This document shows, piece after piece, positions 1 to 64,000 of a stretch of 64,000 nt of DNA (position 1 is the first letter of the stretch; each line of letters begins with the position of its first letter). The notes under the pieces were generated by a model. It searched no databases, was not told where the DNA came from, and saw only the letters and a list, made by a program, of their open reading frames with translations. The translations under genes and the position numbers were made by a program. This stretch comes from Eledone cirrhosa. Taxonomy: Eukaryota. The DNA is taken from the NCBI GenBank assembly GCA_964016885.1, contig CAXHJY010000214.1:1-64000 (forward strand), given 5' to 3'.

Positions 1-543
1 ACAAAGGTTAGCTAAAGGAATCAATACGACGCTATATGCGTTCAAATTTTGTCTAGTCTTACGCACTAATAGAATTCAAGACTGCAAGTTAATACAATGT
101 CCGGCAGTTTTACATTGCAACCCTTCAGAAAGGTTGTCTACATATAATCAGGTGCATAGAGTTTTTAAGAACTAATTATTTCATCTATAGATACTGGGCA
201 GCAAATGTGGTAAAATACAACCTACCGAGAAGTCAGCTTATTCGTTATACTATTCGTTCATAAACCAGAGGATAGACTGATGATGATGATGGGATAATTG
301 AACCAATGAACGGGCGTAAAATAACATGATGCTAATATGTGCTGTAGATAGCTAATAGCTGACGATTTGAACACAGAATCGGAGACGCACTCATATACTA
401 AGCATATCTGACGACCTTTCGATTACAGAGTCAGGTTCGATCTATAATAGGTCTTGCCTCGAGCTGATCGATAGTGAAACATATGTAATATGTTATTAAA
501 TATGTTATGATGCAACACTGAATCCTTGTTCCTTATCCTTATA

Positions 544-583
<40 letters not shown>

Positions 584-695
584 TAAAATAACTTTAATCT
601 GTTATTTTAATAAATATTTGCTCTACGGTTCTTATATATCTGATATATATTTATCCTTATCGAGCCCTCTTTGGATTTTAGTCTTCAAATTTATT

Positions 696-763
<68 letters not shown>

Positions 764-2161
764 GGCTGCTTTAGGATAGAGATGACGATTTGTGATAAGG
801 TGCGAATCAAATTGCTTATATACAAAGCCTTTGTGAGTTAACAAATTATAGTCATGTTTGCTAGATGTTTCATCAATAGTAAATTAAAATCGATTGCTTC
901 CATTATTGTTGATTTGTTAGACTGAATGAAATATATAAAAAGATAACTCTACTCTCGAACCCAGTTAGAGTGGCTTAAGTATGTAAATAATCAGATGTAA
1001 AATGATATAAATGCGAGAAGGTTTAATAGAAAAGAATAATACTAAAAGCTTTTTAGACTAAATAGAAAGGCAAAATGAGTTCATGTAGAACAAAAGGCGA
1101 CTTTCTCCTCATCGTGGTGAGCATTTCTGTTAAAGTTACAGTGAAACCAGTGACGGAAATTTCTATAACGTTTAGATGCGACTGAAAATTAGTACTTACC
1201 CTCATAGATTATATTTAATTAAACAAGATGTTATATTAATAATGCTGATTATTCTAAATAGGTTTCTATTTTCAGCAACGCCTATTCTAAATACGTTACT
1301 ATTTTCAACAATGTCAAGAATTTTCGTTCGTCAATGTTCACTGTGCACTGAATGTAGCAAATATGAGATAAGTTCCTTTCTAGCAGAGTTCGCAACCTAT
1401 TTCGATTTATATGTGCCGTAGAGCAAATTATACATTTACTGTCATATTCATTGAACAGTTTATAGCAGGATATCTCGGCTATGAACAAAATGTACCACTA
1501 CTGATAGTGTATATATATATATATTTATATATATGAATTTTAAAAATGAGAACGGCGCCGTGTGGTTACTAATAAATTTTATTTAGAAAACGTGAGAGAA
1601 ACACAAACACAAGGACAAATCCCGCTCATCAGCTGTCTTCTGTAGATCACTGTTATGGTTATAAACGATGGCCACATACGCCTAGTTGTTTTGTTCGTGG
1701 TGTCACACTTTCTTAAATTTATGAAGAGTTGATAGTAAAAAATGAGTTATATAGAAGTTAACCACACTTTTTACTATTAACTCTTTACTTCAAAATACCC
1801 TTTCAGCCTATGAGCTCCATCTATAAACAACCCTAACCCTTCACCCTCTATTTCTGAGGCCCTTCTACTCCACCCCTACCCATTAACCATCCCTACCTCC
1901 CACAATTTTTCTTCTCCTGATCCCTTTCCTGTCTGGATAAACTAACCACTATCAGACCCCCACTTCCTCAATATCAAGACAATTGATCTTTTTTTTTTCA
2001 TACCCTACAAATATTACTAGACCCTCGGAGAGGCTTGCTGAACACAAGCCGAAACCGCTTGGCTCTGCGGTCGGGATTTTACATATCTCTAAACCCACTT
2101 TACATTTCCCCATGTATCGAGTACTCACATGATTAGTGGTCTCAGAACCACAGACATTATT

Positions 2162-2332
<171 letters not shown>

Positions 2333-2357
2333 GCGCGCATATATATATATATATATA

Positions 2358-3255
2358 CGAGGTGTGTCAGAAAAGTTCCAGGACTGATGTCACAAAAGAT
2401 TTATTTCAAACCCAAACTTCACACTAAGAGTTTTCTCCTCCAAAGTAATCCCCCTGGAGTCTAATGCACTTTTCCATCCTTTTCTGCCACGCTTGCATGC
2501 ACTCCTGGAAGGATTCTTCCGGGATCCTCCGCAGTTCCGTTGTCACGGCCTTTTGATGTCGTCCACGTCTTCAAAGCGGGTCCCCTCCGGGTCGTACTCG
2601 AAGATCCATGACACATCACCGGTGATGACTGTTCCTAGCAAGTCTGGAAAGGTTTCAAGACGCTCGAGGATGTCCTGGCATACTTGCATACGTCGACCCT
2701 TCTGGTCATCGTTCAGCAGTTTTGACACCATCTTCGCGCAGACTTTCCACATGTCCAAATCTTCAGTGAGGATCTACCAGACGCTGTCCCGGTTCATGCC
2801 CAGCTCATTTGCCATCAGTCAAACAGTCAGCCGACGATCGCTACGCACCATCTGCCTGACGCGCTCAACGTTGACCTCAGTCCTGGTTGTTGAGAGCCTT
2901 CCGCTCCTGGGGTCATCTTCCACGTCCTCGCTTCCTTCTTTAAACCCCTTGCACCACTCAAAAACACGTGAGCGTGACATCGTCTCATCTCCATACACTT
3001 GCTGCAGCGGAGTTTTCCCCAACCGTACCAGAAACTTCAAGTTTGTTCGTTGCTCTGTGTTCATTGCTTGACGACCTGAAACAGAGGACATGTATATAAA
3101 AGTATGAAGAAAAAAGTTTGATCGCTGCAGAGAGCTAAGATTACAGTTACATACTCCAGGGGGATTACTTTGAAGGAGAAAACTCTTAGTGTAAGGTTTG
3201 GGTTTGAAATAAATCTTTTGTGACATCAGTCCTGAAACTTTTCTGACACACCTCG
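2358..3255 (-). mobile_element. Non-autonomous mariner (Tc1/mariner) transposon, internally deleted, 103-bp TIRs
   Basis: TA flanks within (TA)n; TIRs at 2358-2460 and 3153-3255. Transposase remnants: HTH region (ORF 2819..3226), ITGDVSWIFEYDPE joined directly to GTRFEDVDDIK (rest of catalytic core missing), with in-frame stops. Confidence 0.95.
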
Positions 3256-3560
3256 TATATATATATGTGTGTGTGTGTGTATAAATATATATATATATAT
3301 ATATATAATTGGAAACAATTATTAGATTTCTCTTTGAGAACGATATACCACATATTTAATGAGGAAAACTCATGTAAATTATTCTCTTAAAGAAGTTATA
3401 GTATTTCTTGTATGACACAAAAATAAGAATAAAACTATGTAGCGTTTCTGCAGGCTGGTGGTCGATTTTTCTAAAAAAGTATCTCCTGTTTCTTCCTTAA
3501 TATATTTTCCATAATTCCTTCTGAAAGTTTTCAGGTAAATATTTCATTATTCATTTACAG

Positions 3561-3620
3561 ATGACCCAGAAGACGTTGATTCGGATGTTTATACATTTAA
3601 GCCACATTTACAAGAATCAG
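3561..3620 (+). CDS. CHRDL: Chordin-like protein, linker exon (DDPEDVDSDVYTFKPHLQES), phase 1-1
   Basis: tttacag|...|gtaatt splice sites; 60 nt; open in the frame that leads into the VWC exon. Upstream exons were not located. Confidence 0.7.
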
Positions 3621-4060
3621 GTAATTTTATGATATGATTTTTCAATGGCATTTCGTTTTACATACATGATTTTAAGACAAACTAGTTTGTTCGTATAAGT
3701 ATATTTATTTCCAAACGTGATTTGTGTAAGAATACATATCACTTTCTAGTCAACACAAAGTAATTTCTTGTTGTTTTCTCTAGAGTGGATTTGGGGAAAA
3801 GGAAATATGTCTTATGATATTCATGCCTTTCTTAATACTAAGGGGCATGCCCCCTGCCCAATAGTTATATATATTCTCCCCAATCTACCAAAACACACAT
3901 CTATTTGTATATGCACTACAATTTATGTCCATGAATGCCAATTCAAAAGATCAATATTTTGGTAAATGCCTAATGTCAGAAATATGATATCCTATAGGGT
4001 CAAAAATAAAAAACCAAATTCAGTGATGCCAATGATTTACTTATCTTTATCTCTTTTCAG

Positions 4061-4129
4061 ATGACAAGAAGAATAATAGGAACAAGACATCAGTTTCTCA
4101 ACATTATTTGTTCAATTCTTCTGAATCTG
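4061..4129 (+). CDS. CHRDL: Chordin-like protein, linker exon (DDKKNNRNKTSVSQHYLFNSSES), phase 1-1
   Basis: ctcttttcag|...|gtaagg; 69 nt; open in the phase-1 frame matching the next exon. Confidence 0.72.
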
Positions 4130-5078
4130 GTAAGGGCTTTAAATAGAGTGTAAAGAAAATCTAAAATACATGCAAAATATACAATACTAGTATCATTTGT
4201 AACTTATATTGCGTCTATGTAAGAATCTAATTTATAAAAGAGTGTCGGTATTTCAATTGACTATTGTCCATCTTTAATCAAGAAGATAGACCTATGACAT
4301 GTAACTATTCGGTTGAATGACTAGGGACTATCCACAGATCCCTAAATCCAAGCGTACTATACATCCACCCAATGAAGGATCATACAGTGCCCTCAAATAT
4401 CTACTGGTTTATAATAAAGATTATTTTGTATTAGTCCAATCATGACTTTTCCTCACTGCTTTTGTATGCCAGTAAGTTGTAATGGTTACATGAATGAAAA
4501 AGGATTTGTTTGTTGTGAACTTTTACTGCTTCTCTGCATTTATTATGGGTGTTATAATCCCAGTGTGTGATAGTTGAGGACAATAGGTTATTTATAGTGC
4601 AATTTTCGTTAGGAAATTGTTTTAAGATTGAGCTGAACTGAGTGCAAGGGTTTCAGGATGGTAATAACATGTTGAGGCGTGCATATGTTGTGGCAGGTAT
4701 TATGACAGTTGAAATTTACTGTAACAATTATATGTGCTGCTGGCAATTCCAGGCTATCCCTCATTTTTACTATGTTTGTTTCATTGCGTAGGAGGTATGT
4801 TGGCCTAATGTGTGCCCAACCTGTGATATTGTGAATTACATTTTTTTTTTTTGTTGTTTTGGTAGTTATGAATTGTTGCAGAGATATTTGGTTTTCAAAT
4901 AGAACTGATATAATCCATGATAGATATAAATATACGGCAATTCTAAACTTATAATTAAGCTGTCAATTCTAAACCAATTAAACTAGTATAATTATTTCAA
5001 AGAACTCATTTAAGAAAAGTCCTTGAACCGAAAAACAAATTAATATAACAAATATGTGTGTTATTATTATTTTACAAA

Positions 5079-5290
5079 TCAGATTGGCAGTATCAGTAGA
5101 GCGTTAAATGCCATGTTTTGCATCATAGAGTTACGTCCCTTTACGATCTAAGTTCAAATCCCGCCGAGGTTAGCTTTGCATTTCATCCTTGCGGGTTCGA
5201 TAAAATAAAGTACCAGTAATGTACTGGGGTCAATTTCTTTGACTTTCCTATCCCCAAAAATTGTTGACCTTGTGCCTAAATCAGAAACTA
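5079..5290 (+). mobile_element. SINE family A (Meta/LF-SINE-like central domain), with 15-bp TSD
   Basis: GTTCAAATC B-box-like motif; TTTCATCCTT..GGGT.CGATAAAATAAAGTACCAG core; TSD TTATTATTTTACAAA at 5064-5078 and 5291-5305. The superfamily name is from recall. Confidence 0.85.
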
Positions 5291-5895
5291 TTATTATTTT
5301 ACAAAACAGTGGCATACTAACATATATTATGGTATTTAGGTTTTTTTTTTATTTGGCGTTCAAATTAAGCTGGACTCAACTTTGCCTTTCATTTACCAAT
5401 GTCCATAAAATTATTATCAGGCATTCAATTCATATCTCTAACCTAAAAATATGGGCCTTCTGATTCAGTTTCATTTGAGGCAGTTTTAATATCAAGTCAT
5501 TTATTCAAAAGATACAGCATAATCGATTGAATCTTTGTCACCTAGTAAATAAATGTTTCTTATTCTAATTACCCTAGAAGAATGAAATGCAAAGTCAATC
5601 CCAATGGAAATTGAATGAGATTGTAGGGACTAGATGCTCCAAGGTTCTACTGTTTCTGCAAACTCTATTCTAACATTTAAAATATATTGTTGATTCCTAA
5701 CATTGAAATAAAGTATTGAAAATCTATATTTACATTGCAAAACAAAATCTTGAGCAATTTAAACCTCAGCTCATTAACAGTCATTACAGATATAAACATT
5801 ATATTTGTTTATATTATTTATATATTCATTTTCATTACTTATATTTATAAAATATAAGTAATCAACATAATTTTTGTTTGTATTTATTTGTTTAG

Positions 5896-5999
5896 ATCAC
5901 ATGAATAGTTGCATGGGTGGAGCACGCAAAAATGGTAGCACCTGGCACCCTGTTCTTAATCCATTTGGACCACATCTTTGTGTTCTTTGTTCTTGTATA
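5896..5999 (+). CDS. CHRDL: Chordin-like protein, first half of VWC/CR domain (DHMNSCMGGARKNGSTWHPVLNPFGPHLCVLCSCI)
   Basis: tttag|...|gtaagt. The WHP-x3-PFG-x3-CxxCxC motif is characteristic of chordin-family CR repeats and resembles CHRDL CR3. Confidence 0.93.
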
Positions 6000-7968
6000 G
6001 TAAGTAATTTTCACTTTATATCATATATGTATTTTAGTATACTTTCACTTTAAATATATTAAAATAAATTCAATATTTAACAACTTTTCAACATGCAATT
6101 CTTTCTCATACAGTTGTAATGTGTTCCCATAACAGTGTCCTATTTGACTCATTACAGAAGCAAAGCTTTTGTTGCTGGACTCATTATTATTTCATTTTTA
6201 CATTTATCTACTATCTGTGATCCAATAAAGAAATGTTTTTGATTCAAGAAAAGGAAATAGAAGCTGAGTTGATAATTAAGAGAAATCAATTAAAAGGTGT
6301 TATTTATCCAAGATTAACCTCTCAAACCAGGGAGAAGAAACTTCTCAAGTTAATCCAATGGCAATGCCCCTCAGCCTAACAAAGAACTGTTCAAACTAAT
6401 GAGAACTTCTCAAGTTTGCAATAGAAATTTAAATTCTCAAGCAAATGAGGAAAAAAACTGGAGCTGGTGGAATCACTTATAGATAGTTCCTAAAATAGCT
6501 GCTCTGTCTCCGATACTTTGTCAGGTGAGGATAGATGCTACTAATGAACTTCTCATGGCCTCACAGATTAGTAAGGAAAAGAAAAAACATTATTCTAACA
6601 CAAAAAGCTGAACACAAATGCTTACAAAAGAATGGACACCAATAAAGGCAGTCGATGACCAAGTGGTGATGATAAACTGGGCAATGGATTAAGTATGCCA
6701 CCCAAAACATAAGCAATCACACTGCCATGCTTTTGCTTTTTAGTTTAACAAATTTTACTTGCAGGGCTTTGGTCAACTGAAATCTATGGTAGAAGGCAAT
6801 TGGCTAAAATGACACATGGTGAGATCAGACCTTAAAGCCACTTAGTTGCGGAGCAAACTTCTTAACCACACAGCTGTACATGCATCTACTTAACTATGTA
6901 TTGATTCACCTAAATTACTGGTGTCCTTGGCCTTAAGACAACCTCCCTACTTACCACCATCAGCACAGAGTTGGCTACTCATAGGTGTGAGCCTCGCAAG
7001 CTGAAATGGCTCTTCCATCATGTCTCCCTCACTGTCCTCTGAGGAAATGCCTCCTCTATTCTGTCTGCAGAGCCATGGGGTGGCCAGTGCGTGAGGCCCC
7101 ATTTGCTCTTGATAGTGAGAGATAGGGAGAGTGGGAAAGACGGAGGTGGTGACAGTGGGTGTTTGCTTCCTTTATGTTCAGATCTGGTTTATCTGTATAT
7201 ATTTATTTATTACATGCTTCAATCATAAATTTTATGGTTAAGATGTTACTGCTACTACTCTTATACCATTAGGTTTATGTACAAATCTCTGGCTCACTAC
7301 CAAATTAATATTTAATTAGGACACAGAAGCTGTTCTGATTTATGATATACAGCATGAAAAATATCAGGTACATCCCATGCAATATTGCCATCAATGGGCC
7401 AAGCACATTACAGCCAATTCTCCCTAAAAGTACACCCTAAATTCTTTTTTAAAAAAAGTAAGACATATTAAATAGTATAGTCCTAAATATATAATGTTTG
7501 AAAAAACAATTAGATGGATATGACTGGAATGTCTTTGATCAAAGATCTGCTTGATCAAGTCAAGTGTAAGACTAAAATATGAACATCAGTATTTTAAAGT
7601 TTATCAATGACCCCCACCCCTATCCTATTAACCACTAATAGACTAACTACTGTGTTCATAACAGTCATCTTGATCATTTCATCAGTCTAAAAGCTGTCAT
7701 CACCACCAACATTGTTATTATCATGAGGATTTTCATTATCATACATTCAACAGTTTCATATGAATTTCTTTTGCACAACCAAGTGCACCTCAATATTCCT
7801 AAGGTGCATGCATCATTGTTTTCTTTTGGTGGAGGGATAAGAATGTATTTGTGTGTTGTATCAACTTGGTTTTAGCTGTAGGATTTGTTTAGCATCATTG
7901 TTATTGTCTATGTTTACTCCATCTCATAAGTTTACTAAATAAATGTATCGCTTTTTTTTTTCTTTAAG

Positions 7969-8077
7969 AATGGACAGACTCAATGCAGTAAGATTGATTG
8001 TCCGAGAGTTTCATGTTCAAGACCCAGGAAGGTTGATGGTAAATGTTGCCCTGTCTGTAAAAAGAGAAAATGCAAAG
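7969..8077 (+). CDS. CHRDL: Chordin-like protein, second half of VWC/CR domain (NGQTQCSKIDCPRVSCSRPRKVDGKCCPVCKKRKCK)
   Basis: tctttaag|...|gttagc; C-x4-CP-x3-C...CCxxC completes the VWC cysteine pattern; phase 0-1 is consistent. Confidence 0.93.
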
Positions 8078-8133
8078 GTTAGCTTTAATTATTTCACATA
8101 TAGGTTTAAATAATTGTTCTTAGTTTCCAATTC

Positions 8134-9155
8134 TGTCTTCTATGAACGTTTATCAACACCCCAAAATATATGTTCATGAAAGTCTTATCTGTTCAGATTC
8201 ATAATTTAGCCCTGCCATTAAGAAGGGGGTTAATTGGAGGTGGTATTTGTTCCAGATCTCTACACTCTCACAAATCCTGCCAAAATTAACTTAGCCATTC
8301 ATCCATTCCGGGGTCAGTAAAATTAAATACCACTTCATGGTAATAGATTGCAGGAATTGTTAGAATTCAGATGAAATGCCCAGTATGTGTATGTACATAT
8401 ATATTTGGGTGTATGTGAGTGTGTATATATATATATATATGTGTGTATGTGTGTGTGTGTGTGTAAATTTAACTATATATATATATATATTTATCATCGT
8501 CTCAGTGATTTGAGGTCAACTCTCACCACCTCTGCCCAGGTCTTTCTTGGTCTACTTCTACCACGGTTTCCTTCCACTGGGATTTCCTGGCACTTCTTCA
8601 CCCAATGATCATTGTCCATCCCAACACTGTCTTCTCTCCTGTACACAACCTCAGATACCTAATAAACCCAGCTTCTCCCCAACTCATCCAAGCTCTGCCT
8701 TTCTCTCACACATCCAACAAACATGGCTGCTTCATTTCTCTCCAGTGTACACATGTCCTCTGCAGTCACAGCCCATGTCCCACTACCATGCAGTATCACA
8801 CTTCACATAAAGACATCATACAGCCATCCTGTTGTATGTAGTGAGAAACCTTTTGTGGTCGACAGTGGGAGTAGCTCTCTGAATTTTTCCATCCTGTCCT
8901 TATTCTAGCTATTATGCTCTCAGAGGACCCTCCCCAATACTAATTACGTCACCTGCATAGCTTGTTCTGCCTTATTTTCATGTCACTAATAAATAACTTG
9001 TGTTGAGTGGCACGTTCTTCTCCAGGGAAGGCCTTAGTATTTATTACAGCCCATTTGTCTTGTATGAACGCTTATCAACACCCCAAAATATATGTTCATG
9101 AAAGTCTTATCTGTTCAGATTCATAATTTAGCCCTGCCATTAAGAAGGGGGTTAA
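8134..9155 (+). repeat. 100-bp direct duplication (8134-8233 and 9056-9155)
   Basis: The two copies differ at about 2 positions and both end AGAAGGGGGTTAA. Confidence 0.9.
8490..8960 (-). mobile_element. Degraded RTE fragment in a chordin-like intron
   Basis: Reverse strand reads like GRPRKTW / NEAxM / MVVGHG remnants; adjoins (TA)n. Confidence 0.65.
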
Positions 9156-9736
9156 CAAGTAAATAGTCAATTTGGCTTTTGTGTTCACCTGATTGATATG
9201 AGATCAGGTGGTTGGCTGGTTTTCTGAAATGTGTGCTGCAAATGGTTAGTTTATTTGTGCATAGAATTCCAGGAGCCTCAATCCCTCTTCATTTCTTGAG
9301 CCATAACCATAGCCACTGTGAACTTCACTGAATCCGTCCTGGTACTGCTGTACATGTCCATTGATACTGCCTGCCAGGATGATAAGGTCACCTTTATTGG
9401 TACCTGAAGTCATCTGTCAAAGGTCTTCATCGAACCAGTCTACATGGTAAAGTCATCATTTTGGTGCCTCAATAAAAGGCACCCAGTCCACACTGTAAAT
9501 GTGGTTGGCATTAGGAAGGGCACCCAGCTGCAGAAACCAACCCAGAAACGGTTCTGGGTGAGCAAGACACAGTCATCTGATCTGACTTGTCTCACAAGAC
9601 AACTCATCTAACCCATGCTACCATGAAAAATGGACATTAAATAGTGATGATGAACATGTTATATATGTGTGTGTGTGTTGAATATCTCTCTGTAGAATTT
9701 TACCAATAGTAAAATTTAATCTTTTTGCTCTCACAG

Positions 9737-9967
9737 GTAGAAAATGCCGAAAAAGAAATAGAATTAATACAACTCCTTCAACAGCATTATTGCATAGACC
9801 TGGTTCTACGACAACAGACCCAACCCAGATTTTCCACAATCTATGTATGCCCAAAGGTACAGATCGTCTAGTTTATATGTCAAATGGAACTGATTTTCTC
9901 AAGCTTGCTTTCCACCATATTAAAAAATCAAAAGTAGATGTACTACAATGGAATATAACTAAAAAAG
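9737..9967 (+). CDS. CHRDL: Chordin-like protein, start of C-terminal domain (GRKCRKRNR...KLAFHHIKKSKVDVLQWNITKK)
   Basis: tcacag|...|gtaagt; 231 nt, phase 1-1; overlaps ORF 9790..9975. KVDVLQWNITKKG resembles the recalled vertebrate CHRDL1 C-terminal QVEVHVWTIRKG. Confidence 0.88.
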
Positions 9968-11852
9968 GTAAGTGAAATTATAAATATATCTCTCTGTCCT
10001 TGTTTGTTCATTTACTGAGACTAAATCACTCTTTATAAGGATATTTCTATTATCATAAATCTTTTATAAACTACTGAAAACCTACTCTTCTATGACTTTA
10101 ATCAGTAGGCTCTCAGCATCAAGAAATTTGTTTAAACCAGTAAAGGTTTTAACCATATCTGTTATGCCAATTTCCATCCATCTATATGCTCCATCTATTC
10201 GGTTTTTATCCATTTTTTATCTCTTTGATCAGTGTCTTCCTGTCAGAACACTCCATTGCTGTGTAGATTTAGTCCCCTACTGTCTTATTCCTAGATATAA
10301 ACAACCTCCAGCAATGCCCACACTTAAAAATGATACCAGCCTTCACTCTAATTAAACCTTCTGTACATAAGCATTTCACATATACAGCCTCTATTCCTCA
10401 AACCAAAGCTGCATTGACACTATGATCAGAAATCTGAGAACATCATTCAATGTGTCATGACAATTTTTTTGCCTTCAACATCACAAAAACATGTGTTACA
10501 CATATCAAGAAAACTCCATCATATACTGCCTTCCTTAAACATGAATAAGATGCAGCTTGCACTCCCAAGAATGCATCAAATACTAGACTTCACTATCATT
10601 AAAAAACTTTCCTAGTGAACATACATCCTCAGCATATCCCAAACTATTTCTCAAAGATTGACCACCTACTTCAAAGCCAGAAAATTCTTCTGTTCCCAAC
10701 CACTACTAACCTGCTGCAATACTCAGATGAGATCCACAATGAAATACTGGTCCCACAACTGTGATAGTACTACTATTATGCACACACACAGGTGATCTAG
10801 ACCAATACAAAGATTTGCACACAGTCATTCACTAAGTACTTCAACCTCTGACTCCCAGGGATGCTGCATGCTCTCTTTACCTTTTCTACCACTAATACAA
10901 TGACCCCTCTACTAAGCACTCTTGACTCATCTCTCTTTCTCTTCTCACCTATATTTGTGCATTCCCACACCCAGCAGTTGCCAACTTGCAGTTGTTGAAG
11001 AGGAACATTAACTACGTTGATTTCATTGGCATCAACTGGCCTACGAAAGCCATGTTGTAATCTTCTACCAGGTCAAACCAATAAAAAATATATATAAATA
11101 ACAAATATAAACTAAAAACTTATGATGTTGTTTATAACAGAATTTAAGGTTTCATCCTTGTGTTATGGTTTAGCCATTTTGATACCAAACTGCCTGAAAC
11201 TGCCCATGGTTCTATAATACAATGCTATTTATTTTAAGATGTTTATATTTATAAAAAAAACCTTCCATCATAATTTCATGAGAAAACCTTTGTTATGTCA
11301 CAAACACCATCTTGATTTTAATTTCATTACAAACCATTAATGAAACAATTCAGTAACTTTATATTGACCCTTCCTTCTGTTTAATTCAGTGAACTATAAC
11401 TTAGTATAGTGCCACATGAAATGTAGTTGGTAAGATACATTGGGAATTTTGTGAATTTCTGATGTGAGGTTAGTGAGGGAGCTTCTACATAGCTACTTTG
11501 TACACTCAACATAACTCTGAACTACTGAATAAATAGAGTGACCAATGCTGGAATTGCCAATCAAATAATTTATTCAGTCAGCTAGCTATCACTTAAAACT
11601 TATTAAGAATAGTTCATCATTGTTACCCAACAAAAGTGGCAATAATACAATGTAGTACCAGTGTGAACACATAAACTGTTAAACTATCACCTCATAAACT
11701 GGTCTTCTCTTGATCCGGCAAATTATTATCTACTGTATACTCCATTTTTGTTGGTTATTTGTTTCTGTCAATGTAGAGTCTAATATGAAAATGTAGATTT
11801 GCTTCTTACTGAGGAGTTTTAATGCCTTTCTAATGTTTGTTTTCCATTTTAG

Positions 11853-11945
11853 GTCGACTTTCCCATTTCAAAAAAGAAACAATGAATGCAGAAGATTTTC
11901 GTTCAAGAACAAAATCTACAAATATTTTAGGTGCTACAAATAAAA
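11853..11945 (+). CDS. CHRDL: Chordin-like protein, C-terminal domain exon (GRLSHFKKETMNAEDFRSRTKSTNILGATNK)
   Basis: ccattttag|...|gtaagt; 93 nt, phase 1-1. LSHF resembles the recalled CHRDL1 LQHF. Confidence 0.85.
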
Positions 11946-12422
11946 GTAAGTCATTGTAATTATATCTGATCTGTTTATACCATATTGATTATTAAAGTTA
12001 GCACATATGCAACCTATACACTTCTTATGTCCTGTGCAAAACATGAAATAGATATTGCCTCTTTATTCCTGAGTTACACAAAAGAATTCTATCTAAAATT
12101 AGTTACTTATGACATAATCATCACAGGTAAATCTGTAGATAATAAATGCAGACCAAAACAGCTATAGTAAAATATCTAAGCCCAACTCAATTTTAACTTT
12201 GCTCTTTTCCCCTCTTTTCTCACTCTACTGATCCCTGAGACAGATGACAGCCAATGCCTGACTGTAGCAGCTACTGGTCTTGACACACCAAAATAAAATT
12301 CCTTTAAATGATATTAGTATCAAAGTAATTAACTATATAACATACTTCTTGTAAACATTTTTTTATATTATATTTATCATACGATTATTTTCAAGTTTTT
12401 TCTCCAATTTATCTATTCACAG

Positions 12423-12565
12423 AACGCTATGTAAATCGATTTTCAAGGAAACTTAAAAAGCAAATCAATCGATGCAAGAAAACCTGCCGGCAAAAGCGTG
12501 TACTGCGGTTAATCAAACAGCTGAAACTGAAGAAAGTACGTTTCACAGAAAACTGCAAAAATTGA
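12423..12565 (+). CDS. CHRDL: Chordin-like protein, terminal coding exon (KRYVNRFSRKLKKQINRCKKTCRQKRVLRLIKQLKLKKVRFTENCKN*)
   Basis: ctattcacag acceptor; phase 1; TGA at 12563-12565. CxxxC plus a near-terminal Cys, as in CHRDL C-termini. Confidence 0.85.
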
Positions 12566-12689
12566 CAGCTTCTCACATAGAATATGTTAACATCAACCAA
12601 GAATTATTGCAGTCAAACTTTGTCTCATAGCCTGTATGCTTCAGTGAATGTGTTGAAAATGCATGTATTAGAGTGAATTTTCTGTTTCC

Positions 12690-13800
<1,111 letters not shown>

Positions 13801-14499
13801 ATTCATATACACACACACAGTTATGCATTTTTAGATGGAAATGAAACATGTATATAAATATATATGTACGTATTAATAAAAAAACAAAGACATATACATA
13901 TGTGAATGTATCACTCTTGCATACAAGAATATAAATCCATAGATACAAAAAGCACATATTTTCACTAGTATGTATGCATGTACTGAAACATATACAAATG
14001 GAGATAAATATTTGGCACACATGTATAATAACAAAGAGAAACCTTGGATGGAACCCTTAACACAAAAACTACAAATATATATGTATATTCATTCATTGTG
14101 TGAAAAAATGCTTGTGAGAATGACAAAATGAATTTTGAATAATTAATACCAGATGATGACATCATCAAAGACACAAATGATTGTGGGCATAAAAAACAAT
14201 CTACAAAAATACTTTTTAAAGAATTCAAACTTTAGATATGTCCTGTTAGGTAAAACAAGACAAATGCAACATGAAACAAAACAAATGTCTATATTCAAAA
14301 TATATTTCTCCTTCATTGCAATATGAAAATGAAAGCAGACTGACACTGTAGACAGAAAATAATGGTAATGCCTTAGCAGATTTCAAAACTGTTGCTTATA
14401 AAGAAAAAACACAAAGATATATGTTGATCTGTTAATGAAAACAGACAATTATATTATATGTATTTATGTATTAATATATGTAAATTTATAAACAGTCTG

Positions 14500-15190
14500 G
14501 ATAATATATATATTATATATATTATATATATATTTTATATATATTATATATAATATATATAATATATTATGTATATATATATTTTACATATATTATGTAT
14601 ATATATTTTACATATATTATGTATATATATATATTTTATATATATTATATATAATATATAAATATATATATATATATAATATATATATATATAATATATA
14701 TATGTATTATATATACTATATATATATTATATATATATATATATGTAATATATATATATATATTATATATATATATTATATATATATATATTATATATAT
14801 ATATTATATATAATATATATAAAATATATATATATAATATATGTAAAATATATATATATACATAATATATGTAAAATATATATACATAATATATGTAAAA
14901 TATATATATACATAATATATGTAAAATATATATACATAATATATGTAAAATATATATATAGACATAAATATATATATATAATATATATAAAATATATATA
15001 TAATATATATAAAATATATATATAATATATATAAAATATATATATAATATATATAAAATATATATATATAATATATATAATATATATATATAAAATATAT
15101 ATATAATATATATATAAAATATATAATATATATATATATATAAAATATATATATAATATATATATATATATAATATATATATATATAATT

Positions 15191-15238
<48 letters not shown>

Positions 15239-15664
15239 TAAAATATATATATATATATTATATATATAATATATATAATATATATATATAATATATATAA
15301 AATGTATATATAATATATAATATATATATATATATAATATATATAATATATATATATAATATATATTATATATTTATGATATATATATATAATATATATA
15401 TATTATATATTATATATATATATATATATAATATAATATATATATATATATATATATATTATAATATACATGTATATATAATATAATATATATATATATA
15501 TTATATATATAATATATATATATATATATATGTATATTATATATATATATATATAATATATATATAATTTAATATATGTATATTATATATATATATAATA
15601 TATATATAATTTAATATATATATATATAATATATATATATATTATATTATATATACATGTATAT

Positions 15665-15710
<46 letters not shown>

Positions 15711-16301
15711 ATATTATATATATATAATATATAATATATATATATAATATAATATATATATTATATTATATATATATAATATATAATATATAATGAATGA
15801 AATGATAATATGATATTTATATATATAATATATAATATATATATAATATATATATATAATATAATATATATATATAATATATATATAATATGATATATAT
15901 ATATATATATATATAATATATAATATAATATATATATATATATATAATATATATATATAATATAATATATATATATATAATATAATATATATATATATAC
16001 TATTATATATATATATAATATTATATATATATATAATATAATATAATATATATATAATATAATATAATATATATATAATATAATATATATATAATATAAT
16101 ATATATATATAGATAATATATATATATATAATGTAATATAATATAATATATATATATAATATAATATATATATATATAATATAATATATATATATAATAT
16201 ATATATATATAATATATATATATATAATATAATATATATATATAATATATATATATATATAATATAATATATATATATATATAATATAATATATATATAT
16301 A
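14500..16301. repeat. About 1.8-kb almost pure A/T degenerate (TA)n/(TATAA)n tract
   Basis: Directly visible, with very few G/C bases. Confidence 0.98.
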
Positions 16302-16379
16302 GTTTATAACAAGCATTGCAAGATATGTAATAATGGAAGTCTTGGGAAAACCAGTTTGATGCAACTATGACATAGATTG

Positions 16380-17020
16380 ATGGAACAAGAGTAGTGTAAA
16401 ATTAGAATGACAAAACAGAAAATATTTTTCCCCTATACATTTCATAGTATTTCAAGGTTATAACTTTCTTTTCAAATGACAAATGAAGAAAAATTGGAGC
16501 TTTTTGTTCTTACATTCTTTTCCTTTGTTGTATGATTGAACATTAATATAAATGTGACATGTGCAAACCAGTCACAACAAGTGACAAAGATCTGTTGGTA
16601 ATTTTTTGTTCATGCTTTCTTCTGCAAATTACCCAGTTTTTCTTAGTGGCTTTTTTGGTGACCACAGTGTCTCATGTGAGGCACATCTTTGTGTTTTTTA
16701 ACAGATGAAACACTCATGGTTGTGTGCAGCTTTCAATACATGAGCTACCACATTTTTTGCAACAATCTCATTCATGTTTCTGCATTTTTGGTGGAAGTAT
16801 TAGGGAAGACAGGCTGATGTGACCAATCTGTATATGTCACATTTCCACTAATCGTCAATTATATAACAAAGGAAAAGATTGTAGAGACAAGACACTTCGA
16901 TATTTTTTCTTCGTCATGTGAAAAGAGAAGTTACGAGCTTGAAATTTGAAATATGAAATATATAGGGACAAAAATATTGTTTAGTTTTATCATACTTATT
17001 TAAATATACTCTTGTTCCGT
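16380..17020. mobile_element. Foldback/MITE-like element with about 200-bp imperfect inverted arms
   Basis: ATGGAACAAGAGTA pairs with TACTCTTGTTCCGT; TTTTCCTTTGTT pairs with AACAAAGGAAAA; AAATGTGACAT (about 16551) pairs with ATGTCACATTT (about 16835). Confidence 0.75.
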
Positions 17021-17484
17021 TTTTTTATTTCCTATTCTTCGCATTGTATCAGCTTTTCTAATATTTTCTTTATTATACATACACATACATATATCATATA
17101 TATATATTTCATATATATTAATACATATACACAATATATATATTTCATATATATATTATGAACATGTGGGGGTGTTTCTGTATCTAAATATTTATGTGTG
17201 TATATAAAATTTAAAAATGAAAGAATAGCAAATAGCCTTTGATTTCTTTCATATAGATAAAAATATTACAACCTATTTAAAGAGGTGCATTTAAAACAGC
17301 AATTGAATTATATCATTGTTGAACTCTATAATGTTCTTAATGTCTTATTTATAACTGAAATCTCCACCTGTCCCCTCAAAATCCCCTTTATTTATTAATC
17401 ATGAAAGAAAATCATAATTATATCGATAAATATAATGAGATTTAATTACTGTGTTGTTCACTTTTGCTTATTTTTATTTATTTA

Positions 17485-17701
17485 TTAACCCTTTAGCATT
17501 TACATTACTCTATATTTACTATTATATTTTTGTAGTAATGGCTTTATCTTACATAATATCTCACATAATATCGAATCTATGAGATTTTGATATTATTTAT
17601 TTTGAAAACAATACCTTAACATCAGTATGAGCAACTGTTTGAACAGACAGAGAGGAGAAAATTCTGGCCGGGTATGGCTGATTTAAATGCTAAAGGGTTA
17701 A
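17485..17701. mobile_element. piggyBac-type MITE, copy 1
   Basis: TTAA|CCCTTTAGCATTTA...TAAATGCTAAAGGG|TTAA; about 210 bp; six copies in the window. Confidence 0.88.
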
Positions 17702-18799
17702 TTTATTTAATGTTGTTATTGCATTGTTTGAAATACTTATGAAATATTTTAAAAAATGTTGCAGCTTGCTGAGTAGATAGAATTCCAAGTTTCTCTTTTG
17801 AATTAATCAGCCTATAATTACAAATTAATGGAAAAAAAAAAACCTAACAAAGAAACAAATATTCCCAGTAGTCTCTTAAATATTGCAACTGCTTAAGTTT
17901 AATAGATGCAGTGAAGCTGTGTCGGACCAAGTCATAGATGTACGATAAAATCTTTTGAAACTTTACGGTAAACAATGATAGTACAAAATAAAATAAATGT
18001 TAATATAATGGTGTATGTGTGTTTTAAATGACTATCTTCATTCTACTAAAATGCAATTCTTTCAATTTCAACATATAATTTTGTATCAAATTACTTGCCA
18101 AAGTCATATTTATATATATATATTAATAAATTCAACACTACAATGAAGACATGACACAGAGAAACACTAGGATGCATGTTTCATTGAGTGAACTCTACTT
18201 ATTCAAAATACACACACACACATATATATGTATTTCGCCAAATTATCTAAATGAATACATATGATTTTCTCAAAAACATTTTTCATTCCTTCCTCTTCTC
18301 CCTCCCTATTGTTCTATTTCATCTTTTATATCTCATTCAAATTTCCAATAAAGGTCTAGTGTCCGAAATGTGAAGACTCTTTTCCTACTCTATCAAGCGT
18401 ATATATTCCTTCATTGTACTGGGTTGTTTGCTTCTGTTTAAATTTTTCATACACTTTTTCACACACACGCATTATATATATATATACATACATACATACA
18501 TACATACATACATTGTAGTACAAATTTGGTGTAAATAGCCAAGGGTAAGGGCACTCAGTCAATAGGACGAGTTAAGTATAATTAATTACAATGGTGACAT
18601 ATACAAGTTCTTAACTTTCATTGGATTATACAACCCAACTCATTCAGCCTGTTATATAAATAAAGATGGCTACCCCGATTATAAGTTTTTTTAAATATAA
18701 GAGAGGTTTCTAAGGGTGGGTAATCCCAAATTTAGCTATAAATAGACAAATCATTTAAATAATATAAAGGGAGGTAAGTATAAAAAAAAAAAAAGGGAA

Positions 18800-19340
18800 G
18801 CAGCTTGTGTTGTACAAGTAGTCTAACACTTAAGTCGAAAAGTCGAAGAAAATATATTCAGTTAATCTGGTCTGTACCATTTTTTCAGAATGAGTTTTGC
18901 TTCATGAAGACAGTGACTAAAGCAGTAGAGGTGGGTATTTAAGCAGCTTTTCTCTGAAGCCAGTTGCAAAAGTATATTCCACTTTTCCGAAATACACAGC
19001 TGGCAAAATTTTGTTCCATTTTTTATTATAGGGAGTAGATTTTTCCAGTTTAGCAGCATATGAATCATCAGCTTCCTTCTGGAACAATATAGTTTCTCAC
19101 GGGAGAGGAATGAATATGTATATAAATCTAGCCTGCGCAACAGAACCTAAATTTCTGTTGTTCTGGCGCTGGAATAAGTTATATCTTAACCCAACTTTTT
19201 ACTATAGATATAGCTGTTTGCAGCTACCATTAGTGCTGAGAATACAATTTTATGAGAATTCATATAAACTCATTTCAAACCTTTTCAATTAATGTTTACA
19301 TACAAAATTTAAGCCAAGCTGGCTTTCTAAATTGAACGGA
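18800..19340 (-). mobile_element. Penelope-like element fragment (C-terminus of GIY-YIG region)
   Basis: KNGTKFCQLCISEKWNIL...CLN...CLHEAKL resembles the PLE CxLCxxEK...LN...CxH tail. Confidence 0.6.
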
Positions 19341-20449
19341 TACCAATACTCTTTATATCTTTATCTATCTACCTATTTTCTCCCCTCCACCCCCCACCCC
19401 CTATCTATTTTTGCTTCTCTTGCTCTCACCTCTCCCATGTTATTACCACTGCTGTTGCTGATACTTCTGCTCTCTCGTTGCTTACTGTTGCTGCTGTTCC
19501 CGTCAGAATAACAGTCAGCCTCTTTTCCCATTGACCACGGCTTTTCTCCTTGCTAAATATACCCCCTTTCGGTTCTCTCGTCCGTTTTTCATTGTTTTTG
19601 GAGGGGTGGGGTGGGAGGTTTGTTTCCTCCTTTCTCTTCTAGAAAAATTCTTTTTCTCTTTCTATGTTTTCCTTTCAGATGAAGGACAAGCAACATAAAA
19701 CATGTTCATACTTTCCCTTTAAATGATATGCTAATATACTATTATCATATTGTGTTCTCTGTTGTTATTCATTGATTTTATTGACCTGCATTTTATGTAC
19801 ACATATATATATATGTGTGTGTGTCTTTATAATAATATTAGACATTATAAGCACCGATTTAAAATAGAAAAGAGAAACAGGTCCACTTACATGATCCAAA
19901 ACACTTATCTATGACTTACCTGGCGACTGTGTTATTGGTTACACTATAGTGAGCCTTTTAATCTAAGATAAGGTACTTAAATATATTCTGTTTTACTGAT
20001 ATTTTATTTTATTTATTCAGTAAAAATATTTTTAACTGTACTGTTTTTATCTCTACAAGATAATTAATTAGGCCTACCTGCAAGTCAATTTACATTTAAC
20101 TTTTATATATTATTTTGTCAGGCCCTCCAAAACTGAGGATGTTGCTGTTGTTTAACCTAAGATCAGTCCTGATTGGGCAGCAGATTTATGATGAAAGGCA
20201 TCACAGCTGTGACCAATCAATCTTTTTCCCAGACACAGTGCACTCAAACATATTATCAAAGATAGTAGGATGAGATTTGTGGAACATTTGGCTGCTATTT
20301 GTAGCAAGTCTATTGACTGTGTAGAGGCTCCCTAATTGTTTTAAGTTTGGAGAGGCTAATGCAGTTGATGCTCAACTATAAGAAATAACTATAAATTAAT
20401 TCTTTGAGTGCAAAAAAACATACTGACATATCTTTTACTTCTGTGCCAA

Positions 20450-20910
20450 AGATTCTTCTTCTTGTCATGTCCACGAGAGTGTCAGTTACAAGCCTTGGTT
20501 ATATGTGGTTCCAACACAGCAGAACACATTGCTGTCCTTTCTCATTAAACTCTGCTAAGACCAATGCTGTGCAGGTGCAGGGGTGTTCCAGCAGGGAGCA
20601 TATCAGGTGCTGCATAGCTGTAGTTCGATGTAGCAGTCACACACGTTCCCATCCTTTAAATATCCCCATTTTGCAAGAGTGACTTTTGCACGTCCAACAC
20701 CAGATCTTAATCTGTTTAGGCATTTCCGCACTGCATAGTTTATATTTGCTCCCGGGGGCAGTGCCTCACTCGCCTTTAGCTCCATTGTTATTGCTGATGG
20801 GAGGTTAAGTTTTTCTTCCCAACGAGTGATTCTTTCACTACTTATGCTTGATGTTCCAAGGATGTATGCTGTATTGCTCTGTTTTAGCCTAGTTTGTGAA
20901 GCACAGGTCC
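20450..20910 (-). mobile_element. LINE 3' fragment with C-terminal zinc knuckle (RTEX/Ingi-like)
   Basis: CLNRLRSGVGRAKVTLAKWG...CDC in ORF 20603..20950; (AAG)n-like tail near 20455. Confidence 0.65.
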
Positions 20911-21429
20911 AGACAAAATAAATATAGCAAAGAAAATATTTCTTTCTCATTTTATTTTTTTAACAAATTATGTTTTTTATTCAAAAGATTAACATGTAAT
21001 CCAAATTTGGGTCAGTAAAATGCTGAAAGTGACATTCAACAACAGGCGCAAATTGGTTAATACCATGAGTAGGTACATTTCCTTCCTGAAAAGCCAACAG
21101 CACCATATAGTTTAAAAGTGTTTTGTTAGTATACAATGTCTTATTTCAACAAATTTGTTGTGAGTTGTACACATGAATACTACTAACTCTTAACACCCTG
21201 AACCACATGTAACTGAATAAGCTAAAGATTCCTGAAAAATACAAACCAGCACTATAGGTGTATAAGATTAAAGATTTTACTTTAGTTTACTGCAAATTTT
21301 CACACCAATCTGTCACTTTTAAAGATACTATAAGCATTTCAATTAACAAACCCATTTTTAGATATTTTCTACTGAATAATTACAGTATGTTAAATAATTA
21401 ATAACCAGACCAAAGCACCAATACATCCT

Positions 21430-21727
21430 CATCATCATCACTGTTTTACATCCATTCTTCCATGCTAGCATGGGTTAGACGGGTTGTCCTGTTGTGGGCA
21501 GTGCCCGGTCGGCTGACCTTGTCTTGCTCATACGGAACAGATTTTGGCTTGATTTCTACAGCTGGATGCCCTTCCTAACACCAACCTCATTTACAGTGAG
21601 TGCTGGGTACTTTTTTTCTGCAGCACCTACATGTCCACTTTGCAGTGGGAGGGGGTGGGGGCATGTTGTCTATATGCTTCAGCTTCAGCTTGTACCCGTG
21701 GGAAGTCAGGTATTCTGTATTACTGAA
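21430..21727 (-). mobile_element. RTE 3' UTR copy downstream of the COG3 stop
   Basis: Highly similar to 48120-48455, with an internal deletion. Confidence 0.85.
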
Positions 21728-21873
21728 TACATAATTTTAAATATAATGCTGACTTCTAATCTGACTTCTACACAAAATGTTAAGAATCAGATCAGAAGAA
21801 AACCACAACAAAACAGATTAGCAAAAAATAATTAACAATCACAAGTTTACTTTACTGAAATTTCAACCATTAA

Positions 21874-21879
21874 TTTATT
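21874..21879 (-). promoter_or_regulatory. Candidate proximal COG3 poly(A) signal AATAAA
   Basis: TTTATT on the + strand about 290 nt past the stop; the hexamer is common in AT-rich DNA, so support is weak. Confidence 0.3.
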
Positions 21880-22164
21880 TGCCACATAACAGATATTTAA
21901 ATAAACAAGTTAATATGGTAAACAGTTTGAGTGAATGTAATAAATCATCACCACGCATCACAGATCCACTTCCAAAATATTTAAAATAAACATTGTTTGG
22001 AAGGAATTTTATCGCAAAGTGTGTTCAACCAGGTGAGGTTATGAAAGGAAAAAAAAATTCTCAAAATGAGTTTGCGAAGATTTCATCATTATAGTCATTA
22101 AGGTCCCCGATATTGAAAAAATGTTTGCTGTAGAACCAAGACAAATCCCATTGAAGCGCAATTA

Positions 22165-22194
22165 TTATTTGCTAGCAGATAGTAATAAATTTAT
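22165..22194 (-). CDS. COG3: COG3 last coding exon (INLLLSASK*)
   Basis: tttccag acceptor after a pyrimidine tract; tandem TAA TAA stops; resembles the recalled human end LSLLLLVSK*. Confidence 0.88.
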   Translation of the reverse strand: MNLLLSASK

Positions 22195-22761
22195 CTGGAA
22201 ATGGAAAGAAGAAGTAAACATCAATGTTAGCATGAAAAATAAATAATCAACACATAAAAGAACAGAGACAATGAAATAGCAGCTAAATCTTTCTTAAATC
22301 ACATTCTACCATCTTACAACAGAATGAGTAAATCCTATATAAGTCTCTATGGCAATACTGGTTTCCTTTCACAGCCATAATGACCCTACATGTGAAAAGT
22401 ATAGGCTTATAGTTAGGAACATAAGAAAATTTTAAGAGCAACCTTTTTATAGCCTTGGGCTGAAGAATGCTTCGTGAATGTAAACTATACAAAAGTATAT
22501 AGATAAAAATTTATATAAATATATACACATACAATAAACTTTCAAATTAATGGATTACTAGTGGTGCAGGAGGTATGTATATTAATACTAAATGTCTACT
22601 AAATCAAAGGTAAATTAGTGGTTATTTCTTTTGTTTTAATATAAAAAATAAGCTTTCATATACACGGATGCACAATATAAAATTTTCCAATTAATAAAGG
22701 ATATGTAATTTTGACATCTCTTTTGATAATATATTTTGCTGTGATTATAATGATAGTATAA

Positions 22762-22935
22762 TAGAGGGTCGGACGTCATGCTTTGACGCATAGAGTTACG
22801 GCCCTTGCCATTCTGAGTTCAAATCTCGCCGAGGTTAACTTTGCCTTTCATCCTTACGGGGTCGATAAAATAAAGTACCAGTAATACACTGGGTAATTGC
22901 TGGCCTTGTGCCTAATGTAGAAATAACTATTATTT
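22762..22935 (+). mobile_element. SINE family A copy
   Basis: Same core: GAGTTCAAATCTCGCCGAGGTTAACTTTGCCTTTCATCC. Confidence 0.85.
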
Positions 22936-23399
22936 GGTCAATTAAATCCATTACAATAGGTATCAAGTTTTACTATATGAGTTACATGTTACAAGGATGA
23001 TTAGCAACTAATTAGTTACTTCAGGCAAACAGGTGCACCTAATTCAAATTCACCATACTGCCATTTAAAAAAAATTATTTTTGCTTTCTGTCGAGGAGTG
23101 AAGAATGCTATGGTTACCTCCCCTACATTACTCGTAGGGAAGATAACCATAGAAAACTTTTTAAATATGAAAAAAAGCGTTCAATACCAAAGTAAAATAT
23201 ATTTATTTATTATATTACTGAGATAATTCACTATGGCTACTCTCGGTTTCATCAGTAAGCAGTCACAAAATTCATAGTTACCCAGTATTCTTTCCATCAT
23301 TCAATTTAGCTATTATGCCTTTAAATTGTAATTTCACAGTAAAATTTTGATGCAAAATACTAACAAATTTACAGATTTATTAAAGAATACAAATTGTAC

Positions 23400-23498
23400 C
23401 TGTTCTATAGAAGGACAACCCACAATTTGTCTGTCTTCTTCTGTATAGTCCGAGTTCAGTAGTTGAGAGAATTGCTGGTAAGTTTGCTGTACACTCAC
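23400..23498 (-). CDS. COG3: COG3 penultimate exon (VSVQQTYQQFSQLLNSDYTEEDRQIVGCPSIEQ)
   Basis: ttgtag|...|gtacaa; EDxQIxxCPSxEQ motif. Confidence 0.94.
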
Positions 23499-23836
23499 CT
23501 ACAAGGAACAATTAAATGACATGAAACAGAATAATAATTTCAAGTCTTTGTTAGGACATTGAATCTGCTTCATGAGGCCTGAATTTTTTTCCCTTTCACA
23601 AAACCCAATAAAATGCAAGATCATGCAGATTGCTTGCATGATTTCATTAAGTACTCATCTAAGATATATCTCGTTTCTCCCATCATATCTATTCTTCAAC
23701 ATCATCACCACTCTATGTGCATTTTCCCAAGCTTGAATATATTGGACATTACTAAATATAACTACCTCAGATAGACAAATCAATAAAGAAACCCTGGGAA
23801 GTCACTCAACTAACTAAAAATAGTAACTAAATCCCC

Positions 23837-24053
23837 TTAACCCTTTAGCATTTAAACTAGCTGTATCTGGCCAGAATTCTCTCACCTCTTTCTGTTCAAA
23901 CCGGCTGTAGCTGGCTGCTCATACTGATGTTAAGGTATGGTTCTCAAAATAAATAATATCAAAATCTCATAGATAAGATAATTATGTAAGATAAAGCCTT
24001 TACCTTAAAAATACAATAGTATATATAGAGTAATGTAAATGCTAAAGGGTTAA
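23837..24053. mobile_element. piggyBac-type MITE, copy 2 (opposite orientation)
   Basis: Same TIRs and TTAA flanks; internal sequence is the reverse complement of the other copies. Confidence 0.88.
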
Positions 24054-25362
24054 ATAGCATCTTATAACAAGGACACAATGGATGGCTTGAACACCTTTGA
24101 CCATATGTCTATTCAATCATGGCTGGTCTAGAAGTGAACAATAAAAAGCTCAGTTGGCAATAAAGCAAAGCTAAACTAACCAGAGAATATTCTGAACCAA
24201 GAACATCCTGTCAACATTCTACTAGTAAATACCACAGAGTCACCATCCTGAGCATATGTTGTTGTTTTAAGCTACTGAGGTAGAAGATTGTTCTTTCTGT
24301 TGTTAGTGGCTTCTAGTTTTAACTCTAATTATTCTAATGTATAGGTGGGATTGATCTACTGAATAATATCTTTCTAGGACAGACAAGGAAATGTTTATAT
24401 AGTATTTCAACCAGTTCATCATGGGTAACCAAGTCTGCTTCAAAATTTGTTCTACTGTCCTTAAAATGAGAATTAGATGTTCGAAATCTAAACCCTTGAA
24501 AATTATGCTCCTACAATAGGAAAAGGATGGTCACAAGTAAGGTGTTGACAGGTCATAGATCTACTTAAGCTGAAATTATCGTTGCTATCAACAACAAAAT
24601 CATAAGTTTCCAAGCCACAAAATACAATGAAGATAACTTATTTTCGAAATACATATTTACATTTTTATGTTGTTGTCATACAAACAGATTTGATGAATCT
24701 ACAAATGTAAAAACTGTGGCATAAATGCACACAACAGATTATCATCACTCAATGCCTCTTCTTAATACAAAACCACACAACATTGAACTAAGAGATGGTA
24801 CATACTTTTTGCCAAGCAAGGTTAAAATAAGAAAAATAAAGTTAATAGCAACCCTTCATGGTAGTACTTGACTGTTTATATATAAACACTAAATAGCTTC
24901 ACAATAGTTCTGTTGACTCCATCTACTTAACAATATCAACAACTAATGAATTTCTTCATGGTCACTTAGTATACTAAAGCTATATTATTCCAACTATACT
25001 TGAATATATGATGAGAAGATCACAACTAGAACTCAGGGCTAAATGAGAGCAAAAAGAACTACCTTTAAAGAAGATTGCAACCACTATACATGTTATGTTG
25101 AAATATGTATTATGTAAATACATGATAGGAATCAAATTTAAAAGGTACTGTGTAAATGTGTCTGCATGTATATGCATGTGTGTGCATCATCATTATCTTA
25201 CATTTTACATCCACTTCTGAACTAGTTGTCGAAACAGCAAGAGCTCAGTTGCCTGCCTCTAACTCTTTCTAACACACACACATATATATATATATCAATG
25301 TAGAATGTAGTTTAATGCATGGGGCAGAGCTTGAACCCATAAGCAACAAATTCTCAACTCAC

Positions 25363-25569
25363 CTTGACTGGTTTGAATAAAATATATTCAGTATCCTTAT
25401 TTGCAAGATAAAGGCTCATACTTCTTTTTACAAGAGGTAGTCGAGACTTCAAATTTTTGTAACTCTCTGCTACAATATCATGTAATTTTTCCGGAATAGC
25501 AAATGGCTGATTACGCAAAGATATTTTATGTACTCCTTCTTCTTTCTTCATATCAACAACGACAGTAGC
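25363..25569 (-). CDS. COG3: COG3 exon (ATVVVDMKK...RSMSLYLANKDTEYILFKPVK)
   Basis: ORF 25354..25575; SMSLYLxNKDTExILFKPV motif; donor gtgagt. Confidence 0.96.
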
Positions 25570-26453
25570 CTGCAATATAAGATATAGTTAATATACTCCC
25601 CTGGACCAAATGTCTTACAATCCATGATTTTTAATAAGAATTACTGCAGCCAACAATATAGAAATTAATATAAGCTCAGAAGGAAGCTTAGTATATCAAC
25701 CAAATTTTTCTCAACATATTGCCCACCATCTTTGGAATGGAAATGACCTAATTAAAGTCCTATATGTTAAGATAACATGCTCACACTAAAACAGGATGAC
25801 CACTAGCTAGAATACTAATTGCTGAAATTCAACACATACTGACATGCTGGACATCTAATCCTTTTTGGTCCAAAGTTTTAGACCAATTACATATATTCTT
25901 CCTATCATGCATTATTCCTATAATGATTATTACTTGCAGTCTTATACAACCATGAGTCTTCAGTAACAGCTACATATCTCAGGAAGGCTCGACTTGATGC
26001 AAGTACCTCTATAAGCTCTAAGTCTGCTGAGCAGAAATGACACAGGGAACTCACCAATGGTAGAATAAACATCAATGAGTGAACTAAAGAAAACTATATT
26101 GCAATTCTTCACTTATAACACTGATCTAAAACTAAACAACAATCACTGACAGAATTCCCTATGTTGAACTTTTAACTAGTTACTTCAGCATACTAATTTT
26201 TTGTATATTATTAAATAAGTTCTAGGAATTTCTACAGTCAAGAAAGTCATCAATGATTGGTGTCATTTATTGTCCATAATGACATGGTAGCTACTACATG
26301 TGAGTTTTAAACATGTAGACCAATGCATATAATTGCTACCATAGAGTGATATTTTGCTCACAATACATTAATTCCAAAAATGTAGTTCAATTATATATCT
26401 ATAAATATATTATTTTGCAATGACTATTATTGTCTTATAATTTTGTGCTAAAA

Positions 26454-26652
26454 GGGCGGTTGATCGGACATCATGCTTAGCGGCATAGAGTTTCAGCCCT
26501 TTATATTCTGAGTTCAAATATCGCTGAGGTTAGCTTTGCCTTTCATCCTTATAGCGTTGATAAAATAAAGTACCAGCAGTACACTGGGGTCAATTTAATC
26601 GACTTTCTCCTTTCCCAAAATTATTGGCCTTGTGCCTATAACAGAAACCATT
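26454..26652 (+). mobile_element. SINE family A copy with 14-bp TSD
   Basis: TSD ATTTTGTGCTAAAA at 26440-26453 and 26653-26666. Confidence 0.88.
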
Positions 26653-27029
26653 ATTTTGTGCTAAAACTTACAAAGAAATTTCAATAATCACACATATTTG
26701 CAGAATATTATATTTTTTCCAGATGAATTGTAAACTAGAGAATATAAAAGAGTAAGTAAATTTTTTACTATATTAAGTTAACTGTAAAATGAAAACATCA
26801 CATAACTCTTAATTGGTTAATGGGATACCCAAACAAAAACATTTCACACATGTTAAATAAAAATGAGCCTGGTAGAGTCCACATCTTTCCAGAAAATAAA
26901 TGTCAAAGATTCTTTTTATATGACATATTTCACCTTTCAATGATGCTTGCACAATGATTACCATATATATAGATATCAAGAACAATTTGAGGATTATCCT
27001 TACTAGAAAAAAAATCAATAAAAGCTTAC

Positions 27030-27164
27030 TTTTGACAAAAATGATTTCAATGGTTCTGTGAAATATTCTGATATATGATGTATGAATTCTTCACAATTCT
27101 TCTTTAGTTCACTATCTACATCTTTCTTTGAATCAACAAAGTGTTCTGTTACCTGTGGTGTTCC
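27030..27164 (-). CDS. COG3: COG3 exon (GTPQVTEHFVDSKKDVDSELKKNCEEFIHHISEYFTEPLKSFLSK)
   Basis: GTP...DSKKDVD..LK..CE.FI motif; tatag|...|gtaagc. Confidence 0.95.
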
Positions 27165-28170
27165 CTATAATACAGAACAGAAGAAACAAAAATAGAAAAT
27201 TAAATAGAAACACAAGTCTTTGGTGAAAGTAACTGTTCATATTTACCCCCACCAACCATCTTACTTTTATCACTTAATCCATTCTACCTCTGCCAGATCA
27301 TGCCAGTTGTATAAAATAGGAAATCACCAAATCCAGCTGTATCCAATTCACTTCTACAATTCCATTGCTTTATTGCTAGCAATACCCCTTCTCTCTCTTA
27401 CCACTACCTATCTTTATTGCTATCCATCACTCCCCCAGCAAAATCTTTCTCTCACTTCCATTACTCCCTCTTCTATCACCCCATCTCCCCCTTATCACTC
27501 TCTCTTTCCAGATGATGTCACTCATCCTGTTTCTCTGTTTAATCTCCTTACCAACAGCCAGCATGTAGCTTTCTATCACTATCACTCTTCCTTTACCACT
27601 ATCACTCTTTTACCCTGGATTCTCTTCCTAATGTGAACCACTTTGCAGCATGTACTGAGGTCATTTTATTATGTCACTGGCACTTCTACTTTACAGGGTA
27701 GACTGGGTGTTTTTTGACATAGCATCAGCACTACCACTTAACATTGTGGGCTGAATGCATTTTGTCATAGCATGCAATTTGCAAACCCATAAAGCCAATG
27801 AATGAATTATCCATTGATTATATTGAAAACATGTAGCAGCGTGATTGTACAGAGAGAGAGAGAGTACTGCATTTTAATATAAATGGTTAATTACAGATAC
27901 ACAAAAGATAGTTATAACTGGAGATTATTAAGTTACAATGAATGACTATGATAACATAGATGTCAGTTTTCAACCACATCTAATTGCCAAATTAGATGAT
28001 TATTTCAGCTTCATTCACCACCACAGGTTGCATATTTTCTAGAGCTGAATGTTTTAACTTCACCTACCCTGGCTTTGTTTTGTTTACTTGTCAATAGGAT
28101 TTACCAGAGCCTGTCTATTTTCAGATTCTAAGATACATAGGACTGGATATTAGTTTAATAATTAGTTTAA

Positions 28171-29907
28171 TCCTCGCTGACTACCTTAAGGATTCAACAT
28201 CACTACTTCACAGCATCGAATCAGTTGCAAAGGAAATCGGACTCTATGTCAACGCAGGCAAAACAGAATATATTTGCCTGAACCAAGACTCCTCAGTTAG
28301 TATGCGAAGTCTAAACGGCGATAAAATACTAGCTCTTTCAATTGCGGAGAGGGTTCTATAGAAATAGTGGACAGCTTCCGTTACCTGGGTGACAAAATCA
28401 GCAGTGGGGGAGGGTGCTCTGAAAGTACAGTAGCTAGAGTCAGAACTGGATGGAAAAAGTTCAGAGCTTATACCACTATTAGCCGCTAAAGGGTTCTCCC
28501 TAAAAATGAAAGGCAGGCTGTATGATGCCTGCATACGGACAGCAATGTTGCATGGCAGTGAGACCTGGGCATTGTGTGCAGAGGATATACGCAGACTAGA
28601 GAGGAACGAAGCTTGCATGCTCCGCTGGATGTGTAATAGTAATATACGTGAACGGCAAAGCATAAACGAACTAAGGAAAAAATTAGAAATAAGAGGGATC
28701 AGATGTTGTTTACTCGAGAGAAGGCTACGTTGGTATGGTCACGTGATGCGCATGAAGGGCGATAGCTGTATAACAAAGTGCAGGGCAATAAAGATAGACG
28801 GTAGCCACGGAGTAGGCAGACCCAGAAAAACCTGGGACGAGCTGATAAATTCCGACCTCACACACTTACACCTCTCCAAGACAATGTCACTGGACCGAGA
28901 CCTTTGGCGGTACTCAGTAATAGAGAAGACCCGCCTTACCTAAATACAAAGTAAAACCTACTACAGTCAGTAGGCATCTCTAACAAAATACACCCCCGTC
29001 CCACCACCCCCACCCCATCCACACCACCCCTTTCAATGTAAAGTTATGTTGGTGCCACAACATCCAGGCCGAAACAAATGAGATCGTGTAGGTGTCATGA
29101 CAAAAAAACACACAGTCCACGCTGTAATGTGGCCGTGTAGGCAACACGGTAAAAACCTCCCAGCCCCACACTGTAAATGTGGTTGGTGTTAGGAAGGGCA
29201 TCCAGCTGTAGAAAACCCTCCAGACAGTCCTATGCGAGCAATGACAACCACTCTTGCCTCAAGTGGGAAAACTCCCGTCCAAACCCATGCAAGCGTGGAA
29301 CATGGACGTTAAACGATGATGATGATGATGATGATGATGATAATAATCAAGCAAGTTGATGACTTCTAATACCTGGGTAACTATATCGCCTCCACAGAAC
29401 ATGATGTTAACATCAGACTGGGAAAAGCTTGGGGAGCATTGAATGCAATGGAAAAGATATGGAAATCAAACCTGCCGGCCAAACTGAAAAGGAATTTCTT
29501 TAGAGCTGCTGTGGAATCTGTGCTTGTTTATGGCTCTATCACTTGGACACTAACATTGAAACTGGAGAAAAAGCTAGACGGGGCATACACACGTATGCTC
29601 CGTGCTGCTTTAAACGTGTCTTGGAGGGAACACCCAACAAATAAGGATCTCTATGGCAATATACGTGGACAGAGACTCTGATTTGCTGGCCACTGTTGGT
29701 GCAGCAAGGAAGAAATAGCAGGTGGTGTGTTGTTATGGAGTCCATCTCATGGAGCAAGAAACGCTGGTCGTCCCAAGAAGACATACGTCAAGCAGCTTGA
29801 GGACGATACTGGATGCACTGCGGAAGAACTGGCAAACGCTATGAGAGACAGAGATGGATGGAGGAAACGTGTCGTAGAAAGCCGAGCAAGCTCGACCTGA
29901 TAATGAG
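28171..29907 (+). mobile_element. 5'-truncated RTE-group LINE (host) interrupted by a second RTE
   Basis: IGLYVNAGKTEY...SLNGDKI resumes after the insert as IKQVDDF*YLG...; ORF 29439..29681 ([12 protein letters not shown]). Candidate TSD TAGTTTAA at 28163-28170 and 29908-29915. Confidence 0.85.
28328..29344 (+). mobile_element. RTE LINE 3' fragment nested in the host LINE
   Basis: VDSFRYLGD; ORF 28506..28943 (MLHGSETW, RRLRWYGHVMRM, GRPRKTW); 3' UTR with (GAT)n tail. Confidence 0.92.
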
Positions 29908-30159
29908 TAGTTTAAGATTAAGGTTTACAGACCCTCTGTGTAAGGTATAATAAGCTTCCATCAGGAGGTGTTATCAGTCTCTTGAGTTAAATATCCCCTA
30001 AAATACACACATTATTCATGTCCAAGAATATATTTCCACCACAATTAAAGATATTATGCCATAAAATGTAACACCTTAGAAATCACTAAATGTTAATCAT
30101 AAAGCCTTATACATATTCATTGGAGGAGGAATAAATATTATGGAAATAATGTGCTTTAC

Positions 30160-30242
30160 CTCTAAAATAAACTGGAGCAAAGCATTATTACTGTTTAAAA
30201 CAAATAGCTGAGACTTCTTTGAAAACAGTCCATAGGCAGCAT
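30160..30242 (-). CDS. COG3: COG3 exon ([Y/D]AAYGLFSKKSQLFVLNSNNALLQFILE)
   Basis: tctttcag|...|gtaaag; LNSNNAL motif; phase 1-0. Confidence 0.94.
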
Positions 30243-30539
30243 CTGAAAGACAAAATAATATGTGCAATCTAATTTAAACAGCTCTTTGTAAACATACATC
30301 AGAAAGATTTCAAAAATACAAGCAAACATATACCATCTTGACTTAATATCAATGAGTCTAGCACTTCTTGTCATTTAAAGTGTGCTACAGTTAACATAGT
30401 AATGAATGCATTACATGAAAATAATATTCAAATTCAACATAAAAGAACTTTGGGTATTAAAAGAAAAACTAAAAGAACCAGTAACCAAAGATTGCAAGTT
30501 CAGTTTTTGTTAGCATCATTATCAGTGATATACTCTTTT

Positions 30540-30900
30540 CTCCAGATATAGATAACACAGAGAATTCTATATAATGAAGCGAGCATCGTCTACTCTAGAT
30601 GTAATGTTAGTCTGCATGAATGATAGAACACAACTCAGCTGAAAGAAAAACTGGATATAAGAGGAATCAGTTGTGTGCAAAAGAGAAGACTGCATTGTCA
30701 GTCATGTGATTTGTATGAAGAATGACAGTTAGACAAAGAAGTGACAGGTTATCTAAGTAGAAAAACCTGTGAAATAGAAAGACTGAGGAAAACATAGAAA
30801 GAATTAGTGAGGGTTATTCTTAGAATGTTGAGCCACAAAAAAGGATATGGCAAGGGATCACAACAAGTGTTATAGCACTGTGTTGGAGAAGGCCCATTTT
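30540..30900 (+). mobile_element. Degraded RTE 3' fragment
   Basis: Diverged similarity to the NEAxML...IRGIxC..KRRL segment of the 28.5-kb copy. Confidence 0.6.
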
Positions 30901-31234
30901 ACTTGTCCAAGATAAGAAACAGACAAAATGATAAAGATGATAACTAAAGTGATAACGTATAGATAATATACAACTGGTAAAAATAATACAAAGTATAATA
31001 AAGCATAAGAGCATGTGAACAGAGCTCATAAATCTTATTCCTATTGGTTCATTTATTTATAGTTATTGAAATTGAATTCCCTACATATAGTAAAGTGTAT
31101 CTATAGAGCTAAAATTATAAACTTATATGATATTAAATCATCTAAAAACAACATGATCTGCAATAACAGAGAAAGAGAGTATGTGTTGCTGTGTGTGTAT
31201 TATACATTATAGTTATTGTAATAACCAAATATAC

Positions 31235-31585
31235 ACCCAATCCACTACCCCTACCCTTTTCCTCCCAGTAACACCACCCTCGCTCTGTAAAGTTGGTACC
31301 ACAAATCCAGTCCACATAAATGAGATAATGAGATTGTGTAGGTGTCATGACAAAAAACACACAGTCCACGTTGTAATGTGGCCGTGTAGGTAACACTGTA
31401 AAAAGTTCCAGTTCCACACTGTAAATGTGGTTGGTGTTAGGAAGGGCATCCAGCCGTAGAAAACCTGCCAGATAGTCCTATATGAGCGAGACACGGTCAC
31501 CCGACCAACCTTGCCTCAAGTGGGACAACTCCCGTCTAACCCATGCTAGTGTGGAAGATGGACGTTAAACGAAGATGATGATGAT
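31235..31585 (+). mobile_element. RTE 3' UTR copy
   Basis: Similar to 29000-29340; ends GGACGTTAAACGAAGATGATGATGAT. Confidence 0.85.
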
Positions 31586-31607
31586 ATATATATATATATA
31601 TATATAT

Positions 31608-32372
31608 ATCATCATCATCATCATCATCAACGTTTAACGTCCGTGTTCCACGCTTGCATGGGTTTGGACGGGGGTAGTCCCACTTGAAGCAAGAGTGATT
31701 GTCTTGCTCGCATAGGACTGTCTGGCAGGTTTTCTACAGTTGGATGCCCTTCCTAACACCAACCACATTTACAGTGTGGGTCTGGGAGGTTTTTACCGTG
31801 TTGCCTACACGGCCACATTACAGCGTGGACTGTGTGTTTTTTTGTCGTGACACCTACACGATCTCATTTGTTTCGGCCTGGATGGCGCGGCACCAACATA
31901 ACTTTACATAGAACGGGGTGGTGTGGAGGTGGTGGGACGGGGTGTATTTTGTTAGAGATGCCTACTGGCTGGAGTAGGTTTTACTATATATTTAGGTAAG
32001 GCGGGTCTTCTCTGTTACTGAGTACCGCCAAAGGTCTCGGTCCAGTGACATTGTCTTGGAGAGGTGTAAGTGTGTGATGTCGGAGTTTATCAGCTCGTCC
32101 CAGGTTTTTCTAGGTCTGCCTATTCCGTGACTACCGTCTATCTTTATTGCCCTGCACTTTGTTATACAGCTATCGACTTTCATGCGCATCACGTGTCCAT
32201 ACCAACGTAGCCTTCTCTCGAGTAAACAACATCTGATCCCTCTTATCTCTAATTTTTTCCTTAGTTCGTTTATGCTTTGCCGTTCACGTATATTACTGTT
32301 ACACATCCAGCGGAGCATGCAAGCTTCGTTCCTCTCTAGTCTGCGTATATCCTCTGCACACAATGCCCAGGT
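31608..32372 (-). mobile_element. RTE LINE 3' fragment, near-identical to 28560-29340 but inverted
   Basis: ORF 31992..32363 differs from the corresponding part of ORF 28506..28943 at only about 4 residues; (GAT)n tail at about 31610. Confidence 0.93.
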
Positions 32373-32373
32373 C

Positions 32374-35300
32374 TATAATGAAATTATTGTGTAGTGCTCT
32401 AGGGCACTACAACTCATCAAAGGTGCATGTATGGTACATAGAATAATATACAAATGTCAGGGAAGTGAATAGTGTATGAGTCATGATATACGTGTGTGCA
32501 TGTGTATGGAGGGGGAATATTAGGTGTAGTGTTGGCGAATCCCAGAAAGCATTGAGGTTTTAAAGGATGCAGTGTTTCAACAGCTAACAACTGATGCAGG
32601 TAGTTTGTTCCATGCTTCAGCAACTCTAAGTGTGAAAAAATGTTTCCAAAAGTCATAGGAGCTGTGCTGTTTTCTGACTTTGTTGGCATGCCCACGTGTG
32701 TTAGACACATGGAAATCAAAAAGGTACTCAGGGTTGTTGTTGGCAAGATGGTTAACAAGTCAGTTGCCAGGTGTCGGAGCTTCAATGTATCTATGCCCAG
32801 GGAAGCAAGGTGTTCAGAGTATGGTAGATGCCTGATGGAGGGTATTTGCTTGGTTGCACGTCTCTGAACAGTTTCCAGGCGGTCAATGTTCTGAGCAAGA
32901 TAGGGGTTTCAGACAGGTGATGTAAATTCTAAGTGTGGCTGCACCATAGCTATATACAACTTTAAATAGATATCTGGAAAGTGGCTGCCAAAGATCTTGC
33001 TGAGTGATGCTAAAACACCCTTGGCCCTCTTGACAATTTTAGAGACGTGCTTCGCCCAACGCAAATTGCTGCTGACAGTAATGCCCAGGTCATGTTCACA
33101 AGAAGACTTCTTGATATTAGTGTTGTAGAGGGAGTATGTGGGCGTTGGGTTTTTCCTCCCAAAATGCATGGTGGTACACTTGTCCACTGCCAGTCCATGA
33201 TCCATTGTTGCATTGTGTCCAGGTCAGATTGCAGGCAAAATCTAGTGTTCAGGATCCGTCCTTTTTATCTCAAGGTACAGCTTGATGTCATATGCATATT
33301 TCAGTAGTTGCATTCTTTAAGTGGCATCTATGTCATTAATATATGCCACAAACAAAAGAGGGCCCAGAACAGATCCCTGTGGTACACCATATGACATCTC
33401 ATACAGTGAAGAATGCTGTCCAAGAACCGTAACTACCTTTCTTTGACTGAAAATGAAGGACTTCAACCAGTTGAAAAGATCATCCTTCACAACCATTCCA
33501 GAGAGTTTTGCCATAAGTCTTTTGTATGGCACAGAATTGAAAGCTTTAGCAAAGTCAAGGTAAACAATATCCACCCATGAGCGACCATCAGTGATCCGGG
33601 TGATGTCTTCAAGAAACTCAATAAAATGATCACAGCAGCTGGAGTTAGGGATAAATCCAAATTGCGAGGGCCGGATAAGACTGTGAGAGTTACAGAAGTT
33701 CCAAAGTGATTCTCTGACACGGGATTCCATTAGTTTGGCAATGCAGCTAGTAAGACTGACTGGACGATTTGACAGGTGATGTGCGGTCACCCTTTTTGAA
33801 TAGAGGAATGACACTGGCAGTTTTCCATAGTTCTAATAGAATCCAATTTCAGAGGTGGTGGAGATGGTACACTCTGGACTTCAACAGTGAAAATGCCTGC
33901 ATAGCCTTCAGCAATGAGTTCTGTGCATTCTTTGAGGTCGTCAGTAATCTGGCTTGTGTGGGGATTCCGAAGTGGACAAACTGGAGAGTGAGGCCTCTGC
34001 TTTGAGTGAACACACTTCCAGAACACCTTACTGTCAGGGTTGGTTGCTATGCGCTGCTCATATTCAAGCACTGCCTTTTTTGTCACCCGTTTGAGATGGT
34101 TGGATGATTTATTTCGCTTTTTCCTATTGCTATCTGATTTTATGCAGTTTGTACTCACGTTCAGCATTACAACGTTCTTTCCTGTCAAGATAGACTACTG
34201 CAGTCTCCCAAATTGCACTTTTGGGATGCTTTTTCTGCTTACGTGGCATCAATGCTGCACATGCTGTCCATATTGAGTTCAGGATGTTGTGGAGTACAGA
34301 GTTGACATCTCCAGAGTCGTAAAACTCAAGCCAGTTTGGACGTTGCAGCTTGGTGCAGTAACAGTTCCAGTCTGCTTTATTCCAGTCAAAGTGAGCAGTT
34401 TGGAGATGGTTGTGCTTTTTGTTACTGCCCATGAGGGACAGATTGGCAATGATCATAGCATGATCAGAGTCAGCTAAAGGTTACTCAGTAGTAACACTAA
34501 TAACCATTTCAGGAGTAGTGGTGAAGAGTAGATCCAAAGTGTTGTCACCTCTTGTTGGGGAGGTGACTGCTTGGGACCAGTTCGAGTCCAGCTCAAGGAA
34601 ATCATTTGCACTTTGCAGCCAACGAAAGGTTTCCCAGTCAATCTCAGGGTGATTGAAGTCCCCCTGCAATAAAAACATAAATGGCTGTTTTCCTGGCAGC
34701 AGCTCTGAGGATATCACAAAGTTGAGTGTCCTGATGGTAATTCAGGGGACAGTAAACGACTCCAAGTAGCAGTGTTGACATGGTCATACGTACATCGCAC
34801 AAAAATACTTCTTGCTGCAATTGATTCAAATCAACACAACGAATTGCTGAAAAATTTGACCGAACGTAGACCATTACACCACCGCCCCCACGATTAATGC
34901 GGTCTTTACGAAACAAGTTGTAGCCAGTTATGCTGAAAACCCCATCACAGAGTAAGGAATGTGCCCATGTTTCCGTGTCTGTAATGAAATCAGGGTTGAT
35001 ACTTTTGACGTAGGAGTTAAAAAGATGTATCGTATTGCATAGACTACGTGCATTTAAGAACAACAATTTGTACCTTGATTCCAGTCTATGATTATGTGCA
35101 GGGGATGGCAGGTTGTTCTGATATAGTTTCCCAGAGTTTTTTCAGTTTTTTTATTGTCAGTTGTTGTGGGTACAGTGTTTTCAGACCAGTTGGTATCTCT
35201 TTTCTATGTTTCACCAGCCTTAACAAACTTCCATATCTGCCCATCATCACGTAGGCTGAAGCTTTTATGTTCTGCCGAGTTGCGATTTAAGGAAGCTGCA

Positions 35301-36760
35301 GTACGCAGCTTTGGGCGGACATCAGGTGGAAGACCAGGGCGTGTTCGGAAAGCAATCCGTCTTTCACGCCTAGCTTTATCAGAGGCCAAAAGATATGAAC
35401 ATGCCTCAGTTGAGTTCAAAAAAGACAGTCTAATTAGCCTGGGTTTTGGACCTGTTTGGCCAAGGCGTAGAGCACCTTTCGAGGGAGCACAGCCCAAGTC
35501 TTTGGATGAACTGACAGCAAATGTCTGAAGATCAACTATGTCTTCTGGTACACCAATGGCAATCACTTCATGGTTTACAGATTCAGTGGCATTCTCAATG
35601 CGTCTAGATTCAGCAAGAGGTACGTGGAGATTTTTTAACAAGGCACTCCGGTAAGATCCCTCATTGTGAAGTTCTACACAAACGCTTGATTTGATTCCTG
35701 CTATTTCTCGGCTTAAAGCAGAAATCATTTGCCGTATTTCCTCAAACTCTGTATTGATGGTCGATTTTTGTTGTTCTTCTTCTTCTTCAACAGGAATGGT
35801 AGGAGAAGACACAGTCGTCGGTTGTTGTTGTTGAAAAGTAACGGGGGAGGAAGACATGGGTTGCTGTTGTTGATGAAGTCCTTCAACAGGAGTAATAGCG
35901 GAAGTTACAGTTGTTGGTTTTTGCTGTTGTTCAGGAACAATGGTAGAGGAAGACACAATCGTCGGTTTTTGTTGTTGTTCAGCAGCAATGGTAGAGGCAG
36001 ACATATAAGCCAGGCACTGAAAGGACCAATTTGTTAGCTGAACCATTTCCCAGAGCCCATCCATCATAGAAGTATGGTGTCTCTTTTTCTGACCTGGGAT
36101 CTTTCGAAAGTGTGTGGCACATTGAAGGCAAACAGAAACACGACATTTGCCACATTTGACCCATCGATTTCGGAAGGAGTTCTCTGGTTCCGTACATAGA
36201 TGACAGACGTGATTTTCTGGGCAATGTTCTATTTTGGAACATCGCCCAGTTTTATTGCACGTTTCATCCATGGATGTCACAATAACTATTTTGTCCTGTC
36301 TGTCCATCCGTACAGTAGAACAAAATGTAAATGCAAACGAATAAATATGCTGCGTAAGTTCAGCACATTTGTTAACGAGATAAATACAATGTTTGTTTAT
36401 GTTTTGTTTTTGTATTTCTGTTTCTGTTTTCGTATGTATTGTGCGTGTGTATGCAAAAAGATCTGCACACAAATATATAATTATATCTATATAATTAAAA
36501 GGTGTATGTGGGTTAGAAGCGAAGTCAATGTTCAGAATGGTTTTATAATGTACGTAAAATTGGCCGGTATTTTGTCTCACACGAAATAGTGTGGTTTCTT
36601 TTCACTTGTGTGTATATGCGTGTGTGGCATGTATCTATATATAAATCTGTGTGTATATTGTTGTTTATAGATTTTGTGAAGTACTTACTGTGATCCCTAA
36701 GGGATGTAGTGATTTTTTTTTTTTTGTTCATGTCCACACGTGGTTTGTTGTCGAAAATCA
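32374..36760 (-). mobile_element. Near full-length CR1/L2-group LINE with open ORF1 and fragmented ORF2
   Basis: ORF1 35204..36580 (probable start 36307; PHD-like Cys motif, Q-rich repeats, coiled coil, IGVPE..RLG..PRLIRL). ORF2 pieces: LNARSL, TETW, GGGV, GDFNHP, RPVSLTS, YLDFAKAF, GVPQGSVLGPLLF. The 5' boundary is approximate. Confidence 0.9.
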
Positions 36761-39284
36761 AATATACTTTGTTAAAGTAATTTTATGTTGAAGCTGGTAC
36801 TAATAGTCAGGGAACAGTCAAAGTATTTGTAATAATAAATATTGTAATCCATCTAACATGTGTTAAAAGAGCAGTTTTTGGTGATAATAATATATTTAGT
36901 TTGGGAAGACGGGGTCAAACGTCCTTATAAAATACTTTTCTATATTATAAACTTATTATCTGTACTAAAATGATAATATTTGCCTCATCAGAGAAAATAA
37001 AAAATGATCTTCATTACAACATGAAATATTAAGGTATAGAAGAAATTATTAAGTACGAAATTATATTAAAGATTACAAGAGTAATAGTGAAACATAGTAT
37101 ACTACATTTATAATTCCTCTAAAAAGTCAAAATCTTTCTTGAGCTTGAAAGTTGTCAGGCTGGAGTTTCATGTAACATTAAGTGACTGAGAGTACAAGTC
37201 TCCTCTCAGAACAGGATGCCAGTCAGTTGCAAAGTTAACTCCTAGCTGTTGTTGGCATTCATTTGTTTCAACTGGAGAGAGGGTAGAAGTGATGTGAAAT
37301 CAAGTGCCTTGCTCAAGGACACAATGTGCTCCACACACCTTCACAATTTATATACAGTAGTAAATCAGTACTCAAATAATAATATAATTTAAATAAGTAT
37401 CTAATATGAGTTTAATACATATGCTTTTTCCCTGAATAAATTGATTTGGAACACAAAAAAGAAATAAATTCACCATACAAATTTTCAGTTTACATTTGAA
37501 GTTTAAATATTGCAACCAACCACCACTTTGGACAGAAATAAAGAAAGACATTAAAAATAAATGAATGTTTAAAATATAAAAAGCAAACTAACCATAAACC
37601 AAAATGCTTAGAAGTCATAGAATAAACTGTGTTTTAATATATAAGAAACACTTCAAAAAGAAATACAGAAAAAGTTATAAGTTTTAGAAAGTAAACAGAA
37701 AAAAAAATATATGAGATATATCCATCCCATGATGTGAATATCACTAAAATGTTGAAATTCTATTAGAGTCATAACCAAAAAAGTGTGAAAAAGAAATATT
37801 CATAGAGATAAAAGGAAGTAACACTTGTTAGAAGTCCAAAGGAGAGCACTTCTGAAGAGGAATGACTGGAAAATGTTGCTTTTAGTATAGCATATTTAGA
37901 GGTAATATATTGTAGGGATGATGAAAAGAAAAGAGACAAGTGTATTAGATGGAAGACATCTGTAGCTTGCTAATTTCGATGGGTCAGAGTCTACAGTAGC
38001 ATGTTGAAAGTGAACCTCTGCTAATCATCAAAATGGCTATGATTTGAATGTAATTTATCATGTTTGTATGTACCAGGATATGTTCATAGTCCTTTAACCT
38101 CTTCAATGCCAGAGACAAGATAACTCGTCCTAGCATGTTTGAACTGCTTTCCAACAGTTCATAACTTCAAAGTTATGAACTCATTTCCAACAGTTCGTAA
38201 GTTCAAAGCTAGATGGGGTTACTAGTTTATTGATATGACGTTTGTCAATCAAAATAGTCATTTTACTGGAAAAAAAACCTGGCACAGTAACTGTAGCTGC
38301 GTAAAATATACGCGACAGTCAACAATTTAATATGAGTTTTTGCTTGAGCTTTATTGATAGCCAACAACTTATCTGGCTGAAGTATTTTAAGGTCCAGGAA
38401 TACAGTTTTGGCAGTATCACATATGATGTGAATTTGTCATGAAAGATAATCAAAGACTATTTCCTTGATATCTGCAATTATTGTGTGTATTACTAGAAAC
38501 AATATGAAGAACATCAATGTAAAAAAGGAAGAGTGTCGGAGGCAACCATATGTTAAGGCATCCTAATATTAACAGTGCATGTCTGAAAAAGTCATGTCAG
38601 TGTATGGAGTGGTTTGAGAAGAAACTTTTGAATCAAGAGATGAGAGACTGATACAGACCACAGGTGGGCAATTTAGTTAATAGGTTCTCATACCAGAAAA
38701 ACTTTTCTGATGACAAAGGCAAGGGCAGACCAAAATTATCAAGGGCAAAAAACCATTTGTGTGTGATGTAGAACAAATTTATTGGATGTGCATTGTCAGC
38801 TTGCATGAGAGGCTGTGCACAAGTGAATGAAGAGAATAGACAGTCATTGAAGGCATTAGCCAGAGTGTGTAGGAAAGATAACTGCACCACTACAGATATG
38901 TGATGTGAATGGACAATGGTCAATTGAATTAAGCCCTATAATACTATATGTATCCCCAATCACAAAGAGGATGAAAGGTGACCAAATAACTATTTCTACT
39001 TAAATAATTATTGTTTCTACTTAAGGTGACCAAATAACATGAGGTAATTCTGTCTGGTGAATTCCTGCTACTTACTTGTCTATAAATAATATATTGATTT
39101 CTTATGCATAAGACCAAACATTTATCAATAAAGTACCAGTCTAGGAGTGATACAGAGGTGGAATTGTAAAAGATATATGATCCAACTCTGCCAGGAATTG
39201 TAATAAAAAAAGAGAGTATCGGCAACTGAAAGACCAATGAAAACATAGCATCATGGAATTCAGCCTCCCCATAGTTAACGTGTA

Positions 39285-39865
39285 TCACCTCAGACTTGGA
39301 TGGGTTGATCTCGAGTCTGAGGAGCTAGGATGATTTGCAGAAGGTCTTCAACTACTGTCTCAGATGAGCCACTCAGGGTCACATCATCCAGGTACCAAAT
39401 GTTGAAGGGCGACCAGACCGAGCGGGCAACATCATTGACTGCCAGCGCAAAGAGGAGCCAACCGAGTGAGTCTCCTTGCTGAACTCCCATAGCAGAAGTA
39501 ACCTGGTTATCAGCAACCATGAGTAAGCTCGGTCTTCTGTGCGAGAGGGTAAGCAGAAGGGGTTTGTCTGAGACACATCTCTAGGACATGATCTCGCCTA
39601 ACGCTGTTGAAGGTGTTTCTCATGTCCAGCTTCACAAGGAAGTGGGGTGACTTCGCACCAGTCGCCGTCAAGGCCTTAGGTGTCCTCAGACCATACTGCC
39701 AAGCTCCTTCGCAAGATTGGAGCATCAGCAGCCTGTCTGAGGAAAGAGCCCCACAAGGTGGTGTGGCTGTTACAGTGGGTGTCACTGGCCATTGTCTGCG
39801 GAAATGCCTTTACAGTTTTGTATGTGGGGCTAGTCCAAACACAGCCACGCTCTAAGCCCATCACC
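39285..39865 (-). mobile_element. CRE/R2-group (RLE-type) non-LTR retrotransposon RT fragment
   Basis: KLDMRNTFNSVRRDH, GVQQGDSLGWLLFAL and FNIWYLDD in broken frames. Confidence 0.75.
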
Positions 39866-40200
39866 CATCACCCTTCCCCCTCCTTTTCTTCTGTGGCCCT
39901 AGAGGCCTTGCATTTTCCGTTCTTTATGGCATTTATAGTCCTCTCCTCTACTTTCCCACATAACCAGATCTACCCTTCTTTACTCCTTCCCCCTTTTCTC
40001 ATTACTTAATTTTGCTTTTTTCTTTCTTTTTCATATTTATGTAATTATCAATGCTTTCTAAGCCAACTTAATGAATAAAAATCTAAACAGTTATATACAT
40101 GTTTCCTTGTTCTAATCTGATGATCAGGTACTTTCTGTTTTCTAATTTGATTTCTGACAATTTCAATAAGCAAAACTCTCAAGTTTTATATTATTTATGT

Positions 40201-40391
40201 TTAACCCTTTAGAATTTACATAACTCTATATTTATTATTATATTTTCATGGTGAAGGCTTTACCTCTCATAATTATCTCACATTATATCGAATCTATGAA
40301 ATTTTGATATTATTTATTCTGAGAACAATACCTTGACATAAATATGAGCAGCCGGTTACAGCCAGTTTGAACAGAAATGCTAAAGGGTTAA
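40201..40391. mobile_element. piggyBac-type MITE, copy 3 (internal deletion)
   Basis: TTAACCCTTTAG...ATGCTAAAGGGTTAA. Confidence 0.85.
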
Positions 40392-40744
40392 ATAGGCAAC
40401 AATTTCAATATATAAAAAAATGTTGACTTTTGTCCACAGTTTCTATGTCTTGCATATCTACCACTAACAGTTCATACAAATTATGGTAGCTTTCCATTAT
40501 TCCAAGCTTTTGGCAAAAGTTCACATGATATTTTTTCTTCACCTTTGAAATACTAATCTGACCATGGTACTTATGTTCAAAATTATTTTCTTTGTTCACT
40601 TTATTACTCTAATACCTTGTTCTCTTGGTTCCATCAAAATATATGTATCACTCTTCATCCAGTCCTCTCACTGAGATCAAAGGTGCCCTAAGAATAGAAT
40701 CATGGATCCTTCCTTTCCCTCCAGGATTAAGCATTAAAATTATA

Positions 40745-40995
40745 AAATAAATTCCCCATTAGAGGGGCGAACCACCCAGGTTCGACTCAGGTACCCTATT
40801 AATTCTGAACTACCTGACGCTTCGAGGGCAGCCGGGAAGGGCACCAATCTCCCCCTCAAATTAACTAGCCTACAGGCCATTCTCACCATATTCACCCACC
40901 TTTTAGCAAAAGTACTGGGAGGTAACACTTCTCTCTCCACCCTCACTTTCCTTTTAAAGTGAAACTTGAAATAGTCAATGAGGGATTGGACACAT
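40745..40995 (-). mobile_element. Tx1/L1-like LINE 3' terminal fragment
   Basis: LIDYFKFHFKRKVRVEREVL..STFAKRW resembles recalled Tx1 ORF2 C-termini. Confidence 0.5.
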
Positions 40996-41409
40996 CTGAC
41001 CATAAAGGAACAACAGTTGATTCCCATTACCAAATTTGCATAAATAATGTGAATATCTAACTCATGTAAATAGTTAAATATTCCACAGTAATTCTCAGGC
41101 AGAATCAGCATGACACAATGTGTGACAAGGCTGAACCTCTGAATTACAGCACAATCCATTTTATAGGCTTACACACAGTTTCTATTTACCCAATTTCACT
41201 CATAAGGCTTGGGTTGATCTGAGGCTATGGTAAAGACACTCTCCCAGGTGCAATGTAGTGAGATTGAACCTGGGACCTCATGATTGTGAAGACAAATTGT
41301 TAACCACTTATCCATGCTGCCTGCATCCACTAGATAAAGTATTAACTGAGTGATCTCAATATTGAATGAGTGGACTTAATTGAGGAGATGCTCAATGATA
41401 GAGTAATTT

Positions 41410-41612
41410 TTAATCCTTTAGCATTTACATTACTCTATATTTACTATTGTATTTTCACGGTAAATATTCTATATTGAATCTACAAGATTTGGTTATCATT
41501 TATTTTGAGAATACCTTAACATAAGTATGAGCAGCCAGTTTTGACCTGTTTGAACAGAAAGAGGTGAGAGAATTCTGACCAGATACAGCCGGTTTAAATG
41601 CTAATGGGTTAA
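41410..41612. mobile_element. piggyBac-type MITE, copy 4
   Basis: TTAATCCTTTAGCATTTA...TAAATGCTAATGGGTTAA. Confidence 0.85.
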
Positions 41613-41784
41613 TAGAATAACCACCTCAATTTATACTTTAATCACTTATTTTGTTTCTATAAAATACCTGATGTTTATAGAAAGGAAAACTGATTTTAAT
41701 TTGATCTTCAAGCAAACAGGGGTTTATAATGCTGTCATTACTTTAATTTTTTTTTAATGTTAAAAACATTATCTACTGCAACAA

Positions 41785-41901
41785 CATGCATAAGGGATTA
41801 TAAGATGTTTACTAAAGTCATGCATATGGCATGCAGGAACATTTTTACAACTACGCATGCTATTACTTAACTTATATCTTATCCAGTTATTTTTACATGC
41901 A
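41785..41901 (-). promoter_or_regulatory. Cluster of UGCAUG (Rbfox-type) intronic splicing motifs
   Basis: CATGCA on + at 41785, 41819, 41830 and 41896, plus CATGC at 41856: 4 UGCAUG and 1 GCAUG in 117 nt of COG3 pre-mRNA. Confidence 0.6.
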
Positions 41902-41967
41902 CAAAGCAGAAGTTTTAAGATGTACAAATATTTCAAGATGTACAAATATATATACTGAATAAATAAT

Positions 41968-42154
41968 TATTTCTACTTTTGACACAAGGCCAGCAATTAT
42001 GCCAGTGCATTACTGGTGCTTTATTTTATCAATCCTGTAACGATGAAAGGCAAAGCTAACCTTGGTGGGATTTGAACCTATACCATAAAGGGCCATAACT
42101 CTATGCTGCAAAGCATGGTGTCTGACGCTCTACCAATACTGCCAATCCATTGCC
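41968..42154 (-). mobile_element. SINE family A copy with 13-bp TSD
   Basis: TSD CTGAATAAATAAT at 41955-41967 and 42155-42167; reverse-complement core. Confidence 0.88.
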
Positions 42155-42406
42155 CTGAATAAATAATGACTATAAATTAAATAAAACAACAAAACTACTA
42201 TGAAAGGAATCAATGGAATTAATAATTGAGGTGTAGCCTGAATATTTTCCAGTTATTTATCATTTATAGTTGTGACATATTAGTTCTACTACAGCATCAA
42301 CAATTGTGGCTCATCAAGACCTACAAGCAGATAGGACATAGTGAAGCAATACTAAAGCAGATAACAGTTTTTAGAAAAAAACCATAACCATAAAAAAAAA
42401 ACATAC

Positions 42407-42442
42407 CCCAAAGCAATCCCAGAACTGCATTTGGATTTGTAC
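42407..42442 (-). CDS. COG3: Candidate alternative 36-nt COG3 microexon (CTNPNAVLGLLW), phase 1-1
   Basis: Long pyrimidine tract + ttctcacag acceptor and GGG|gtatgt donor; length is a multiple of 3, open in frame. Inclusion turns the next codon into GAT, giving DAA as in the recalled human COG3. No transcript evidence. Confidence 0.6.
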
Positions 42443-42583
42443 CTGTGAGAACTGAGTAAGAAATAAAAGAATTAAATATTGCAAGACACCAAATTAACAG
42501 TTTATAGATAACATTATATTTTGAGTTACTCAAAATTTTCCTCGTTGACAATTCTAAAATTGAAACCTTTGAAATGAGATGTC

Positions 42584-42772
42584 ATCATCATCATCATCAC
42601 TATTTAATAATCCATTTTTCCATGCTAGTATAGGTTAAACGAGTTATCCTGTTGTGAGACAAGGCAGGTCAGATGACCATGTCTTGCTCATACAGAACTG
42701 ATTTTGGCGGTTTCTATAGCTGAATGCCCTTGCTAACACCAACCACATTTACAGTGTGCGCTGGGTGCTTTT
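42584..42772 (-). mobile_element. RTE 3' end copy
   Basis: (CAT)n + TTTTTCCATGCTAG...CTAACACCAACCACATTTACAGTG. Confidence 0.8.
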
Positions 42773-42930
42773 TGTATATTGGAATATTTGGTATTCCAGA
42801 AAGATGATTGATTAGATAGTAATGTGAGAAATTTACAAAGTTGCAAGTGTAATCAGAGTCACATGCTATCAAATTGAACTACTTTTTACAACTGTTTTTT
42901 ACAAATGTTGTTGATGTCATGACATATGCA

Positions 42931-43145
42931 TTAACCCTTTAACATTTACATTACTCTACATTTACTATTGTATTTACACGGTAAGGCTTTACCTCACATA
43001 ATATCAAATCTACGAGATTTTGATATTATCTATTTTGAGAACAATACCTTAACATAAGTATGAGCAGCCAGTTACACCCGGTTTGAACAGGAAGAGGTGA
43101 GAGAATTCTCGATAGATATGGACGGTTTAAATGCTAAAGGGTTAA
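42931..43145. mobile_element. piggyBac-type MITE, copy 5
   Basis: TTAACCCTTTAACATTTA...TAAATGCTAAAGGGTTAA. Confidence 0.87.
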
Positions 43146-44074
43146 GTGAAGGAAAGATGCATGAAATCAATCTCACCATCTCGACCTAGCCTGCTTTGAT
43201 CTGGAAGCAAGATAGCTGAAGGAAAGCCTGAATATTATAGACTACCAACACTTCTATAGTATCTCCTCATACTTTTAGCATTCCACAACAGTTGTTGAAA
43301 GCCCACTTTGTTATTGTTGGATCCACTGTTGTTCTCATCCACTCCATCTCCTTCATATGCTAAGGTAGACATGCCTTAATTCACTAAGAGTTTTAAGAAC
43401 CAACAATTACCCTCACCTGGTTTCAGAGATGGGCAGAATTTCTAGTAGACACTGTTACATAAAGCTCTCAAGTATGACTCCAGCTATGCACAATTAGGTG
43501 TTGATTAAAGCATATATTTTATGAAGAGAACTATGCATGCATTTAAACATGCATATAACATGCTCAATCAATACTAAACAACAACAATATGCAGAAATTT
43601 GATATGTTTGAAAGTTTTTGTACGAGAAAAATGTTTATGTGTGTGTGCGTTTGTGTGTGTTGTATACATACTAGCAATTAATAACTAATAGTTTCCATTC
43701 AGAGAAAACAGTTGTTATATAATGATGATGATGATGACAATGATGATAAGAAATATCGATGGAAATACAGTATTTTTGATAATTTTTTATAACAAAACAA
43801 ACATTTTTCAATGCAAATTGTTTGTCACTAAAATACAGGTGAAATGCTAACACAAAAAAAAATTGAGATAGAGCCAATGAAGGAGGTTTGGTCAACCTGC
43901 TATAAACAGCAACAAAATCTTCCTCAAATCACACCCTACCACCAGATACTGTGATCTTGGGTTTTATGCACATTATAGCTGCTATTATTACAGCTTGAAT
44001 GCCTTTGATCAAAGGTGGAGCTAAACAGCAACTGAGACCATTAACAATAGTGAAAAATGTTTATAAAAACTTAC

Positions 44075-44195
44075 ATTTCATTTTACTAAAATCCAGTGAT
44101 GTTTCCCTAATACTAAAATCAGCCTGGAATGGTGCAATTTGTTCTCGTAGAATCAGCAAATGCTTTATCATAAACATCTGACCATCAAGTAGTGT
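44075..44195 (-). CDS. COG3: COG3 exon ([40 protein letters not shown])
   Basis: [20 protein letters not shown] motif; phase 0-1; donor gtaagt. Confidence 0.96.
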
Positions 44196-44340
44196 CTTTA
44201 AAAACAAAAATCAATGATACACAATTAGTTTTGAAAAATTTCGTTTTTTAGATTTATATAAAAAGACAAATCAATAAGTAAAATAAACAGATTACTTTAA
44301 TATCATTTATTATCAGATGAGAACAATTCTTCATAGTGCT

Positions 44341-44546
44341 TTAACTCTTTAGCATTTACATTACTCTATATTTACTCTATATTTTCATGGTAAAGGTTTT
44401 ATCTCACATAATATCAGATTTTGATATTATTTATTTTGGGAACAATAACTTAACATCAGTATAAGCAGCCAGTTACGGCCAGTTTGAACAGAAAGAGGTG
44501 AGAAAATTCTGGCCGGATACAGCCGGTTTAAATGGTAAAGGGTTAA
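44341..44546. mobile_element. piggyBac-type MITE, copy 6
   Basis: TTAACTCTTTAGCATTTA...TAAATGGTAAAGGGTTAA. Confidence 0.85.
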
Positions 44547-46119
44547 ACCCTCAAAGTAATCATCAATTAGTTCAATGTTTTACCATCAAGCTTATGATAC
44601 AAACTCATAACACTTCAGTCAAAAATTTCATATCAGATCCACACAGGAATTATAATATTTAATTGTATACTAATTCAATACTATATAAGCTATTATTACT
44701 GCATGAATATGTAGTATCAAAATAATATAGAAGTCAAATATAATATAATGTGCTCTAACACAGTCTTTTAATAATGACTAATGAATGTTAAAAATTTTAA
44801 TGAATGATAACTATTAATTGATAAAAATAGTCATATAATGTTAAATAACTTTAAAAAAAACTCCAGAGAAAACTTTAAATATAATATCATCATCATCTTT
44901 TATCATCCACTTTCCATGCTAGCAAGGGTTGGATGGGTTGTCATGGTATATAAATATACTGGTTAACGAACCATGTCTTGCTCACATATTCCATATTTTG
45001 ACACAACTTAAAATATGTTGATTTAAACAGCCAAGTTATTAATCATTTCATTACCATATTTCTAATGAAAGACATTCTCTATGGTTTATAAATAGTTTTG
45101 AAAATAATCAAGAAATTTAGTTATTAAACTGGTGTTTGGAATATAACAGTCATAAAATTATGATGATTAGAGAGATTTGGTTGCTATTTTTTAACAGATC
45201 AAGCAACCACCTGGTGGACTTCATTTGTAGCTCATTTGATATGCTTGGTGTACCAGAGATCATTAAATATATTAAACTTATGATTGGAGTGTATATTCAA
45301 AACAAGATATTAATACACTACAAATTATAGCTACAGTTCTAGTGACTAAGGTATGTAATTTAGGTTAGAGTGAGGCTATTAAATATATATAAATTTTAGC
45401 TTATGTGTTCAAGAAGACATGACAGGAACTGATATATCAAAAATGGTAATTAACAACTGGTAAAGATCAGATTCAATAGTGACCCAGAAATCTAACCTAG
45501 AAATTATACTCCAATTATCATAATACTAAATGATGCTATTATAACTGAGAAAGAATTGAGACTCCCAACAAAGGCTTATGAGTTAGTAACTGGTGCAAAC
45601 CTTCAAAATAATGTTCTAATACTTAACAATATTATCCTCCTAACTTAAAATATACTGATATGTTCAGACTAGCTGGTATTGATGTCAAAAGCAGATTACT
45701 TATTTGAAGAAATTATCTAAATGTTTTCTTTAAAACTAGCATGGTTTTATTTACAGAAGAGCATATAATATAAAATTTAATAATTTATTATATCCAAATC
45801 AAAATATTAGAACAAAATGTTACTATCATTTAAAGATTAATTTTCACAATTGCACAGTGTATATCCAATCTTTTAAACTCTGTGTATACAATATGTATTC
45901 TAGTTTTTTTCATACTGTGTACCTTGGTCTTTAGAATAGGTACACTACACGATATTCCTGCATATTGTAAGTGTCAACAAAAAGGGTTGGCATCAGGAAT
46001 GCTATCCAGCTATACAACTTTGCCTCAAGAAGTTCCATCAACATGAAAAAGTGAATGTGAAAACAATGATGTATGCAGAACTATGTATAATAGTGGAAAT
46101 CAAAATAAAAATGTTTTAC

Positions 46120-46209
46120 CTTTCGTTTCACAATACCTTCTTTGGCAACAGTCAAACTTTTTATACACGATTGTAGAGCTTCTTGTGATAGTCCTTGGAA
46201 TGTTGTACG
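46120..46209 (-). CDS. COG3: COG3 exon (RTTFQGLSQEALQSCIKSLTVAKEGIVKRK)
   Basis: ttcag|...|gtaaaa; FQGLSQEAL motif; 90 nt, phase 0-0. Confidence 0.94.
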
Positions 46210-47011
46210 CTGAAAGTATTGAAACATAAACAATGTAGCAAACAATATATCATCATCAATATGTAATGAAGAAAGCTTCAGGAATTATTAGTGAGCAATA
46301 TAATATGAAATAAAATAAAGTAGTATGGTTAATACAAAGCAATGCGAGATATGTAATAAATGGCTAATAAATTTCAGAAAACCGGTAGTGCAATAGAAAT
46401 ATATAAAGGGCAAAGGATTACAAATAAAACAAAACTAAGTAATGTTTTACCCAGTATATTTCAACATGATATTTCATGGCTATTACCCTATTTTCAATGT
46501 AAAACAAAAAACGGTTCAAAACGCCACAAATAAATAGATTGGAAATACACTAAGCAGAGTGGCTATATAACAGCTCCATACATGTGTAATTTAGGCACTT
46601 AGACCAGTTAGGGAAGAACGCATCGATTGTACATCTTTGTTTTAAATCATCATCAATAACCATTTTTATATGCTTTCCATGTTAGCATGGATTAGAAGGG
46701 GAATTTTATGAGGCAGTGTTTTGTAAGTGGATTCTTGTCATGACACCAACACTTCTAGTTGCCTCTTATAGGGATAAGTAAATAGAAAAAGGACCTTCAG
46801 GTTATCATCAACAGTAACCATTTATATGAAAACATAAAACCTATGATCACTTCTTTTATGGTTGATAATATAAAGCAAGAAACAAAACTGCTTTCTTCAT
46901 TTAAACAGATCTTTAATGTAGATAGTGTAAATCAGACACACAAAAAAGAATTTCATATAGTGTAAAATATTTGACAAGAGTTACACATAAACACAATGTA
47001 AATAATATTTG

Positions 47012-47216
47012 TAATGGTTTCTAATTTAGGCAAAAGGCCAACAGTTTGTGTAAAGGAAAAGTCGATTAGATTAACCTAGTATGTGACTGGTACTTTATTT
47101 TATCTACCTCAGAAGAATGAAAGGCAAAGTTAACCTCGACGGGATTTGAGCTCAGGATGGGAAGAAAGAGTACTAATACTGCAAAGCATTAGTCCAATGC
47201 TCTAATGACTCTGCCC
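47012..47216 (-). mobile_element. SINE family A copy
   Basis: CTGGTACTTTATTTTATC...ATGAAAGGCAAAGTTAACCTCG. Confidence 0.8.
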
Positions 47217-47217
47217 T

Positions 47218-47380
47218 TAGAGTATGGCTAAGAGGCTAAGAAATTCAATTCTCAATTATAAGGTCCTGGGTTCAATCCTACTGCAAGGCATTTTGGGTAA
47301 GTGTCTCTACCATAGCCTTGAGTCAACCAAAACCATGTGAGTAGAATTGGGGTGACAGAAACGGTGTGGAAGCCTGTTAG
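47218..47380 (+). mobile_element. tRNA-derived SINE family B (other copies at about 6740-6885, 41165-41325, 57110-57230 and 63520-63635, all minus)
   Basis: A-box-like TGGCTAAGAGG and B-box-like GGTTCAATCC, followed by the GGGTAAGTGTCTCTACCATAGCC body shared among copies. Confidence 0.7.
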
Positions 47381-47701
47381 ATATATTGTACCTGTAATTC
47401 AAAGGGTGTCACATAATGTCTCATGCTGATTTTGGCTGAGAATTGCATTAAAGATACACATGTCTCTGGAATATTCAATCACTTACAGATTAATTCCTGA
47501 TTCAAATACACAGTTGATAAAAAGACTGAATGCTCATAGTCGAAACTAATGTAGGATCCTTCAATATTTTTTATATGAACTTATTAATTAAACACACACT
47601 CTAAAGAATATTCACAAGATTTACCATTATAGACATATATACACACACACCTTTGCAAACGCACTTATTTCAATAAGTATAACTGTAAAAATACAACTTA
47701 C

Positions 47702-47811
47702 TGCAATACACCGATAAAGTTTAGACAAAGTAACCAGAGTTCTCCTTACTGTTGGATACCACATACCATGGAGATCAGCAGGTGACATGGGCATTGAAGA
47801 TGAGTTAGCTT
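47702..47811 (-). CDS. COG3: COG3 exon ([36 protein letters not shown])
   Basis: ORF 47627..47824; [17 protein letters not shown] hallmark motif. Confidence 0.96.
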
Positions 47812-48111
47812 CTAAAAGATACAAATGTTTTCAAACTTCACAAATCATTGAATATTTCACTAATTTCAATATAACAAACTTTTAATATTTGCAACTTTAA
47901 TAATGATGTCAAAATTATTTACTACAATCTATTATAAATGTGTATATACAGTGTATATATATATATATCATCATCATCATCATCATCACCGTTTTACATA
48001 TATATATATAGGCCCCTTCAGTTGTGTTATAAAACATGACAATCTCCATAATCCTGGTACTGCAATAAAATGCATTCAGTAGAGCGTTGATACTTCATTC
48101 CTGCTCCTTAT

Positions 48112-51100
48112 ATATATATCATCATCATCATCACCGTTTTACATCCGTTCTTCCACGCTAGCATGGGTTAGACGGGTTGTCCTGTTGTGGGCAGTGTCTG
48201 GTCGGCTGACCATGCCTTGCTCATACAGGAACTGATTTGGCTTGATTTCTACAGCTGGATGCCCTTCCTAACACCAACCTCATTTACAGTGAGTGCTGGG
48301 TGCTTTTTCGTGACGCCTACACGTCCACTTTACAGTGTGGGCTGGGTGCTTTTTTGCCGTGGCACCTCCACGACCACCTTGCGGTGGGGGGTGTGGGGGC
48401 ATATTGTTTATATGCTTCAGCTTGTACCCATGGGAGGTCGGGTACTCTGTATTACTGCGTGACGCCAGAGGTCACGGTCGTGTGTCATTGCCTTTGAGAG
48501 GTGTAATTGGGTAAGGTCGGCTTTTATCACCTCATCCCAGGTCATCTTGGGTCTCCCCACTCCGCGGTTTCCATCGACTTCTAGTGCTCTGCACCTTTTT
48601 ATGCAGCTGTCATCCTTCATACGCATCACATGTCCATACCAGCGCAACCGCCTCTCCTGCACACAGCATTTGATTCCTCTTATGCTCAGTCTCTCTCTCA
48701 ATTCATTTATGCTTTGTCGTTCACGTATATTACTGTTACACATCCATCGGAGCATGCAGGCTTCGTTTCTCTCTAATCTACTTAAGTCTTCCACCTTCAG
48801 TGCCCAGGTCTCACTACCATGCAACATCGCTGTTCGGATACACACATCATACAGTCTGCCTTTCATTCTGAGGGAGAAGCCTTTTGCAGATAGCAGTGGT
48901 AGTAGTTCCCTAAACTTCTTCCATCCCGTTCTTACCCTAGTTATTGTATTTTCTGAACACCCACCTCTGCTGCTAATTCGGTCACCTAGGTAGCAGAAGC
49001 TGTCTACTGTTTCTACAGGGCCCTCCCAGAGATTGGTGGTACTTGTTTCCTGTGGCTGTCTGCTGCTTGCTGTCACAGCACAGCTGCTGCATATGAATCC
49101 TACATTCTTAATTAAGCTTCCTGAGATCCCGCTACATCTCTTGTGTACCCATTGTTTGCATTTGGGGCAGAGAATGGAGTTCCTACCTACACCTTTCCTA
49201 CATACTGAGCAAGGCCATTTCCCTGAGGGGATCTGGGTTCTGTTTTCTCGTCTACTTACAAGAACCTTAGTCTTTGTCATGTTGACTTTGAGACCCTTTC
49301 TTTCTAGTCCCTGCTTCCAAGTTTGGAATTTATTCTCTAGTTCTACCATAGATTCAGCTATAAGTGCAAGGTCATCAGCATACAGGAGTTCCCATGGGCA
49401 TCCGGTCTTAAACTCCTCCGTTATTGCCTACAGGACTATGATGAACAGGAGAGGGCTAAGAACAGAGCCCTGGTGGACCCCAACCTGTACTCATTGCTAA
49501 TCCTAACTTTGCTGACTGCTCCCCTATACATGGCTTGTACCGCTTTCACAAGCCATTCATCTACTCCTAGTTTTCTAAGAGCCCACCAGATTACAGCACG
49601 TGGAACTCTGTCAAAGGCTTTCTCAAGGTCGACAAATGCCAAGTAGAGTGGCTTACTTTTAGCTAGGTACTTTTCCTGTAATTGCCTCACAAGGAAGAGG
49701 GCATCAGTGGTGCCTCTTCCTGGTACAAACCCAAATTGCATCTCGTCTATTTTCACCCGGTCCCTAATCAGCTGTGCTATAACTCTTTCTGTTACTTTCA
49801 TGACCTGGTCCATCAACTTTATACCTCTATAGTTTCCTCTATCTAGTGCATCGCCTTTACCTTTGTAGCAGTTGACAATGATGCTACTGCACCAATCTTT
49901 TGGTATGGCCCCTTCTAGTATTACCTGGTTAACGATACGTGTGGTTATAGTGTGACCTACAGACCCAGATGCCTTCAGCATCTCGGCAGCTATACCCAAT
50001 GGACCGGTTGCCTTCCCCATCTTCATATCTTTGATTGCCTTACTTACTACGCTGCTGCTGACTTGTACTGCTGGTCCCTCTATAGGGTCTACTTGGGGTA
50101 GGGTCTCTTCTTCCCATGCATTCTCCTCATTTAGTAATCTATCATAATGACTCTTCCATGCATCTTTCTTCTCAGCACTTGTGAGGGCAAGCTCACCTTT
50201 ATCATTCCGGATACACTTCTCTCCAATGACATCACAACTATCTCTGACACACTGCCTCGCAATCTTGAATACCTCCTGTTTCTGGTCCCCACGTTGTAAA
50301 ACATGCTTGAATTTTCTATCCTCTGCTTCCCTCCTAGCTAAGTATACTTGTCGCCTAGCTTCCCTCTTGGTCTCTATGTAATGTACCCTGCTCCCCCCGT
50401 TCTTCCATTCTTTCCATGCCTGTCTCTTGGCCTTAACTGCTTCATCTACCTTATTGTTCCACCACCAAGTCACTCTCCTCCTGCCACAGACCTCATCCGT
50501 CGCCTCTAGTAAATTATTTTTTAGGAACTCCCAGTTCTCTTCTACGTTAAATGTCTCTATCTGTTCTTCTTTACTGTCGTAGGCGTTGAGTAAAATATCT
50601 TTAAATCTGTTACTGGTTGAGGGGTCTTTCAGCTTCCAGATCTTTCTTCTCCAGGTTGGCCTCTGTTTCCAGGTTCGTCTAGTTCTGACTGTGAGGTCGC
50701 TGACAACTAAGCTATGTTGGGATGTACATTCCTCACTAGGGAAGGCTTTTGTGTTTACGACCGTCCATCTGTCACGTCCTCTGATGAGGATAAAATCTAT
50801 CTGACTAGAGTGCTCCCCTGATCTATAGGTGATCAGGTGGTTGTCGGGTTTTTTAAAGTTTGTGTTACATATCGACATGTCATTGGCGTCGCAGAATTCT
50901 AGAAGTCTGAATCCTTCCTCATTCCTTGTGCCAACTCCATGGCCTCCATGTACTCTATTGAAGCCGTCGCAGTGTTTACCTACGTGTCCGTTAAAATCTC
51001 CTGCGATGATTAGGAAGTCCTTGTCGTCTGTTAGAGCAGTAGTGTGCATTAGGGACTCGTAAAACCTATCCGTAAGTTCGTCTGGCAGCCCCGATTGGGG

Positions 51101-51152
51101 TGCGTAAGCTGATATTATTGTGGTAATTGTCTTATTCAGGACTAGTCTGAGT
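48112..51152 (-). mobile_element. RTE-clade LINE, 5'-truncated, inactivated
   Basis: ORF 49436..51049 (partial AP endonuclease GDFNGHVG, SQIDFIL; RT NYRGIKL, QFGF, FVDLEKAFD). Frameshift near 49490, TAG in IVL*AIT, YADD at about 49371-49382, then ORF 48417..49349. 3' UTR ends in a (GAT)n tail inside (TA)n. Confidence 0.95.
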
Positions 51153-51167
51153 TTATATATATATCCT

Positions 51168-51910
51168 TATCATCATCATTATCATAATTTTTACATACAT
51201 TTTTCCACGCTTGCATGAGTTGGATGGGTCCTTTTCAACACAGCATCTCTTCACCATCTCTGTGAGTTTGAATGATTTGAAATCAGCTCTCAACACCTCC
51301 ACCCAGGGATTCCTTGATCTTTCTCTACTGTGACTTTTACTGAGATTTCCTGCTACTTAAGTTTTAAACTCCTCTATCATGGCTTGGAGAACTATAATGA
51401 ACAGAAGTGGATTGAGAACCAAATCCTGATGAACTTCTACCTATACCTTGAATTCCTCACTAAACTCCTTTCCTACTTCTCTCTACTGACAGCTCATCTG
51501 TACATGATTTGCACTGCTCTCACAAGCCATTCTTATACACCTAATTTCTTTAGGGATCACCATATTGAGGTACTCTGTCAAAGGCCTTTTCTACATCAAC
51601 AAAAACCTAAATATAGTGACTCATTATTGGCTAGGAACTTCTCTTATAGTTGTTTCACAAGGAAGAAGGTAAGTGTAGTACTTCACCCAGGTACAAAACC
51701 AAACTACATATCACCTACTTTGACTCTTTCCCTAACTAGCAATACTAGATCTTTCCCTCACCTTTGTAACTTGGCCCATTTGTTTCATTCGTTTGTAGTT
51801 GCTCCTTTCAAGAGTATCACCTTTTCCCTTGTAGCAATTTACAATTGTACTGCTGCACCAGGTTGCTTCAGTACACTCAGCCACATCATACACTGTCATG
51901 CTGAATCTCG
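51168..51910 (-). mobile_element. Older degraded RTE LINE fragment
   Basis: STIVNCYKGKGDTLERSNYK (ORF 51732..51923) and EKAFDR-like remnants; same (GAT)n-tailed 3' end at about 51170. Confidence 0.8.
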
Positions 51911-52157
51911 CTGAGAACCACATTGAGCATACATGTGTCTGGTGAATGCTCAGTCACTTGCACGTTAATATCACGTGCTTCATAGATCAAACAATTGGAA
52001 CAGTCATCATCAGAACCAGCAGAGGTCTAACAAGTCTAAATGATAAAATATTCTTTCTAGCCAGATTTTAAACACTAAATATTGAGTTCTGTAAGTTTTC
52101 TAAATAAGCCTGCAATATAGATGCCAAATACACCAGAAAAAAAAAATATATATATAT

Positions 52158-52159
<2 letters not shown>

Positions 52160-52245
<86 letters not shown>
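52160..52245. repeat. (TG)n microsatellite
   Basis: Directly visible. Confidence 0.97.
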
Positions 52246-52513
52246 CGTGCGCGTGCGCCTGCACATGTGTGCGTAGCTAGTTCTGGCTGCTGTGTATATT
52301 TAATTAAGAATAGGTATGTAACTGGCATGGAATTATGTCCCTTTAAAAATAAAAATTCTTAAAATTTTGGTTTTTAATAAACAGTGATTAATGAAGTAGG
52401 TACCGGACTGAAATAAGTACTTGTGTCAATGTAATCACTTAAAATCTTTAAAGGCTGTGCCTCAGCATGGCCTCATTACAGTGATTGAAACCAATAAAAG
52501 AATTAAATTATAC

Positions 52514-52679
52514 CTGAAGATGGTCCTATAACTTCAGTGAAGCCATCACTGTCAACTTTCTTACTTTCTTCTGTTGATTCTTCAACTGCATTTATTTGAG
52601 CAACTTCTAAACTTGTGCTTGAAGCATTTGATGCATTTCTAGAGTGTTGCTGAGTTTTCCTAATATTTTCTGATATACT
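52514..52679 (-). CDS. COG3: COG3 exon, low-complexity linker (SISENIRKTQQHSRNAS...VIGPSS)
   Basis: ORF 52503..52685; ttttgcag|...|gtataa; phase 0-1 fits both neighbours. Confidence 0.88.
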
Positions 52680-53054
52680 CTGCAAAATGGGGTGAGATAA
52701 TGGAATAAAATGCTTTACAATTCTTTATCATATAAATAATTTATAAAATGATAACTGAATTACCTTTATTTATCCACCTCAGAGACTATCATATTTGGTT
52801 TCTGAGACACTCACTTTGGAATTCATAATGCACTTTCCCAATATGCAGACATCCAAATATAGATTCAGAAACTCATCATGAATATACTGTAATATTTGTA
52901 AACCCAGATTTCAACACCAACTCCAGATGAAATCAGAGAACTTGCAATCGAAAGGTTGTGAATTCAATTCTCAGACCAGGTGAGCAAGACACTTTATTTC
53001 ACATTGCTCCAGTTTACTCAGCTGTAGAAATGAGATTATAGGGACTGAGGTCCC

Positions 53055-53236
53055 TATCATTCCACTGCAAAGTGGACGTGGAGGTGCCACGGCAAAAAAA
53101 GCACCCAGCACTCACTGTAAATGAGGTTGGTGTTAGGAAGGGCATCCAGCTGTAGAAATCAAGCCAGAATCAGTTCCCGTCCCACCCTTGCAAGCAGGGA
53201 AAAGTGGACGTAAAATGAAATGAATGAATGAAATGA
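53055..53236 (+). mobile_element. RTE 3' UTR copy
   Basis: GGTTGGTGTTAGGAAGGGCATCCAGCTGTAGAAATC core shared with the other copies. Confidence 0.8.
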
Positions 53237-54036
53237 ATACTATATAGTTATAGTTATAGGTATTTGCAGTAATGAGTTCAGATCTTGCTATGTATCCAGA
53301 AAATGCAACAAAAAACTACTCCAAACTCATTTTCAAAACACAGTCCCTCTATCATCTCAATGAGTTTACCTTGTGGTCCAGACCACAGCTAATACAGGCT
53401 GTAAGCCATGGTTTGAATATAACAAAGCATCTTATGCTAAAGTTTATCTTACACAGACATCTTCCATCCAAGTCAACAACTTTACTCAATTATATACAAT
53501 GCTTTGACAATGACAATTGCTTTATTGTATAGATATATGCTATACAGTCATATCACTACAGAAGATAATATTAACCCATTCCTGAGCTTTGTATTTAAGC
53601 ATCATTTCCACTACTGGATATATTAACAATTCAAGATAAATTAAACACAAATTGGAAAAATTAGGTCCAGGAAAACTTTCCATTTCAGGAAAACTTCTGT
53701 CAGTTTGTTTGTTAACCCCAAGTTAGCTCTAACTGAGCAGACCTATGATGGAAGCCATTACAGTTGTAACCATCCTATCTTTTATTCAGGCATACTTTAT
53801 CAAGGCTGTAATTTGAATGAGATTTGACTGCTATTTCTAGCAAGTTGAGCTATCGCATAAAAGCTACATCGTTACTTCACATTACTTTATATTTGTAATT
53901 TTTCTCTTATTAGAAAAAATAACATAAAAAACAAAGGACCTGATAATGAATAAAGCCACAGTTGAAACAATTATATAGTTCAAACTTTCATTTTAGATTA
54001 ATATTTTAAATTTACTTGATTTATTTTCCTTCTTAC

Positions 54037-54197
54037 CTCCATCATTTCTAGCTTTTCTGGATAAGCTAAATCTCCAGATGCAGCATTATACATGAAGATA
54101 TCATTCTTGATATAGATATAGGTTCTATAAACAAGCCGTTCTTGAACATCCATAAGCATTTGATTGCAAATATTCTCAAAGGCCTTCAGTTCTTGTG
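54037..54197 (-). CDS. COG3: COG3 exon ([53 protein letters not shown])
   Basis: ORF 53998..54213; DVQERLVYR and GDLAYPxKL hallmark motifs. Confidence 0.96.
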
Positions 54198-55525
54198 CTA
54201 AAACAAAGGACATTTAACAAATAAATATCTTCAATATTTTAAAAATAATTACATATTTTAAATTCAAAGAACAACTTAATTTCTAATGAACCGAATAAGA
54301 TGCTGATTTGTTCAACTCCCATTTGTCCCCCCCCCCCCCTATTTTGTTAGCTCAGAGTACTGAGATAATGAATAATTGTTGTAGTTGTCAAATCTACAAG
54401 CAGTTTCCTTGTGCTCTCCAAAAAACAGTTGGAGGTAACCTCCTACATCAGAATAGGGAAGGCCATAAGGAACTATATGCATCGTTTTTAAAACAGCAGA
54501 TGGGTAAAGAGACAAACTGAGTTAATGTGTCATAGACCTGCCCATAGCTAATCACACAATATATGACATGATGGAATATGAGGATCATCATGAGAAACAT
54601 CAGAGATTTTTACCCTTGGATCATTGTTACTTTGGTGGCACAATATGTGCAGCTGATCAGTGTTGAAATGATCTTTTATATGTAAGATGTCTCTATGGAC
54701 AAAGAAGTCTGGTTGACTTGAAAACTACAGAACTATTCTAAAGAAGTTCATCAAAGCAAGTGCAAAAAAGAAAAGCTTCATAACTGGTCATGCAGGACAA
54801 AAAGCCTAGTTGCTATACATATGGAAGTAAAGATCATTTAAGGGCTTTCTGCCAAGAAGAGCTAGAGATGCTAAAAGGAAAACACCACTCTCAAAAATAG
54901 CATCTACAGGCCGTGGGGATTGCTGTTCACAGGGCAGCATCAGTCATAGCTCCAGAAATATCAGATGAAATAACTTCCTCCTCAATTCCAAGAGCTGTTG
55001 GAACCTCTCTCCAACCAATAACCAGTAGCTCCACACAGTGATGTGGGAATGAAAAATAGATGGAAAATGAGTAGTGTGGCAGTCTGCTGGAGACATAGGA
55101 AAATCAAGAAAAGGAAAAAGAACAAAACACTAATCAAGTACTTGACTGGTGTTTTGTTCTTTAATCATATCATCTGTTCCCTTCACCCAAATTTCTGGCT
55201 TCATGCAAAAACATCTATCTCGTAATAAAAATTGCTGCCACTACCATTATTGTGGTAACTATTATCATCATTGATTTCAACCAATTTCATTTACTATGTT
55301 GGGATATACTAATTATAAATCAACAAGTAAATCCATGATTAAAAAAAAATAGTTAAATTTAACTCTTCTGTGACCATACTTCCTTGCTCCTTTTCATTAA
55401 TTTTTTAAATTATTAAGGTTTTGGATGGATTTGACTAACTTAATTCATTATTGCGTTGATGTTTGAAACATTACTTAGTAAATGATTCTGACATAATGGA
55501 AAGTTTCAATTTTAATCTGAACACT

Positions 55526-55742
55526 TTAACCCTTTCATTACCATACTTCTAATGAATGTCACTGCCTGATTTTCAAATCATTTTGAAAAAATCAAGAAGT
55601 TAATGTTTGGAACATACCATAATAAAAGTTCTTACATAAATTATGATCGATTTTTTTTAGATAAATATAAAAAATTTAAACAAACAGTTTTGTATTATAG
55701 AACAAGGAGTGGTTTTAGGTAGGCTGGTATCAAAAGTGTTAA
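55526..55742. mobile_element. Second, older TTAA-flanked MITE family
   Basis: TTAACCCTTTCATTACC...GGTATCAAAAGTGTTAA imperfect TIRs; a related reverse-oriented fragment lies near 11170-11340. Confidence 0.5.
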
Positions 55743-55782
55743 TTAATACTTAGAATAGATTTTAGTTCCCATTGGTACTTAC

Positions 55783-55816
55783 GGTTATTTCGTACATGTT
55801 CTTCGATCATTTCAAT
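55783..55816 (-). CDS. COG3: COG3 34-nt exon (IEMIEEHVRNN)
   Basis: tttatag|...|gtaagt; aligns with the recalled human NEVLEDHVQNN; phase 0-1 is required to join its neighbours. Confidence 0.9.
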
Positions 55817-56205
55817 CTATAAATAATACAAAACAAATATTACATTGTATATTCTTGGAGAAATACTGAATAGGCTAAATAATAATAAACTCATAGAGAA
55901 GCTTTATAAAAGAGGGTTTTATATATATGACCACCGACATATCTCCATGATTGCATAAATGCACCCATGATTATATGAGCATCTGACTAAGTCACATGCA
56001 TAACCATGCAATTATGATGAAATAAACCCTGTCTTAACTACTTTTAATTGATAAATGAATACTCCATCACTCCTAATTACCAACTTTTAGGTGGGATAAA
56101 CTACTGACATAAAGTGCTTTTGGATTGCTTGAATCAGCTTATCCTCACAAAGTTACAGCGTAACATCCACATATATTTTCTGCAACTATCTATCTCTCTC
56201 TATAT

Positions 56206-56448
56206 ATAATAATAATAATAATAATGAAATTATTGTGTAAAGTGCTCAGGTGCACTACAACTCGTCAATATAGTACATAGAATAATACACAAATGTCAGG
56301 GAAGTACATGTGTGTATGTGTTAGCTGTTCTGTTGGCGGATCTCGGGAAGCATGGAGGCCTTAAAGGATGCAGTGTCTCGACAGCCAACAACTGATGCAG
56401 GTAGTTTGTTCCATGCTTCAGCAACTCTGAGCATGAAAAAATGTTTCC
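56206..56448 (-). mobile_element. 3' end of the same CR1/L2 family with (TTA)n tail
   Basis: Aligns with 32375-32648 (GAAATTATTGTG...GCACTACAACTC; ACAACTGATGCAGGTAGTTTGTTCCATGCTTCAGCAACTCT). Confidence 0.85.
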
Positions 56449-57573
56449 ATATCATCATCATCTTCATTTAATGTCCATTTTCCACGCTAGCATGGGTTCA
56501 TATATATTATTCAAAATATTAATAGATGAAAAATATTCTCATAACCAAAATATATATTTTATTATACAAATTTCAAAGGTACAATGGTGTTTAAGTACGT
56601 TTTCATCAGATAAAATATGAGAGATTGGATATGCGACATACGGCTACAGTTTTGATTATTCAATTCCAGTAGAGGCAGTGATTTATTTCACCAACCCCCA
56701 ACGTTTTTATACCACAAATAATATGATAAACTTAGAGAAGAAGAGAACGTAGGTATAGAAGGGGAGTTGAGATGGAAGATGCGAAGAAAAAGAAGGGAAA
56801 TAAATAAATAAATAAAAGAAGAGAAGATGCAGAGAGAGAAGAAGGGTAATAAAAAACATATATAAACTTAATCATCATTTTTGTCTATTTTTCCAAGACA
56901 TTTTTGAAACAGACTTTGGACAGCCAGATGCCTTTCTTGACACCAAACCATGCTTTATTTTAAGTATGTTATATGCCACTCTTGTTCATAAAACCACTAT
57001 GCTGCAGCACTCATTGTTTTATGGGGGAACAGTCACTGTTTTTATAGATGATGTTAATGCGATGTTGGCAGTACTGGAGCATACACACATACAACAAGCT
57101 TCCTTACAGTTTCTCTCTACAAAATTCACTGATAATGCATTGGACAACCTGGAACTATAGTAGAAGACACTTGTATAAGATGCCATGCAGTGGGACTCAT
57201 CTCAAAACCATGTAATTCCAGAGCAAAATTATTTCTTTGGCATGGGTTAGACAAACTTTCATGGTTCAAGACCAGACATGTAAGATTGACCCATCTTGCT
57301 CATAAGTTACATTTTTGGTATAGTTTCTATGGCAGGATACTCTTCATAATGCCAACCAGCTTACTGAATGTACTAGGTGTGTTTTTTGATGAATTAATTT
57401 AATTCTTTATTTCTATTCATCATAAATAACTATATGGATTTAACTGCAAAAGCATGCAGAAAGAATGATGTTAAAATTAATGGATTTTGCTTCCCTTCAA
57501 AAGTATGGTACAAGAAGTGCATATTATGAAACAAACATAAAACCATTTTAAAAAACAATAAAATGTTACCAAC

Positions 57574-57679
57574 TTTTAAAATAGCGCAAAGTTCTGCTAG
57601 TGTTTCCAAGTGATTAATATGAATTATCAGCGGACGGAATACATCATAAAGGTTGGTACATAATTTCTCAAGCATTTGG
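57574..57679 (-). CDS. COG3: COG3 exon ([35 protein letters not shown])
   Basis: ORF 57430..57675; [26 protein letters not shown] motif; donor gttggt chosen from the phase of the next exon. Confidence 0.95.
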
Positions 57680-59164
57680 CTATAAAAGATTAAAGGGAAA
57701 ACTTAGAAAAACTTCATATCAAATATTTCATTTACATTTCAAGAAATATATATTTTTCTTAACATTTAACATCAGGTAAACTCTGATTGAAAAGTCTGAC
57801 AAAGGCATCCCAGCCAGGACCACCTCATCTTTCTCTCAAGCAGTGGATATCTATGTCTACATTATTTAATACTCTCCTCCGTTTTCAAGACAGGTCTAAT
57901 TTGAGGGAGATTTGGCTGCTATTTCTAATGGGTCAAGAACCTAAATGGAGGCTTTCTCTTCATTTGCATATCTATGCAATAAAATATCACTTAAACATAT
58001 GCGTCAAATGAATTTTCAGCTTAAGCCTAGTTTTTATTTGGAATTAGCTGTGGTACTCAGCATTGCCTGGGTGCTGAATGCATAACTCCACATTGAAACA
58101 CATAATTCACATATATAAATCTATAAACATATATTAACACACAAATGCATATGAATTTGTACACACATGTGCACATACAGACACTAACACACTATGCAAA
58201 TATATAAATTCATGCACACATCTACACACATACAAATACATAGAGAGGATTGAGAAAAATTATGTGTGTGTGTATGTAAGAGAGAGATAGAGACAGACAG
58301 ATATACAAACAGAAGGAAATAGAACAAGTCAGAGAGATGAAGGAGTTGGAGTGAATTAAGGAGAGATTGAACAACAAATAAAAAATACAGAGGTGGATAT
58401 TACAAAATGACAATGTATTTTAGGAAGCTTTCTAGGCCTCACCCTCACTTCACCAATATTCTTGTGTTTATTCTTTTTCCCACTTCCTCTACATTAGAAC
58501 TTTCTACCTTTCTCAATTTCCTTTCTTAACTTCTTGTTTAAATCCAGTGCAAACTCAGACACAGAAATTTTTGTTCATGGATTATCTAAGATATCTTGAT
58601 CTCCACATCAAATTTTGTAAGGATTCATTGAGAAATGACAACTTTGTTTCAAGACAAACAGACACATTTTTGTACATATCCTTATTTAGGATAATGTGGC
58701 AAAATATTAACATTCAAGCATTGTTCTTATTTTGCTTTGGTTTGGCTTGTTTGCACTGTAAAGACTTTCTTAAAAACTATTATTCTATTTATTTATTTTT
58801 GTTTTAAAAATGACATCAATTAGTTTAATCCATTAAAAATAATTGCCTGTTAAAAATAGATGCAATAATCATCTCCCATATTCATAACTTTGTCATACAG
58901 TCATATGGCAGAACTTGTATTATATGTTAACCACCATAAGATCCCCAAACTTCAGTTTTCACAACAATTTTACAATAAAGATGAGAAGGACATAACTAAA
59001 TATTTAATTGAATGCACCTATCAATCAGCTAGCTACCTTTGTCATAAGAGAAATCAAACAGAACTTACTGTGGTTAACTATTTATAAGAAAAGTCACATT
59101 ATTACAAGTTTACAATCACATTATTACAATGCCAATTGAAACTATAAAATGCTAGTTTACTTAC

Positions 59165-59256
59165 TCAAGTAATGGTGATGGTTTTGAGAAAAAATTGAAA
59201 TATAGTTGGCTTTCATCTTCACATACATGCACCATAAAAACACAACCACTGCGCAT
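59165..59256 (-). CDS. COG3: COG3 exon (MRSGCVFMVHVCEDESQLYFNFFSKPSPLL)
   Basis: acag|...|gtaagt; RSGCxFMVHVCxDE motif; phase 0-2. Confidence 0.95.
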
Positions 59257-60837
59257 CTGTTAGAGATAAACAGAAGCAAAGTCAATTATGAAGAACTCTT
59301 TATTTCAAAAACAAAATCTAATGATATGTACTGAGAAAAATAGGAAGTTTACAAAAAGCATCATAGCAAACATAGAATTATCAGTTGAAAAAAGAAAAGC
59401 TCAGATTAACAGGTACATTTTAAAAAAACTACAACAAAAGAAAATGCTAAAAGAATTCATTGACATTCCACTCTTTATTAATGACAATCTACCTGAGTCA
59501 CTATCTGTAGATAGCACTTGGCTGCTCACCTCAAAGTCATCTGGTTGTTGTTCTTTATCCTCAAGATAGCCTTGAAATAGAAATATGCAGCAGTGATCAT
59601 CACTTTTTCTTTATTTAACCATAGTGTATCAGGACCACATTATCTTATGCATCTACTTCAGATGGTTGAGAATGATATAAAGAAAATTTGGCTATTTATA
59701 GTAGGTGGAACAATTTAATAGATGTAACTAATGCAGTCAAACCCAGTCAGCTAAGTTCAGAAATATGATGGATATTGACTTTCACCAATGATCGTATCTA
59801 TGTATGCATAGTAGTAGAATCATAGGTATAAAAACTGTCATACATATATAATCCCATATGGGTCCACCTGACACTAGAATGAAGCAGTGAGCATGTGAAA
59901 GATATGAAGAGAGGAGCTAATACAATTAAGAATACAAGATAGAAAGAAGAACAGAAATGCCATCAAGAGAAAAGAAACAATTGTGCTTTGTAACTATTTT
60001 ATTTATTTCTTCTCTTTTTAAGGAATTCATTATATTTATCTGTTATACATCAGTCATAATGTACTGATGTTCAAAGAACATGCATTGATCTTACAACTTT
60101 AGTAATAATCACATTCCACCATCATTTGCATATCCATATACATATTCAATCATAGATTGCTCCTCACTCTGTCATATAGTCACACAGACGTTTCTCATTA
60201 GTGGTTTTCCACTGCTTCTCCAAGTAGGCAAGAGTTTTAAAGCAGGGTGAAATGGGGTTTGCAATCATCATCATTTAACATCCACTTTCCCAGCCAGCAA
60301 GGGTTAGATGAGTTGGCACAGACAAAGTCAGTATTGAAGCTGAGCTCCTGACCTCTTGGATGGGCTGGGAGCTTGCATCTCACTTACATACATTCCCACA
60401 CTTTACAGGCGAGGGCCCACATCTCGCTCACATACATTCCAGCACTCTGCCAAGTGAAATTTATCATGGCACCAGCACTAGGGGTGGTCACCATATCTAT
60501 TACACAGCTGAAGAGTCCTCTAGACATGTTGGCAGATTTTATATGGCTGGATGCACTTTCTATAACCAACCATTTTATAGACTGTAATCAGTGTGTATAA
60601 GTGAAATGAAACAGCTACAAACAGGAATCACAACAAGGTTGTAGACTCAACTCACTGGAAACTACCCAAGAACACCTTTCTAGAACAATCATAAGAAGAA
60701 CGGAGTCTCAAAATAGAAATATTATAGTAAAGGATCAACTAACTTGATATTAGAATTATAGTGATACAGAGTATCTTATTGAATGAAATATTAACAGCTA
60801 AGCTGCAATGTTAGACAAGAAAGACAACCATACATAC

Positions 60838-60964
60838 CAAAGCGCAATGGTCTCGTTGATATCGTGCAGCAAGATCAGCAATTGTAGATTCGACACTGGG
60901 CCCAAGAAGTAATTCTCGCTGGGAGAAATAGCACTGGTGACAATCATTTAATATCTGGGCATAC
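60838..60964 (-). CDS. COG3: COG3 exon (YAQILNDCHQCYFSQRELLLGPSVESTIADLAARYQRDHCAL)
   Basis: Within ORF 60811..61065; matches the COG3 HQCY..QRELLLGPS...RDHCAL segment; phase 2-0. Confidence 0.95.
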
Positions 60965-61793
60965 CTACAACATAATGTTATGTCATAGTAATATTGATAT
61001 AGTTTCATAAATAAAAAATATCTCTTAGTAATCATGCAATCATTATGACAGAAAGGAATTATCATACATGTTGATAAATGCTATCAAGAATCAGTACATA
61101 AAAAAGGGTTGAGTTTCACCACAATCATCAAGCAAATCCCTTATTTAGATAAGTAAAACTAAAGAAATTTGAGACAGATGAGTTAAGATAATACCAAAAT
61201 ATACTATGACATCTTAAAACAAGCACCACTAAGGTGGAAAAGAATGCTATTGAAAATCTGAAAAACAATATCACAATACTTCTAGCAGATAAAACTAATT
61301 TCTCAAAATACCAGCTAAATCTCCCTAAAACCAGATCCTACTGACAGGGCCAGATTTAATGGGGAGCAAAGGAGACAATTGTCCCTGACCCCCTGCTGTG
61401 GGGGGTTCCACTAGCAACGGCTATAGTAATTTATTTGTGCCCTCAGCTGGGCTTTTTTTTTTAGGATGGTTAGAATTTTTGAATTTAATACCTGTATGTA
61501 TAACTTGCACCAAGTTAACTTTGATATGTTTGCTGTGTATCCTAATTTTTTGTGTATGAGGGGCTCCCCCAAGGTTTAAATCCAACCAGCCTACTGTCTG
61601 AAAAAGGGAAGGATACATTAGATAATGTAATGTGTAAGATATATTATGCCATAAAAATGATGGGGTCACCAGGATTGGAACACCATTTGATCATATGTCT
61701 GCTCAATCTAGGCTGAACTGAGGCTCAACAATAACTTTCTTGAACTGAAACACTTCAGAGAAGATATTCTAAAAGAAGTTTTTTCATCTAAAC

Positions 61794-62750
61794 CACAGGT
61801 TCTCAACCCATTTAGGCCAAACGCCCCCTTTTGTCCCTCGAAATCACGACCCCCCCCCCCCCACCCCCACCCCCCAATTTTTCTATTTTTCAATATACTA
61901 CTGATTTTTATATCAGTAGATTACTAAAAAATTGATTAACAATATTCCAAAGATGTGTGTATTATCTGATTATGTGTTGTATGTGGTCCTAGATGTGTGT
62001 ATTATCTGATTATGTGTTGTATGTGGTCCTAGATGTGTGTATTATCTGATTATGTGCTGTATGTGGTCCTAGATGTGTGTATTATCTGATTATGTGTTGT
62101 ATGTGGTCCTAGATGTGTGTATTATCTGATTATGTGTTGTATGTGGTCCTAGATGTGTGTATTATCTGATTATGTGTTGTATGTGGTCCTAGATGTGTGT
62201 ATTACCTGTTTATATGTTGTATGTGGTCCTAGATGTGTGTGCTACTCGCTTCTGTTTTTTCTTTTCTTTTTTTTTTATTTGTAATATTATTTATACAATA
62301 AGGAATAAAATAGATCTACATAGTGTTAACTCGTTATGGCTGAGTCAATAATTTCAGACATGAAATACATTGTTATCGGTGAAGGAAAGATAAGATTCTA
62401 ACTGGCTGCGCGCAAAGTGTCTTTGACCCAGTTGACTGGGTTTTTCCATTTTTAGGATCTCAATTACCGGTTAACGTCTCAATTACCGGACACGCCTGCA
62501 CACCTGCTCACAGCTGCGGTCAGACTATAGTTATGCTGTCTGCAAGCTCATTCAAATGCATTCACACTGGCTGTCTCAAAGACATACAAATATGGCTTAT
62601 AAAACTTACCAAAATAAAGAGCCTTCCAGCGCCCCCTAACCCCCTCCCCCAGCTCCAAACGCCCCCCTAACGCGACCCTGCTCCCAAACGCCCCCCTGGA
62701 GTTCCAAAACGACCCCCGGAGGTGCATATGCCCCTCGTTGAGAACCTTTG
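61794..62750. mobile_element. Non-autonomous hAT (Charlie-like) DNA transposon
   Basis: 14-bp TIRs CACAGGTTCTCAAC / GTTGAGAACCTTTG (13/14 match); perfect 8-bp TSD ATCTAAAC at 61786-61793 and 62751-62758; subterminal CGCCCCC motifs. Confidence 0.9.
61951..62240. repeat. 40-bp minisatellite, 7.25 copies (AGATGTGTGTATTATCTGATTATGTGTTGTATGTGGTCCT)
   Basis: Head-to-tail units at 61951, 61991, 62031, 62071, 62111, 62151, 62191 and a partial unit at 62231; no spacers. Confidence 0.97.
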
Positions 62751-63804
62751 ATCTAAACAAAGGGCTAGGTTTCAAATTATTTTTCACACTAGTACAAAAT
62801 CTATCATCATCATCATTGTTTAACATTCATTTTCCATGCTAGTATGGATAGAAGTATCCAATATTTGCAAGTATAACAAAAGATGGAGTTAATATCTTAT
62901 TAACAAATAAATAGACTAAAAACTATACAACTATTTTCCTTTCTAGCAACTGGAGAGGAACAGGTGGAATAGGATCTGTTAAATATGAAATGTTTATAAA
63001 CAAGTTGAGTTTTTGTAAAAAAATAAAAGCCACTGGTTATCAAAGTTATTGGTCAATGTAAGAAGCAATGATGAGTAAAAGAGGTGGTTATGTAAAAAAT
63101 ACACTAAGTAAGACTTGGGGGCAGAAATAGTTAGACAAGTCCTTGTAACATATCAACAAACTGGCATGATAATGTATGACTGGAATGCACAGAGAGATAC
63201 TACACTACCATCCATACTAACACAGAAAAATAGAACTAATGTTCATGATGATGATTTAAGAAAACCCTAAATTTAAAGAATTATTTAAATATGTACATGA
63301 TCAACATCATATTTACTTCTCTTTTTCTATGTGTATATGGACTGAATAAAACTTTTTGAGGCAGAATACTATGGCCAGATGCCCTTCCTGATGCCAACCC
63401 TCACTTGTTTCATAAAGTATGGATCTTTGGATGCAGTGAGTAGTGAAGAGACAAACAAACAAACAAACAAACAAACACACGTGCACAGATAATCATCATC
63501 GTCATCATCATATATACAGAACAGGTTTCCTTACAGTTTCTGTTGTCTGAATTCATTCACAAAGCATTGGTCAGTCTGAGACTATAGTAGGAAAACATTT
63601 GCCAAAGTTGCCATGCAGTAGGATTGAACCTAATACAAAAATGCTAAATCAAATGAAAAATGTCTGTAATTAACAAATATGTAAATTACTCATACTATTT
63701 GTGATGTGAATGTTAGTAGTGGTGGTAGGAGGAACTTAAAAACATCAAAAGTTTTTTTTTTAATCTGAATGTTTGAATAAATGCAACAAGATATGTTTAC
63801 TAAC

Positions 63805-63923
63805 TCTATGGATTTATTAGTTCTTTGTTCTAGTTGTTCCATCAGAGCATGCACCCGAGGTGCATTTGTGCGGAATTTCCCATAAAATAATGTAAATGCA
63901 TCATCGCCTGCATTTGGTGTATC
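63805..63923 (-). CDS. COG3: COG3 exon (DTPNAGDDAFTLFYGKFRTNAPRVHALMEQLEQRTNKSIE)
   Basis: AG/GT boundaries; AFTLFYxKFR motif of COG3/Sec34. Upstream exons lie outside the window. Confidence 0.93.
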
Positions 63924-64000
63924 CTAGAACAGAAAATGACACATATTAGTATAATTGTATCAAAACAGTAAGAAACAGTTCAATTTAATTTTAATTTGTT

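What the first reader, a model, noticed from the sequence alone, without database searches (positions are those of the whole stretch)
41785..42451. Candidate Rbfox-regulated 36-nt COG3 microexon
Seen: in the 13.8-kb phase-1 intron there is a strong acceptor (tttaattcttttatttcttactcagttctcacag), a 36-nt open exon (CTNPNAVLGLLW) and a GGG|gtatgt donor. A second in-frame acceptor 9 nt upstream would give 45 nt. Skipping yields KMK-YAAY; inclusion yields KMK-CTNPNAVLGLLW-DAAY, which restores the Asp of the recalled human KKTRDAAF. Four UGCAUG and one GCAUG lie 506-622 nt downstream (only about 300-420 nt before a TSD-flanked SINE inserted in between). Known: Rbfox bound downstream of an exon promotes inclusion in neurons and muscle. 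Inference: a lineage-specific, tissue-regulated hydrophobic insert in a Golgi tethering subunit; I know of no such COG3 isoform.
Basis: partly seen in the sequence, partly recalled or inferred. Interest (0 to 1): 0.75.

Follow-up and report, generated by a model that had tools for sequence, protein, structure and literature searches.

The report
Mollusc-wide optional mini-exon in COG3
An octopus gene for a Golgi vesicle-tethering protein (COG3) splices in a 45-base mini-exon that related octopuses either include or skip, and snails, clams and a chiton carry a small insert at the same spot; it is likely switched by tissue and is predicted to reshape a small knob of the protein beside a site that vertebrates alter by RNA editing.

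Summary
The exon is real, but it is 45 nt (42451-42407), not 36 nt. A spliced contig of this organism joins 44075>42451 and 42407>30242. RefSeq Octopus has +15 aa, +3 aa (9-nt form, same acceptor) and skipped isoforms; 0 of 317 COG3 proteins show the 36-nt form. It is not lineage-specific: inserts of 6-16 aa sit at the same junction in cephalopods, gastropods, bivalves and a chiton, with both isoforms in 18 of 20 mollusc clusters opened (chosen for isoform names) and 0 of 10 non-mollusc ones. The insert's last seven residues repeat the hydrophobic pattern of the upstream exon's last seven, so inclusion likely swaps the start of one helix in register (low-confidence models). The vertebrate A-to-I site I635V lies nine codons before the junction. 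The UGCAUG cluster is real and beyond simulated chance, but tissue pattern, motif conservation and Rbfox dependence are untested (Rbfox about 50%). The 'restored Asp' argument fails.

The parts
44075..44195 (-). Upstream constitutive COG3 exon (121 nt, ends in phase 1 with T); encodes the first strand of the predicted appendage, with T638, the counterpart of vertebrate edited I635
   Evidence: 100% match to Octopus COG3; contig X4 positions 1856-1976
42407..42451 (-). 45-nt alternative exon; inclusion gives FLTGTNPNAVLGLLW then Asp in place of Tyr
   Evidence: Spliced contig X4 positions 1977-2021, loose ends equal the two neighbouring exons; RefSeq X1 of O. sinensis and O. bimaculoides
42443..42451 (-). 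9-nt short form: same acceptor, internal donor (+3 aa); annotated in two Octopus species, not seen in the one run laid here
   Evidence: P0002, P0123; the same 9-base donor context closes the exon ending at 23400
42407..42442 (-).
   Evidence: Top PWM candidate; 0 of 317 proteins; not in contig X4
42452..42528 (-). Acceptor region: 75-nt AG-free run, pyrimidine tract, one TGC at -32, no CTAAY in the last 120 nt
42279..42406 (-). Donor, U-run at +6 to +15, four YGCY (Muscleblind-type) at +48 to +111, one ACTAAY (QKI-type) at +123: rival control elements
   Evidence: motif assignments recalled
41955..42167 (-). SINE-like repeat (42154-41968) with exact 13-bp target-site duplication
   Evidence: very high contig depth; duplication read; tail multi-copy in genome
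41785..41901 (-). Cluster of four TGCATG and one GCATG: candidate Rbfox enhancer
   Evidence: no second copy of this stretch found in the genome (lower bound)
43536..43563 (-).
30160..30242 (-). Downstream constitutive COG3 exon (83 nt)
   Evidence: its first 30 bases are the loose end at 42407

Best explanation
This is a 45-nt in-frame exon of COG3 that is spliced in here, is included or skipped in related octopuses, and has a counterpart at the same junction across molluscs; it is likely one ancient exon, likely switched by tissue with Rbfox on the downstream UGCAUG cluster as the most likely activator, and is predicted to swap the start of one helix in a small appendage of the tethering rod. 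Shown: exon, boundaries, isoform pairs in annotations, motif cluster. Inferred: single origin in the molluscan ancestor (about 0.8); tissue regulation (about 0.8); Rbfox contribution (about 0.5); register-keeping helix swap that pushes about 10-15 residues out as an extra turn and loop (about 0.6); a change in partner binding rather than in folding of the rod (about 0.4). Likely origin: partial tandem duplication of the upstream exon's 3' end with its donor.
For: Spliced 2859-nt contig with both junctions. RefSeq 845/833/830-aa isoforms in two Octopus species; squid- or cuttlefish-like assembled proteins with and without it. Insert identical in this octopod and both Octopus species, and 14 of 15 identical in the decapodiform-like proteins, against 84-87% for the whole protein: as conserved as the protein. 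48 of 279 scorable proteins carry an insert, all molluscan. Anchored on the right, hydrophobic residues at -2 in 27 of 27 lineages, -5 in 24 of 27, -7 in 17 of 24, the same places as in the upstream exon's end; cross-class similarity exceeded all 5000 shuffles. Oyster insert DFNKMK resembles the upstream DFSKLK. Models: one helix 643-654 when skipped; helix 643-649, loop, helix 653-669 when included. Assemblies differ in which form they hold: among listed oyster members with Logan contigs, 21 contigs skip and 1 includes, while X4 includes. Downstream UGCAUG marks Rbfox-enhanced micro-exons in mammals (PMC4317164, passages); O. vulgaris has RBFOX-like transcripts (PMC5736919, passages).
Against: No tissue-labelled RNA; skipping was not seen in this genome's own data (one run, contigs only). 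Motif conservation could not be tested. Motifs lie 500-620 nt away, and no RNA bridge was found (67 of 200 shuffles as stable). Real sequence clumps more than Markov chains (several TGCATG doublets elsewhere) and the 117-nt width was chosen after the fact. PF12414 (Fox-1_C) found nothing in this genome. Rival motifs lie closer to the donor. Insert lengths (6-16 aa) and sequences differ widely between classes, and the shared pattern could come from structural constraint on independent exons. pLDDT of the insert region is only 49-56. Mollusc isoform pairs are automatic gene models, and clusters were chosen for isoform names.
Confidence: 0.6

Rival explanations
1. Same regulated exon, but driven mainly by another factor (Muscleblind on the four proximal YGCY, a U-rich binder beside the donor, QKI, or Srrm234/eMIC at the acceptor); the UGCAUG cluster is incidental or secondary.
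For: Four YGCY in the first 150 nt (4.8% of 150-nt windows of the gene reach this; constitutive donors 0-3), U-run at +6, ACTAAY at +123. 75-nt AG-free run, second longest of 14 acceptors measured; long AG exclusion zones mark eMIC exons in flies (PMC8797185, passage).
Against: The UGCAUG cluster is far rarer than the YGCY group. The only TGC is at -32 and there is no CTAAY branch point in the last 120 nt.
Confidence: 0.22
2. Several independent exonisations or splice-site shifts at a permissive intron in different mollusc classes; the shared pattern reflects only what the helix tolerates.
For: Lengths 6, 8, 10, 12, 15, 16 aa with little identity between classes. Separate small inserts occur at the next intron in Lineus and Mytilus, so this region gains inserts easily. 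Recurrent gains of tissue-specific exons in the same genes are common (bioRxiv 10.64898/2026.09.05.749416, passages).
Against: Present in all four classes sampled and in 18 of 20 clusters opened, and absent from 10 non-mollusc clusters and from 20 complete non-mollusc introns at the same position. One gain is simpler than four or more.
Confidence: 0.1
3. The exon is alternative but not tissue-switched (a mixed or mostly included exon), with little functional difference.
For: The only RNA-like run shows inclusion in one unbroken contig. The insert falls at a variable position in a low-confidence region.
Against: Both isoforms are kept across the phylum, the peptide is as conserved as the protein, and assemblies differ in the form they hold.
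Confidence: 0.06
4. The first reader's 36-nt exon is the main included form.
For: Its acceptor scores higher in a PWM from this gene (5.6 against 3.4; top candidate).
Against: Contig X4 and five cephalopod proteins use the upstream AG; 0 of 317 proteins show the 36-nt product. The upstream AG is the first after a 75-nt AG-free run, as scanning predicts (own knowledge).
Confidence: 0.02

Closest known systems
RBFOX-enhanced alternatively spliced micro-exons of 51 nt or less (Li et al. 2015, PMC4317164; passages read)
   Same: Short, frame-keeping cassette; weak acceptor, long flanking introns; TGCATG cluster downstream
   Different: Mollusc, not mammal; motifs 0.5-0.6 kb away; no CLIP, knockdown, tissue or motif-conservation data; COG3 not linked to a micro-exon in my searches
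Srrm3/4 (eMIC)-dependent neural microexons (Torres-Mendez et al. 2022, PMC8797185; passages read)
   Same: Long AG exclusion zone, pyrimidine tract with TCTT, trafficking gene; the 9-nt form is in the usual size range (3-27 nt, recalled)
   Different: 45-nt main form is longer; UGC only at -32; no CUAAY branch point
Vertebrate COG3 I635V A-to-I recoding (PMC8659423, PMC4751552, PMC6373152; passages read)
   Same: Conserved, tissue-variable RNA-level change in the same exon, nine codons before the junction, on the first strand of the same predicted appendage
   Different: One-residue recoding by ADAR, not a spliced insert; the octopus has Thr at that place; shared function is untested
Tandem duplicated exon substitution events (PMC9741552; search listing only)
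   Same: The added peptide resembles its neighbour exon's end and would replace it in the fold
   Different: Additive, not mutually exclusive; only about 7 codons alike; no DNA-level duplication shown
RefSeq COG3 isoforms X1/X2/X3 of Octopus and X1 of other molluscs (e.g. XP_029633683.1, XP_014774963.1, XP_013085382.2, XP_034313820.1)
   Same: The very same exon (Octopus) or the same junction (others)
   Different: Automatic models with no statement on homology, regulation or function

Membership tests
COG3 (Sec34) family | COG3_N and COG3_C domains; CATCHR helical rod | tested here: met
   P0121: PF04136 E 2.8e-44, PF20671 E 1.1e-104; window exons match it; best fold match Exo70, Z 15.7, rmsd 13.1, 472 aligned
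Alternatively spliced micro-exon (51 nt or less) | Internal exon of 51 nt or less that is spliced in | tested here: met
   45 nt, both junctions in contig X4
Alternatively spliced micro-exon (51 nt or less) | Both inclusion and skipping occur | tested here: met
   Met for two Octopus species and 18 of 20 mollusc clusters opened; skipping not seen in this genome's own single run
Rbfox-activated cassette exon | UGCAUG enriched in the downstream intron | tested here: met
   4 in 117 nt; 0 of 300 simulations per model; 14 constitutive donors have 0-2 within 700 nt
Rbfox-activated cassette exon | Motifs conserved in related species | not testable with these tools
   No relatives of this genome are held; the metagenome scan gave one mollusc-like locus with only 434 nt of intron
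Rbfox-activated cassette exon | An Rbfox gene in the organism | tested here: inconclusive
   PF12414 no match in G000; RBFOX-like transcripts reported in O. vulgaris
Rbfox-activated cassette exon | Neural or muscle-biased inclusion that depends on Rbfox binding | not testable with these tools
   No tissue-labelled RNA run served; needs RNA-seq by tissue and a minigene
eMIC/Srrm234-dependent microexon | Long AG exclusion zone | tested here: met
   75 nt against 20-97 nt for 13 constitutive acceptors
eMIC/Srrm234-dependent microexon | UGC close to the 3' splice site | tested here: inconclusive
   Single TGC at -32
eMIC/Srrm234-dependent microexon | Strong CUAAY branch point | tested here: not met
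   None in the 120 nt upstream; only TTAAT at -46 and -24
Tandem duplicated exon substitution | Homologous exons spliced mutually exclusively | tested here: not met
   Contig X4 holds the upstream exon and the mini-exon together
Tandem duplicated exon substitution | Detectable homology between the two exons | tested here: inconclusive
   Last 6 aa resemble the upstream exon's last 6 aa more than all 10000 shuffles, but helix constraint could give the same

The most novel reading that the evidence does not exclude
The two-strand, helix-tipped appendage at COG3 residues about 634-700 is a regulatory knob of the COG tether that animals have put under RNA-level control more than once: molluscs by a 500-million-year-old cassette exon that replaces the start of a helix in register, vertebrates by ADAR recoding at I635V nine codons away, a nemertean and mussels by inserts at the next intron. 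All would tune the same partner-binding surface, giving tissue-specific Golgi tethering.
Probability: 0.2. Interest if true: 0.75.

Novelty: new member of a known kind. Interest (0 to 1): 0.45.

Why it matters
Alternative exons kept as alternative across a whole invertebrate phylum are uncommon, and COG is usually treated as an invariant housekeeping tether. The exon gives molluscs two or three COG3 forms and points to one small appendage whose role is unknown. The conserved vertebrate I635V editing has a cell phenotype (PMC6373152) but, in the passages I read, no molecular explanation; a natural 15-residue insert beside it is a larger perturbation of the same spot and makes the question easier to test. 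It is also a clean candidate for the first test of Rbfox-type splicing control in a cephalopod. If inclusion proves unregulated, it is an ordinary annotated isoform.

Tried and rejected
Run search: no RNA holder listed; X4 has no recorded kind and is taken as RNA only because its contig is spliced. X1 spans the region in one piece and may be this DNA's source, so it is no independent support. The wide lay was crowded by repeat joints; the narrow lay gave the junctions. Fox-1_C search in the genome: no match. RNA bridge between donor flank and motif cluster: not better than shuffles. No PDB chain matched COG3 by sequence and none appeared in the fold searches, so no partner can be placed on the appendage; no complex was folded, as no partner is proposed. 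Metagenome scan: 80 loci; 29 with an intron at or near this position were examined, 20 gave a complete intron (62-1085 nt, annelid-like and one other animal); 6 lineages had chance-looking candidates, none shared. L028 has a 42-nt candidate whose frame and acceptor are not kept in sister loci: rejected. No phase-0 mini-exon candidate in the next intron of this genome at my thresholds. Search of shorter proteins: 41 hits, none with an insert. Atlas look-ups for two side ORFs gave no result. Torres-Mendez et al. 2019 was not held. Scan notes: none near, none by sequence, two unrelated micro-exon notes by words. A transposon origin of the UGCAUG cluster was considered; no second copy was found (lower bound).

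Full report
Setting. The window holds the 3' two-thirds of COG3 on the minus strand: 14 constitutive exons were mapped from 63923 to about 23400. The protein is close to, but not the same as, those of three named Octopus species (for example 89-90% in one exon), so the source is an octopod. The intron in question runs from 44074 to 30243, phase 1.

The exon is real and 45 nt long. The run search listed four holders from one study, none on record as RNA. Run X4 has a 2859-nt contig (depth 58.4) that runs 46209-46120, then 44195-44075, then 42451-42407; its loose ends equal the last 30 bases of the upstream exon and the first 30 of the exon at 30242. So both junctions are spliced and the acceptor is the upstream AG. 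Tissue is unknown, and contigs drop minor forms, so skipping in this organism is neither seen nor excluded. RefSeq has 845-, 833- and 830-aa COG3 for O. sinensis and O. bimaculoides: +15 aa (this exon), +3 aa (its first 9 nt, closed by an internal donor) and the skipped form with Tyr. That choice is what consensus scoring gives, but 0 of 317 stored proteins has the 36-nt product. The used AG is the first after a 75-nt AG-free run, as scanning from the branch point predicts (own knowledge).

It is mollusc-wide. Of 317 proteins, 279 could be scored across the junction and 38 could not (fragments, read-through ORFs, pattern misses); 48 carry an insert: 45 named molluscs and 3 unnamed proteins that group with Sepia or its sister clade. 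Inserts are 15 aa in coleoids, 15-16 in gastropods, 6-12 in bivalves and 12 in a chiton. I opened 20 mollusc clusters, chosen mostly because their names showed isoforms: 18 hold both forms, the other two have one member. Ten non-mollusc clusters (nemertean, echinoderms, hemichordate, ticks, one unnamed) have none at this junction. The intron position is older: annelid-like loci and one other animal keep it in phase 1, and 20 complete introns show no shared mini-exon. One counter-case is open: the Paralvinella model P0177 has 7 extra residues here; they begin like a donor read-through and the model looks faulty nearby, yet they fit the insert pattern. Annelid sampling is single gene models and no brachiopod was retrieved, so an older origin is not excluded. 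With a chiton included, one origin would be Cambrian or earlier (date recalled).

What the insert would do. Anchored at its right end, the insert has hydrophobic residues at -2 (27 of 27 lineages), -5 (24 of 27), -7 (17 of 24) and -1 (23 of 27), and polar or small ones at -3, -4 and -6; the upstream exon ends with hydrophobic residues at -7, -5 and -2. Similarity to the own upstream end exceeded all 10000 within-insert shuffles (also for 11 lineages alone), and similarity across classes all 5000; lineages are related, so these are not probabilities. In the skipped model, residues 643-654 form one helix in a bulb between two strands (634-641 and 678-685), pLDDT 74-86 for 641-680. In the included model the helix breaks into 643-649, a short loop and 653-669, pLDDT 49-69 (20 of 100 rows carry an insert). 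The simplest reading is that the insert's second half takes the place of the old helix start in the same register and the displaced residues bulge out. Confidence is low. The pattern suggests origin by partial duplication of the exon end with its donor, clearest in oysters, but selection for the same helix face would look alike. The Asp argument fails: the junction residue is Asp in 43 of 100 aligned sequences, between near-invariant Leu-Asp and Ala-Ala.

The same appendage varies elsewhere. The conserved vertebrate recoding site is codon 635 after Glu634, with Glu621 upstream (PMC8659423, passages); in an 828-aa rodent COG3 these match, and I635 aligns to octopus T638, nine codons before the junction. 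Editing there varies with tissue, age and feeding in chicken (PMC4751552, passages) and the edited form raised migration and proliferation of glioblastoma cells (PMC6373152, passages). Lineus (10 aa) and Mytilus (6 aa) have inserts at the next intron, at the other end of the bulb. Subunit contacts reported for COG3 involve its N-terminal region (PMC13734120, passages); the passages of a COG review that I read name no partner for this part (PMC6771879). The convergence may be chance: other small isoform differences lie elsewhere in COG3 of echinoderms and ticks.

Regulation. The cluster stands: four TGCATG in 117 nt, against 27 on the sense strand of 41 kb; 0 of 3000 simulated 700-nt and 0 of 300 simulated 13.8-kb sequences reached it under each of three Markov orders; 14 constitutive donors have 0-2 within 700 nt; no second copy was found. 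Against: the width was chosen after the fact, doublets are common, the whole-window count is only mildly high (63 against 50.5 +/- 7; 6 of 100 shuffles), a second small cluster lies upstream, no RNA bridge was found and the Fox-1_C profile found nothing. Four YGCY, a U-run and an ACTAAY lie nearer the donor (factor names recalled). In mammals Rbfox-enhanced exons are often 51 nt or less and have downstream TGCATG (PMC4317164, passages); O. vulgaris has RBFOX-like transcripts and NeuN-like staining in neurons (PMC5736919, passages); alternative splicing is highest in octopus neural tissue (PMC9699675, passages). Indirect signs of a switch: among listed oyster members with Logan contigs 21 contigs skip and 1 includes (15 listed of 71 members), the squid-like clade has 3 skipped and 1 included, and X4 includes. 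I put tissue regulation at about 0.8 and an Rbfox role at about 0.5.

What is in print. 'COG3' with 'microexon' gave 2 papers, neither on this exon (one read in passages, one listing only). 'microexon, octopus, neural' gave 1, whose main text has no COG3. The six-term mollusc splicing search (1,239 papers, 20 listed), 'microexon' with 'mollus' (25, 20 listed), 'Rbfox' with 'octopus' (11, 10 listed) and the Rbfox-mollusc search showed no title on it; I saw listings only, unless noted above. The 2019 eMIC paper was not held, and I did not see the supplements of the 2026 bioRxiv study or of PMC9699675; both cover octopus and may list this exon.

Verdict. Observation partly confirmed, interpretation partly supported. 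A real, ancient, alternative mini-exon, present in automatic annotations but seemingly not described as a phylum-wide event: new member of a known kind.

Noticed in passing
P0244 and P0149/P0159, at the junction matching window 30160>27164: Small isoform inserts at the next COG3 intron: 10 aa in Lineus, 6 aa in Mytilus galloprovincialis. No phase-0 candidate in this genome's intron at my thresholds.
   Followed up: partly
P0245, P0246, P0269 (octopus position 227/228, outside this window): Echinoderms (Amphiura, Acanthaster, Asterias) have their own 13-14 aa optional insert at one shared COG3 junction: a second, independent clade-wide mini-exon candidate.
   Followed up: no
P0177 residues about 646-653: Paralvinella COG3 model has 7 extra residues at the same junction; read-through artefact or an annelid counterpart, unresolved.
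   Followed up: partly
window 44075: The upstream exon ends in T in coleoids (Tyr when skipped) where other molluscs give Asp or Gly; some annelid-like loci also end in T or A.
   Followed up: partly
window 35207-36601 (-): 465-codon stop-free frame inside the same intron with a Cys-rich stretch; no Pfam family over its cut-off. Possibly part of a mobile element.
   Followed up: partly
window 32420-34741 (-), 49439-51166 (-), 28098-28940 (+), 29370-29897 (+): Broken LINE-type reverse-transcriptase and endonuclease frames in COG3 introns (the first two regions checked by Pfam).
   Followed up: partly
window 56816-57157, 59270-59566, 61712-61924, 62618-62839 (+): Protein-like open frames antisense within COG3 introns; no Pfam match. 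Could be a nested gene or element remnants.
   Followed up: partly
window 5871-6050 (+): Short Cys-rich frame that looks like a von Willebrand C-type repeat exon of a neighbouring gene (recalled likeness; no Pfam match).
   Followed up: partly
window 2393-3068: Mariner-like transposase remnant (weak HTH_48 match, E 0.011).
   Followed up: partly
window about 12600-16300: Very AT-rich simple-repeat block (GC 8% in 14001-16000).
   Followed up: no
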